Assembly (NCBI RefSeq): GCF_026210795.1
Contig: NC_089433.1
Coordinates: forward strand, 4,154,001 to 4,218,000
DNA: 64,000 nucleotides
Reading direction: 5' to 3'
Source: Rhizophagus irregularis
Taxonomy: Eukaryota
A program made the position numbers and the translations under genes. Below the pieces are notes generated by a model. It was not told the DNA's origin. It did not search any database and was given only the letters and a program-made list of their open reading frames with translations. Positions 1 to 64,000 of the stretch are shown here, in pieces (positions within the stretch are counted from its first letter, which is position 1; every line of letters begins with the position of its first letter).

Positions 1-568
1 CTTCCTAGAAATATTAAAAATGATGAAATTATTGATTCAAAAATTATTATTAATTTAAATATTATTTCAATAATTTCAAGACGAATTGATAAAATGGGAA
101 TTAATGACATTTAAGAGAATTATATTTACCATATAAATTTCAATTATTGTTGAGAGGAAGTCGAGATGGATTTACTCCTAAAATATTTCATGAATTTTGT
201 AATGATAAGCATAATACTGTTACTTTTATTAAAGTAAGTGGAACGGAGGAAATTCTTGGTGGATATAATCCTGTAAAATGGGAATCTCTTGGTTGGGTAG
301 AACTAAGAATAGTTTTATTTTTTCTTTTAAAAATAACTTTATTAAAGATGCAATTATTAGTAATGTGGTAAATACAGAATGTGCATTGCCATTTTACACT
401 TCACATGGTCCATATTTTGGTAGAGATATTAATATATATTCTAGTGATGGTGAGACCGCAAATTTTAATTATTGTAATTATAAAAAGTGTTTTTATGAAA
501 AAATGATAAGAGATACCGAGGGTCAATTTTCTATAGAAGATTATGAAATATTTCAAATTATAAAGTGA
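1..568 (+). pseudogene. C-terminal TLDc domain of a BTB/TLDc-type gene, frameshifted; 5' part lies outside the window
   Basis: LLRGSRDGF...FHEFC...TVTFIKV...ILGGYNP.W, then SFIFSF...HGPYFG.DI...FSIEDYEIFQI. The domain is split across two frames (147-371 and 278-568), with an upstream stop/frameshift near 112. Confidence 0.85.
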
Positions 569-896
569 TAAGTTTGGTATCATTGTATTTGTTTATTTGG
601 ATTTTTTTTCATCATTTATTAAAATATTAAATTTATTTTAAAAAAGGGATTTGTTTTATGTTTATTAATAATGTACAATATTCATACACATATCCTTTTT
701 TCGATTAACATACGCTAATTTATTTGCAAATCGCATTTAAATTTATTTTTAGAAGTTCATCCATCATTTGAAAAAACGTATTTATATTTCATTTCAACTT
801 AAACTAATAATTTGTAAAATTATGTTCTATTTATTGCTATTTTTTTTATATTTAATATAACTACCAAAGAGGTATCATTCGAATTTTCTTCATATA

Positions 897-1822
897 TAAG
901 GATGGTCATCGGTCCTACCGATCCTACTCAGTCCTGGACCGGTCGGTCCCAGGACTTGTAGGACCGGACCGCGGTCTTGCATTTTTTTGTGGCGCAGTAG
1001 GACCGGTCCTGAGGACCGACCAGTCCTCATACCGGTCTTCATATAATAAATGATTTTTATATTGAATAAACCTATTAATCTGACAAAGGTCATCATAAAA
1101 TAATATAAAGACCGGCCATTTCCAAACCAATAAATAATTCCCACTTGTAGAGTTGCTTGTCAAAACGCTGAAACTCCGAAACTCCAAAAAAGCGTTTAAG
1201 CGGAATATCTCGTCATCCAGTGATCATAAAAGGATGAAACCACCACCATTCGAATCGTCTCAGCGAGACGCGTCGAATGGTGACTAAATCATGTTTCTAG
1301 GATCGATAGATAGTCGGTAATTATTGAATTTATTATCAAATAGTTTTGCCGATGTAATTTTTTTTTATCGATTCTAAAATCATGATTTTGATACCATTCG
1401 ACGCGCCGCAGCGAGAAGATTCGAATGGTGGTAAAATCATCCTTTTATAATCACTGGATAGCGAGATATTACGTTTTGAAGTATTTTTTCTCAAAGCTTT
1501 AAATTTTGCATGACGTTGTGATGATATCCAGGTGATTTGTAAAAAAAAAATTTATATTAAAAATCATCATCCCAATTAGTGTTCATTTATAAAACAAGGC
1601 TATTCCTAATAAAGTTAGGGAAGAAAATCTTTTTTTATTTGCAAAAAAAAGAAAAAAGACCGATCGGTCTTAAAAAGACTGCGGTCCTTAAAAAGACCGA
1701 CGGTCTTAATATATGTGATACAGGACCGAAAGACCGCGGTCCTACACTAAGACGGACTGGTCCGTCTTTTTATGGTGTAGGACCGTAGGACCGCGGTCTT
1801 CTAGGACTGATGACCATCTTTA
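897..1822. mobile_element. Non-autonomous hAT-like DNA transposon (MITE)
   Basis: TIR TAAGGATGGTCATCGGTCCTA ... TAGGACTGATGACCATCTTTA. Perfect 8-bp TSD TTCATATA at 889-896 and 1823-1830. Subterminal GGACC/GGTCC repeats; no transposase. Confidence 0.9.
1204..1470. repeat. Long internal inverted repeat (arms about 90-105 bp) inside the hAT-like element
   Basis: AATATCTCGTCATCCAGTGATCATAAAAGGATG...CCATTCGAATC...CGCGTCGAATGGT...ATCATG is the near reverse complement of 1381-1470. Confidence 0.85.
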
Positions 1823-2519
1823 TTCATATATGACTGATAATGTTAATTATTATTTTGTTTATGATCATGTTATTGATGTTATTTCTGACCAAATTTAAAA
1901 TAAATAATATTAAATCAATTTTAAAAAAGTGGCAATTTTAAATTCTGCATAATTAATTATTCACATTAAAAAAAACTGGGTAACTATTATCCTAATGGCA
2001 TTTTCAATCTATTAAATTTTAACAATCCAATCTTTCGTTTCTATTAATGATACTCACGGATCTGTTTCCGTATATATATAAGTAAGAAAGTCTAGATATA
2101 TATATTATTAATAAATATTGAAATTATTTTAAGTATAGTGTTTTTATTATGAACAAACGAAAAGATAATATCGGAATGTGATAATCCCAAATCGAATAAT
2201 AAATTAAATCGTAAAGTGAAATACTACGTTCTTTGACAAATATTATCAGTTGATGTTGATTAATACGAGGAGTTTACACGTGATTTGAGCAATGTAAAAC
2301 ATGTTAGTATAATCTTACATACAGGACAATTCAATCCATCATATACAATATGACAGGACGTCGTTTTTTTATTTGTTCTATTGTAGGAATTTCTTCTAAA
2401 AATATTAGTATAAGTATGATTATGTATGAACTCACAACAAATTGTAAACATTGCTGATGTTGAACATAATATTCAGTTTTCTATAAACCTCGATAGAGAA
2501 CAACTAGAAATTACATAAT

Positions 2520-2850
2520 ATACAGTAGAATTTTATACTAATTTAATGAAATGATGTTAGAATTGGGACCTTGACCCTAAAAAGACCTTCTAGTAAGTGG
2601 TATACAAATATAATACCACTATATATGGCTAAATTAAAGTATCGACTAAATCTTCCTTTTTATAGGGTATGATGCAAATAAAAAATACAAAAATATTCTA
2701 TAGGGCTGAATCAAAAAAATTAGAAATAATAAGATTAAAGAAACTTGAACTCAAATTTAGTGAAAAAGTTCATCCGAGTGCAATTTATAAATTTAGATCG
2801 TTAAAATCATTTGTTTTTAAATGTTCATCTAAAAATTCTTCAAAAGGTAT
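2520..2850 (+). pseudogene. Decayed C-terminal fragment of a protein kinase gene
   Basis: Remnants resembling LMK.CWD.DPKKRP (about 2543-2590) and the tail motif KVHPSAIY..RSL, which is similar to HPQAVYTSRLL in the intact kinases of this window. Confidence 0.55.
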
Positions 2851-5800
2851 GTGTTATGGTATGTGTTATATTAGAAAATTGGATATGTACCGTATATGTA
2901 AAATATTAATAGCTAAATCTTTGAATGAATATATTAAATTTCTTTTATAGATTATACCCTAATAAAACTAGATCTACATATATATTGAAAGGTATTTTAA
3001 GGTGAAACCATTTTCATTTATTTTTACAAAATCTTAAGCCCACAATTTAAATCATCAAGACATCAACCCAATAAAATTCTATATATATCAGTAGGCAAAG
3101 ATATTTTGAAATATTGAAGGGACAAATATTATTTCTTGCAAAAATAGTGGTAAATATTCTAATTTATTATATTCATTTGTATAATATTTTAGTACTTATT
3201 TCTTTCGATTATAAATACTAGGAAAACACATTAAAATTAATTGTTCAAGTAATTTTTTCAAAAACTAAGAAAATATAATTATAAATAAATGAGAAGCTGT
3301 AAAAAAATACTATTATTTTGTATTGTGCGTTCATTCAACAAATATCTAGTTCTAACAAAGCCTCTACCATATATATTTGAAATTTTTATTTTATAACGTA
3401 AATACGAATAAATATCATCTCACAAAGTAACGAGTTTAAACTTATTTGATTCATAGAATTTACCTATTAATTCGACAATATTTTCTTCCAGTCTTTTAAG
3501 ATATTTTTCCTTAGCAACAATGTCTTTCTATATAACGCCATATTTTATTAAAAACGAAAGTATCTAAAAATAGTTAAAGGTAATTTTAGCCTTTGTAGAT
3601 TATGTAAGATAAACTCGCTGTATCACTTATCTAAATTTTATGATAATACGAAAAAAGTGTTTTCATATACAGTACACTTATTTATGTTTATTTATTCTAT
3701 AAAATCAATGAAATTCTATATTATTGGCAAATCATAAAAAGCTTTTCTAAGATATAAATTTGTTATCCCTGTTATCACTGTATATAATTTTCTCAGTTGT
3801 ATCAGAATAGTATCAGAATATTCTTCTAATAAATCTTGATAAAATCGTTTAATATTCTGTATTTTGATTCTAATATTATTATTTATCTGTTCATTAATAA
3901 ATTAATTAAATCCTGCAGGTAATTTAGAGTAAACCTATATTTAGTGAATATAATATTGGCATCATTAATAAGCTGAATACTCAAATCTTTATTTTGTTTA
4001 ATAAATTAAATCACCAAGAATACTTTTCTACGAAAAAATCTATTCACTTCAAATTAATTTACTGAAAATCAATAAACAAACTATATTCGCCTTGTACTGA
4101 CGGTACTGTGCATATTATTATTAACACCTCTCATTAATTCATGATAGAATACAGAAGAGATTTTATATTCTTGTTAATAATAATATATATCTTACTGTAA
4201 TTAATTTTACAATATAATTCTCTTAGTTATATCCATTTGTAGTTTTAAATTATTAGATATTAAAAGATCTAAATCATTTTCATACCATAAACTCAATATC
4301 AATCTAGGTAACACGAAGCTTAAACTATCTTGTTGAGGGCTGTATCAAAACCCATCAAGAATTTCATACATAATTCTGTTTACACAAAAATCATTGCTGT
4401 ACAAATTAGGAAGATTATGACTTTGAGAAATTTTATATAATAAACAGGAGTTTATAATTTTTTTTTTTTTGGCCCCTATTCTCTCTCTTCCTTTTTTATT
4501 TTTTGTATTATCAATCTACAACAGCAGCAATAATCATTTGTTATTTAAAATCATTTTTTTTTTATAAAGAAAAATTTTTTTTTTCATAACTTAACTCAAA
4601 ATCATAGTTATTGTCTATATCATATTAAAATAATTTTAATACAATCCAAGTCATTATAAAATATGATGTCAAATGATATCTTTAAAAAGGAGATCCATTA
4701 GAAATTTATTTGCAAATGGATCAATCGTGATATATAATAATATGATCAATGGAAACATTTTTGTTCAGGACATATTAGTTATAATGAATTCTACCCATGG
4801 TTGAAGACCCACTTCTAATAATCCATTGGAATGAAAATTCTTTAATCAACCCAATGGAAGCAAAACACCCTCATTGTAATGGTAAACATTTAATAGAATC
4901 AATGGGTACATTTCTATGCAGAACATATTCACCTACTGGAAGACCCATGCACACAAGTTGCAAAATCTCGTTGAATTTATTAAAAATTCTGGTGATGTTG
5001 AAAACACACCCATCGTATTTGCATTTAAGACCAGTGATGATTTCCTTATTCATATAACTTCAAAATTCATACACTAGACATATAAATAGCTACACTAATT
5101 CCTTTATCACATTTGAAAATTCTTTTAATTAACCAAATGGAAGCGGGTCTCTCTTATCCATATAACTTCAAAATTCATAGATATATTATTTTCGATACAT
5201 ACTTATTAGAGTTATTATAAAAAATATATATGTACGGTGTACCGTTTGGATGAAAAGTGCCAAAATTTCGAAAAATTGATTTTTCGAATTTTTGAATTTT
5301 AAAATCTCCTTATAAGGAGATTCTCCTTATAAGGAAAATCTCCTTTTATGGCAATGTAACGTTACACAAATATCCAAATAAGGAAGTTGGTGTCACCGAA
5401 TTTCCTTTTTTGGACGTTTTGTGTAACGTAGATCTATCCTATAAAAGGAAAATTTCCTTATAAGGCGATTTTAAAAGTTCAAAATTTCAAAATTTCGAAA
5501 TTTCAAAAAAAAATTACCATAAAAGGAATTTTTTTTAAGATTTTTGAAATTTTGAAATTTTGAAATTTTGAATTTGAAAATCGCCTTTTAAGGAAATTTT
5601 CCTTTTATGTAAGGGATCTACGTCGCACAATATTTAATTTATAATGCCAGCCAGAATTATAATCTCCTTATACAGAAATTTTGTTTAAAAATATTTTTTT
5701 AACAAATCTGGTGGCTAAACTATTTACCCGAATTCCGAAATCATGTGATTGTAATTCTGGCCGGAATTATAATTGATTTTATTAATTTTACAGTTACTTG

Positions 5801-7953
5801 TGATCAATTTTTCAAAAAAGGAAATATTTAATTTTTACCAAAAATTGGAGTAATTCTGGGCGGATTTAAGAAAATTATTAATGTAACGTTACACAAATTT
5901 CCAAAAAAGGAAATTTTACTTCTTGCAAAAAATTGGAAATTTGGTTTCACAAATACTCCAAAAAAGGAAATTTATATGGAGATCACTTAATTCCGGCCAG
6001 CATTATAGCTTAATTATAGTGTGATAATTTTTTTAATATTCTTTTTAATATTCTTTTATATTCTTTAATTTTTATTTAATTTATTAGTAGTATTACTACA
6101 AAATTTTTTTTTTCATGATTTTTTGGCTAGCATTATGAACCATATGATAAGTAAGATCATAATAAATAGATTTTAATTACTAAAAAAATTCTGTTTTTAG
6201 AATACTTATAAAAATGGAAATGTGAAGAGTATTTAAAGTATTTATTATATAAGGAGATAAATTTTTGCTATAATTATATAAGAAAAATTTTGTAATAATA
6301 CTAAAAAAGCTATTTATTACAGACATTATACTTTCTATTTTTTATTTTCAATAATTAATCTGTTATTATTTATTATTAGCTAGTGGTAATGTTGTAGGCT
6401 AAATTTTAACAATTGTTTAACTGCTAAATTTTATTTTAGATAATTTTACCTAAAATGCAAATTAATAAAATTTTTTTTTAATAAATTTTTTATATTTTTT
6501 CCAATAAGTCTCTCCAATATTTGCCTTTAATATCCTTTTTATATTATTTTATTATAAGTAAATTTATTCATTACATATATAATGCATTACACTTTCCTTT
6601 TTGAAGAATGTCTAAAGTAGAAGTAAATTATATAATTTCAAAAAAAAATTTTTTTCTAAATAAAATTTTCACCATATATATAAAATAATACAATCTCTTA
6701 AACATATATATTAAATGTACTATTTTAATCTGCTCTATAAGTTTACTTAAAATACAAAATGAGGTTTTAAATGCCATTTCAATTTATTTAAATTTTTATT
6801 TTTTGTTTTTCTATTTTTGGATATAATTAGCAAAATCTTTGTTTAAATATAAAGTTAAAAATAGTATTTAAAAACTATTTTTTTTCTTTAAGTAAACTTA
6901 TAAAACAGATTAAGATATGCTTATTTTATGATTTTCAAATTTATATTAATTTTAATTTATAAAAAAAAGAATATTTATTAAAACAATTTATTAAAAAGAA
7001 AAGAATATTTATTAAAAAGAATATTTATTAAAAAATTTTATTAAAAAGAATATTAAATAAGTTTATTATATATTGTTTTCTTTTCATTAAAAATATGTTT
7101 AATATATCACTTAAATACAAATATTGAGTTATTAATAAAATCAGTAATAATTATTTTGTATAATTGAAAATTTGATAAAAAAATTAACAAAAAAAATTAA
7201 AAAAAATTAAAAAGCTTATTAAAAAAAATTAAAATGTTTATTAAGAAAAATTAAAAAGTTTATAAAAAAAGTTTATTAAAAAAAATATAAAAATTATTAA
7301 AAAATTATTAAAAAGAATATTATATAAGTTTTATCATATATTGCTTTTTCTTTATTAAAAATATTAATATATCACTTAAATACAGATATTGGAAAATGTT
7401 AGCCATTAGTAAAATTGATAATCATTTTGTATAATTGAAAATAATTTGACAAAAAAAACAAAAAAAAATTAAAAAGTTTATTAAGAAAAAAGCTAAAAAG
7501 TTTTTTAAGAAAAATTAAAAGATAAAAATATAAAAATTATAAAAAAATTTATTAAAAAGAATATTAAATAAGTTCATTATATATTGTATATATTGTTTTC
7601 TTTTTATTAAAAACATATTTAATATATTACTTAAATACAAATATTAAGCTATTAGTAAAATTAATAATTATTTTGTATAATTAAAAATTTGTTAAAAAAA
7701 AAAAATTAAAATGTTTATTAAAAAAATTAAAAAGCTTATTAAAAAAAAATTAAAATGTTTATTAAGAAAAATTAAAAAGTTTATAAAAAAAGTTTATTAT
7801 AATTTATTAAAAAAATATAATAATTATTTAAAAAGAATATTATATAAGTTTTATTATATATTGCTTTCTTTTCACTAAAAACATTAATATATCGTTTAAA
7901 TACAGATATTGGAAAATGCTAGCTATTAGTAAAATTGATAATTATTTTGTATA

Positions 7954-8108
7954 CAGTCAACCCTTGATATAGTGAATTTTTCAGACAACTATAATAAATT
8001 TCCCTTGTTATAATAAATTAACCAATTAAATCTCTTAAAATCTTCACTATAGCCTTATAGCAAAGTTAAGGTCTAGAATCTAGGGTTTGTTATAACAAGG
8101 GTTGATTG
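7954..8108. mobile_element. pogo/Tc1-mariner-like MITE nested in the tandem array
   Basis: TIR CAGTCAACCCTTGATATA / TATAACAAGGGTTGATTG. TA duplication confirmed against the uninterrupted repeat unit (TGTATAATTG). Confidence 0.85.
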
Positions 8109-8387
8109 TAATTGAAAATTTGATAAAAAAAAAAATTAAAATGTTCATTAAGAAAAATTAAAAAGTTTATAAAAAAAGTTTATTATAATTTATTAAAAAA
8201 AATAAAAAAATTATTTAATTAAATACAAATATTGGAAAATGCTAGCCATTAGTAAAATTGATAATCATTTTGTATAATTGAAAATAATTTGACAAAAAAA
8301 AAACAAAAATAATTAAAAAGTTTATTAAGAAAAGTTAAAAGAAAAAAAAGTTTTTTAAGAAAAATTAAAAAATAAAAATATAAAAAT

Positions 8388-10215
8388 GGGGTTTATTTTT
8401 TATCACACCTGTGTTATGTCGCATTCCCTATAAAAAAACTGGATACGTTTTTTATAAAGTTTTTATACGATTTTTTTCCTTAGAAATAACGTATCATAAT
8501 AGGATACGGAAAAATGCACAATTCCATATCACCAAAAATATGGTTTGGATATGGAATTTGCACGGGATTTATATGGAATTTACATGATTTGATCACTGAT
8601 TTTATCATGAAATTTATACGATTTGGTCACTAAATTTACTATTTGTATTACAGTTTACTATAATTGTATTTACATAAATCTAATTTTACTTTATTAAATT
8701 AAATAAAAAATAAAAAATAAACAAAGTACAAATACATTATGAAAATTCCCTCTTTATTAAAACCACCTATTGCAACCTAAATTATCTATAAGTCCAGGTT
8801 CATTTGGATCAAACAACCTAAAAGAACAAAAAAAAGAAACATAAGAACGTCTAACTTAATCGGAAACTAAACCCCCCCTTCATATAGTATCTGCAATCGT
8901 CCAAGTCACCAAAGGTCAGCATTCCTACAAAAAAAGAAAGAGAACTCCAGAATGTCTGACCTACATAAATGAAAAGAATTATGAAGCATCTGATGAAAAA
9001 GAAACTAAAACAACAAAATAAATCCAAAACTGACCTACAAAAAAAGAAGATTCTAAAGCAACAAAACTGAAACAACCTACAAAAAGAAAAGAATTTGAAC
9101 CCAACATACAAAAAAACAAAAAAATTTGAACTGACTTAAAAAAAAAAAAAATCCTGAATCATTCTACAAAAAGAAAAGGACTTCCAAACTGATTTACAAA
9201 AAAAAAAAAGAAACTGAATATTCTCACAAAAAAAATCTGCTGGCCTATGAAATTAAATATAAATAAAGAAGAAAGGGGAATAAAGAATAAACCAAAAAAA
9301 ATATTTTTTAAAAAAGAGGGATAACGAAGTTAGGAAAGTTAAAAAAAAATTTTTTTTTAAAGGGAGGACGTCAAAGTTAGAAAAATAAAAATTTTTTTAT
9401 AAAAAGGAAATAGAAATAGAAAGAAAAAATTTTTTTTCAAAAAAAAGAAGAGTGGAAATAAAAGAAAAAAATTTTTTTTAAAGGAGCGATAAAAAAAAAT
9501 TTTTTTTCAAAGGAGAGTGATGAAAAAAAATTTTTTTTAAAGTGAGGTATGAAAAAAAAAATTATTTTTAAAAGGGGGTGACAAAGAAAGAAGAAAAATT
9601 TAGAAAAAATAACAAAAATAAGATAAGAGAAAGAGAAAGGAAAGGAAAGACAGAAAGGAAGATCAGAAGATCAAGTAAGGGTTTATATAAAAAACAAAAA
9701 ACGTATCATAACAAAACAATAAACAATCATGTGATCTTGTGTTATGATGGGTAAAATTATCTTAAGTTTAAAAATTCCGTATACATTCCGCATGATTAAT
9801 TTTTTCCGTATACATTAGTTTTTTTAAAAAATGTTCAAAAATGAATTGCTTATTAAATATACAGAATTTGTATACAGAATCTATAAAAACGTACATAAAA
9901 TGTATACAAAACGTATCCTTTCTGTATACATATTTCTTATAGGAATTCCTATAACATTTTACATATAAAAGTCAAAATGACAATTTAAATCTCTTTTGAT
10001 ATATTGAGAAAACTTGCAGAGCGGTTAAAAATACATATAGTATAAGGTTTCTTATAGTACATAATAAGTGCATAAGGTTTCACACCAGGATTTTTTAAAA
10101 AAATGGGAAATCTTAACAAAGTCATATGATCAAAATGATCAACATAATTAATATATAAAAATTACCAAAAAAAAGGAAGATGTGACATATTGCAGGTGAA
10201 AAAAAAACATATTTC
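8388..10215. mobile_element. MULE-like insertion with degenerate TIRs
   Basis: 9-bp TSD TATAAAAAT at 8379-8387 and 10216-10224 restores the host repeat unit. The ends GGGGTTTATTTTTTATCACACCTGTGTTATGTCGCA and TGTGACATATTGCAGGTGAAAAAAAAACATATTTC are imperfect inverted repeats. Confidence 0.65.
8426..9944. mobile_element. CACTA/CMC-like element nested in the MULE-like insertion
   Basis: Termini CCCTATAAAAAA...TTTCTTATAGGA, 3-bp flanking repeat ATT, and subterminal ATACG/CGTAT motifs in opposite orientation at the two ends. Confidence 0.55.
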
Positions 10216-12642
10216 TATAAAAATTATAAAAAATTTTATTAAAAAGAATATTAAATAAGTTCATTATATATTGTTTTCTTTTCATTAAAAATATATTTAA
10301 TATATCACTTAAATACAAATATTGAGTTATTAATAAAATCAGTAATAATTATTTTGTATAATTGAAAATTTGATAAAAAAATTAACAAAAAAAATTAAAA
10401 AAAATTAAAAAGCTTATTAAAAAAAATTAAAATGTTTATTAAGAAAAATTAAAAAGTTTATAAAAAAAGTTTATTAAAAAAAATATAAAATTTATTAAAA
10501 AGAATATTATATAAGTTTTATTATATATTGCTTTCTCTTCATTAAAAATATTAATATATCGCTTAAATACAGATATTGGAAAATGCTAGCCATTAGTAAA
10601 ATTGATAATTATTTTGTATAATTGAAAATAATTTGATAAAAGAAAACAAAAAAATTAAAAAGTTTATTAAGAAAAGTTAAAAGTTAAAAAGTTTTTTAAA
10701 AAAAATTAAAAAATAAAAAAATAAAAATTATTAAAAATTTTATTAATATAAATTTTATCATATATTGCTTTTTCTTCATTAAAAATATGTATTATTCAAA
10801 TACAAATATTAGAAGATACCAGCCATTGGTAAAATTGATAATTATTTTGCATAATTAAAAAATTAATATAATGCTAATAATAATAATAATAATAATTATT
10901 ATTATTAAAAAAAATTAAAAAGTTAAAGTTTATTAAAAGTTTATTATTTTGATGATTGCATTCTATTGGATGGATATAGCTTATGATAATTTTTTATATG
11001 GTATATGAACTTAATATTAATAAAGTATATATAGATCATTAAAAATAAAAAATTAAAAGTTTATTAAAAAAATTAAATTTTTTTAATTAATAAAGAATAT
11101 AAAAAATTTATAATGCTGGCCGGAATTAAGTGATCGCCATGTAAATTTCCTTTTTTGGAGTATTTGTGAAACCAAATTTCCAATTTTTTGCGAGAAGCAA
11201 AATTTCCTTTTTTGGAAATTTGTGTAACGTTACATTAATATTTTTCTTAAATCCGGCCAGGATTACTCCAATTTTTGGTAAAAATAAATATTAACACATG
11301 ATTTCGAATTCGGGTAAATAGTTTAGCCACCAGATTTGTTAAAAAAATATTTTTAAACAAAATTTCCGTATAAGGAGATTATAATTCTGGCTGGCACTAT
11401 AAATTAAATATTGTGCGACGTAGATCCCTTACATAAAAGGAAAATTTCCTTAAAAGGCGATTTTCAAATTCAAAATTTCGAAATTTCAAAATTTCAAAAA
11501 TCTTAAAAAAAATTTCCTTTTATGGTAATTTTTTTTTGAAATTTTGAAATTTTGAAATTTTGAACTTTTAAAATCGCCTTATAAGGAAATTTTCCTTTTA
11601 TAGGATAGATCTACGTTACACAAAACGTCCAAAAAAGGAAATTTGGTAACACCAACTTCCTTATTTGGACATTTGTGTAACGTTACATTGCCATAAAAGG
11701 AGATTTTCCTTATAAGGAGAATCTCCTTATAAGGAGATTTTAAAATTCAAAAATTCGAAAAATCAATTTTTCGAAATTTTGGCACTTTTCGTTCAAACGG
11801 TACACCGTATATATGTATATTATGTAATAGTTTCTAATAGGCAGTATTTCATTCACTTAATAATATTACCAGTTAGTTATATATTTATAATGGGTTAAAC
11901 ATAAATTCATGTCTCTGACTAAAAAAATTATTCCAAAATTTTGTGTCAAGAATTTCGACAAATAATTACTTTTAATATTAGTTACATTTACCAACTCCTT
12001 AAGGAACCAGAAGACGTTCCTCAATGAACGAAAACACAAAACTAGAAATACGTTTGATTATCTGCATTACGATTATGTATTTAATTATATATTCTTTATT
12101 ATTTAAATAACAATGATAACTTCTTATCAACTTTATTAACAACTATAACAACACACTTTAACACTTAAAGAATATCAAACCGCCTAGAGTATTTATATTG
12201 GGGAAAAAATTGGGTACTTGCAAGTTAATGTCGGGTTGGAGATTCTGTTAAATACTTTTTTTTAACAATGCAAAAAAAATTTGTAGATATAATTTTACAG
12301 CGCCATTCGACAAATACACATTATCAAGATTACCCTTCAGTTTACATTTTGGTAAATATATATACCATCACTATTATTTCATATTAACGATCAAGACTAT
12401 ATTAAGATTTTAAGGATATATAATAGTGTAATATAATATTAGAGAATTTTGTTTGTTACTGTATAATAAATAATTTATTTATTTATCAACTTAAAGTTGT
12501 CTATTCTATAGAATATAATTGGTTATCAAAATTAATAAGAACTTATTGTTTAATAAAGATTTAAGAACAGTAATAAGTAATTAAAAATAAAAATAATGAA
12601 AGTTGAAATTATTTATTTTTCATAGAGTAAAGAACTGTTTGA

Positions 12643-14436
12643 ATAGGAATTGAAAAAAATGAAATTAAAGCATTTAAATTATATAATGAAGCAGCTGAAA
12701 AAGAATATATTGATTCAATTAATAATCTTGGATATTGCTATCAACATGGAATAGGGACTAAAAAAAATGAGGTTAAAGCATTTGAGTTATATAATGAAGC
12801 AGCTGAAAAAGAATATATTGATTCAATTAATAATCTTGGATATTGTAATCAATATGGAATAGGAACTGAAAAAAATGAAATTAAAGCATTTGAGTTATAT
12901 AATGAAGCAGTTGAAAAAGAATGTATTGATTCAATTTATAATCTTGGATATTGTTATCAACATGGAATAGGAACTGAAAGAAATGAGGTTAAAGCATTTG
13001 AGTTATATAATAAAGCAGCTGAAAAAGAATGTATTGATTCAATTTATAATCTTGGATATTGTTATCAACATGGAATAGGAACAGAAAAAAATGAAATTAA
13101 AGCATTTGGATTATATAAAAAAGCTGTTGAGAATGATGATATTGATGCAATATATAGACTTGCAGAATGTTATGAATATGGAATAGGAACTGAAAAAAAT
13201 GAAAATGAAGCATTTGAATTATATAAAAAATCAGCTGAAAAAGGAGATATTGGTGCAATATATAGACTTGTGGAATGTTATTGTTATGGAATAGGAACTG
13301 AGAAAAGTGATATTAAAGCATTTGAATTATATAAAAAGTTGGCTGAAAAAGGAGATATTGATTCAATATATAATCTTGCAGAATATTATTATTATGGAAT
13401 AGGAACTGAAACAAATGAAATTATAGCATTTAAATTATTTAACAAAGCAGCTGCAAAAGGTCATATTGATTCCATATATCAACTTGGGGAATGTTATTAT
13501 TATGGTGTAGGAACTGAAAAAAGTAAAATTAAAGCATTTGAGTTATATAATGAAGCAGTTGAAAAAGGGCATGTTATTTCAATATATCAACTTGGAAAAT
13601 GTTATCAACATGGAATAGGAACTGAAAGAAATGAGGTTAAAGCATTTGAGTTATATAATAAAGCAGCTGAAAAAGAATATATTGATTCAATTTATAATCT
13701 TGGATATTGTTATCAACATGGAATAGGAACAGAAAAAAATGAAATTAAGGCATTTGAATTATATAAGAATGCAGTTGAAAAAGGAAATATTGATGCAATA
13801 TATAGACTTGCAGAATGTTATTATTATGGAATAGGAACTGAAAAAAATGAAACAAAAGCCTTTAAACTATACAATAAAACTGCTGAAAAAGGTCATATTG
13901 ATTCAATATATAATCTTGGAAAATGCTATCAATATGGAATAGGAACTGAAATAAATAATTTTAAAGCATTTGAATTATATAATAAAGCTGCTAAAAAAGG
14001 CCATATTGATTCAATTAATGATCTTGGATATTGTTACCAACATGGAATAGGAACTGAAAAAAAAGAAAGTAAAGCATTTGAGTTATATAAGAAATCAGCT
14101 GAAAAAGGAGATGTTTATTTAATATATAATCTTGCAGAGTGTTTTTATTATGGAATAGGAACTAAAAAAAATGAAATTAAAGCATTTAAGTTATATAAAG
14201 AAGCTGCTGAAAAAGGTCATCTTACTTCGATGAATAATCTTGGAGAATGCTATCAATATGGAATAGGAACTGAAAAAAATGAGATTAAAGCATTTGAATT
14301 ATATAGTGAATTAACTGAAAAGGGCCACATATATTCAATATATGATCTTGGATATTGCTATGAGAATGGAATAGGAACTGAAAAAAATGTAATTAAAGCA
14401 TTTGAATTATATAAGAAATATGAAAATAAATTATAA
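12643..14436 (+). pseudogene. 5'-truncated Sel1-like repeat array (about 16 repeats of 36 aa), paralog of the gene at 29870-34576
   Basis: Open frame from 12643 (TGA immediately upstream; no ATG until near the 3' end). The first ~270 nt are identical to 31683-31954. No kinase exons seen directly upstream. Confidence 0.8.
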
Positions 14437-15633
14437 ATTTATAATTATTTCCTTGTCTTGCTACTTGGCTCAATAGTATTTAATATATGGTGTAATATTC
14501 TTAAATAGACTATTTAGTGAAGATGAATTCCGAATAATAATAGTACATTATTAATATAACAATAACTGAATATTTAAATCAAACTCAAAATAAAAACATG
14601 TTACATATTAGCTATATCCTGGCTAATTAGGAATATATAACTATTCCAATTAGCTATATTTATATGCTATTAAATATGTTCTTTTCTGATTAAATTTACC
14701 ATCACGACTTTAAATTAAATGAACCCAAGAAATATGTATTATTTTTTATTTTATAAGATTAATATATTCTCAGGCAATTTTAATAAATTGTTCAAAAAGT
14801 TGCCCGAAATTTCTTTAATTATTCTATTTATTGATAACTGATAAGTATAATATTTGGTAACGTAAATCTACCAGATTGAAGCTATTTGGAATCTATTTGA
14901 CCCTACATACGTGTTTTATTGTTACTGAATTTATGTGATTCGAATATTAATATATTTACAGTGTCAAATAACAAAAAGAACTAATAAATTCGTTCATTTG
15001 ATTTTTTAGTGTAGTTATTTATTAATTTATATATTGTAAATATTTTTCTTTAAATTTACTGGTAGCATTATCATTTTCTGCCTCTAATATTTTTAAATAT
15101 TGTAAAAAAATCTCATGATAATGGGAAGAGCACATCGCAAGTGAAATTGTAGGCTCATTTTCTTCTCAAAGAATAGTACCGACTGTTGACAAAGTTTTTA
15201 GGCCAGCAGGTGACAGCACATGAAAAATAAATCTCAAAACTGAATTATTAACTGAACTGTTCATTGTGAAATAAGAGGCAGGGCTATAATTTTAATAAAA
15301 GCAGTATTTACATAAAGTAGAGTTTGAACTCGAACCAGGGTGAGTCAATTCAAGTAAGTCAGTTGAATTAGGACTCGTGTTAAGACAAAACTGAAGCTAT
15401 AATATTGGCCAACCTCTCACCTCTAACAGCAATACAGGCTAACATTATGATAATTCTGGCCGGCATTACCGATCACATGCCAAAAATTCTTGATGAGTGC
15501 GAGTCCAAGCTTTAAAATAAAGCCTATGGCCTGTATTCTTAAATAAAGATTCTTTAATAAAGAAGGTTCTTCTATCTGTTAATACCATTCTTGAACTACT
15601 GCTACTTGTAAGTTGTAAAGTTTGTATTAGTTA

Positions 15634-16129
15634 CACAGTGAAATTCGATAAACCGGATCTTTGATAAACTAGATTTGGGCTTAAACCGGACTTTTTTGCT
15701 GGAACCAAATACTGTAGTAACCAAATCACGTATATTAAAATAAGTTTTGATATACCAGAGTTTACTAGTAAAAGCTCGATATTCGCTATAACGGATCAAT
15801 TTTCTAACAAAAATGATTTGATAAACTAGATCACGTGATCATTAACCAATAAAATTTAAGTAACGTGATGCGGTAAATCTTAATTTTGGCCAGAATTATA
15901 AAAATCTTAATTCCAGCTGAAGTTATGTATTACTTATATCTTCAATTAAAAATATTTTATATTCATTTCATGAACTCTATGACTTAAAACTAAGATGAAA
16001 AACTTAAATCGGCGTATATTAGTTTTATTAGCATGAAATTCAGTATAATAGATTTTCAGTATATCAAAATTTTTTTGCTATACCAGATATCCCGGAACTG
16101 ATAGATCCGGTTTATCGAATTTCACTGTG
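15634..16129. mobile_element. MITE with 27-bp perfect TIR
   Basis: CACAGTGAAATTCGATAAACCGGATCT ... AGATCCGGTTTATCGAATTTCACTGTG, flanked by TAGTTA on both sides. The TIR core resembles pogo-type CAGT.AAA.TCGATAA ends. Confidence 0.85.
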
Positions 16130-16969
16130 TAGTTAAAAAAAATCATTTAAATATGACACAGCAATATCTAGAGATAGTGGTAATTCATTCGTATAAAAAT
16201 GAATAATAAACTAAGTAATGGAGTGCTTCTATCTAATATACCGTATCTCATAATATGAAATTTGTATAAAAATGTCCAAATAACTGAAGTGTTGAGTTCA
16301 TTAAACTTAAGCGTAAGAGGGGGCATAAAAAATACAAAGTATCATATGTTTCAATATTTTTCGCAACAATTAATCCAATATTCCAATTAATTGCTCATTT
16401 GGCAAATAATTTAATTCAAGAATTTTTCGAAAAGGGCAATCGAGTCGAATGTACTGACTGTACTTGATGTATTAATGTAGCAATATATAAAATAAATATG
16501 GATTTTACTTTCTTATTTTAAACTGATTATAAAGTATAAGAATATTATTAATATCTAAAAATTAGCGAAATCAAATGTAAATAATCTGATGTATATTAAT
16601 AAACTAAATAGACAAAAAGTTTCTAAAATTTCATATATAATCATTTTATAGTGGCATATTATTCTATTATTTATTTTTATTTTATGTAAAGTCGGAAGGA
16701 ACTATCTAAGAGAGCATTAATCCATGAGAATAGGCCCAACATTAGTTCCATCATCCATTCCATAGAACGGATCCTACCTAATTGTTATATATAGACTGGT
16801 CCAACAACACGACCGATGAAGGAACAGGTACCATGAAACCGAGGACGAACAAAACTAAAAAAGGAGTTCTAGTCTATCATGCGTATTTTTCTTTTAACTA
16901 TTACTAGCTATTGTATGTAAATACTGTCATATACAAAATGATATATTATAAAAAAGGTCCGTAAATGTT

Positions 16970-17080
16970 TTTTTGTGGGTGTATATAAATTTTGGATGTC
17001 TATATAAGTTTTGGGTGTCAAATAAAATTTGGGTGTCTATATAAAAATTGGGTGTCTTTTGTTTAAAATTTGGGTGTACT
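16970..17080. repeat. About 6 tandem copies of a 19-22-bp unit immediately downstream of the ORF stop
   Basis: TTTTGGGTGTCTATATAAA-like units. Confidence 0.85.
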
Positions 17081-17081
17081 A

Positions 17082-18923
17082 TTAGTTAAAAGGGTAAATA
17101 TCCGAATCAGGCGTAGGTGGTAAATCATTTTTCTTTCTCCGAGGTCGCGCAATAGGTCTCTGGGGTGAATCAATAATAGTTCGACTAGGACCAGGTGGAG
17201 GTGTATTACAATTATCAACGGTATTCGTAGAAGGGGTTTTCATTTTAGACCAAGGTCGTGCTATTTGTCTCAGGAGTAAATTATTAATAGGTTGATTAGA
17301 ATTAGGTGAGGGTGTGTCATCATTAGCCAAAGCGTTTAAACGAGCTTTTTCTTTTGCACTAGGATAAACCATGGACGGCAATGTAGGTTTGACAAGCGAT
17401 AAAACGGGTGTCGAAACAGCGGTAGAATTTTGACCAGAAGCCAACCTAAATCGGGCACTTTCATATCGAGAAACGCTCAAAGCGTAATCTACAAAAGGAA
17501 CAATTTGAGGTTGTGTGGGGTAACTAATGATTTGAGGAGGAGATGGTTGTCTAATAATAGGAGGGTGTAAATTTTTGCGATCCATATAATTATTATAAAG
17601 CCTCTTGGCCTTCAAATAGCCATATTGACATTGAGGAATTGTGGACAAATCATATCGCCTTCTAACTTTATAAGCGAATAAATTAATGTTATATGTTTGG
17701 AAATAATAATTCCGAGCATCACCACTAAAATCAACAGGTAGTGTGGGTAAAATTTTCTTGAGTTTATTACGATTATTAACGCGTCGTCGCCAATTCTTGG
17801 CACGTTTCCGGGTAAGTTGATCCAATACTTTATCCTCCTCAGATTTCTCATATGAGAGATCCCGTTCCACAAGATGAGATACTTTTTTAAATACTGTAGA
17901 ATTTTCTTTTAATAGAAAGGGTTTACTATGATATAAGTATTCTTCATGTTTGATGATCGATTCTTTTAAACGATTCCATCTTTTGACTTGTTGTGGTGTT
18001 CTTTTATCGTAAAACTCAACATTTTTGTATTCTTTGTAAAAAGGTCTTGTTGTAGATTTACCTTTACGATTAGTTGTGATAGGTTCCATCACCTCTTTTA
18101 AATCGGAATTGTTCTTTCCTTTCCATTCATTATAACGTTTAATAATTACATTATATTTTAAACCTAAACGTGTTGAGTGAACTTCTTTCCATGGATTAAA
18201 ATTAACATTTTTGTAATCTTCTCCTCTCCGTTGTGTGGTATTTGATCTAAACCCCGGTACAGGAGTAAAATGTTGATTGCATTGCCATTGATTATTTGGA
18301 AGTACAAATGCCGCTGGTTGGGTACAAGTATTACTACAGCGAAAATAAAATCCAAGATAGATCATGTGAGTTCCAGAACTAAACCGGATATAAGTTTTGG
18401 TTTGTCTATTTTTAGCCGAATAAGAAAGTCTATTTTTAATCGCTATTAATTTTTCTATTAATAGTTGGCGTAAACGTTTAAAATACTTTTTCACAATATC
18501 AGGTGAAAATTGTCTGTTGATAGAAAATATAAATGCAAGATATGTCCCTATTAAGTAATTAAGATTGATCTTTTTACTAGTTGAGTTGAAGATCCTCTGA
18601 TGATCATTAAGCATATCAATATCATTGGTGTAGACGTTGAAAGAATTTTTCTTTGTTAAACAAAGATCAGCATTTGGGTGTAACTCCATAAGGAAGTATC
18701 TACTTTTTTTGGTGTTATACAAGGTACCACTACCTCGTGTATCGCTAACTATATATGGATTGAGCTTGTGAGTTTGAAACGAATAAGCAAAAATATTACG
18801 TATTTTGTGTAAAGATTTCTTGTTGTAACCATCCTTATCAAGAACGGTCACGTGCGATTTAGAAACAGAAGCGTCAGAGGGGTTTATTTTCCCAAAGGAA
18901 GGTAAAATATTCAAAGGTGTCAT
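17082..18923 (-). CDS. 613-aa basic hypothetical protein with a C-x3-C-x14-C-x2-H motif and a Pro-rich disordered C-terminus
   Basis: Uninterrupted ATG-to-stop ORF, K/R-rich, containing CSNTCTQPAAFVLPNNQWQCNQH. No RT (YxDD), APE or DDE motifs recognised. Confidence 0.85.
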   Translation of the reverse strand: MTPLNILPSFGKINPSDASVSKSHVTVLDKDGYNKKSLHKIRNIFAYSFQTHKLNPYIVSDTRGSGTLYNTKKSRYFLMELHPNADLCLTKKNSFNVYTNDIDMLNDHQRIFNSTSKKINLNYLIGTYLAFIFSINRQFSPDIVKKYFKRLRQLLIEKLIAIKNRLSYSAKNRQTKTYIRFSSGTHMIYLGFYFRCSNTCTQPAAFVLPNNQWQCNQHFTPVPGFRSNTTQRRGEDYKNVNFNPWKEVHSTRLGLKYNVIIKRYNEWKGKNNSDLKEVMEPITTNRKGKSTTRPFYKEYKNVEFYDKRTPQQVKRWNRLKESIIKHEEYLYHSKPFLLKENSTVFKKVSHLVERDLSYEKSEEDKVLDQLTRKRAKNWRRRVNNRNKLKKILPTLPVDFSGDARNYYFQTYNINLFAYKVRRRYDLSTIPQCQYGYLKAKRLYNNYMDRKNLHPPIIRQPSPPQIISYPTQPQIVPFVDYALSVSRYESARFRLASGQNSTAVSTPVLSLVKPTLPSMVYPSAKEKARLNALANDDTPSPNSNQPINNLLLRQIARPWSKMKTPSTNTVDNCNTPPPGPSRTIIDSPQRPIARPRRKKNDLPPTPDSDIYPFN

Positions 18924-19366
18924 AATAATAAAACTATTTGGTATACTATTATAAAATACTCTCTAAAAGCAACAGGGTATATTAAGGAGAACTTTCCGTC
19001 GAGGCCACCAAGTGGTCCTCTCTCCTTGTTTACTAACAATAAAGGTTAAAAAATAAAATAAAAATTTGTTTTACTGCGGAATTTTATAAAATCTGACGGA
19101 AAGGGGAGAGAGTTTTTTTTTCTGGCATATTATTCTATATTAATGTTGCAGATTAACGCTACCAAATATGGAATGCACGTGATCTGGGTTGATCTTCCGC
19201 AGACTGATCTGAGGCACAACATTAATATTTAACCATCTAATGTTGTTGGATAATTTATACATAAGGTATGGCGAAAATATCTGTTTATAAAACACTATAA
19301 GGATCGTTGCATTAATTACCGTAAATATTGTCAAAACGCAAGATAATATGAACAATCTCAAAAAAG

Positions 19367-20389
19367 TAGTGCTTCGATCTGGATGAAATGAAAACCATTA
19401 TCCGGATTATACAGTACAAAAGGATTATATCCGGATTGGGTTTACACATAAAAATTTTTTGACTGCGGACTAAATGATGATAGTCTATAATAAATTCGTA
19501 TAGCATTTCAAAATGTTTATTAATAGAAAACTTCCCAAAAATAATCATTGAAATCTGCAAAAAATACTAAAAATAATTTAAGAATAAATATTAGCTATGA
19601 AATAACAGCAATTTATTGACATTACTTTTTTTAAAAACAATTTTATAGTTCCAACTTAACTGTTTTTAACCTAACTGTTTATTTAACGTATCTCACTCGT
19701 TCTTAAAAAGTTTTTAAAGTAAATGTATGATAGAGAGTCTCTTAGGATTAGAATTAGAATTAGTTTAAGGATAAACTAAAAAAATCTTTTACGTAAAAAT
19801 TTATGATATTTTTTTCCGATTCTAATTTTTATCGAAATTCATTTTTTTAAAGCTAGAGGAGGATGAGGGATCTTATTGCCTCATTGGATAAAAAGCATTT
19901 ACAATAAATACAGTTTAAGTCGATTTGACTAATTTATTTTAAAAATCAAAATCGGCCAGTTAGTTTGATAATTTCTAATTATTCATTGATCTGAATTATT
20001 AAATTTCAACATTTTTTTTTAAAAAAAAAATTACCAATAAATATTTTAAAAAATCATATTTGGACATACCTAGATTTTTCTAAAAAATCTGGACATTAAA
20101 CAAAAAATTAAGTTGAATCTCAATGTATTATTTTTACAGTTTTTACTTATTAAAAATTCAAAGAAGTGTGGCGAAACACGTTAAAAATATATTAGAATAT
20201 AAATTTGTTTAAAATTATAATTTATAGTAACAAATCAACAAATCAAAAAATAGTTTTGGTTCATGTATTGTATTAAGGCGTTTTATTTGAGAAAAAATCC
20301 ATCCGGGTTTCGGTTCAAGCCGGATATTTTTCATTCGGTTTATGAACCGGATGAAAGCGGATCAATCCGGATAAATCCGAGTATCATTA
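19367..20389. mobile_element. Degenerate hAT-like element remnant
   Basis: TCCGGAT/CCGG subterminal clusters at 19370-19440 and 20300-20380, with TAGTG.../...CATTA ends. No clean TSD. Confidence 0.35.
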
Positions 20390-22793
20390 CGTGGAAGTAA
20401 AGTAACAAAGAAATCTGGAAGTTATGATTATGATATGATAACAAACGTCCACATCAAAGAATGGTAATTTACGAAACACAAATGGGCGTAACGATCAATA
20501 TGTAATTAATAAATTTTTGCGATCACCTTTACATCATCACGTGCCGGTGGACATCCTATCAGATATCACCTTTGCGTAGAATTACTGTATATAGCATTCG
20601 TTACACTTCGGAATTAAAAATTCTTATAGCCTATATGATTGCAAATATATTATTAATATTTAGCCATTGGCAAAAAATGTCAGTCCATCAAAATCACCAT
20701 ATTCTGACATAATTATTAATGGTTACGGATTTTAAAAAAAGAATGTGAAAAAAATACCCTTCCGAATATATTTTATCTAAATATATTAATAAACTAGCAC
20801 TTCTCAATAAATAAGACAAAGCGAAATTGAAATTAGTTGAATACAATTTTGTGTTAACCAAAAATTTATTGTCTTTTTAAAGTAATAATTAACTTCGATT
20901 ACCGTATTTAATATTTGTCTATTTCACATTATTCCAAAAAGATAGTAAGAATATCAATTTCTTTCTTATCTAGTACGACTAGTACGACGATAAATCTACG
21001 TACGATTGTACCTGCATTTTTAGTTTTCAGCCTCTTTGAGATAATATCAAAAAAATCAACATACGTTAAATATAAAAATATTCTTACACAACGGGCAAGA
21101 AATATTTTTTCATACATTACAATATATTAAAAGTAAAGTTCACGTTCTGATCCCATAAATGACTCATTTAAGGAAACATAAAATAAAATTGGTCAGGTAA
21201 TCTTATATCAGATATGTAATGTTATTAATTATGATATTAACTAGTCTTTTTTTTTTTGACAATTAAAAATACTAGAAATATAATTTTAATCAGAGTTGTC
21301 AATTTCACCGCGTGAATTAGTCTAGTCACCAGACATACTTCGTATCATCGTATCATCGTAACATTGTATCATGCGATTTATGTGTAACGTAACTTAAACT
21401 CATTCCAGCGCGTGAAAGTTATAATAAAAATCGTTTACAATTAACATGGTTTAATCCGATTTACAAAATTCCGTCATTTTTGAGTTGATTGGTGCTTTAT
21501 TATTGTAAAATTTTTTTTTTTATTAAGTTTTATGAATTTAGTTTGTTTATTTGTTTACATATTCTATACATTCTACGTAGTAAACGCAAAGCATAATTGT
21601 TATATTTAATGTTGTTTATGTATTGACGATAAGCGTGCGTTGAGCATTTCCTTGTTTAATTATTTTTATTATTATTAATCCGGTCGATCCCAGCTAATGT
21701 GATTAATTCTGACCAGCTTTAAGAATACCCAAATGACGATAATGTTGGCTGACATTATAATCGATTTAACAACTACTACTTTGATCGTCTCAAATTAAAA
21801 AAAAAAATTTCTACAAAATATATCGAAATCGAAAAAATTTTTATTATCTTCACTTTTTGAAAAAAAAAAATAAAATAAAAAATTTCTTGCAAAAAAATTG
21901 CGTCTATAATAAAATAAACAAATATTGGGTGTACTGTAATTTATGATACATGCAGTGCATATTCATTTGTGTAATAAATTAATGCAGAAAAATTAAGTGA
22001 ATGTATATAAAAGGAAAATAAGAATTATTCCTTTTATTTCTTCTTTTCTTTTTTATTATAACGCTTTATGCATACACGTGCATATATATACACTATATAC
22101 ATATATATTTTTGGAAGGATGTTTTTTTTGGGCGTTGTTTGAACGAAGATTGTTCATCATAAAATTCCGTTAAACTGTAAAAAAAAAAATTAGTAAAATA
22201 TTTATTTATTTTTTTTTTTATAAAATTACAAGAATTACAAGGATCATATATATTAAAGAGCTTTGTTTCATATATATTAATTAATGAATTTTCATTAATG
22301 CTAATTAACATTAATTAATATATTTTTCTTTTTTAAAAAAAAAAAATGAAACCAAAATTTAATTTTAATGTTTTACTTCTAAAGAAGCATTATTATTAGG
22401 TAAGATTATACATACGTATTATAAATTTATTTATCCTGTAAAATACCGTAAATCAGACATTGAGTTACAAATAATTTTAATATCTTTATCAAAGAAATTC
22501 ATTCATAACGTATGTATTCCATATTCCTTTCCACGTTCATAAATATTTACCCTTTATTTACATTTACCAACTAACCTACTAACCGAATATACGTTTAAAA
22601 AATAATTAATTGGTAGTATCCGCATAATTAAAAATTCGTGTGACACAAATAAATGGATCACTCATCATTATATAATTATAATATAAATATCGGGCTCATA
22701 AGTAATTTCAAAATACCGTCACTCTTCTACTGCAAGTGCAAGAACTGTCGTTAAAAAAAAAAATAACTATAAATAAAATCAAAAAAATATATA

Positions 22794-23498
22794 ATGTATA
22801 TTAAAAAAGCTTGTATAGAAGATAGTAATAGACCAAAAAATGAAAATGATAAAGAAAAACGTTTTTCTTTGATTGTAAAAAGGGAAGAAAAAATTAATTC
22901 TTCCATTCCTTCAAATATACAAACATATACTACCACTAAAATATTATCTACTCCAACTTCTACAATAAATCCTGGAGGTTCAAATAATTCAAATATATCA
23001 AGTATATTCTCAGGAAGTAATCCGTATCATAAATCATTTATAGCCAGTATGATAATAGCGATATTAATTGCCGTAATATTTATTGGCTTTATCATAAAGA
23101 AATTGGTCTTTTACAAAATACATATTAATCAAGGTCAATTATTAGATTCAATGGCGAGTAGTAGCATAAGTGAATATAGTAGTAATTATGATTTACGATC
23201 ATCAAAATTTAACGCAACTTTGACTGAATCCAATCTTGAAAACAATAATTCTTTATTATTAATAGAAATAGAACAACAAAGTAATATTAATAATATTACT
23301 AATAGCGTTATTAGCGATGAAACTATTAGCGAAATCACAAATGTAAATTCAAATTTAACTAGCGATGTGATTGATGCATTAAATTATATTCCAAATAATT
23401 CTGTTTCGGAAATTTCTGATGATAATTCTAGTATTGATATAGATTTAGAACTACCTTCTTCAAATACTGATGTTAATTGGGAAGAATGTATGAAATAG
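22794..23498 (+). CDS. Hypothetical single-pass membrane protein with Ser/Asn-rich acidic tail
   Basis: 234-aa ORF with a Ser/Thr-rich stalk, the hydrophobic stretch FIASMIIAILIAVIFIGFII, then KK. Confidence 0.65.
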   Translation: MYIKKACIEDSNRPKNENDKEKRFSLIVKREEKINSSIPSNIQTYTTTKILSTPTSTINPGGSNNSNISSIFSGSNPYHKSFIASMIIAILIAVIFIGFIIKKLVFYKIHINQGQLLDSMASSSISEYSSNYDLRSSKFNATLTESNLENNNSLLLIEIEQQSNINNITNSVISDETISEITNVNSNLTSDVIDALNYIPNNSVSEISDDNSSIDIDLELPSSNTDVNWEECMK

Positions 23499-23839
23499 AA
23501 TTTTTAAGCATTTATTTTTATAAGTCATACAATTCTATAATTCTATGACAATTGTGTAATACGATTATTAGTAAGCTTCGTGGTCGATCACATGACTGTT
23601 GATCATTGTTATGTCTATAAATACCCCTTTTCAAAAAAAAAAAAATTACGAAAATTTTTTTTCTTTTAAATTGTAAATTGTAAATAGTTTTAGAATTTAA
23701 TAAATCTTTTAAATAAAAAAACAGATTTTTTTGATTAACATTTTTAAAAACTATTTTAAACTATTGATAAATTGAATTAACACAAACAATTATTAAATGT
23801 GTAATTTATTTTGATTCACGATTTTTTTTATCGAAGAAA

Positions 23840-25767
23840 ATGTCGACGAAAAACAAATTTACCGGTGTCCTTATATTTGGTGCCGCTTTTACGATTCGGT
23901 TAATTCTTTTTCAATCTTCAAGTATAACAGAAACTTTAGGAAGTCGAGTAGAAATTGTAACCCCCGTAACGAGTTTTACTCGACGTATGTATTTTTCGTA
24001 TTTATTTATTTATTTATTTGAAATTAATTAATTAATTATTTATTTATTTTATTAATAGTTACTGAAGGACTTTATTTATTTGAAAATGGGGTTCCGCCAT
24101 ATGATGGTGGTGCCTTTCATCAAGTATGTCATCGTTGTTTTGTTAATTTTTATAAGAAAGATTTACAAAATTTAAAATTAACTTAATTTTTATTTAAGGC
24201 TCCATTATTACTTGCATTTTTCCAATTACTTGGTTATTTACCAGTTATTTTTACAAAATTAACGTTTGTATTGATGGATCTCATTTTAGCTTATTGTTTG
24301 ATGAATATCGCTGGAATAAAACAACAACTTTATTATAATTTTCCTAAACTTGAGATTGAATTAAAAGATAATGTACCGAAAGAAATTGATCCATGGGTTG
24401 TTACTGGATTGTATCCTGAAAAAATATTATATATATTTATGATTTATTTAAAAATGATATTATTATCCTTTCATTTAAAAAAAATTATTTTCTAGTTATT
24501 TATTTAATCCATTGACAATCGCATCATGCCTTTCAAAATCTACGATTATATTTACTAATTTATCGATAATTCTTGGAATTTATTATTCGCTCAAACGTTT
24601 GTAAATAATTAATATATTATATATCATTCGTTCAAACCCTATTTTAACGAATTTTATTTGATTTTATAGATAATAAGAGTTATGGAATGTTTTGGATCGC
24701 AATGGCAACATATTTGAGCTTTTATCCATTTATGTTGTTTTTACCTTTAATACTAATTTTCACAAATAACGTTGAATCAAGTGGGAAAATTATTAAAGTA
24801 TGAATTGTTGTAATATCAACAATGAAATATTTATTTTACTTTATTTTTATTTACTCATTATTTATTTTTATTTTACAGAGCGAAATTATTGGATGTGTTG
24901 GATTATTTGTTGTATGGTTAAGTGGATTATTAATATTTTCATATTTTCTAGTTGGTTCTTGGGACTTTTTAGGTGCTACGTATGGCGTCATGTAAGAACT
25001 TTTTTTGATAATTTCTTCCGTTATTAATTGAATATTTACTAACTCGTGTCAAAAAAAAATTTTTTTATTTTTTTGAAGACTCTTATTGCCAGATTTAACG
25101 CCAAATATTGGATTATTTTGGTATTTTTTTATCGAAATGTTTGATCAATTTAGAAGTTTCTTTTTGGTGGTTTTTCAATTACACGCGTTCGTATTTATGG
25201 TACCAGTTTCAACAAAATTTAGGTAAGTTATAATTATTATATTAAATATTTTTTATTATAATTATACTAAATCATTTTTTTTTAGAAAACATCCGTTATT
25301 TTCAATTTTTATATTGAGCGGGATAATGGCAATATTTAAATCATATCCATCAATTGGAGATGCTTCTCTTTATTTGGCATTTCTTCCAATTTATTCGGAA
25401 ATAATAAAATGTAATTATTGATTTATTTCTTGTTTTATTCATATGATGAATAGTAGAATTTTAATTCTACAGTCACTTTAAATTAATACTTAACATCCAA
25501 TGTTTCTCCCTTTTCTTTTTTTTTTTAGATATGCGATATAATTTTTTAACAACTAATATATTTTGTTACTGTTCAATATTATCACCAATATTTTATCATT
25601 TATGGATATACGCAGGTAGCGGGAACGCTAATTTTTTTTACGCTATCACTTTAGTTTATACTATTGGTAATATCATTTTATTAGTTGATGCTACCTTTGC
25701 TATGTTTAGAAGGGAATTTGATATTTGGAATCCTGATCTTAAAAATTATGAAATTATTCAAAAATAA
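23840..25767 (+). CDS. GAB1: GPI transamidase subunit PIG-U/Gab1 (multi-exon)
   Basis: [20 protein letters not shown]...[80 protein letters not shown] introns; exon 1 is 23840-23984 and exon 2 starts at 24059. Confidence 0.95.
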
Positions 25768-26239
25768 AAATAGTAATAAAAAAAAAAGAAAGTAAAAAAA
25801 TTTAACGTAAATGAATCATAGATAGATTATTGTAAAAAAAAAATAACGCAAAAAACGTGAATCACGTATTTGAATTTTATAGATTATTGTAAAAAAAAAA
25901 ATGTAATTTTATATTTAATAAAATGATTTTGACTTTGTTCATTATAATTTTTTTTTTTAAAAAACAACGGAATTTGTAGTAATATCACGTAAATAAATTA
26001 AAAGCATCACAGTAACTTGTGTATAACAATATAACATAAATACAGTATATAGATGCTGTTGAAATTCTTGAATTACGGCAGTAATTACGGTGTCGGAGTT
26101 ACGGTATATGCCGAAATTATTCAAAATGCCATGACCGTAAAAAAAATTACAGCATTGCAGCATTACGGAATAAGCTTAATCAAATTTCGCAGATGTGCGT
26201 ACCGTACCCGTGACGACACCTATAGCATTAAATACAGTA

Positions 26240-26437
26240 CCGTATAACGGGGCCGCAGTACCCCGCGTATGATGTAGATTTATTAGTAGATATGTATAAA
26301 ACTTATTTAATAATTGGGTATTTATCATGCGTAATACCTAGGTATTTATTAAATTATTTTAAATAATAAAATCGGTAGAAAATGGGAGTTGTATATAGAG
26401 TACTGTACGGGGGGGTACTGTGGCCCGCAAAATACGG
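26240..26437. mobile_element. Tc1/mariner-like MITE
   Basis: TA|CCGTATAACGGGGCCGCAGTACCCCGCGTA ... TACGGGGGGGTACTGTGGCCCGCAAAATACGG|TA. Absent from the old duplicate of this region near 62140. Confidence 0.8.
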
Positions 26438-28309
26438 TATATTGAATTTTTTGATGATCGTACTCGTTAGTATTTTCTGTATTGTTCAGGGCAAAAGGGT
26501 AATAATTACTGTATCACCTCGATAACGAAAATATGGAATTATAAATATTGAAATACGTTCCTAATAGAAATAAAAAAAAAGATACAATCACGTGACTTTG
26601 GGCCTAACATCACTCCGGGTTGAATATGCATATATCACGTGAATGCTACTTTTTTCATTGCGAAAATAATTGATAATATCGAGCAATAACATGATGCATT
26701 GATGCAATATCATACAATACTTTCTCAAAATTTTGTTTAATAACAAAATATAGTTAAAAATCAATTTTTTTCCATTTAGGGCTTAATGATAATATATATA
26801 TTTTTTCATTGTAAACAAATAAAAACGGAAAAAAATATATAAATACTAAAAAAGTCATTTCCATTTGGTTTTTTCACATTATAGATGGTTAAAATGTAGA
26901 TGAAAAATCTATTAATTTGGAAAAATTAGGTGAAAAAGAAGAAGAGTTCTAGGTTAAAAGATCTCCATGAGCTATCTTAGTAGGGACAATTAAATACGCT
27001 CCTTTTTTAATTGACCAAGGTACGGAAGAAATGAAAATATTTGACTAATTTCAAATAATTATAGAACAATTCCATATTTTACATCTTAAAGCAATAACAC
27101 TAAGAACTTTTGAGATGAAATAACTCCATCATAGATGACTCCTAGATGGCTTTATTTAAATAATTAACTATCCTGTTCTTCACGTTGTTCTGAATTCCTT
27201 TATTAATAGTCCCATTAATAATATTATTAATAACTATATTCATGGTAGGAATTTGATTAACTTTAGTATTAAAAAATTGGTTTATGGTTGAGCTATATAT
27301 TTATAAATGTCATAAAAAAGTTCATATTTTGATAATTATTTTCAGTAAAATATAAATAAAAATTAAAAAAATTCTCCCTTTTTATGAAATACTAAGTGTA
27401 TTTTATTTTTCCTTAAAAACAAAAAGTTTTTTTTATTCAACTGATTCTCCTATATCATAAAATTCTATTATTAACATATGTATTAATAAATAGATCAAAC
27501 ATGATATATTAAATAGTTATACAAAAACTCATAGTATGATGGTGAAAAAATGTGCTAATTAATTTATATCCAGCATTAACCCATATAAGATTATTATGTG
27601 TCATTATTTTTGAATTCAAGAAAGATTTTTACTTAATTTAAAATTTTGAAGCCAATAAAATTTTAATTACTTAATGACTTTAATGTTATCGGCTCTTGAA
27701 AATGGAAAAATGGAGAAAAATTTTCTTAACAAAAATCATAATTTTGCTTGATTTTAAATATCTGACACAGTATAGTTTTTAACGAAAAATTAGAAATGTA
27801 AATAAGATTAAATTTTAAAGCGGTATAAGTCCAATAATCCATTAGTCCACTAGTCCATCACTGTAATATCAGTCCGATTACAGGACACTGCGTTACGATG
27901 GAAAAAGTTCAAAATGGAGTGACTCAAATCGGTTTTGGAGCAGAACGTTGGAACCATTTTCGAGCCCTCAAGTGGAACGAACGATTCCATGAGAGTAGAC
28001 TACGGAAATCGACTCTGAAAGTCAAGTTGATTTTTTTTATTCCCTATCACTCGTATATATATTTCTTGCTTCTTATGCTAATTTGCTTCTCTTTCAATTG
28101 CTCATTTGGCGAGCTTTTATCAAAGTTTTTCAACATAAATTCTCGTCCATTTTACTTTTTCTAACTCCCCGATACTAATCTTGAGCTCTGTTTAATGTTA
28201 TGTAGCAAATGTTATGTAACACGCAAAAAATAAATACAAAACAAGAGACTTTTGCCCATGATACATAACGTCTATGCCAATGTAGCCTTTCGGCTGCTGA
28301 TTATTCTTT

Positions 28310-29016
28310 AATATATAATTTTGTCCTTACCCTCTTACAATATCTGGAGAACCAAGACTTCTACCATATTCTTCAACAAACCAACGATTACCTCCATAAC
28401 TTCGATGAAGTTATACATCATCTTTCATTATTTCCTTGGTAAACACTATGTAATAGTCGGCTTTCGAGCAATAAATCCCTTTCAGTGCATACATGAGGAA
28501 GTATTAGTCTGAGGCTGAAATAGAGAAAGTACGAGCTAGTAACGCCTACATCCCTCATTTGCTAATAAAAAGAATATTTTACCTATGGTAGGTAGTCGAA
28601 CCCATCATGGCCACAGATGCCTTCCTTTTCCTCATGATCGTATGGTAAGAGCTCTTGAACTGCAGCACGCTCTACATTAAACCCGCCGCTGAATCCTTTT
28701 GTTTATTCTTGGTCATGGTATCAACCCACAACTTCGAACTGAAGATCTATGGTAATTCCTTTCACGGTGATTCTTATTGGGCCCTCAACTTTTTCTCTTT
28801 ACTTTCCTTAGCAAAATCCACAAGCTTTAAAGCAGGTCCATCCTTAATACATAATTTCTGAGCTTCTGCTCGGGCATCTTGAGGAAAGCATGACTGTCAA
28901 TCTTTTTTGCGAATAATACTTAAGTCGTTATCGTCAATGTTCAAGTCTTATTCCTTACAAAAAAGTCATTTCCAGCAGTAGTAGAAGTAGAGGCAGGTGT
29001 ATTTATTTTAGGCATA
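28310..29016 (-). pseudogene. Decayed SAM-like N-terminus plus Crinkler-like C-terminal domain gene
   Basis: Broken translation gives DLNIDDNDLSIIRK...FLKM.EQKL...GPALKLVDFAKE, the same module as 48981. It is followed by LQFEVVG, FDYL and EVMEVIVGLLK remnants with many frameshifts. Confidence 0.65.
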
Positions 29017-29869
29017 GTGCTTTTATAGGTAGTTTAGCTCGGATAAAAAATTGTGTTGCGCTTGGGAATGAAATTTTATGTCGTACAGATAAGTGGATTT
29101 TGCATCATTGAACAAGATATCTTTTAAATGTTCAAATACTATAATTCATCTCTAAAAAATATTATATTGAGATTACCTTTCAATGTATTGATAGGTTTTT
29201 CTGCGGATTGTTGGGATAAGATAATAGCATCAGCCAGTATCTAAAAAGGTAGACGTGGTAAATTAGATATTAATCAAAAAATCAAGACTTATTGTGCTCC
29301 GATATGATATCGATTTAAGATTTCAAAGTACTTTGATTAATGAAATATATTACACTATATTACACTCGAGAATATGATGGAGAATATTGTGATGATCCTG
29401 ATATGAAGCAATAATATTTAAATAGAATTTATCACAAAAGGAAAAACCTACACGATTATTTGACCTTTTTATATATATTTCGGGTTCTACTTGCTCCCGA
29501 AAAGAGATGCTTAGAGTTAAATGAGTTTGCGAAAACTTTATTACGAAGTCGGAATTATGATAATTTTGGTCAGTATCCAAAAAAGGTAATAGCTTTCCAC
29601 AAGGAATTATCTGTAAAGGAAAGATTTTCATGATTTTTTAGCTGGTTATAATTCTGTCAAGAAAATTATTTCCTTTTCTAGGTACTGGCCCAGGTCCCTG
29701 AAATATAAATAAAAGGAAAGATATACGTGAACTCATTCTAACAATCACTTTCAGCGATTGACGTAATGATGCATGTTGCAGCTTAAAATTGATGCACGGA
29801 TCTCATGTGTAACGTCACTCATGCGACATATAAATACACAAGTTTTAAACTCCAAAAGCATTTTAGAAA

Positions 29870-32800
29870 ATGGCAAGCAGTTCCAATAAAAAAAATATTG
29901 ATACAGACAAATTTATTCAATGGGTCGAGGGTGGCGTTGCTGAAGATTATATCAATTGTCATGTTTATAGCGAATTTAAAGATATTAGATTTATAGGTCA
30001 TGGAGCATTTGGTAAAGTATATAAAGCTACTTGGAAAAATTCAAATACTATTGTCGCATTAAAATCTTTTGAGAGAAATAATCTTATTATAAAAGAAATT
30101 GTCAATGAGGTACTGTCGTAATGTTTGTTAGCAGTTACTAGCTAGTAATACTGATTTATCAAATTTCTATGTATAGATAAAATTATTGCATAAAGTTAAT
30201 CTTCATGTAAATATTATTCGGTTTTTTGGTATCGCTAAAAGAGAAAGTAAGTACTAATTATACAAATTTAATTGAAAGATCAAATATAATGATTTAAATT
30301 AATTTATCCATTTTTTATTTAGACAATGAAGATAATATAGATCCAACTTCAAATTATTTGCTTATCCTTGAGTATGCAGATAGTGGTACATTAGGAAATT
30401 ATTTGAAAGATAATTTCAGTAAATTAGATTGGAACGTAAAATTGCAATTTGCAATTCAAATTGCTGATGCAGTCTCATGTATACATCAAAACAATATCGT
30501 TCATTGTGACTTAGTAAGTATTCTATGAACTTCTGATTTTTATTTTTAAATATAAATATACTAATTTAATGTTGCTTTATTAATAAATAGCATTCAGATA
30601 ATATATTAATTCATCAGAATATAGTAAAATTAGCAGACTTTGGACTTTCACGTAAATTAGCTGAAGTATCAACTCAAAATCATATATATGGAAAAATAGC
30701 TTATATTGATCCACAACATTTTCAAGAACAAATAGATAAAAATAATAAAGTTGGTTATCACTATAAACCAAATGAGAAATCAGACGTGTATAGTGTTGGT
30801 GTACTTCTATGGGAGATATCATCTGGGGAAAAACCATTTAAATCATATAATTGTTTTTATCACCAACCAAAATTAATGTTGGAAATTTCAGAGGGAAAAA
30901 GAGAGACACCCATTCCTAATACGCCAAATGATTACATTAACATTTATACAAGTATATTATAAAATATTTGTTTTGATTTACTAATATTAATTTACTAATA
31001 TTTATTCTAACTTATTTTCACAATTTATTTTCTTTTTTAGAATGTTGGAAAAATAACCCAAGTGATCGACCAGATATGCAACAAGTATTGTCAAATCTAA
31101 AATTAGTTAATTTGAATATAATTGACACAAACACTTTATTAATCAATGAAAACGATACTATAATTGCTATTGAAAACAATAAGTCACTCGGTAATGATAA
31201 TATTACTAATAATCAATTAAATTTTAATAATGAAGCTAATGAGCAGATTAATAATATTGATTTAAATAATGAAAATATCATTAATGAGTTATTGTCACTA
31301 TATGAAAATGCTATTCAAAGAGGAATTAGTAAAGAAGATTTTATTCAACTAATTAAGCAACACATAATAATGAAAAATAAAAGCAAAAGAGAAATATTTA
31401 ACTATTTATTAGATAACATGAATAAGCTACAAAATATTTTTCTATTAGCAATTTTTTATCATTATGGAATCATAACTAGTGCAAATGAAATTAAAGCATT
31501 TGAATTATATAAAGAAGCTACTGAAAAAGGTCATAATAATTCTATGAATTATCTTGGAAATTGTTATAAACATGGGATAGGAACTGAAAAAAATGAAATT
31601 AAAGCATTCGAATTATACAATGAAGCAGTTGAAAAGGGTCAAGTTAATGCAATAAGTAACTTAGGATATTGCTATCAATATGGAATAGGAATTGAAAAAA
31701 ATGAAATTAAAGCATTTAAATTATATAATGAAGCAGCTGAAAAAGAATATATTGATTCAATTAATAATCTTGGATATTGCTATCAACATGGAATAGGGAC
31801 TAAAAAAAATGAGGTTAAAGCATTTGAGTTATATAATGAAGCAGCTGAAAAAGAATATATTGATTCAATTAATAATCTTGGATATTGTAATCAATATGGA
31901 ATAGGAACTGAAAAAAATGAAATTAAAGCATTTGAGTTATATAATGAAGCAGTTAAAAAAGGGCATGTTATTTCAATATATCAACTTGGAAAATGTTATC
32001 AACATGGGATAGGAACTGAAAAAAATGAAATTAAAGCATTTAAATTATATAATGAAGCAGCTGAAAAAGAATATATTGACTCAATTAATAACCTTGGATA
32101 TTGTTATCAACATGGAATAGGAACTGAAAGAAATGAGGTTAAAGCATTTGAGTTATATAATAAAGCAGCTGAAAAAGAATATATTGATTCAATTCATAAT
32201 CTTGGATATTGTTATCAACATGGAATAGGAACAGAAAAAAATGAAATTAAAGCATTTGGATTATATAAAAAAGCTGTTGAGAATGATTATATTGATGCAA
32301 TATATAATCTTGCAGAATGTTATTATTATGGAATAGGAACTGAAAAAAATGAAAATGAAGCATTTGAATTATATAAAAAATCAGCTGAAAAAGGAGATAT
32401 TGGTGCAATATATAGACTTGTGGAATGTTATTGTTATGGAATAGGAACTGAGAAAAGTGATATTAAAGCATTTGAATTATATAAAAAGTTAGCTGAAAAA
32501 GGAGATATTGATGCAATATATAATCTTGCAGAATATTATTATTATGGAATAGGAACTGAAACAAATGAAATTAAGGCATTTGAATTATATAAGAATGCAG
32601 TTGAAAATAATCATATTGATTCAATGAAAGATCTTGGATATTGTTATCAACATGGAATAGGAACCAATAAAAATGATATTAAAGCATTTGAATTATATAA
32701 AAAAGCTGTTGAGAATAATCATGTTGGTTCAATGAATGATCTTGGATATTGTTATCAACATGGAATAGGAACTAAAAAAAACGAAATTAAAGCATTCGAA

Positions 32801-34576
32801 TTATATAAAAAAGCTGTTGAGAATAATCATATTGATTCAATGAATGATCTTGGATATTGTTATCAATATGGAATAGGAACTGAAAAAAACGAAATTAAAG
32901 CATTTGAATTATATAAAAAAGCTGTTAAAAATAATCATATTAATTCAATGAATGATCTTGGATTTTGTTATCAACATGGAATAGGAACTGAAAAAAATGA
33001 AATTAAAGCATTTGTATTATATAAAAAAGCTGTTGAAAATAATCATATTGATTCAATTAATAATCTTGGATATTGTTATCAACATGGAATAGGAACTGAA
33101 AAAAATGAAATTAAAGCATTTGGATTATATAAAGAAGCAGTTGAGAATGATTATATTGATGCAATATATAGACTTGCAGAATGTTATTGTTATGGAATAG
33201 GAACTGAAAAAAATGAAAATGAAGCATTTGGATTATATAAAAAGTTAGCTGAAAAAGGAGATATTGATGCAATATATAATCTTGCAGAATATTATTATTA
33301 TGGAATAGGAACTGAAACAAATGAAATTAAGGCATTTGAATTATATAAGAATGCAGTTGAAAATAATCATATTGATTCAATGAAAGATCTTGGATATTGT
33401 TATCAACATGGAATAGGAACCAATAAAAATGATATTAAAGCATTTGAATTATATAAAAAATCAGCTGAAAAGGGAGATATTGATGCAATATATAGACTTG
33501 TAGAATGTTATTGCTATGGAATAGGAACTGAAAAATGTGATATTAAAGCATTTGAATTATATAAAAAGTTAGCTGAAAAAGGAGATATTGATGCAATATA
33601 TAATCTTGCAGAATATTATTATTATGGAATAGGAACTGAAAAAAATGAAATTAAAGCATTTGAATTATATAAGAATGCAGTTGAAAATAATTATATTGAT
33701 TCAATGAAAGATCTTGGACACTGTTATCAACATGGAATAGGAACTGAAAAAAATGAGATTAAAGCATTTGAATTATATAAAAAAGCTGTTGAGAATAATC
33801 ATATCGATTCAATGAATGATCTTGGATATTGTTATCAACATGGAATAGGAACTGAAAAAAATGAAATTAAAGCATTTGAATTATATAAAGAAGCTTCTAA
33901 TAAAGGTTATATTACTTCAATGAATGATCTTGGATATTGTTATCAACATGGAATAGGAACTGAAAAGAATGAAATTAAAGCATTTGAATTATATAAAAAA
34001 GCTGCTGAGAAAGATCATATTATTTCAATGAGTAATCTTGGATATTGTTATCAACATGGAATAGGAACTATAAAGAATGAAATTATAGCATTTAAATTAT
34101 TTAAAAAAGCAGCTGCAAAAGGTCATATTGATTCCATATATCAACTTGGGGAATGTTATTATTATGGTGTAGGAACTGAAAAAAGTAAAATTAAAGCATT
34201 TGAATTATATCAAGAAGTTGCTGAAAAAGGTCATATTGATTCAATTAATGATCTTGGATATTGTTATCAACATGGAATAGGAACTGAAATAAACAAAATT
34301 AAAGCATTTAAATTATATAAATTAGCTGCTAGTAAAGGCCATATTGACTCAATGAATAATCTTGGAGAATGCCATCAATATGGAATAGGAACTGAAAAAA
34401 ATGAAATCAAAGCATTTGAATTATATAATGAATCTGCTGATAAAGGTCACATTTACTCAATATATAATCTTGGATATTGTTATGAAAATGGAATAGGAAC
34501 TGCAAAGGATGAGGTTAAAGCATTTGAATTATATGGGGAATATGAAAGTAAATTATTATTACCTATAAAACATTAA
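29870..34576 (+). CDS. Tyrosine-kinase-like non-RD protein kinase fused to about 29 Sel1-like repeats (~1465 aa)
   Basis: Exons 29870-30109, 30177-30246, 30323-30513, 30591-30951 and 31041-34576 splice in frame. Motifs GHGAFGKV, VALK, HCDLHSDN, DFG, YIDP, SDVYSVG, CW...P..RP, followed by 108-nt repeats. Confidence 0.92.
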
Positions 34577-34599
34577 TAATACAGTCAGCCCTCTATAAT

Positions 34600-35788
34600 T
34601 GCACACTATGTTGACTTTTAATTGAATTTTTTGAATTATATTGTCAATTTTTTCACTTCACATGTCCAGTTTGTAAAATTGATTTTCAAATCAATTTTTA
34701 ATTGTATTTTTTGAATAAACTTGTCAATTTCTTTATTTCCACTAGTCCAGTTTACAAAATTATTTTTTAAATCATTTGTTAAACATGTTTTACACCATTT
34801 ATCTCCTATATTAGTATATTGATCGCCACATTTTTCACAAAAATATCCGCTTGGGAAAACCATAATATAATCTTTTGTATATAAATTTCGAGATATCCCA
34901 TATATATTAATGTCACGTGAATAACAGTAATTTGTATATGCCCTAACCTATAAAATTTTATAATTTTTAAATATTATTATATAAAAAGTGATCAAATTTA
35001 TAAAAAAATTAAAAAAATTTCATACCACATTTACAAATCCATTAGTAATACTTTGTGAGTTATATAAACATTTTAAAGTAATTATTTCATTTCGATCTCT
35101 ATTATATAATGAACCATTCTTCCATATTGCTGAATATACTTTATCAAAATCTCTTTGTCCTATTTCTTTAATATAATTAAATTGATTGTATGGTATCCAA
35201 TTTATATATTCATAAGAATCCATTATTAATTGAATTTCTTTAATTCTATATTCGCTGATCCGGTTTGTAAAATTGTTTCCTAAATCTGGTACGCAAAATT
35301 CTTTTGTAATAATAGAAATAATAGATTGATCATCCCATTTTTCATAATAATGTTCATTAAAGAAAACCATAAAATAATCCTTTGTATTTGGATTTTGAGA
35401 AATTCCATACAAAATATTATTAACATTACTATAACGACATTTAATTGAATATTCTTTAACCTATTAAAACGCAAAAATTAAAAGATTGATATTGAAAAAT
35501 ATAATATATATATGTACTATATATGTATATAAAATTCATTAAAAATTAAAAATTTCATACCTTATTTATAAATTCATTTGTAATATTTAAACATTTTAAG
35601 GTAACTGATTTATTTTGAATTTTACAATATTTGTAATCATAAGCATTCTTCCATATTGCTGAAAATACTTTATTTGGATAATCTCTTTCTCTCGTTTCTT
35701 TTATATTATCAAACTGATCGTATGGTATCCATACAAATATATCATAAGGAGTATCATGCTCAATTTTTTTTATTTCCATTGGTGTCAA
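34600..35788 (-). pseudogene. Truncated multi-module kinase gene (2-3 N-lobe modules, no C-lobe)
   Basis: Modules WIPY.QF..IKE...KV.SAIWK...TLKCL and YGISQNP..KDY, plus CEKC...WCKTC...NWTSGNKEID. It ends near a CAGTCAGCCCTC MITE-like end at about 34582, convergent with the Sel1 gene. Confidence 0.75.
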
Positions 35789-37485
35789 TAAATTTTGAAG
35801 TATAATTTTTTTTTTTCAGTGAAAAGATCGAAAAGATCGCGACTTTATTCTGATTTGATCCCGTGTTTTTTTTTCGAATGTAATACTAGTGTAACGTATT
35901 CAACGTATTCATCACGGAAATATGATTGAAATTTTCAGGTTGATTTTGATATACTATATTAAGTAAATTTCATTTCAGATCTACATTTAAAAGTTATGTA
36001 CAACAATTATTTTTACTGTTACAGTACGATCAGACAATCAGTACATGTGCTAACTAAAAGAATAAAGAAAAAGAAAAAAGAAATTTAACGCCAAGATAAA
36101 TTGTGTAACTTCATTTGTCCAAATTACTTTCATTAATTAACTGAAAATCAATTTTAAAAATGTAATTATAAATTTCTTTTTAAGAATACGAATCGAGTTT
36201 AATAATGTGCACAGACGAATCAAAAAAATTTAGATGCATATTACAATTATAATTATTACATGTATTTTTTTTTTTTTTTTTAGTAAGGATTATATTAAAC
36301 TTATTATTATTTATCTCTTTCTTTTATCTTATTTAGAGAACAAAAATTTTTTATTATTCACACAAAATTGGGTAGAATTTATTATTATTATAAATTTAAG
36401 AGCGGGTAAAGCTTTTTTGAATAAAGGATTATAATACTATCATTAGATTTCATTGTTCATTAATCATCATGCGATTTTGAGGCCTATTCCCAATGTGAAT
36501 TATATAAATGTCCTATTAAGGAAGTAATTTTACAATTATGGCCCTTTCAATAATATCTCTATGTACCACAAAAATACGTGATTTTTTTTTTATTGGAACC
36601 GCAGCTCATAGCGCAATTAAGAAATACTAAATAACCTCTCGGATCAAAATTTTTCACTCAAAGAGGAGTGAAACAAAATGGGTGGCTTTATTGTGTAAAG
36701 TTATGAGTAAGCAATTTTTAAAATTATAAATGTTCCTATAACTTGATTGCCATGCTTATTATTAAAAGGATACCGATAACAAAATAAATGTGTAGCGAAA
36801 AAGTCATGAAAAAATTGATGATACACTTACTATATTAATTCAAATAATAAAATCAAAGCCGTATCAGTTAAGAAAAAACGTCAATTAAATATAATTTATC
36901 GAATCGAACTCCAACGTTAATATACATTCATTGACGAAATATTATTTAATAATTTTAGATCTTTAGAAAATTTTACGATTATGAACGTCATTATTTCCGT
37001 AAAAAGAAAAAATTTTTTTTTCTATTTATGATATTATAACGAAAAAAAGTATATGAAAAATTCCTAATATCTAATTTCATAAAACGATATCGTGTAATCT
37101 TTAATTGCAACAATTTCATAGATCAGTTTTTGATTTGATGCTACAGAATTTGGAAAATTCGTTACGATATTATTTATTAAAAAAAAGTTACAGTACATAT
37201 AACAATAATCATCTCAACGTTGATTTGCGCTTCAAAAATTTTGCGCATCGAGAATCTGGTCTTTTGTTGATATAATTAGCCAAAATTTTTATATACGCAG
37301 TAGAATATATTTATTTTAACTGATATTTAAATTTTTTTTATTAACGTTAATGTATAATTAATTAATAATATATAACAATACTTTTGGTGATAGGTAAAGT
37401 CTATATAATATATATAAAAATTTTTTTTTTTATCTATAGTAACTCTATTTTTACGGATTTAGTTATTAGTTTAATTTCACTATTT

Positions 37486-38956
37486 TTAATCATACAAGAA
37501 CTTTCCAATATATTTAATAGATCTTTCATATGCACCATCTCTACTTGTTGCTTTTCCTACAGCATAATCATGAAAATTAGTATCTTCTATAACCAATTCT
37601 GCTTTTACATTATTTTGGATCAATTTTCCAATAAAATTTTTAATATCATCCAACAATATTTCGTAACCTCCTGCACAAGCCCATACTTTTGGTAAACCTG
37701 AAAGTTGATGTTCAAATACGGGAGAAACCATTGAACAAGATGGAAGAAGATTTGAGTCGCCTATATATGCATCCATACAACGGTGTAACCAAGTAGGATC
37801 TAGACTATCATATGAAGCATTATCAATGACTGATTTGGTATTCAACATTCCCTAAAAAAATTAAAATTATAATTTAAAATATGAATTAAAATATAATGAA
37901 AACTAAATAATTTTAACGATTATACTTACAGAAAGAAAAGGTGATAATAAAACAATAGCTGCAGGTGGATCGATCGAATATAAATATGGGTTATTAACAA
38001 GGTAAATTGCACTAACTATAGCCAAATTTCCACCCGCACTATCACCAGCTAAATTTAATGTAAAAAAAAAAAAATTAAAATTTGTAATGATTTTTTTTTA
38101 AAAAAAATAATTTATTAAGATACGTTACCAAAAACAATTTTAGATGGATCAATATTCTTTTCCGTGACAAGCCATTGATAACACGCTAATATATTATCTC
38201 TTGCAGCCGGGAATGAATACTTTGGTGATAATCCTATCAAGTAAATTATGAATATTAAGTAAACTTATATTATAATTATTAATTTAATAAATCTTAAATT
38301 TAGCTTACTGTATTCTAAAGACAATATCTGTGTGTTAACGCCATGATTTAATTTCCATGTTTTAATCCAATCGATGAACATTTCCAAGGGTAATAAAGCA
38401 TCACCAAAAACAAAAGCTCCTCCTATTTTATTATAAAAGACGAAAGAATTAATGATAAACGTGACGCAGTGAATCAACACTACAGTATAAAGTAAATTTA
38501 CCATGAGCGTATAAAATAATCATATCAGCATCTTTTCCAATTTCTGAATGTTCAACATTTTCTGCAATTAAATAGCCTTCCCATTCATCTTTTTCGTTAC
38601 TCGCATCCAATTTTTTTACCCAACGCCTTCCTTTAACTCTACGGACGATCTTACTTAACATTCTAAGTATTATTTTTAACAGAAACGTTGGTAAATATAA
38701 TTCCAAAATTCTTGATGTAGTGGCCATTATACGTTGAGATAAGGTTGGTTGTATACGTTTATTATTATTAAAGAAGAAGGACTTGAAATGAGCAAAAATT
38801 TCTATTGGAATCTTGAATGCTACATTAAAAAGTTTTTAAAAAAAAAAAATTTAGTTTGGAATGTAACATCTTAAAAAAAAGAAACAAAATTATTTAATTT
38901 CTTCAATATTTACACAAGATCAAGGTACAACAAAACAAAGATATGATAGAATTCAT
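37486..38956 (-). CDS. Alpha/beta-hydrolase (GDXG/HSL-like esterase-lipase), about 6 exons
   Basis: ILYAHG|GAFVFG oxyanion motif, LSLEY|.LSPKYSFPAA, GDSAGGNLA nucleophile elbow, LLSPF, VSP, GGYEILLDD, FHDY. Confidence 0.9.
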
Positions 38957-41439
38957 CGTATTTTATTATTCCAGGAATCAATAATTTTAACTTAATCATT
39001 TTTGCGTTTAGTGTTTATATATAAAATTATTTATATTAATCAATAAAAAAAATAAATAAATAAATAAAAAAAAATTAAGAATTATAAATAATTTGGGTAA
39101 CTGGAAAAAGAAATGTCTCATGGTTATCTCCCTAAAAATCGCGTGCTTTCTTAAACGAGGTGTTACCTTTGAATAACGAAAAGAAAGTTCGGTGATCAAG
39201 TTTCACGAAATTGGACGAACCAATTTTTGTTGATCAACGGGGAGAGATAAACAAATATGCAGTTTAAACGGAGTTTGGCGTTAGTTGATATTCTGTGTTA
39301 CACATTTATTCATTGACATCAATAACACGTTATTGAAAATGTCAGAGCCGTGCATTTTACTCAGCCCGCCATTTTTCCCATTTTGATTAATTGGTTTACT
39401 GCGCCCCAATTAATTGAAACCTGTTTCATTTAGTTATATTCATGTGATAAAATGATTCGGGTAAAATTTTAAATTAACTTAAATGGCACATTTTTCATAC
39501 ACAAACCGGTCCTTAGTTTTGTTTTTTCCTTTGACGTAATAATTATCCATAAAAGTACAAGGGTTAAAATTCACATTGTCATCATAATTGTACATCAATA
39601 TGTAAAAATATATTATTATGAAAAAAAAAGATCTTTATTTTGTTGTTTTTGTAAAATATATTCCATAAAAATACAATTATTTTCCGGAGACTAGAATAAT
39701 CAATTCGATTTCATAATATAATTAATATAATTTAGCATGTGAAATAATGAACACGATTAAATTTAAAATATATCAACTAATTATAGATTTTTTTTATTGC
39801 ATGTGAAAGGAGTTTCGATTTTGGAGATGAATTCTTTAATGTTTAATAAAACAAACTTTTTGTGATTCAAAGAAAATTTTGCGTTTTATACAATAATTAA
39901 AACATAAATATTCATTATAAATCTATTATGAAAAATAGAATGATTTTTATAATTTATAATTGTTATTAATTTAAACAATGGAAAATTTACAACAAAGTAA
40001 TTATAATTGTTCAAATATGAATGAATTAAGTACGTCTTAAATAGTTAAATTTACTAATTTGAGAATTTCCATAAAAATCACAATGAAGTTGCTACAATGT
40101 AAAATATTACATAATCATACTAGTGATGTACCGTATATAATATTTCAAGTCGAATTATTATATTCATTAATATACTTCCTGCATGAAAATCACGATGAAC
40201 CATTTTTTTTCATGTATTTTTAACTAATAATGTTTGTTAAGACTCCTATACTAACTATATTTAATCAAATTTTATCCAGTAGTAAAATATGCTTTGACGC
40301 ATAAATATATGGACTGTAAATGAGTATATAGTATTTAATTATGGTACGATATTATTTTATGGTACGATATTATTTGAAAGGTAAGTTATATGTACGATCA
40401 ATTATGTATAGAAAATCATACCGATATAAGCGAATAATTAATGGCGATCATTTATTTTACGTTTTCGGGTACGCTTGAGACTCCTTTTTGATCACATTTT
40501 CAATTTGTACCTGTGAATCACAATAATTTATCATCAAATTTTTTTTATATATAATGAGTTTGTTGATCGAAAAATTTTTTTCTTTCTCTTTATTAATTTT
40601 TTCTTCACTATTATTATTATTATAACAATAAAATATAAATATATAATTATGTCTACGTAGAAGAATTTGATGAACCGTTAGAATATGATCCTTTTGTAAG
40701 TAAAAAAGTAAAAAAAAAATGGGAAATAAATTTATTTACTAAAAATTTATTGAAATTAATTTTGAGCGTTATTGTATAATAAATGTAAGATTACCGTACC
40801 TACAACATTGATACAAACATTGTTGTGCGTACGGTATGATCATTAGTACCTGCATAAATCTGAACGTACCGTAACCAAATGAGTAGATCGTACCATAACC
40901 ATTTAGGTAATACCTACTGTAAATTGCAGAAGAAATATACAGTACGTCATTTAAAATATAGGAAATATTCAGCATTTTTTTAATCTCCAATCATGAAATA
41001 AAAATTAATAAAATATAGACAAATCTCTTTTTCATGAAAGAATATTATTTAATTTGATAGAAATATTTGATTTTTAATACGCATATTTAATTGTTATAAG
41101 AGAATTTCAAGAAAGGGAACGTTAAAAATGTTTAAAACATTTATAATGAATTACATTTATTTATTGTCATAATTCCCGGTGTTTCATAATGTTTATTATC
41201 TTTTTTTTTTAATATTAATACTATAAAATGAAAATTTTAAATTTTATTGTATCATAAAAATTTGATTTCATCATTTGTAAAAGCTATACGCTATTAAACA
41301 AGTTTACATGTAATCTATAATCAGTTGAACAAATTAATATATAATAAGTAAATTATAATTTGCACTAAGAGCTTAAACATTCAGAATATTTTGGATGAAA
41401 TTTTATAAAGAGTTTAAGGAATTGTTGGTGCTTGCGGTT

Positions 41440-42200
41440 TGCCAATCCGAAAAAGATGCCATTTCGGTATTAATTTTATGGAAAATCCGCCGAAACGGCA
41501 TTTTTTCTTCATATTGATTTCATGAAAAACCCTTTCGAAACGACATTTCTTATTTTAATTTATGAATAAATCCGTAAAATAGCGATTTTTTCATTTTACT
41601 TAATGTAAAAATCGCCAAAACGGTGTTTTTTCACCATTTGGCTTCTTTTATTTTATTTTCTGAAAGAAATGGCGGTTTCTCATTTTATTTGATGGGTATC
41701 CGTCGAAGTCTATTTACCAAAACACATTTCGCCGAAGTCATTTTACCGAAGGGGATTTTCGTCGAAGGACTTTTTGTTTCACCGAAAATTTCATATCATA
41801 TTTTCCAAAATATTCATATTGATATATATGATATTTACGATTATTACTAAAAAATATTATTTAAATATTATTTAAATAATATTTATTTCAGTTTATAGTT
41901 TAATATTTATTAATAAAAAATCGTGTATTTTTAATGATAAAATGTCAATCGCGAAATGTTCTATAGATTTCGGTGAAATGGATGATTCGGAGAAAAGGAT
42001 TCGACAAATATCTATTCAGCGAATTTCTATTCGACGAAATGTCCCTTCGGCGAAAAATCTTTTCGATGAAATGGCTTCTCCCCGGCGAAATGGAATTAGG
42101 CGAAACGTACCGTAACCCATTTAATGAAAAAACCGCTGAAACAGTGTTTTTTCATATTAATTTTGTGAAAAATTAAAACGCCGAAACGGCTTTTTACATT
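41440..42200. repeat. Tandem ~38-40-bp repeat array, interrupted by a MITE
   Basis: Units like TTTTCATTTTATTTAATGAAAAAACCGCCGAAACGGC at 41440-41690 and 42119-42195. Confidence 0.7.
41694..42118. mobile_element. MITE with GGGT...ACCC ends and TTCG(C/T)CGAA subterminal repeats
   Basis: 7-bp flanking repeat ATTTGAT/ATTTAAT restores the host unit. TTCGCCGAA-type motifs on the left and TTCGGCGAA-type motifs on the right. Confidence 0.65.
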
Positions 42201-43179
42201 ACTTGAATACTTTCGTCAAACTGGTTGGAACAGTTACCTGATCCAATCTGACCTGGCCCACGCAACCAGAACTCTGTTCGGTGCTCTAAGTATCAGTCTG
42301 AAGGAAATAGTGGTTCATAAATTTTCTCCTTTAAAGAAAATTAGTGAAATCTTTACTGAAGTTCATGATATATATTCATATGATTGTTGAAATACCAAAT
42401 ATGGCTTTGTTGTTTTCCAAACCTTACTGCTCTTTTATATATATTTAATTTTCTATGATCTCTAATATCTTTTGAATTGCTTTTACACTAAAGTCTCAGT
42501 TTTCTCTTCCTGATGACATCATGCGAAAAATAAATTTTATTTATAATTATATGGTAGATGATACTGAAACCATTACATTCTCAAATATTAATTCCAGTAA
42601 ATTTCAACAATTTCTCAATTTTACCGAATTGAACATAAAGAATGTAGAATTTTCTGGAAGAATATTTAGAGCAGGCTGGTATAGCTTCCATTAAGTGGAT
42701 CCAGGCCAACGAAATTCTCAAATATTGCAGAAGATAACCTAAAATGCCACTTTCCTGACGGAATTTATTTAACTCATAATAATTACAAATGTTTCACTGA
42801 CAACAACAGAATCATCTCACCGACAGGTCATCTCACTGTCAAATATTGTAATTTTTAAACATTATCTGTTATAATAATATTAAATATAATTTTTCTTTAA
42901 AAAAAATAATAATAATAAATTTATATATTATAAAAATAAAAATTTTTCTTTTTTCTTTTTAATATTGTCCTAATTTTAGTGATTAATCTCTATTTTTTTT
43001 TTCCACATATCAGTTTATATTTTTAGCGTGATGAGCAATAAACTATAAAAATACAATTTAAATTTTCTTTAATATAGCTTTGTACTGGAAATATGTGAAA
43101 TGATTCAATAATCACGTGATTTTCTTATATCAAACTAAATAATATTTTAATATAAACCATATTATGTAAAGTACGTAAA

Positions 43180-46100
43180 ACGGTTTCCGGAAAAAATGAA
43201 CTCGTTACTGAAGGAGAAAAGGAGTAAGAAAATATTACAAAAAGTCAACAAACTTATTAAATAATACACCTTTTTTTCTTACAAAAATCACTTTTTCGAC
43301 GCCAAAAACACTTATTTCATATACCACTTGTATATAAAAACATGTCCGTCAGTAACGTCTCTAGTAAAAGAAGAGCCAGAAACTTGTCAAAAGGAGCAGC
43401 CTCCTATTTAGACAAATATATCGTCAACGATACTTACTTTCCATATGATAAAGAACAGAGTAACGTCAATACAAAGCTACAAAGGCTAGATAACACTTTG
43501 AAAGACACCCCTGAAACCTCTCCTAACGATATGGAGGATATTATAGAAACTTTTACGAAACTTCTCAACTCCCTGCGCAAAAAGATAATCACGTGACACT
43601 ACGTCTGATCACTCAAATCAAACGCCAATAGAAGGCCAGAATCCGGACATTTCCACTCCTGGAGGTCAGCAGGCAAAAAGAGAAAGAAGTAGCAAACAAT
43701 GATAATTCCGAACCTAAATTCAGATTCATCGCCACATGTCAATACTATCTTTGAAACCTACATTCCGAGGAACTCCTTCCATAAAGACCAAACCACACAC
43801 GAGATTTTTGACCCGCCTTTATTACAGAAAATGATTTTGTTAGGGTATATACACGAAGTTACATATCATATCAATTCTTTGTAATCCAATTTAAAACACT
43901 TGAATAAAAAGAGCAATACATCAATCGTCCCTAAAATCGATAAGATTTTACGATTACATAGACACTAATGTCAAGATCCTTGCAAAGTCCAAATTTGACA
44001 ATGTCGATAACTGTGTAATTAAGGTATTGGATATACCAATCAACTACGACGCAAAGCTCATCGTACAACACCTAGCAAAACAAAATAGGATTCATCATAA
44101 TGAAATTATTAAAACAAACAAACCCAGATTCCACAACAACCAAACAATACCCAAGCCTCAACATCCAAAGTTAATTTTAGGCTGTCTAGAACATCCATAC
44201 GTAAACCACAATATAAACAATTGCTGATCAGATTTGAACACGAAAAAGCGGTCCAATATCTATATGAAAATGATATCTGGAACCTCTTCATAGAAAAAAA
44301 CTTCTTAGCCAGATTCATACCCGGTAATCCCAAACATTATCCTGAATATGAAAATAGAACATCATGTCATTACAAAATAATGGGAAATGCGGATGCCAGA
44401 AACCTAGCACCTGTTATCACTCATCATCTTAAAGAACGTACATGCACCTTTATACAAACAACAAGAAACTCTTGCACTAAATCCTCTTACGTATAAGTAG
44501 CAAAAGATGATTACCCTCACGATACAAAACAAGTTCAGAAAACGGACTTATTCGGATCAACTCTATACATATACCCAAAAAACCATGAAGGAAATTCTTG
44601 CTTTGATTCATCTGCGGCAGCCTAAACACACAAACCAACATTGAGACACAAAGTTGCTTCAAATAATCAAAAGATTTACAAAAAAAGCGTTCTTACGAAG
44701 ACAAAGAACCAGACTCACCATAACACCAGAGCTCTCCAACAAATATAATCACATCTTCATTACAAGTGTATAACCACTTCAATTAAAAACATCCAACATT
44801 GAGAAGATAACATCAAACACCACTTCAAATCCTCATTAGTAGGCTATCTAGACGATACCACTTGGTTTGGATCGTCTATCCAACAAATCAACCACAAATT
44901 ATCAATCGCTAATTCTTTTTATAAATTTACCAAAATCCAAATTAACTTTCACAAATACAAAATCCTCACAACTCAACATCATGACACCCAACTATAGATT
45001 TAAATATTAACGACCAAGATGTCGCCGCTATTACTGTATATCGTTCAACAAACAAGGTTAGGTCTTTATATTAACATTACAGATCGCCAACAATAAACCA
45101 TCAACAAGGGTGTCAGCATAATATACTCTCACTATATGACCATGAAAAACAAAAAAAATTGAGCCACGATCATATAGCTTATATTATCAACAAATAATAA
45201 TCCCTCAAATTGGAATAATATACACAATTTTGACGTACAGACAGTACCAATACCTTTAACACCTCTCAAAAAGCCGTTCAAATTACGTCTACATCTTCCT
45301 ACCAGCACAGCAGACAACGTTATATACAACAACCTTTTTCCACATATCGACAATTTCTTCGATATTCAAGTCAAAATCCCAACTCAATATATTATCTGCC
45401 CTTTTTAACACGCCCTGTTGCTTTACAAAAATTAGACATTTTAACCCAAGAAATCTGGTACCCACCATATCACATAATATACACGAATTCAAATGTTCTA
45501 GTGAACACAAATTGTCCAACAAAAAGATTATCTCCCCTTATTTTATTGCTACTAAACCTTTACATACTTAAAACACATAGCTTATGAAAATTTTTTAATT
45601 TTGAACAACATTAATCATCCCTTTCGACGGTCATACCGTAAGTAATGACGATATATCCTCCTCGTTACGACTCGTCCATCGACAAATTCGCCAAGCTCTC
45701 ATTTGTAAAGAATACTTGAAAGACCAACTAGTTGAAATTTCGACACAATTTTCGTCCGCATCTAATTTCACCATCTATACAGATGGATCTGTTAAACAAA
45801 TCGGCACTCAACACTTATGGCTGGCTACAATGCTACCCAACAACTTCAAAGTTGAATTCAAAGGCTCCACTGTATTCTTACTCTCATCCACAAAAAGTGA
45901 ATCACCACCCTTCCTTACAATAGTACCTGCACCATTTATACGGACTCAGCGAATTGTGACAAAAATCTCCGATCTTCAGCCCTAGATGACGTTTAAAACA
46001 AAACAATTTCTCATTTGGAATTAATTTTCTGGATTTAAATATAGAGAACCGCCACCTATACATTAACTTAAAAGTCAAACATACGATAACATACCTTACA

Positions 46101-47375
46101 ACGAACGAGCTGATTGGCTGGCTAAAAAGGGATCTAAGGGATCTAACATACGAGACCCTATTATTGTGAATTTTAAATTTTTCCATCAAGTTTTTTTAGG
46201 GTTTATCAAATGGAACAACATATACGTAATAGATCACAATGTCCGACAATGGAGCAATAACGTTATCCAACCACGTAACTTCAACTCGATTATTAATAAT
46301 TCGGCATTGAAAAACATCGAACGGCATATCCTCGAAGGCGTGATTGATTGGGAATTCACTAAAATATGGATCAATTATAACCATTCAGATTCACCGACGA
46401 ATTTACACCTTTCACGTTCACGCACTCTCGTATCAAGAAATATAACTTCATTTACAACAGTTGGCATCCTCCCACGCAATTATCCTCGTCTTTACCCGTT
46501 AGGTCATGTACCATGTATTGAATGCTCCGCACATCATGACTGTAATGATCACATTGGACTTTGTACCACCCTTCCGCAAAATTACTCTTTTAATGTCTAA
46601 ATCTAAAAAACTTCCTTTGGACACTATTTTACGATATGCTAACAGCTCAACCTTTGACCTAGAACAAAGAATAAATGCCTCCACAACCTGATCCCGGCTG
46701 AATTAACAGCCATATTCTACAACTACATAGGTAAACGTAAGGATCGCGTACAAGCTTTCAAACATTTTATCTATGAAACTATGACCGTAGTATTTGGAAC
46801 GACCGCGCTACTGCATTTAAACAGTGGGAATTAACGCGAAGTACTATAACGCGCAAGAAAAAGAAACGTTACCACCACTATTTCAACAAACCCCACTGGA
46901 TTCAAATAATTCTCGGTCCATCACCGAGTCGCATACCCCTAATCTATTATCGTCCTGTACGGCTACGTCTCCATATGACCGTCATAAGTCACGTATAGAT
47001 TTTACTGCCCATATTAGATGTACTTCAAGCAACTTTTTACACTCGGTTCTTGGGAATCACATAAAGATAATTTACTTTTTGATAACATAAATTTATTCAT
47101 TTTTTTTATGATTTTTCTTTCACTCATGTTTATCCTCCTACAACTTAAAATAGTATTTTTATTTTCTCACCTCCTTTTTTCTAACCTTAGTGTCCAAAGG
47201 TCGGAAGGTGTCCTTAGGATACCTTTATTCCTTTTTCATTTATTTTCTACCAAGATGACATCGCCATGTAGCGCTTTGGTTATTTGTGATTAGAATTACT
47301 TTTGATTTAGTTTTAATTTCTGTGTAATTTGTACTAATACCTTGTTCATTTTGAACAATAAAATAAAAATAAAAT
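43180..47375 (+). mobile_element. Decayed LINE (non-LTR retrotransposon) with ORF1, RT and RNase H remnants
   Basis: ORF1 starts at 43342 with a knuckle remnant (FICGSL) near 44605. RT motif VGYLDDTTWFG near 44838, RNase H FTIYTDGSVK near 45766, Cys/His motif CIEC...DH..LC near 46510. The 3' tail is AATAAAATAAAAATAAAA. Many frameshifts and deletions; the 5' boundary is approximate. Confidence 0.88.
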
Positions 47376-48025
47376 ATACTGCAATATAAGTAAAGGGAAA
47401 GTAATTAAAATTCACTTTACGCTCCATACCTTTTTGAGGGAAGTAACTTAAGTAAAATGTGACATTACGCTACTCACTTAACCATACGTTACTTACTTTT
47501 ATATTTCACTAGGTAATTTCAGCCCTTACAATACAACTACCCCAGCCGGCAATTTTTGCACAGATGTCGCATATCACATAATATCAATCCCGTGATTTTG
47601 AAATTTGCTTTGGTTGACACTACAACTTTAGTCTCCATTTTACGCGTCTCTAATATACAAGTTTAAATAAAAAACTTTTTTATTTATGAAATTCGTTAAA
47701 TTTTCAATAAAACACTTGTATTTCGTTAGTTCATACATACTTATCTTAACTTTGGGAATGCTTTTCTTTAATAAATTACAATATACAATCATTGAACGGA
47801 TAGACAAAAATTCGCACGTAAGTTTCTTTGCTTTTATATTGATTTTGATTCTGGCTATAGTGCTTATAATTTTTTTCTTGCTTTTTTTAATTACGAAATG
47901 TACATTTGGTTTATTGGAATTAAATGTTATATGGACTTATTATCTAACACAGAACAGTATCATTAATTGTTACGGTATTACAGCATAAATACTAAATAAA
48001 ATCAAATTTATTCAATTATTTTTGA

Positions 48026-48480
48026 TTATTCAAGATACATTGTTGAATTTATATTATTATCTTTCCAACTTCGTGGGTTGGTAATTCGTCTATTAAACTT
48101 TGTAATATCATTAATAAGCTTTCGATCCCTATCAAAATTCTTATCCACTGCTTTTATCCTTCTGTGGTTGTTTAAAGCATGTTTGTTCATGTACAATTGA
48201 TATTGCCTGATCAAGATAAGACTCGATTTCTTTAAACTTTTATTCCATGTTTTTTAATTTTTTATTTATAATTAAATTAATTAATATTAGATATATTTTA
48301 AAAGGAAAAATTTTAAAAATTACTCCTGTTATTTAAATACCTTTCATCCTTTCTACTCCTTCTTCATCTTCTGTATCTAAAATAGTTTTGCACTTCTCTT
48401 GCCATTTAATGTATAAACTAACGAAATACAAGTGTTAAATTGAAAATTTAACAAGATTTATAATAAAAAGTTTTTTACTT
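48026..48480 (-). pseudogene. 3' exons of an unknown gene
   Basis: Coding-like segments separated by AT-rich intron-like spacers, ending AVDKNFDRDRKLINDITKFNRRITNPRSWKD. No 5' part recognised. Confidence 0.35.
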
Positions 48481-48980
48481 ACAACTTGTATATTTAATAG
48501 AGACGTAAAGAAACGAGACTAAAGTCGTAGTACAAAGATATTAAAATAAAACCATCGTTCATACAAATCAACCATAAAAGGCAAAGCATATTATTGGAAT
48601 TATTGTCAGCAGTAGTACTTTCTTTGTTGGGAAAATGTATTTCGAAAATTTTATCGTGTAAAAGTGATTCATGATGCATAATTTTTTTTACTATGCTATC
48701 TATATTTATTTGCTATATTTCGTAATAACAAGTCACCAATCGAGAAGTGACAAAATTGAAACAATCATATATTGATTATATTGTTATAATGATATAAAAT
48801 AACGCAACCCACTTTTTTTTCATCCGAGTTTACTAAGCCTCATTAAATTTCTCATTTCTTAACAACTCATCGAGTAAATATACCGAATTTCCATTGGTCT
48901 CATTTTACCCAATTTTAAGTTATAAAATAACGCAACACACTTTTTTTTTCATCCGAGCTTAATATTCCCTATAAACATCA

Positions 48981-50533
48981 ATGTCTGAAATTAGTTCACC
49001 TGGATATGAGTGGTACACATTAACCGAAATTAAAAAATATGGAACAAAAGAACTTATCGATTTCTTGTGCACGAAAAAGGACTTGAAGCTTGATGAAGAT
49101 GACTATGAAATAATTCGCAGGGAGAAGATTATCGGCTGTGACCTCTTTAACTTGACCAATGAAGAGCTTAGAGATTTGGGAATGGCTGGCGGACCTGCAA
49201 AAAGACTCTTGAATTTTGCTAGTGAGATTAAGGAGAAAACGTCAAGGGCATTCTCCTTGTCAAATACGTCTTCTGAAACACTGGCATCTAACAATAAATA
49301 CGTATTTTCTGAAACACTGAAATCTGTTAATAAATATTTATTTTCTGAAAAACCGGTATCCGAACACATGCACTCTGAAAAATTAGTATCTATCAATCAA
49401 TACGAAGATGAAAATGAATGGTACTCTATTTATAAAGATTTAAATTGGCGGACAAGCCCAACAGTAAAAGTAGGAATTATTAACAAAATTTCTGAACCTT
49501 ATAATAAGCCCGCCGAAGGGTTGGCTAAGATGGGGAAAAAGGTTCTCGAGTTCATTAAAAGTGAAAAAAACTTCCAAGTTTCGTACAGAATTGAATTGCG
49601 CCCTATTATTAATCAAGAAAAATGGGAATATATTATGCAGTTAGATTCTACTGCATGGTTTGATATGCTACTTCAAGTAACTAAAAACTTACCGCTTACA
49701 TTAAGAATTGCAAGAAATTACGTAAACAACATCATGAGCGTACATAATTCATTTGAATATGTTCAATCTACTAAAATTTCAATACTTTCTAGAGTATACT
49801 GTGGGCATCATGCGGATTGTAAGTATCCACCTCCTAATACAAATAATAAAAACAATAATATGGGTGAGTGTTCAATCAATTGTATTATCATTATGCAATC
49901 ATTTTTGATGTAATATATTACTATAAATAACATAATCAAAAAACAGAACGTCCTAGTAAGAACCATAACTTAAGCTATGCGGAACCTCCTATTTTTTGCG
50001 CGGGATTGACTCCAACACAATTTCAAACTGCCCGATACTGCAACTGGTACGTGGAGAAGGAACGTATTGTTTTGGTAAAGGATGGTTGGGTTTGTGTTTC
50101 TCATCAAGATGATGTTCGGGATATTCTTATATGTTCTAATCCAATGTATGGCATGATTCATAAACCTGACAATCATAAAACAAATAAGGACTTAGTAATA
50201 GATGGAAAATTTTGGGAATGGGTATTGAGTTATTTCATGTCCTCATATCTGACAGAAACTATTTGTGGACAATGTATCAGTAATCCAATTGAACTTTTTG
50301 CGTTAAATTTTGGACGCTTGGAATCTGATGAAGCCAAAGATAGTCAAGCGAAAGAGTGTCATGGGCATTTACATGTTCATATAAAACCGGAGGTAGTTAT
50401 AGCATTTGAAAAAGCTGGAAATATTGCGATGTATGGAAAGATAGGTCAACCAGGAGTGTACGCTATACAAAATTGTATGGAATTGGAGCTTTATCGTTTG
50501 ATGAGGTTGGAAATGGAACAGGGTAGGATCTAA
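48981..50533 (+). CDS. SAM-like domain + HIT-like domain protein (2 exons)
   Basis: N-terminal ELIDFL...LKLDEDDYEIIRREKI.G.DLF.LT.EELRDLGMAGGPAKRL. Intron 49864-49946 (GTGAGT...CAG) joins it in frame to the 50006 ORF containing LNFG...ECHGHLHVHI. Confidence 0.75.
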
Positions 50534-51419
50534 AAATTAACGAGATAGATCTGGAAATTAATGAAATGGGTCTAAAAGTTGACACGATATTGAAGAAATT
50601 AAAATTTTAGAAATGTCTTGTAACATGTTTTTTTACATTTCGATCACAATAAAAGAATACTACAAATATTTAGTCAGATAATTTATGCGCAGTTACAATT
50701 TGAAAAAGTAATAAAACGATATGCCGATATAATGTGATGTTGTTCACTTTAGTGAACTGGTAATACGCAAACATGATGAAGCTTTAAGGGTCAAAGATCT
50801 CACCTTTTGGCCTATGCTACGATCTTGAACTCTAAATTTACTCGCTTTCTGAACATATAAATTATACTTTGCGCAGTATTTGACGTACAAGTAACAAGTA
50901 ACACAAAAATGTAATATTTTGATGTAAATCATGTTTGCAAAAATAATGCTTAGATTAGTTAGATAATAAATACATACTTTACATCGTGTATTAATTTTTT
51001 TATCATTAATTAACTAGACTCATAGTGCTAGGGCCGGCCAGGTTTAAATATATTAGTAGATTGTCTAGTATGCAATAATATGTATATAAAATAATAAATG
51101 TAGTTTATTTTTTTTATTAATATGATATTATATGTAAAATAGAATTTTAGAATTGTAATATATTATGGGTTTATGAAATAGGAAGTAGTTGTGATGCTAC
51201 TTATTTTAAACGTAAATATTCTTAATTACATCTGGATTTACCTACTTAGATTAATTATTTTAATGTTTTTATGAAAGTGAATTTTATAATATTTTATTGT
51301 GTTTCAGTTATGTTTTGGAAATAGAGAATTTTCTAGCGATTATATAGTGAAATTTGTTAATTTTTAAATAAGCGAAATAAATAAATAATTTAGTAATTTA
51401 ATTTTTTTTTTTAATTTTA

Positions 51420-52450
51420 TTAAAACTTTTTTTAAAAATATCTAACATATAATATATCTGTGTCTGTATCTATTACAAATTTTTATAGTTAAAAATATCA
51501 CACACATAATTTTTCTTTCTTAGTAAGATTTTTAACATTCTTATATTTTTTTTCAATAATATTGTGTGAAATTATTTTCTTAGAAAGCTTTTTTTTTTAA
51601 ATAATGTTGCTTCTAATCAATAAGCCACAGATAATTTTTTGGTTTTAAAAAAATAAATATATTATAGATAAAATATATTTCCATGATACTGCAATACTTA
51701 TTTAATAATGTATATTTTAGTTTTAACTTTAATATAAAACTGTTTTTAAATAATCTATAACCAAAAATTTTGATATTTAGATTACTCTGGATAAATAATT
51801 TTTGTATAACGTATGATAAATCTGCATCTGATATATTATAAATTGTTATTAAAAAAAATTAATAATTATGATTTGTTAATTTTTTTGGTTAGACTAACTG
51901 ATACTAATCTTGATAAATAAAGTGAATTTTTTTTTCAACAATATCGCATAATTTTTTTTTCTTAGTGAGATTTTTTTTTTCAATAATATCAACAATATCA
52001 ATTTTTTCAACATTGTTTCTTTTAAAATTGTATAAGGTACAATTTGATTGGTAATTAGTAATAATTATTTTTGGTTAGACTAATGAGCCTGTTCTACTGA
52101 TACTAATCTTGATAAGTAATAGTTAATTGATTATTCCCAATCAATAAATCACACGAATAATTTTTTTTAACAATATGGATGATTTTTTACTTAAGAATTT
52201 TTTTTTTCAACAATATCACGCATAATTTTTTTCAATATTGTTTCCTTAATCGTTTTCTTAAATTTTTTTTCAATAATATTGTTTCCTAACCAATAAATAA
52301 ATCATACTATGTATAATTTTTTTTTTGGACTTTTTTTCAATAATATCACACATAATTTTTTTTAACATTGTTTCTTTTAAATTATATAATGTATAATAAA
52401 TTTGCGTTAAAAAAATTTGATCGGTAAATTGATAATAATAATTTCTTGAT
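51420..52450. repeat. Degenerate AT-rich dispersed/tandem repeats
   Basis: Recurring TTTTTTCAA(T/C)AATATC(A/G)C(A/G)CATAATTTTTT and TTTTGGTTAGACTAA...CTGATACTAATCTTGATAA. Confidence 0.55.
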
Positions 52451-53147
52451 GGAGTTATGTAATCTTTTTTTATTCCAAAAAAAAAAAATCTTTTTTATCT
52501 ATTTTTATCCAAGCTTAAATGTAACAAAACATTTTCACTTTAAGTGTTACAGATCTTTGACGTAATAAATGTAAATGAATTTATGAGGAAATTAAATGCA
52601 ATAAAAGCGGTTATTATTGTTCTACTAATTTTCTTAATACAATAATGCCTAAAATTCTAAGATCTATGTATAGTAAACTCTTTTTCGTAATGATAAATTT
52701 AATATTTATCACCACATGGTGATAAATAGTTATTCATATTGACAATAATTATCTATCACAAAGAATCTTAAAAAATACGATATTGTTGTAAGTGAAAAAG
52801 CTTTAAAAGCTTTAAATTTAATAATTGCTTAATTTACTGTATTGAAATATTGAAATCAATCCATAAGTTGCATTTTACTGCATTTACAAAATAATTTATA
52901 AATCGAAATTTTTTATACCCGGGATATCTTAGTCAGTGCTATACGGTAAATATTCTTTACACATGGTCATAAGTAGACTATAGTGTGGTAATTTGTGCTG
53001 GGCCAAAATCAAATTCTGACCGAAATTAAAATGGCGCAAAATTAAATAACTTCAGCCAAATCGGTAAAGTGTTGACCAATAATATTAGTGTAACCTAAAA
53101 TATCGGTATATGTACATACTTATACACTACAAACGGTACATATTACA

Positions 53148-53299
53148 GGGCGTCCTTAACGTACAGTCGTACAGTGGGGTGTACGATGTTAACTTACGAA
53201 CTGGCCCAAGTTCAGGTGTTATGCATTTCACGTGATAGCGTTAACGTTAACTCCGTTCGTACGTCAATATTGTACACCCCATTGTACATTAAGGAACCC
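53148..53299. mobile_element. Short MITE, almost entirely palindromic
   Basis: GGGCGTCCTTAACGTACAGT...GGGGTGTACGATGTTAACTTACGAAC versus GTTCGTACGTCAATATTGTACACCCCATTGTACATTAAGGAACCC. Imperfect 8-bp flanks ATATTACA/ATGTTATA. Confidence 0.75.
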
Positions 53300-54036
53300 A
53301 TGTTATATCGCGAAATTATACTTAATATCGGTGAGATTTTTTCATTAATTGTGAAATTGGTCATGAAAATTTATCAGTACATGGTACATAGGGTATCAGT
53401 ACATTGAGGTTTGACTGTAAGTGTTTTATATCTTTATAATCATATGGTTTTTGGATGAATTTGATAATTTAATTGAACGATGAATTTGTCATCTTATTTA
53501 ATGAAATTGCAGACAAATAAAATTTACAAATTATATTATTTATTTTGATAAGTTAGAGCGTACTGTAAAAGCATTGCACGTCAGTAATTAATTTTATTTT
53601 TCTTTTTTGTTATTGTTGTTGAAATATTAATTTTTAGTATACAAATTTATTTATTTATTTATTTACTATATGAACATTTCAAGTAATGAGATTGTTAAAA
53701 TGTTCAAAATATTTAAAAATCACAAGTCAATTAATGACATTTATTTATCACCATAATTTCTGGTATTTCACAATATTAATATTCTGTTATTCAGTTGTTC
53801 TTTTTTATTTTATTAAATAATAAAAATTGCCTTATTTCAGTTATTTGTAAAAACTGTTTGCTTAATTACAAACTGATCTATTCATGTTTACATGTAATCT
53901 ATAATCATTGGCATATACAGTATGTATATTATCATTTACACCAAGAACTTTTGAATTTTCTCAGCAAATTTAATTCTGATCCATTTCATTGTTTCAAATA
54001 TAAATATTTGCATTTTTTTTTAATAAACAAACAATT

Positions 54037-57000
54037 CTATATTTCGCAGTCCAAACATTCAGAATACTTTGGAAGATCATTTGTAAAGGAATTAAGTAAT
54101 TGTGATGTATAAACAGCTTGTGGATGAGTAATTGATTGTCTTCTTTCCTCAAAAAATGTTTTTTTGTATTCTTCTACTTTTTTAAATTGCTGCTCAATAT
54201 CATAATGTTGCTGTTTTTTTTCTCCAAATAACAAACTTGAATCTGGCACATAGGATTCATGAAATAACTGAATAAATTCTACTATTTCAGTTGCCTTTGG
54301 TCTGTAATCTGGATTTGAATTCCAACATTTCTTCATTAATTCAGTATAACATTTTGGTACTTCTAGCTCATTTATTTCAGGTCTAATTCCCTCACAGATA
54401 TCTAATGCTAACATTTCATTATGCGCACAATTGAAAAAAGGTTGGTTTCCTGTTGCTACAAAATACATAATCATACCAAAGCTATATACATCTGCTGTTT
54501 GAGTATAAGGTTCTCCTCTTAACACTTCAGGAGCCACGTAAGGCATAACTCCATAAAGTTTTGTTTTGTCTGTATTGTCAACTCTTCCACATAATCCCAT
54601 ATCTGATATGCACATTAAATTATAATTATCCAAGGTAATATACATTGATAATATATTTCCTGTATGAAGATCACGATGAACCAGTTGTTTTTCATGAATT
54701 TCTTCAAGACCAGTAATAATATTAAATAATGTATTTATTTTATATGACCAGTCAAATTTACTATAGTGTTTGTTTACCCAATTATATAAACTTCCACCTT
54801 CTGCATAATCAAGAACCATAATATAGTCATTTGTGTTAGGATTTTGAGATAACCCATATATTGAAAGAACATGATTAAGTTCTTTGATGGAATATCCTTT
54901 AATCTATTAAAGTATAATAATAATTATTATTATATTGAAAAGTTTTAAATTGGATAAAAAATTTCATACCTCATTTAAAAATTCAATAGTAATATTTTGT
55001 GAATTGTATAATTGTTTTAAAGCAACTTTTTTCTGATTTCTTGAATATTCATATTCATTATAAGATGATGGTCCATCTTTCCATATTGCTGAATATATTG
55101 TAGCAAACCCACCTTTACCTATTTCTTTAATATTACTAAATCGATTGTGTGGTATCCATTCAAATATTGTATCATCTGCATTATTAATTTTTAATTGTAT
55201 CTCTCGTATTAAATTATCAATTTTTATATTTTCACTAGTCCAGTTTGTAAAATTTCTTTTTAAATCATTTATTTTACATGGTTTACACCATTTATAATAA
55301 GTATCTGTATATTCTTTATCACATTTTTCGCAATATTTATTTTCAATTACTATAATATAATCTTTTGTATTAGGATCTCGAGATATTCCATATATATTAC
55401 TAATTGAATATTCTTCAACCTATTAACATTAAATGTTATTATTAAAAATATATATATATGAATAACATGATTATTTAAATAGAATTTATGGAAAATTACC
55501 TCATCAATAATATTTTGTGAGTACTTTAAAGTAACTCTTAATTTCAGTCTTCTTATCTGATCTTTACTATAAAGATTATCATAATATAAAAAATCATTCT
55601 TCCATATTGCCGAATATATTCTAGTAAAATCATCATTTATTTTCTTAATATTACTAAACTGATTGTATGGAATCCATTCAAATACCATATCCCATTTGCT
55701 ATTAATCTTCAATTGCATATTTTGGATCAGATTATCAATCTTATCGTTATTACTGGTCCAGTTTTTAAAATTTAATTCTAAATAATTTACTTGACATTTC
55801 TTACACCATTCAAATTTAAAATTATTTTCTGTATATTCTTCACCACAACTTTTACAACACAAATCATATTGAAAAACAATAATATATTTTAAATCTTGGT
55901 TTTGAGATATTCCATATACTGGATTATCATTTCTTGATAAATATTTTTTAACCTATAAAGACAAAAAAAAAATAAATTATAATATTTTCCAAAAAAAAAG
56001 AAATTAAAAGTTTTAATACCTCATTTAAGAATTCATCAATATTTTGTAAATTATATAATTTCAACGAAACTTTTTTATTTGATTCTCTTGCCCATTTCTT
56101 ATTATTATGAAGTAATGGACCATCATTCCATACTGCTGAATATATTATTGTACAATTAGTTCTATTTATTTCTTTAATATCATTAAATCGATTGTATGGT
56201 ATAAACTCAAATATTATATCTATAAAAAAGTTAATTTTCAACTGCTTTTGTTTGACTAAATTATCAATTTTTTCATTTCCACTCCAATTAAATAAAAATT
56301 TTTTCAAATAATTTTTGTAGCACAATAAACAAATATATTCTTTAATTTCACCACATTTTTCGCATATTCTACTAAATCCATTTTCAAGTACTATAATATA
56401 ATTTTTCGTGTATGGATTTTGAGAGATTCCAAATATTTTACCATAATATTTATTTAAGTCTTCCTTAATCTATTAAAGTATAAAATTTAATTATTATTAC
56501 CATATTAAATAAAGTATTTAAATTAAATAAAGAAAAATATACCTCATTTAGTAATCCACTATATAATTTTAAAGCAACCTTTATATCCTGCAAATTTCTT
56601 GTATATTCATTTTTATATTTATCAAAACCTAATGGACCATCATTCCATATTGCTGAATATACTTTATCAAAACCTTCTTCACCTATTTCTTTAATGTCAT
56701 TAAACTGGTTGTATGGTATCCATTCAAATATAATATCATCTAGTTTATTAATTTCTAATTGCATTTCTTGAATTAAATTATCAATTTTTTCATTTCCACT
56801 GGTCCAGTTTGTAAAATTTTGTTTTAAATTATTCGTTTGACACGATAAGCACCATTCATAATTTGCATCAAATCTACCTTTATATTTTTTATCACATTTT
56901 TTACAATATAACTTTGGAAAAACTATAATATAGTCTCCCATATCTGGATTTTGTGACACTCCATATATATTAAGACATTTATCAAACTTAATCTATTAAA

Positions 57001-58026
57001 AATAAAAAAAATTAATAAAGAATATTTTCAAATTACGGTACATCTAATCCAAAGAATTCATACCTCATTTAAAAGTTTAATAATATTTTGTGAATTATAA
57101 AAATATTTTAAAGTAACCACTTTATTAGATTTTCTTGCCCATTTCTTCTTGTAATATAATGGGCCATCATTCCATTTTGCAAAATATAATGTATCAATAT
57201 CATCATCACTTATTTTATTTATTTTATGGATATCACTTAATTGATCGTATGGTATCCATTCAAGTACCCATGCTGATTCATAATTGACGCCTGATTGCAT
57301 TACCTGAATTAAATTATCAATTTTTTCATTTCCACTGCCGACCAAATTTTCTTTAAAATAAACTATTTGACATGATTCACACCATTCTTTAATTATATTT
57401 GTATACTTTTTACCACATTTTTTACAATATATTTCTTGAAAAACAATGATATAATCCATTGTATTTGGGCATTGAGATATTCCATACATTCTAAGAACTT
57501 CGCCAATATATGTTATCGAATATTTTTTGCCCTAATAGACGAAAAATAAAAAATATTCTTAATAAAAGATACAATAATTAGGGGTACGAAGAAATTTTAT
57601 TATTACCTGATCTGGCTGATCAATAAAAAATTCATCAATGATATTTTTTAAGTTATATAATTTTAAAGCAACTTTCTTATTCGGCTGATTTCTTGTATAT
57701 TCATTTTTATATTTATCATAATCTAATGGACCATCTTTCCATATTGCTGAATATACTTTATCAAAACTCTCTTCACCTATTTCTTTAATATTATTAAATT
57801 GATCAAATGGTATCCATTCAAATATTAAATCATCCAATTCATTAATTTCTAATTGCATCTCTTGAATTAAATTATCAATTTTTTCATTATCACTGGTCCA
57901 ATTTATAAAATTCTTTTTTAAATTATTTATTTGACATGATTTACACCATTCATACTTTGCATCATATTTACTCTTATATTTTTCGTCACATTTTTTGCAC
58001 TGACCGTAGTTGTCTTGATATGACAT
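54037..58026 (-). CDS. Tyrosine-kinase-like kinase with six tandem Cys-motif + N-lobe modules (~1185 aa, 7 exons)
   Basis: Exons 58026-57607, 57531-57064, 56992-56543, 56469-56020, 55952-55500, 55419-54970 and 54903-54037, all phase 0 and in frame. The last exon has HRDLHTGN, DMG, YVAPE and DVYSFG. Confidence 0.92.
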
Positions 58027-58201
58027 TTATACAAAATTATTAATTTAAATTTTGAGAGAAATTGTAAATGAGTTTATTTCACAAAAAAAAAAAAGAAAAA
58101 AAGGAAAGTAATAAAGAACCTATTTTAAAACAGTTTGTAAGACCATTAATTATTATTTATTATGTTCTTGTATTACTCTTCCTTGTGTAATCATTCAGCT
58201 C

Positions 58202-59462
58202 AGATCACTTGTTAAAACTTGTAAAACTGTAAGACGGAATTGTAAAACAGAAATGTGACACAGTAACACCTGACGAAAATCGCCAATTTCTTATTAAAAA
58301 TTTCTTTTGCAAGTATATTTAAGATAGAGGTTTGCATATACTAACTCATAATTTGTTTTATATTCATATAAATAAATAAATATATTTATTTATTTAATTT
58401 TGTAAGAAATCACAAATGAGAAATATACTGTATATAAAAAAAAATCAGAGACTGCCAAAAAAATTTTACAAATCAATAGATTTCCACCAGTAACTATTTA
58501 AAAAAGGAATGGATTTTTTTGGCGCAAACTCAAAACTGATCTTTTCATGTATACTTTTCGGGTCCTCAAATGAAACAAATATTTATTGGTTATAGAGTAT
58601 GCTGGTTGTGACTTGTGAATTACCACAATTCTATTTAAAAGAGAATTTTAATAAACTCAAATAGAATGATAAATATAAATTAGCACTAAAACTTGCAAAT
58701 TCTGTAAAAATGTTTGCATAATAAGGGAATTGTGATTTGTTAATATAATAATTTATTTTATATTGATTTTTTTTTATCAAGCAATAAACCAATATATATA
58801 TTCATTTTAGCATACTTGTACATCAAAATAATATAAAGTTGGCAGACTTTAGTTACTAATGCATCATATAATCTAGTAGATGTCCTTGGTGTAGTTCCTA
58901 TATTAACCAAAATATTAAATAATATTAAAAATAAAAGCCAACACCATAAATTAAATACAATCAGCTATTGAAATGGTCATAAAAATTTTACATTAATTAT
59001 TTATTTTAATTTATTCATTGGAAATGATTATTATTTGATAATTTATATTTAACAATTGGAAAAGTTAGAAAAGATTTATTTAAATTACAAACTAAGAAAT
59101 TTGTAAAATATTTACCAGTTCGGATCACCTGTAAAAACTTGTAAAACGGAATTGTAAAACGGAAATGTGATTATGTGACGCAGTAACACCTCGTCAATGT
59201 CTTAATTAAAATGTAAGTGTATTAAGATGGAGATTACATATATTGGTTCATAATTTGTTTTACATTCATATAAACAAAAAAAACAATATTTTTACTTAAT
59301 TTTGTAAGAAATCACAAATGATACCCATAATATATATAAAAAAATCTACAAAGCGATAAATTTTCACCAGTAATATTTAAGAGGAGAGAATTTTTTTGGC
59401 TGGTTGTACGCAAACTCGAAACTGACCTTTTCATGTATACTTTTCGGGGTCCTCAAATGAAA
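58202..59462 (+). repeat. Direct repeat pair (about 58202-58574 and 59123-59462)
   Basis: Both copies run GATCAC.TGT.AAAACTTGTAAAAC...GTAAGAAATCACAAATGA...CTTTTCATGTATACTTTTCGGGTCCTCAAATGAAA. Confidence 0.85.
58575..58960 (+). pseudogene. Decayed internal kinase fragment of the kinase-Sel1 type
   Basis: YLLVIEYAG...DKYKLALKLANSV..LHNKGI...ILVHQNNIKLADF remnants. Confidence 0.7.
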
Positions 59463-59517
59463 TCTATCAATTGGAAATGCTTCTTTCTCTTTATTTGGCA
59501 TTATTTTTATTTATTTA

Positions 59518-61255
59518 CTAGCAGGATGCCCGCGTTTCACGCGGGCCTGGCTAATTAAAATTATGAAAATCAGATACCTTTCTGCTAAACTGTTATATAA
59601 AGTCTAGAATGGTTATTAGCATTAATTTGGAATTTTGTGGTAAATAGGGAATCCATAGCTGTGTATGGCAAGTGATTTTACATTACATTGACAAAATAAA
59701 ATAATAATAAAATATAAATAATATGCAATACATTTTTTTATTATAATAGTTATTATAATAGTTATAGTGGTTCATTAGGAAGCTGGGAAAATCTAAAAAA
59801 ACATCCAAAGAATCATTAGACCTAAAAAAAGGTACCAAACTTTAAAAAAAGAAAAGAAAAAATGATTAGTAATTACGAAAAAGAATTTTTTAAAATATAA
59901 TTCAAACTAACCTTCACTCTGAAAGGTACCACTAAAACCTAAAAAAGAGAAAAGGGTGGTTCCCTACAAAAAAAAAAGTTAACTTAGTGACATTTTTTTA
60001 AAGTTTAAAATTCATTTTCAGAACTTACTCAAAGTTCTCAAAAATTGATCATCTACTAAAAAAAAATAAAAGAATGAAACATCAATAATGTTTTGTTAAA
60101 GAAATAATGTTAGGAAAATTTTATTTACCAAAATTTACATCTGTCCAAGATGTTGCAGTACTGTCTAAACTACAAAATATAGAACACGAAATAGTTAATG
60201 TTTAATTTCATTAAGGAATAAAAAATTAATGAAAAACACTTACAAATTCCACGTCTGGAAAGATCCAAAGAGCCACCCTACAGAATGCAAAAATAAATAT
60301 TAGTAAAACATTTTGTTAACTAACATTATGTTAAAAGAAGGATTTTAAAAGAACCCACTAAAATTTCACACGTCCAGAATCATGAACAAACCATATAAAA
60401 AAGGAAGAAACATGATGTTAGTAAATGTTTTGTTAAAAAATTTTTCAAAGAAAAAATACTCACCACAATTCTGTTCGTGTATAAATTATTCCTCATCTAA
60501 AAAAATGAAAAATCAAACTGTTAGAAATGTTTGATTAAAAGAAATGTATTACTAAATCCTTCCTTACCAAATTTCCACGCATCTGAAGACAAACCAAGAA
60601 AACCACTGAAACCTAAAAAGAGAAAGACTTTATTTTTTTGGTTTTTTTTTTTGGTTTTTTGCATAGTTATTAATACCTGTAATTGCTGTTATTAGAAATG
60701 TTCAATTCCCTGGGTAAAATCCTACTTTGAGAGGTGTGCAGGGATTAGAAATTAAAAATTAAATGTAAAAAGAAAAGGTGTATTTTTTTTTAAAAGAAAG
60801 GGATTTTTTTTTCGTCGTGTGGGAAAATTCAGAAACTGAAAAATATTTTTTTAAAAAAAAAATCGTCATATGGGAAAATCCAAAAACAAATTTTTTTTTA
60901 AAGAAAACAATGATGATTACAATGATGATTTCTCATGTGAAGAATTTCATTGTTACGATTAAATTATTTTTATAGCTTAATAAATTTTTTATATTTTATA
61001 TTACAATTACAAATTGGATTAGTTCCTATAATTTGTTTTTGCGCCAATCATTTATGCAGCCTAATTCAAAATTGTATTGGGATTAGAGCTGCCCAATTAA
61101 GCTAATCAATGTCAAATGATGCCACTCCGAATCCTGCTGTATAACAATCTGTAGCACAGGGAGCAGACACATGATGCTGGACGATCCAATTTAAATCCAC
61201 CTTTTTATGCAGGGTAGTCTTAACGTCACGGTCGCACAATGCTTTTTTTTATAGA
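59518..61255 (-). mobile_element. Non-autonomous Helitron
   Basis: The minus strand starts A|TCTATAAAAAAAAGC and ends with hairpin GCCCGCG-TGAAA-CGCGGGC, then ATCCTG-CTAG|T. No TSD; both flanks are GAB1-derived sequence. Confidence 0.88.
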
Positions 61256-61413
61256 TATATTTTCGAAATAATACATGTAATATTAATTTTTTAATTTTGT
61301 TTTATTTCTTTGAGTTAATTAATGTTTAAAATCCACCGTTTCCCTTTCCTTTTTTATATAGATATGCGATAAGTTTTTTAACAAATAATATGTTTTGTTA
61401 CTATTCAATATTA

Positions 61414-61551
61414 CTAGGAAACGGAAACCGTTATGAGTCCGGAGCGATTGTACCATCTATTATTCTATTTTTATCGTTTTATAGCACAAAATTTTAGGAC
61501 GAAACGGACTTCGCCACGCTCTCTAATATGTGATTAACATATATAGTTGGA
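61414..61551 (-). mobile_element. Mini-Helitron-like insertion
   Basis: Minus strand TCCAACTATATAT...AACGG-TTT-CCGTT-TC-CTAG|T. It interrupts the GAB1-derived exon. Confidence 0.55.
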
Positions 61552-63020
61552 CAATCATCAATATTTCATCATTTGTGAATTATACACTATCACTTCAGTT
61601 TATATTATTGATAATATTGTTTATTCCGTTGATGCTATACTGCTATGTTTAGAAGAGAATACTTATTTAGAATCCTGATCTTGGAATTTATGAAATTATT
61701 CAAATAATAATAAAAAATTAAAAATAAAAATAAAAATAAAAATAAATAGCGTAAGCGAAATTTATAGAATTTAGAGTTCGTAATTGATTAAGACGATTAA
61801 TCGGTTAATGTTATACATAGGGTGCAATTATCCAAATAATTCGGAATTAAGGCGGCGTTATATCACACCTAATTTTTTATTCAAATATTCATATTATCGT
61901 AAAAGCATTGCACCAATAATAAACCGGTATAAGGCTTAAAACTTAATTTACCCGTGTATAATAGGTTAAGGTATCACAAAAATTGATAAACTATTTAAAC
62001 TATTAGTAGGTTCTATAAAAAAAAAACAAAAGAAAGTATAAAATGATTTTGAATTGTTCATTATAAACGAAATTTGTAACCATTATATATATTGTTACAT
62101 AAATAAATTAAAAGCATACTATAAATTGTGTATAAAATATTATCTAAAATTTTTGATAACCGTACTCGTAGTTTGAATCCAGATGTGAGAAAATTAATTA
62201 TTGAATCACCTAAATCACAAAAATATGGAATTATAAATATTGAAATACATTCTATTTATAAGATTATTAAGATACAAGTAAAAAGACAGTAATTGTGATG
62301 ACATAATGAGACTACCACAATAATTTAAACGTAAAAATTCACATATAATTGCGGTTTTCTCAAGGCATCTCAAGAATTAATAAATTGATATACAAATTTT
62401 TTTTAAAAAAAATTGAATTATTAAATTTGATCTCAAATAAAATAAAAATTATTTGAAACATTATTTTGATTTTGTTTTTAATTTTCGATCATGAGATAAC
62501 TGATAAAATTTGTCTATTCTTTCATATTATTTAATAACATGTGGACAAAATAATATTTTCAATATCACTTATTTTCATACAAGAATAATACTTTAAGCAA
62601 AAAAATATTGAACTATTCATTATTGTATATTAGTAAATAATTATCTTCTTTTTTAGCGATTGTACAATATTGATTTTTAATATGTATATTTATTTAATTT
62701 TTTTCATCAGAGGGCGTTAGTATGTTAAAAGTATATAAATTCACAGGTTAACGAATTACTTTTTTTTTTTTATAATAATATTATAAATTGGAAATTTTAT
62801 AGTTTATTTGATTTATTTGATTCTATTTGTAAAAAAACTATTTGCTCAATTACAAACTGATTTATTTATGAAAAAAAGTTTACATGAATACTATAATCAG
62901 TGTTGAACAAATCAAATATACAAGTTTATAAGAATAAAATAGAATAATACTGATAAATGCTGAGTCAGTTTAAGTCATCATACATATTAAGGACATTACC
63001 TAATTTAATTTCAACTCATT

Positions 63021-63938
63021 TTAATTTAACTGCTTGTAATAAATAAAATTATTGCTTGATATAAATAATTCACAGTCTAAACATTCAGAATTAAGATCAT
63101 ATTTTGGAAGATCTTTTGTAAAGGGATTAAGTAATCGAGATGTATAAACAGCTTGTGGATGAGTTGCCGATTGTCTTTTTTCCTCTAAAAATAAGAAATT
63201 TGATTCTTTGTATTCTTCTGCTTTCTCAAATTGCTCATTAATATCAAAAGATAACAGCTCATCTTTTTCACTTTTCAAATTGGAGCTATAAGAATCATAA
63301 AATAACTCAATTAATTCTTTTATTTCAGTTGCTTTTGGTCGGTTGTTTGGATTTGAATTCCAACATCTCTTCATTAAATCAATATAACATTTTGGTGCTT
63401 CTGGTTCGTTTATTTCAGGCCTAATTCCTTTGCAGATATCTAACACTAAAATTTCATCATGCGCACAATTGCAAAAAGGTTTCCTGCCAGTTGCTACATA
63501 ATACATAATCATACCAAAGCTGTATATATCTGCCGCTTGAGTATAAGGTTTTCCTCTCAACACTTCAGGAGCTACATAAGGCATAACTCCATAAATTTCC
63601 GTTTTATCTGTACTATCAACTTTTCCACATAATCCCATGTCTGATACGCATATTATATAATTATCTAAGGTATTATACATTGATAATATATTTCCTGTAT
63701 GAAAATCACGATGAACCATATTTTCCTGATGAACTATTTCGAGACCTTCTATAATACTTAACAATGCTTTAATATTATATAACCAATCTAGTTTATTATA
63801 ATATTTGTTTACCCAATTATATAAATCTCCACCTTCCGCATAATCAAGAACCATAACATAATTTTTTGTATCAGGATTTTGAGATATTCCATATATTGAA
63901 AGAACATACTTAAATATTCCAATAGAATATCCTTTAAC
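63021..63938 (-). CDS. Last exon (C-lobe) of a paralogous tyrosine-kinase-like kinase; upstream exons lie outside the window
   Basis: Acceptor CAG at 63941-63939. YGISQNP, HRDFHTGN, DMG, YVAPE, HPQAVYTSRLL; clearly similar to 54037-54903. Confidence 0.92.
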   Translation of the reverse strand, partial: VKGYSIGIFKYVLSIYGISQNPDTKNYVMVLDYAEGGDLYNWVNKYYNKLDWLYNIKALLSIIEGLEIVHQENMVHRDFHTGNILSMYNTLDNYIICVSDMGLCGKVDSTDKTEIYGVMPYVAPEVLRGKPYTQAADIYSFGMIMYYVATGRKPFCNCAHDEILVLDICKGIRPEINEPEAPKCYIDLMKRCWNSNPNNRPKATEIKELIELFYDSYSSNLKSEKDELLSFDINEQFEKAEEYKESNFLFLEEKRQSATHPQAVYTSRLLNPFTKDLPKYDLNSECLDCELFISSNNFIYYKQLN

Positions 63939-64000
63939 CTGTTATAACATAATAATTGTTAATGATTATTAAAAGTTATAAATTAAATGAAAGAAAAAAT

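What the first reader, a model, noticed from the sequence alone, without database searches (positions are those of the whole stretch)
16652..19138. Retroposed mobile unit encoding a single intact orphan protein and no reverse transcriptase
Seen: a 2,455-bp insert bounded by a perfect 16-bp TSD (TGGCATATTATTCTAT), with an A-rich (AAAAT)n-like 3' tail, no TIR or LTR, and no introns in an intron-rich genome. It has a ~200-nt 5' UTR, a ~410-nt 3' UTR and an intact 613-aa K/R-rich ORF with a C-x3-C-x14-C-x2-H motif. Established: a long TSD plus A-tail is the signature of target-primed reverse transcription by LINE proteins. Inference: this is a protein-coding non-autonomous retroelement (or an endogenised RNA replicon) mobilised in trans, whose protein may bind or package its own RNA. 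The perfect TSD and intact ORF suggest recent insertion.
Basis: partly seen in the sequence, partly recalled or inferred. Interest (0 to 1): 0.9.

Follow-up and report, generated by a model that had tools for sequence, protein, structure and literature searches.

The report
RT-free retroelement with its own protein
This 2.5-kb insert in a mycorrhizal fungus genome carries the marks of RNA-based copying and one intact gene but no copying enzyme, and belongs to an old repeated family that likely borrows that enzyme from other retrotransposons while likely using its own protein, which matched no solved structure, to bind its RNA.

Summary
Observation confirmed: perfect 16-bp TSD, 2,455-bp insert, A-rich tail, intact 613-aa basic ORF, no RT. 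The ORF is not an orphan. It has 38 close relatives (35 named R. irregularis) and 189 representative hits down to ~25% identity, including R. clarus, R. diaphanus and Glomus cerebriforme; UniRef names five of them DUF8211. The CCCH motif is kept in 52 of 65 aligned members. The core folds confidently (pLDDT 86.6) and matches no solved or viral structure. Public contigs show several copies, other copies leaving at the same 3' end into other flanks, and diverged subfamilies that keep both terminal motifs. One 1,656-nt contig holds a diverged ORF plus the shared 3' motif, with no room for RT. No gene model has EN-RT behind the ORF. A decayed RT-bearing LINE in the window ends in the same 16-nt tail but has a different ORF1. 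Best reading (0.7): an old family of protein-coding, non-autonomous non-LTR retroelements mobilised in trans. It works like HAL1, but descent from a LINE ORF1 is not shown. Not obtained: empty site, TSDs of other copies, the partner, protein function.

The parts
16652..16667 (.). target-site duplication, copy next to the element's 3' end
   Evidence: four contigs of run X8 leave the window at 16667 into other flanks, so the 16-mer is target, not element
16668..16685 (-). A-rich 3' tail of (TAAAA/TAAA) units
   Evidence: its 16-mer recurs in the window only at the end of a decayed LINE, 47358
16686..17081 (-). 3' UTR; 16843-16950 is shared with diverged subfamilies
   Evidence: joints and loose ends; no unusual fold, z 0.54
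16976..17057 (.). 19-bp minisatellite, about 4 copies, variable among copies
   Evidence: deletions in a related contig
17082..18923 (-). 613-aa ORF, DUF8211-related basic protein; conserved core, disordered Pro-rich tail
17874..18818 (-). conserved core (residues 36-350), predicted two-part alpha/beta fold without a match
18270..18338 (-). CCCH motif (C196, C200, C215, H218), predicted zinc site
   Evidence: all four kept in 52 of 65 rows
18924..19122 (-). 5' UTR starting G-A9, with GC-rich helices 19112-19105/19025-19018, 19103-19095/19000-18992, 19027-19021/18990-18984 and a hairpin between; possible pseudoknot
   Evidence: the helix strands lie in the two stretches shared with other elements, 18985-19026 and 19060-19119
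19123..19138 (.). target-site duplication, copy next to the element's 5' end

Best explanation
This is one copy of a repeated, reverse-transcriptase-free element of Glomeraceae fungi with a single intact gene, likely copied into new sites by the enzyme of an autonomous LINE acting in trans. Shown: TSD, tail, ORF, absence of RT, several copies, deep protein family, terminal motifs shared between subfamilies. Inferred steps: (1) the unit is transcribed as one ~2.45-kb RNA, with the structured 5' UTR serving transcription start or translation; (2) the basic CCCH protein binds this RNA in cis, doing the job that ORF1 does for a LINE, and so helps it compete for the LINE's EN-RT protein; (3) that protein nicks an AT-rich target, primes on the (TAAAA)n tail and leaves the 16-bp TSD. 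The likely partner type is the RT-RNase H LINE of which a decayed copy with the same tail lies at ~43340-47377.
For: TPRT marks and polarity: tail on the ORF strand next to the A-rich TSD end. Multicopy: summed contig depth over the body is about 4-6 times the single-copy flank, over the 5' end 7-12 and the 3' end 17-36 times in 4 runs (the tool warns that this is no copy number, used as rank only). Four X8 contigs leave at 16667 into unlike flanks. Three further full-length 613-615-aa copies at 87-89% identity. No RT behind the ORF: a 1,656-nt contig of X18 holds a subfamily ORF (P0018 group, 54-61% identical) and, by equal depth, the shared 3' motif; two searches for long fused forms found 0 of 3,796 and 0 of 2,329 candidates (weak by the tool's own note); the best-scoring representatives listed are at most 606 aa; of 233 proteins held only P0004 and P0210 have an RT motif, and there RT lies before the translated 5' UTR. 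Of 29 distinct contigs outside the large NCBI assemblies, 22 are 1.3-2.4 kb, 7 are over 15 kb, none between. Protein under constraint: invariant residues at 22-40% identity; 24 of 52 ORF variants synonymous against 21-34% expected, p 0.046 to 6e-5. R. irregularis proteins fall in at least three separate lineages (quick tree). Poly(A) RNA-seq run X19 holds contigs of a related copy from 16691 to 19026. The decayed LINE shares the 16-nt tail, and its ORF1 remnants are unlike this protein.
Against: No empty site: no joint across the insert among 15 shown of 25 joints or 6 of 6. TSDs of other copies not seen; only one contig shown leaving at the 5' end (19119; 677 and 71 loose-end rows hidden). 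Beyond the low-complexity tail there is no 3' UTR likeness to the decayed LINE (75 of 300 shuffles as high), and that LINE has no TSD found. An ORF1 separated from ORF2 by a stop need not give fused gene models. RNA binding rests on charge and the CCCH motif only; no conserved acidic set points to an enzyme, but an enzyme is not excluded. Transcription is likely, not shown: contigs only, and DNA can be in such runs.
Confidence: 0.7

Rival explanations
1. HAL1-type deletion derivative: autonomous LINEs with this protein as ORF1 still exist in these genomes, and this copy is a version that lost ORF2 but kept both ends.
For: Basic zinc-finger protein behind a 5' UTR is the place and character of an ORF1 (established knowledge); ends are more abundant than the body; tail shared with a LINE; HAL1 arose several times in mammals (PMC5753468, passages).
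Against: No Pfam ORF1-type family hits any of 65 members; no ORF1p fold match; no ORF-then-RT gene model; the second subfamily seen is also short; contig sizes stop at 2.4 kb; the one LINE in view has a different ORF1; the loose ends I translated belong to family subfamilies, not RT.
Confidence: 0.2
2. Ordinary retrocopy of a lineage-specific host gene family: mRNA copied by LINE machinery without being a selfish unit.
For: TSD and tail also mark retrocopies; AMF genomes hold many high-copy orphan families (PMC8647823, passages); some database gene models are spliced.
Against: No large insertions in the ORF in any run laid; the 'spliced' models drop conserved core, as predictions over broken copies do (inference); the tail is a LINE-like repeat, not poly(A); UTR motifs are more conserved than the ORF DNA across subfamilies; many lineages per species.
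Confidence: 0.06
3. Endogenised RNA replicon, satellite or virus segment that was reverse-transcribed by a LINE.
For: Many distant relatives sit alone on ~2-kb contigs; structured 5' end.
Against: No match in BFVD, PHROGs or IMG/VR contigs; no ribozyme in Rfam at E<=5 or by descriptor; genomic copies in four named species; LINE-type tail.
Confidence: 0.04

Closest known systems
HAL1 (half-L1) elements
   Same: Non-autonomous, one protein, no RT, moved by a LINE in trans (PMC5753468, passages read).
   Different: HAL1 encodes a recognisable L1 ORF1p; this protein matches no ORF1 family or fold tested, no parent LINE is seen, and the family reaches ~25% identity across genera.
EKA family of Blumeria graminis
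   Same: Large fungal protein family tied to non-LTR retroelements in an obligate biotroph (PMC4641428, abstract read).
   Different: EKA derives from truncated ORF1 of identified LINEs; here the ORF is full length in a defined unit with its own UTRs and TSD.
Eg-R1 / BG_Non-LTR elements of Blumeria
   Same: Non-autonomous, apparently Pol II-transcribed fungal retroelements with conserved 5' regions (PMC6022598, passages read).
   Different: They encode at most a short peptide and lack a genomic A tail; this one has a 613-aa conserved protein and a tail.
R2-derived SIDEs and retrozymes
   Same: RT-less units with structured RNA ends (PMC3414825, PMC4918200; search listing and start of abstract only).
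   Different: Those are non-coding and carry HDV or hammerhead ribozymes; none was found here.
DUF8211 (PF26638) proteins
   Same: UniRef gives this name to 5 relatives found here; PF26638 is precomputed on P0029.
   Different: The window protein itself has no precomputed Pfam hit, the Pfam copy scanned here gave no DUF8211 hit on any protein, and no paper with the term was found.

Membership tests
Non-autonomous non-LTR retroelement | TSD of about 7-20 bp, no LTR or TIR | tested here: met
Non-autonomous non-LTR retroelement | 3' A-rich or repeat tail on the sense strand | tested here: met
   18-nt tail
Non-autonomous non-LTR retroelement | no own RT or endonuclease | tested here: met
Non-autonomous non-LTR retroelement | dispersed copies with shared ends, each with its own TSD | tested here: inconclusive
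   copies and shared 3' end seen; TSDs of other copies not visible
Non-autonomous non-LTR retroelement | 3' end shared with an autonomous partner | tested here: inconclusive
   16-nt tail shared with one decayed LINE, nothing beyond
Non-autonomous non-LTR retroelement | empty site in another isolate | tested here: inconclusive
   none seen in 8 runs, which may be one strain
HAL1-type ORF1-only derivative | ORF homologous to the ORF1 of an autonomous LINE | tested here: inconclusive
   no Pfam or fold link and unlike the one LINE in view; host genome not searchable
Autonomous LINE | RT domain in the element | tested here: not met
SINE | tRNA/5S/7SL-derived head, non-coding | tested here: not met
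   no tRNA, no such Rfam match, 613-aa ORF
Ribozyme-bearing retroelement (SIDE, retrozyme) | HDV-like or hammerhead ribozyme | tested here: not met
   Rfam E<=5 gave none; HDV descriptor 0 hits, hammerhead core word only inside the ORF; a new ribozyme type is not excluded
Processed retrocopy | intron-bearing parent gene with the same UTRs | tested here: inconclusive
   no intron-sized insertion among rows shown; genome not searchable
DUF8211 / PF26638 | hit to the Pfam model above its cut-off | not testable with these tools
   no DUF8211 hit even on P0029, which carries it precomputed; link rests on homology to five proteins so named

The most novel reading that the evidence does not exclude
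An ancient, self-standing class of LINE satellites: ~2-2.5-kb RT-free retroelements whose protein has a new zinc-containing RNA-binding fold that was never part of a LINE, kept under selection across Glomeraceae to capture host LINE machinery in trans, with a conserved 5' pseudoknot. It would explain the DUF8211 family and part of the unclassified repeats of AM fungi.
Probability: 0.4. Interest if true: 0.8.

Novelty: new variant of a known kind. Interest (0 to 1): 0.6.

Why it matters
Protein-coding, RT-less retroelements are known mainly as ORF1 leftovers of LINEs. A deep family with a protein of unmatched fold would widen that class and give a testable case of a parasite of a parasite. In R. 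irregularis 24% of the genome is uncharacterised repeat (PMC8647823, passage) and curated libraries keep only families with a transposition domain (PMC11075540, PMC11952901, passages), so such elements would be dropped from TE libraries and counted as orphan genes.

Tried and rejected
No host genome is held, so copies could not be listed. Metagenome contig scan gave 3 weak loci; L003 is bacterial and L001 has no such ORF, L002 not read: rejected as chance. Prokaryote and viral contig scans: nothing. Pfam, NCBIfam, PHROGs, PDB sequence: nothing meaningful for the family. First model (pLDDT 55) gave no fold match; the core model gave best Z 3.7, no Foldseek hit at E<=0.001; the rows covered mostly residues 204-315 of the model and the two parts were not folded apart, so a new fold is not shown. 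ESM Atlas: no usable hit, best 0.88. Homodimer prediction: no answer, score 0.00, alignment not used. Flanks have no cover in X18 and X19; noted only, a hole proves nothing. HDV reading of the 5' pseudoknot: helix order fits loosely, but P3/L3 and J4/2 do not. P0004/P0210 as a true RT fusion: rejected, the linker is this element's 5' UTR translated. Insertion into a gene: no long frame crosses the empty site. Replitron or DNA transposon: the repeat is target-derived and no transposase fold was found. Careful tree did not finish; quick tree used. Nine literature searches showed no description of this family; supplements, TE libraries on GitHub and Repbase were not seen and may hold it as an unknown repeat.

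Full report
Observation. The insert is as described: identical 16-mers at 16652-16667 and 19123-19138, unique in the window, enclose 2,455 bp of higher GC (0.34 against 0.27) with one 613-aa ORF on the minus strand, a 199-nt 5' UTR, a 414-nt 3' UTR and an 18-nt A-rich tail. The tail lies on the ORF strand and abuts the A-rich end of the TSD, the polarity expected from target-primed reverse transcription (established knowledge). No RT, TIR or LTR was found.

The protein is not an orphan. The close search gave 38 hits of 5,214 candidates, 35 named Rhizophagus irregularis and 3 unnamed. The exhaustive search gave 189 representatives at E<=0.001; those listed are at most 606 aa. Look-ups of 30 proteins name R. 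irregularis, R. clarus, R. diaphanus and Glomus cerebriforme, five as DUF8211 proteins. Three other full-length copies are 87-89% identical. In a 65-row alignment the four CCCH residues are all kept in 52 rows, with invariant N100, R165 and F181 and no conserved acidic set. R. irregularis members fall in at least three lineages on a quick tree. No Pfam, NCBIfam or PHROGs family explains it. The core folds with pLDDT 86.6 but has no match in PDB or BFVD (best Z 3.7), which does not prove a new fold.

Copies and ends. Eight public runs, all contigs, were laid on the locus. Summed depth over the body is about 4-6 times the flank in four runs, and higher at both ends (rank only). Four contigs of X8 leave at 16667 into unlike flanks. 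Contigs of X16 and X18 share only 18985-19026 or 19060-19119 and then diverge. These two stretches carry the strands of three GC-rich helices of the 5' UTR, which 1 to 5 of 3,000 dinucleotide shuffles match; folding z is -2.06. No known ribozyme fits. Loose ends inside the ORF that I translated match diverged subfamilies, so the excess at the ends may come from them rather than from a LINE. The same filled junctions stand in X3, X8, X9, X11 and X15; no empty site was shown. X19, on record as poly(A) RNA-seq, holds contigs of a related copy between 16691 and 19026; X18 (RNA by guess) holds exact pieces. Among 52 ORF variants taken from the 40 rows shown in each table (of 288 and 189), 24 are synonymous against 21-34% expected; changes were scored one base at a time.

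Is it a LINE ORF1? A 1,656-nt contig carries a subfamily ORF (54-61% identical) and, by equal depth, the shared 3' motif, leaving no room for RT. Two searches for long forms found none (weak). Only P0004 and P0210 bear RT, placed before the translated 5' UTR, best read as gene models over an insertion in or beside an RT (inference). Of 29 distinct contigs outside the large NCBI assemblies, 22 are 1.3-2.4 kb and none lies between 2.4 and 15 kb. In the window a decayed LINE at about 43340-47377 has an RT remnant (tblastn E 7e-5; Pfam RVT_1 E 1e-4, under the cut-off) and motifs that I read from recall as RNase H. It ends in the same 16-nt tail, a word found only at these two places. Its ORF1 remnants are not hit by the family profile. 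Beyond the tail there is no likeness and no TSD was found for it, so it is a candidate partner type only.

Mechanism. Most likely (0.7) a protein-coding non-autonomous retroelement: unit RNA, coated in cis by its own basic CCCH protein, is copied by a LINE EN-RT that primes on the tail. Anatomy, copy number and constraint are shown; transcription, RNA binding and the partner are inferred. Rivals: ORF1-only derivative of a living LINE (0.2), retrocopy of a host family (0.06), endogenised RNA replicon (0.04).

Comparison. It works like HAL1 (PMC5753468, passages) and recalls EKA (PMC4641428, abstract) and Eg-R1 (PMC6022598, passages), but membership of HAL1 needs a parent ORF1, which was not found. 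AMF repeat studies leave much unclassified and keep only domain-bearing families (PMC8647823, PMC11075540, PMC11952901, passages). PMC5640933 (passages) does not mention Rhizophagus. Nine searches showed no description of this family; supplements and repeat libraries were not seen. One earlier scan note on a look-alike in another genome ended as a retrocopy; here the family evidence points away from that.

Verdict: real feature, new variant of a known kind, interest 0.6; 0.8 if the protein proves never to have been a LINE ORF1 (probability 0.4).

Noticed in passing
window 43340-47377 (+): Decayed, internally deleted LINE with ORF1 remnants, RT remnant, RNase H-like and zinc-finger-like motifs, a hairpin-rich 3' UTR and the same tail as the finding.
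   Followed up: partly
window 19024-19065 and 16673-16685: The U-rich middle of the 5' UTR is complementary over 13 nt to the element's own tail and resembles the reverse of the decayed LINE's end (1 of 300 shuffles, one of seven comparisons, low complexity); unexplained.
   Followed up: partly
run X18, 1,796-nt contig matching 19060-19119: The 5' motif lies in the middle of a deep contig with about 800 nt on each side: read-through, or the motif inside another transcript.
   Followed up: no
window 15600-16215 and 19912-20065: Very high-copy short repeats flank the single-copy insertion site; possibly MITEs.
   Followed up: no
window 31076-34576 and 12641-14435: Long Sel1-repeat arrays (108-bp units), one as a 1,166-aa ORF; kinase ORFs at 54037-54819 and 63021-63854.
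   Followed up: no
window 5204-5747 and 11295-11839: Inverted repeat of about 545 bp at 96.5% identity around an AT-rich tandem region; possible long-TIR DNA transposon.
   Followed up: no
protein P0029: Gene model with two family units in tandem, suggesting nested or adjacent insertions.
   Followed up: partly

What the first reader, a model, noticed from the sequence alone, without database searches (positions are those of the whole stretch)
54037..58026. Six interchangeable phase-0 N-lobe exons in front of one kinase C-lobe: possible splice-based combinatorial kinase
Seen: six ~450-nt exons (420, 468, 450, 450, 453, 450 nt). Each encodes CxxC..(W)CxxC, then (NWTS)GNEKID-like, EWIPY and a kinase N-lobe. 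Each ends at about the same site (after the alphaC ..NE/DE in five; exon 1 ends DQ) in phase 0. Only module 6 has a full Gly loop (GKGGF); modules 1 and 3 keep a partial loop and VALK. Any donor could splice in frame to the C-lobe exon. Inference: exon skipping could swap N-lobes, or the extra modules act as decoy/sensor domains in one protein, analogous to tandem-kinase immune proteins.
Basis: partly seen in the sequence, partly recalled or inferred. Interest (0 to 1): 0.7.

Follow-up and report, generated by a model that had tools for sequence, protein, structure and literature searches.

The report
Kinase led by five spare half-kinases
A symbiotic root fungus has a gene predicted to make one long protein in which five copies of the front half of a kinase enzyme, which have lost their ATP-gripping loop but stay conserved, sit ahead of one intact-looking kinase and likely act as binding or sensing units rather than as parts swapped by splicing.

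Summary
The exons are real. Seven GT-AG phase-0 exons give a 1,185-aa ORF, identical to an annotated Rhizophagus irregularis protein.

One correction: the exons are not whole N-lobes. The intron cuts each lobe after alphaC, and beta4-beta5 come from the next exon. The same intron sits in a non-array kinase, so phase symmetry is a by-product of duplication.

Splice swapping is not supported:
- RNA contigs show only consecutive junctions (1-2, 2-3, 4-5), at low depth.
- The GxGGF-type loop is in 66 of 77 terminal lobes but 1 of 557 inner lobes, so swapped kinases would lack it.
- Module order is kept across three Rhizophagus species.

The inner modules are under purifying selection (omega 0.12-0.31) and are predicted to fold as a Cys4 finger, two helices and an N-lobe. 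The gene belongs to a large Glomeromycotina family with 2-15 such repeats, always ahead of the C-lobe. Ten literature searches found no description of it.

Best reading: one kinase with an array of dead half-kinase binding or bait domains, like the partial kinase duplication in wheat RWT4. The function is inferred. The scan noted a pseudogenised array of this kind in another genome.

The parts
57607..58026 (-). Exon 1 (coding part): ATG, Cys4 finger, two helices, beta1-alphaC of dead N-lobe 1 (GEESF, VALK)
57532..57606 (-). Intron 1, GT-AG, phase 0; seen spliced in an RNA contig of run X4
57064..57531 (-). Exon 2: beta4-beta5 of lobe 1, then finger, helices and beta1-alphaC of lobe 2 (no Gly loop, VTLK)
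56993..57063 (-). Intron 2, GT-AG, phase 0; seen spliced in contigs of runs X2 and X4 (two studies)
56543..56992 (-). Exon 3: beta4-beta5 of lobe 2, then finger, helices and beta1-alphaC of lobe 3 (GEEGF, VALK)
56470..56542 (-). Intron 3, GT-AG, phase 0 (predicted; not seen in RNA)
56020..56469 (-). Exon 4: beta4-beta5 of lobe 3, then lobe 4 to alphaC (no Gly loop, VSLK)
55953..56019 (-). Intron 4, GT-AG, phase 0; seen spliced in contigs of runs X6 and X4
55500..55952 (-). Exon 5: beta4-beta5 of lobe 4, then lobe 5 to alphaC (no Gly loop, VTLK)
55420..55499 (-). Intron 5, GT-AG, phase 0 (predicted; junction not listed in RNA)
54970..55419 (-). Exon 6: beta4-beta5 of lobe 5, then finger, helices and beta1-alphaC of the catalytic N-lobe (GKGGF at residue 848, VALK at 879, alphaC Glu)
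54904..54969 (-). Intron 6, GT-AG, phase 0 (predicted; junction not listed in RNA)
54037..54903 (-). Exon 7: beta4-beta5 of the catalytic N-lobe, hinge, TKL-type C-lobe (HRDLHTGN, DMG, APE), helical tail, stop
53800..54036 (-). Likely 3' UTR: covered by contigs of all four runs laid
   Evidence: contigs do not show strand or end

Best explanation
The locus is predicted to encode one soluble 1,185-aa tyrosine-kinase-like (TKL) protein whose five upstream repeats are predicted to fold as dead half-kinases (Cys4 finger, two helices, N-lobe) and likely act together, in the same chain, as a protein-binding bait or scaffold array that controls the single intact-looking kinase at the end. Shown: the exon structure; three consecutive splice junctions; loss of the Gly loop in inner lobes; purifying selection; fixed module order among relatives; a family with 2-15 repeats in which the C-lobe is always last. 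Predicted: the folds. Inferred: the array grew by repeated tandem duplication of a unit carrying one pre-existing phase-0 intron. Once a lobe lost its C-lobe partner, its ATP-contact residues were released while its fold was kept. Also inferred: proteins that target or dock on kinase N-lobes (foreign proteins or partner kinases) would bind the spare lobes and switch the terminal kinase.
For: ORF intact and 100% identical to EXX72815.1. Junctions 1-2, 2-3 and 4-5 in RNA contigs. AlphaFold2 gives mean pLDDT 78.9 with the same element order in all six modules. A model with no C-lobe matches kinase N-lobes: all 50 VIA rows shown are kinase domains, best Z 8.1, rmsd 3.2, 92 aligned; Foldseek gives 4 hits at E<=0.001 to RIPK2 and EGFR. 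The terminal domain matches BRAF, RIPK1 and Roco4. Terminal versus inner modules: GxG[GS]F 66 of 77 vs 1 of 557; beta3 AxK 75 of 77 vs 165 of 557; core Trp 76 of 77 vs 539 of 557; beta4 Gly 77 of 77 vs 552 of 557. Omega is 0.12-0.15 for the window's five inner modules and 0.28-0.31 for 18 inner-type modules; 2dL = 126 against omega = 1. In 6 of 12 six-module proteins examined (the closest ones, from R. irregularis, R. diaphanus and R. clarus), 36 of 36 modules match the window module of the same position. The C-lobe is last in 68 of 68 representatives that have one. The fastest-evolving parts are predicted surface segments: the linker before EWIPY (omega 0.70) and the beta2-beta3 hairpin (0.59). 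Analogue: RWT4 KDup.
Against: No ligand, partner or activity was shown. Junctions 3-4, 5-6 and 6-7 were not seen, so one full-length mRNA rests on gene models and frame conservation; other annotations of this locus split it (P0130, P0131). Positive selection is weak: no segment has omega above 1, and 5 of 121 sites are nominally above 1 in a crude uncorrected test. Simple Nei-Gojobori omega was higher (median 0.60, 13 of 189 inner pairs above 1), although GC3 of 0.17 biases it upward. pTM is 0.49, so the arrangement of modules is unresolved, and VIA Z scores of 6-8 are middling. About a third of inner modules lack a full Cys4 match (365 of 557 have it) and some proteins drop it entirely, so the finger is not essential. 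32 of 120 models have no C-lobe.
Confidence: 0.55

Rival explanations
1. Splice-based lobe swapping: donors of exons 1-5 join the last exon and give kinases with different N-lobes.
For: All six introns are phase 0 at an equivalent site, so any skip is in frame. The last exon supplies beta4-beta5, so a skip would give a topologically complete chimeric lobe. The beta3 Lys is kept in all five inner modules here and in 481 of 557 family-wide.
Against: The intron pre-dates the arrays (L017). Of 12 joints listed, 4 rows are consecutive introns; the other 8 have non-splice ends, sides of 20-23 letters or extra letters, as expected from paralogues. Only 1 of 557 inner lobes keeps the Gly loop, so products would be impaired kinases. 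Introns of 66-80 nt favour intron definition, and exon skipping is rare in fungi (recalled).
Confidence: 0.07
2. Skipping among exons 2-5 only, keeping exons 6-7, changes the number or order of bait modules on an active kinase.
For: In frame by construction. It would keep the catalytic lobe. Module number varies widely between genes.
Against: No such junction among those listed. Fixed six-module order across species. Variation in module number is already made at DNA level: 20 of 88 proteins have a module pair at least 85% identical.
Confidence: 0.1
3. The repeats are by-products of unequal crossing-over in a duplication-prone gene family, kept only because a misfolded or frameshifted upstream module would ruin the kinase behind it; they have no role of their own.
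For: Very large kinase expansion in this fungus (2,533 kinases). Recent module duplications. No clear positive selection.
Against: In-frame loss of whole modules would be easy, yet the six-module order persists in three species at 64-97% identity. Inner modules diverge about as slowly as the kinase exon in the R. diaphanus orthologue: 90-96% versus 94%.
Confidence: 0.15
4. The spare lobes regulate kinases directly: they fold back on the terminal kinase, or dock on C-lobes or N-lobes of paralogous kinases in trans, as auto-inhibitors or allosteric dimer partners rather than baits for foreign proteins.
For: alphaC, beta4 and beta5 cores are conserved in inner modules. Many array-only gene models exist (32 of 120; 82 of 150). 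TKL kinases such as RAF and RIPK dimerise through N-lobe surfaces, and baculovirus PK2 captures N-lobes (both recalled).
Against: The positions that face ATP and the C-lobe (Gly loop, beta3 Ala, alphaC-beta4 loop, hinge) are the ones that gain most entropy in inner modules. Many array-only models may be truncated annotations.
Confidence: 0.13

Closest known systems
Expanded PF07714 tyrosine-kinase-like kinases of Rhizophagus irregularis (Lin 2014 PMC3886924; Maeda 2018 PMC6123716; Manley 2023 PMC10234402)
   Same: The terminal domain is a PF07714/PF00069 kinase; the same protein is in databases as 'Rad53p' or 'protein kinase domain-containing'.
   Different: The passages read report the expansion only; none mentions N-lobe repeats. 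Pfam has no family for the repeat: no match for modules 1-5 better than E = 0.036.
Wheat RWT4 tandem kinase with integrated partial kinase duplication (KDup), bioRxiv 10.1101/2024.04.30.591956
   Same: A duplicated N-terminal kinase fragment sits directly in front of an active kinase; in RWT4 it is needed for effector binding (passages).
   Different: RWT4 has one KDup that lacks the active-site Lys, plus a full pseudokinase. Here there are five (family 2-15) complete N-lobes, mostly with the Lys, each with a Cys4 finger and helices, and no second C-lobe. Fungal, with no known ligand; an independent origin is inferred.
Cereal tandem kinases / kinase fusion proteins with an extended beta-finger (bioRxiv 10.1101/2025.07.14.664643)
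   Same: A protruding hairpin on a kinase N-lobe; here the hairpin is among the faster-evolving parts.
   Different: The cereal finger extends beta4-beta5 and is Poaceae-specific; the hairpin here lies between beta2 and beta3.
JAK JH2-JH1 pseudokinase-kinase and EGFR kinase-domain duplication
   Same: A dead or extra kinase copy in front of an active kinase; these are structural neighbours of the model.
   Different: Those copies are whole bilobal domains; here only N-lobes are repeated.
Dscam-type mutually exclusive tandem exon arrays (recalled)
   Same: Tandem, equal-phase, homologous exons.
   Different: Here consecutive exons are joined to each other in RNA, so they are not mutually exclusive.

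Membership tests
TKL / PF07714 protein kinase (terminal domain) | Bilobal kinase fold with profile match above the curated cut-off | tested here: met
   Exon 7: PF07714 119 bits against a cut-off of 23.1; Foldseek BRAF, RIPK1, Roco4 at E about 1e-15
TKL / PF07714 protein kinase (terminal domain) | Catalytic motifs: Gly loop, beta3 Lys, alphaC Glu, HRD..N, DFG-like, APE | tested here: met
   GKGGF 848, VALK 879, FLNE 894, HRDLHTGN 973, DMG, APE 1021; His replaces the usual residue after HRDL and DMG replaces DFG, both typical of the family
TKL / PF07714 protein kinase (terminal domain) | Phosphotransfer activity | not testable with these tools
   Needs an assay
Plant tandem kinase proteins / kinase fusion proteins | Two complete kinase or pseudokinase domains in one chain | tested here: not met
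   One C-lobe only
Plant tandem kinase proteins / kinase fusion proteins | Extended beta4-beta5 finger | tested here: inconclusive
   The model shows the extra hairpin between beta2 and beta3; the cereal HMM was not available
Plant tandem kinase proteins / kinase fusion proteins | Direct binding of a foreign effector leading to defence | not testable with these tools
   No ligand known
RWT4-type integrated partial kinase duplication (works like) | Partial N-terminal kinase copy, homologous to the protein's own kinase, placed in front of it and non-catalytic | tested here: met
   Modules 1-5 are 46-62% identical to module 6, have the N-lobe fold and lack the Gly loop and C-lobe
Mutually exclusive / cassette exon array (Dscam-like) | Homologous exons of equal phase in tandem | tested here: met
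Mutually exclusive / cassette exon array (Dscam-like) | Neighbouring variant exons are not joined to each other | tested here: not met
   Junctions 1-2, 2-3 and 4-5 seen
Mutually exclusive / cassette exon array (Dscam-like) | Exon-skipping junctions exist | tested here: inconclusive
   None among listed joints, but depth is low and contigs drop rare forms
Cys4 (treble-clef-like) zinc finger | Two conserved CxxC pairs that bind zinc | tested here: inconclusive
   Four invariant Cys in all six modules; only a weak match to ribosomal eL37, E = 0.019; metal binding untested

The most novel reading that the evidence does not exclude
Arbuscular mycorrhizal fungi have turned the kinase N-lobe into a repeat domain and built a large, copy-number-variable family of intracellular receptors from it. 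Strings of 2-15 dead N-lobes act as baits for foreign or non-self proteins and fire one terminal TKL kinase: a fungal, array-scale counterpart of cereal tandem-kinase immune receptors that would explain part of the kinome expansion in these fungi.
Probability: 0.25. Interest if true: 0.85.

Novelty: new variant of a known kind. Interest (0 to 1): 0.52.

Why it matters
The function of the roughly 2,500 kinases of Rhizophagus is an open question, and they are usually counted only by Pfam domain. This architecture shows that a sizeable subfamily carries an unannotated repeat made of stand-alone kinase N-lobes, which are normally stable only with a C-lobe (recalled). It gives a defined, soluble ~150-aa unit that can be expressed and tested for fold, zinc binding and partners. 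If the units are baits, fungi and cereals reached the same half-kinase decoy solution independently. The splice-shuffling idea, which would have been more surprising, found no support.

Tried and rejected
- No whole genome was held for this window, so there is no genome-wide census; counts come from database hits ranked by summed score, which favours long arrays.
- No indexed holder was on record as RNA.
- Raw poly(A) runs X22-X24 (about 25% of each read) gave 482-532 laid reads each, about 90% partial matches from paralogues. No junction of this gene was among the 15 joints shown; 52 were not shown. This is uninformative on skipping.
- X1 behaved as DNA: its contigs run through introns.
- In one search the stretch 56299-56592 had no cover in any of the four runs, so junction 3-4 is untested. 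A hole in contigs proves nothing, and the DNA run's contigs also break near 56268-56289.
- Small-window omega values from IQ-TREE stuck at the start value 1.0 and were discarded; one search replaced them. The fixed-omega comparison was not a clean test and is not used.
- The idea that the freed Gly loop is under positive selection was tested and rejected: omega 0.40.
- A tree of 640 modules on 93 columns needs 32 terminal/inner changes against 74 for shuffled labels. This suggests repeated origins of inner modules, but the tree is short and unsupported, so it is not relied on.
- Many VIA rows extend to model residue 177, placing the next module's Cys finger where kinase beta7 lies. This is only a hint that the finger caps the open lobe face, because that part of the model has pLDDT 59-69.
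- The ESM Atlas returned only Mucoromycota clusters; a second query did not complete.
- No complex prediction was run: an N-lobe with a C-lobe would tend to pass by likeness to solved kinases.
- Literature searches found no description of N-lobe repeat arrays. Tisserant 2013 was not held, and its text or supplement may describe these architectures. No supplements were read.
Full report
Observation. The region is AT-rich eukaryotic DNA. On the minus strand seven exons (57607-58026, 57064-57531, 56543-56992, 56020-56469, 55500-55952, 54970-55419, 54037-54903) are separated by six GT-AG introns of 66-80 nt, all phase 0, and give an open frame of 1,185 aa. The spliced product is 100% identical to EXX72815.1 of Rhizophagus irregularis (annotated 'Rad53p') and 93-97% identical to three other full-length models, including one from R. 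diaphanus. The organism is therefore R. irregularis or a very close relative. Two other database models split the same locus (P0130, P0131).

Correction to the anatomy. The exons are not whole N-lobes. Exons 2-7 all begin with a YG(I/V/L)S..P...DYI segment. In the AlphaFold2 model of the full protein (95-row alignment, mean pLDDT 78.9, pTM 0.49) every module shows the same order: Cys4 finger, two helices, beta1-beta2, an inserted hairpin, beta3, alphaC, then two strands supplied by the next exon. A second model covered modules 3-4 with no C-lobe (P0130, pLDDT 78.4). It matched kinase domains in all 50 VIA rows shown, typically over residues 72-164, which straddle the exon 3/4 junction (best Z 8.1, rmsd 3.2, 92 aligned; middling Z). 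Foldseek gave 4 hits at E<=0.001, to RIPK2 and EGFR. So the protein repeat is finger + helices + complete N-lobe, and the intron cuts each lobe after alphaC. The terminal domain has a TKL-type fold (BRAF, RIPK1, Roco4) with all catalytic motifs and no hydrophobic segment. Pfam has no family for the repeat. The Cys motif only weakly resembles the eL37 zinc finger (E = 0.019).

Why all exons are phase 0. In 22 metagenome loci, some redundant, a heuristic found a phase-0 intron at the same place before 26 of 37 beta4 motifs. These include L017, where the lobe is not part of an array but follows another kinase's C-lobe and runs into its own. The intron is thus a family feature. Duplicating a unit that contains it gives equal-phase exons automatically (inference), so symmetry is no evidence of alternative splicing.

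RNA. Three raw poly(A) runs gave mostly paralogue reads and no listed junction of this gene. Contigs of four other runs, laid at 96% likeness, gave 12 listed joints. Four rows are exact introns of this gene: 1-2 in X4, 2-3 in X2 and X4, 4-5 in X6 and X4. The other eight have non-splice ends, 20-23-letter sides or extra letters and are best read as paralogues. No exon-skipping junction is listed. Junctions 3-4, 5-6 and 6-7 were not seen, depth is low, and contigs drop rare forms, so rare skipping is not excluded and a single full-length mRNA is not directly shown. The exons are clearly not mutually exclusive.

Family. One exon found 562 longer proteins among 701 candidates. The best 120 come from R. 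irregularis, R. clarus, R. diaphanus and Glomus cerebriforme. They carry 5-15 module matches; 88 end in a C-lobe and 32 have none (ranking favours long arrays). A module profile hits 3,076 representatives at E<=0.001, many of them presumably ordinary kinases of the wider family. Of the best 150, 68 have a C-lobe, always last, and module counts run from 2 to 10 or more. Three of 10 looked up are from Acaulospora morrowiae and show the same pattern of a Gly loop only in the last lobe, so arrays extend beyond Rhizophagus and Glomus.

Terminal versus inner lobes. Among modules covering more than 75% of the profile, terminal (n = 77) and inner (n = 557) lobes differ sharply at ATP-contact sites and not in the core: GxG[GS]F 66 vs 1; beta3 AxK 75 vs 165; Lys plus alphaC Glu 75 vs 305; core Trp 76 vs 539; beta4 Gly 77 vs 552; four Cys 55 vs 365. 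A skip to the last exon would therefore almost always give a kinase without the Gly loop. In this gene even modules 1 and 3 have Glu at the second Gly, a change known to impair BRAF (recalled). Some subfamilies lack the finger altogether. Twenty of 88 proteins hold a module pair at least 85% identical, showing continuing duplication.

Selection. Codon models with frequency correction give omega 0.12-0.15 for the window's five inner modules and 0.28-0.31 for 18 inner-type modules (two duplicate loci and the Gly-loop modules were left out). 2dL is 126 against neutrality. Uncorrected Nei-Gojobori values are higher (median 0.60, 13 of 189 pairs above 1) but are biased by GC3 of 0.17. The freed Gly loop is not under positive selection (0.40). 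The fastest segments are the linker before EWIPY (0.70) and the beta2-beta3 hairpin (0.59), with 5 of 121 sites nominally above 1: a weak hint only. In the R. diaphanus orthologue the modules are 90-96% identical and the kinase exon 94%. In the six closest of 12 six-module proteins examined, all 36 modules match the window module at the same position; the other six do not, so they are separate arrays. The modules are thus positionally distinct and maintained, not interchangeable.

Mechanism. Most likely (0.55) this is one cytoplasmic kinase whose spare, dead N-lobes form a binding array that baits or scaffolds proteins and controls the terminal kinase. The architecture, loss of catalytic features and constraint are shown, the folds are predicted, and the binding role is inferred by analogy. 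Rivals are functionless but fold-constrained duplication (0.15), direct regulation of kinases by the spare lobes (0.13), internal skipping that tunes module number (0.10) and lobe swapping by splicing (0.07).

Comparison and novelty. The kinase expansion of this fungus is well known: Lin 2014, PMC3886924; Maeda 2018, PMC6123716; Manley 2023, PMC10234402, 2,533 kinases; a review, PMC4219462; Sel1-bearing MLKL-like kinases, PMC8778642. I saw only 'kinase'-type passages of these, and none mentions N-lobe repeats. The closest functional precedent is wheat RWT4, whose single partial kinase duplication is required for effector binding (bioRxiv 10.1101/2024.04.30.591956, passages). The cereal extended beta-finger lies at beta4-beta5, unlike the hairpin here (bioRxiv 10.1101/2025.07.14.664643, first third read). 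The protein is not a tandem kinase in the strict sense, since it has one C-lobe. Ten searches found no account of the array. The library lacks most subscription papers and Tisserant 2013, so prior mention is possible. An earlier scan note describes a pseudogenised array of kinase front ends in another fungal genome; I did not test it.

Verdict: a real feature, a new variant of a known kind (partial kinase duplication, expanded into a repeat array), interest 0.52.

Noticed in passing
window 63021-63941 (-): A second beta4-beta5 + C-lobe exon, 68% identical to the end of this protein, on the same strand about 5 kb upstream; its upstream exons lie beyond the window. Likely a tandem paralogue.
   Followed up: partly
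window 34680-35900 (-): A degenerate array of three partial modules with the same intron positions and no C-lobe; the third breaks down after the SGNKEID-like motif.
   Followed up: partly
window 30300-34576 (+) and 12643-14436 (+): A kinase followed by a very long Sel1-like repeat ORF (1,199 aa open frame), and a second, closely similar Sel1-like repeat ORF (repeat name recalled from the motif).
   Followed up: no
window about 40197 (-): An isolated kinase catalytic-loop relic (HRDFH) among stops.
   Followed up: partly
window about 58190-58560 and 59130-59460: Two similar non-coding blocks upstream of the start codon, seen by eye; possibly a duplicated promoter piece or a transposon remnant.
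   Followed up: no
L017 (also L018): A kinase C-lobe end runs directly into a second complete kinase of this family, so true tandem kinases seem to exist alongside the N-lobe arrays.
   Followed up: partly
P0208 / P0292 (GET65190.1, GET65191.1): Two models on one contig differ only by 26 residues (beta3 and alphaC) at a module end, consistent with an annotated alternative donor in a paralogue; this is not whole-module skipping.
   Followed up: partly
P0002, P0003, P0008: A subfamily with shorter repeats that lack the Cys4 finger, up to 13-15 copies.
   Followed up: partly
window 54213 and 57142: One contig of run X14 has a 1-base insertion in a T run in the tail after the C-lobe (variant or error); one contig of X4 has an in-frame 3-base insertion in exon 2 like the extra Lys in P0015.
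   Followed up: no
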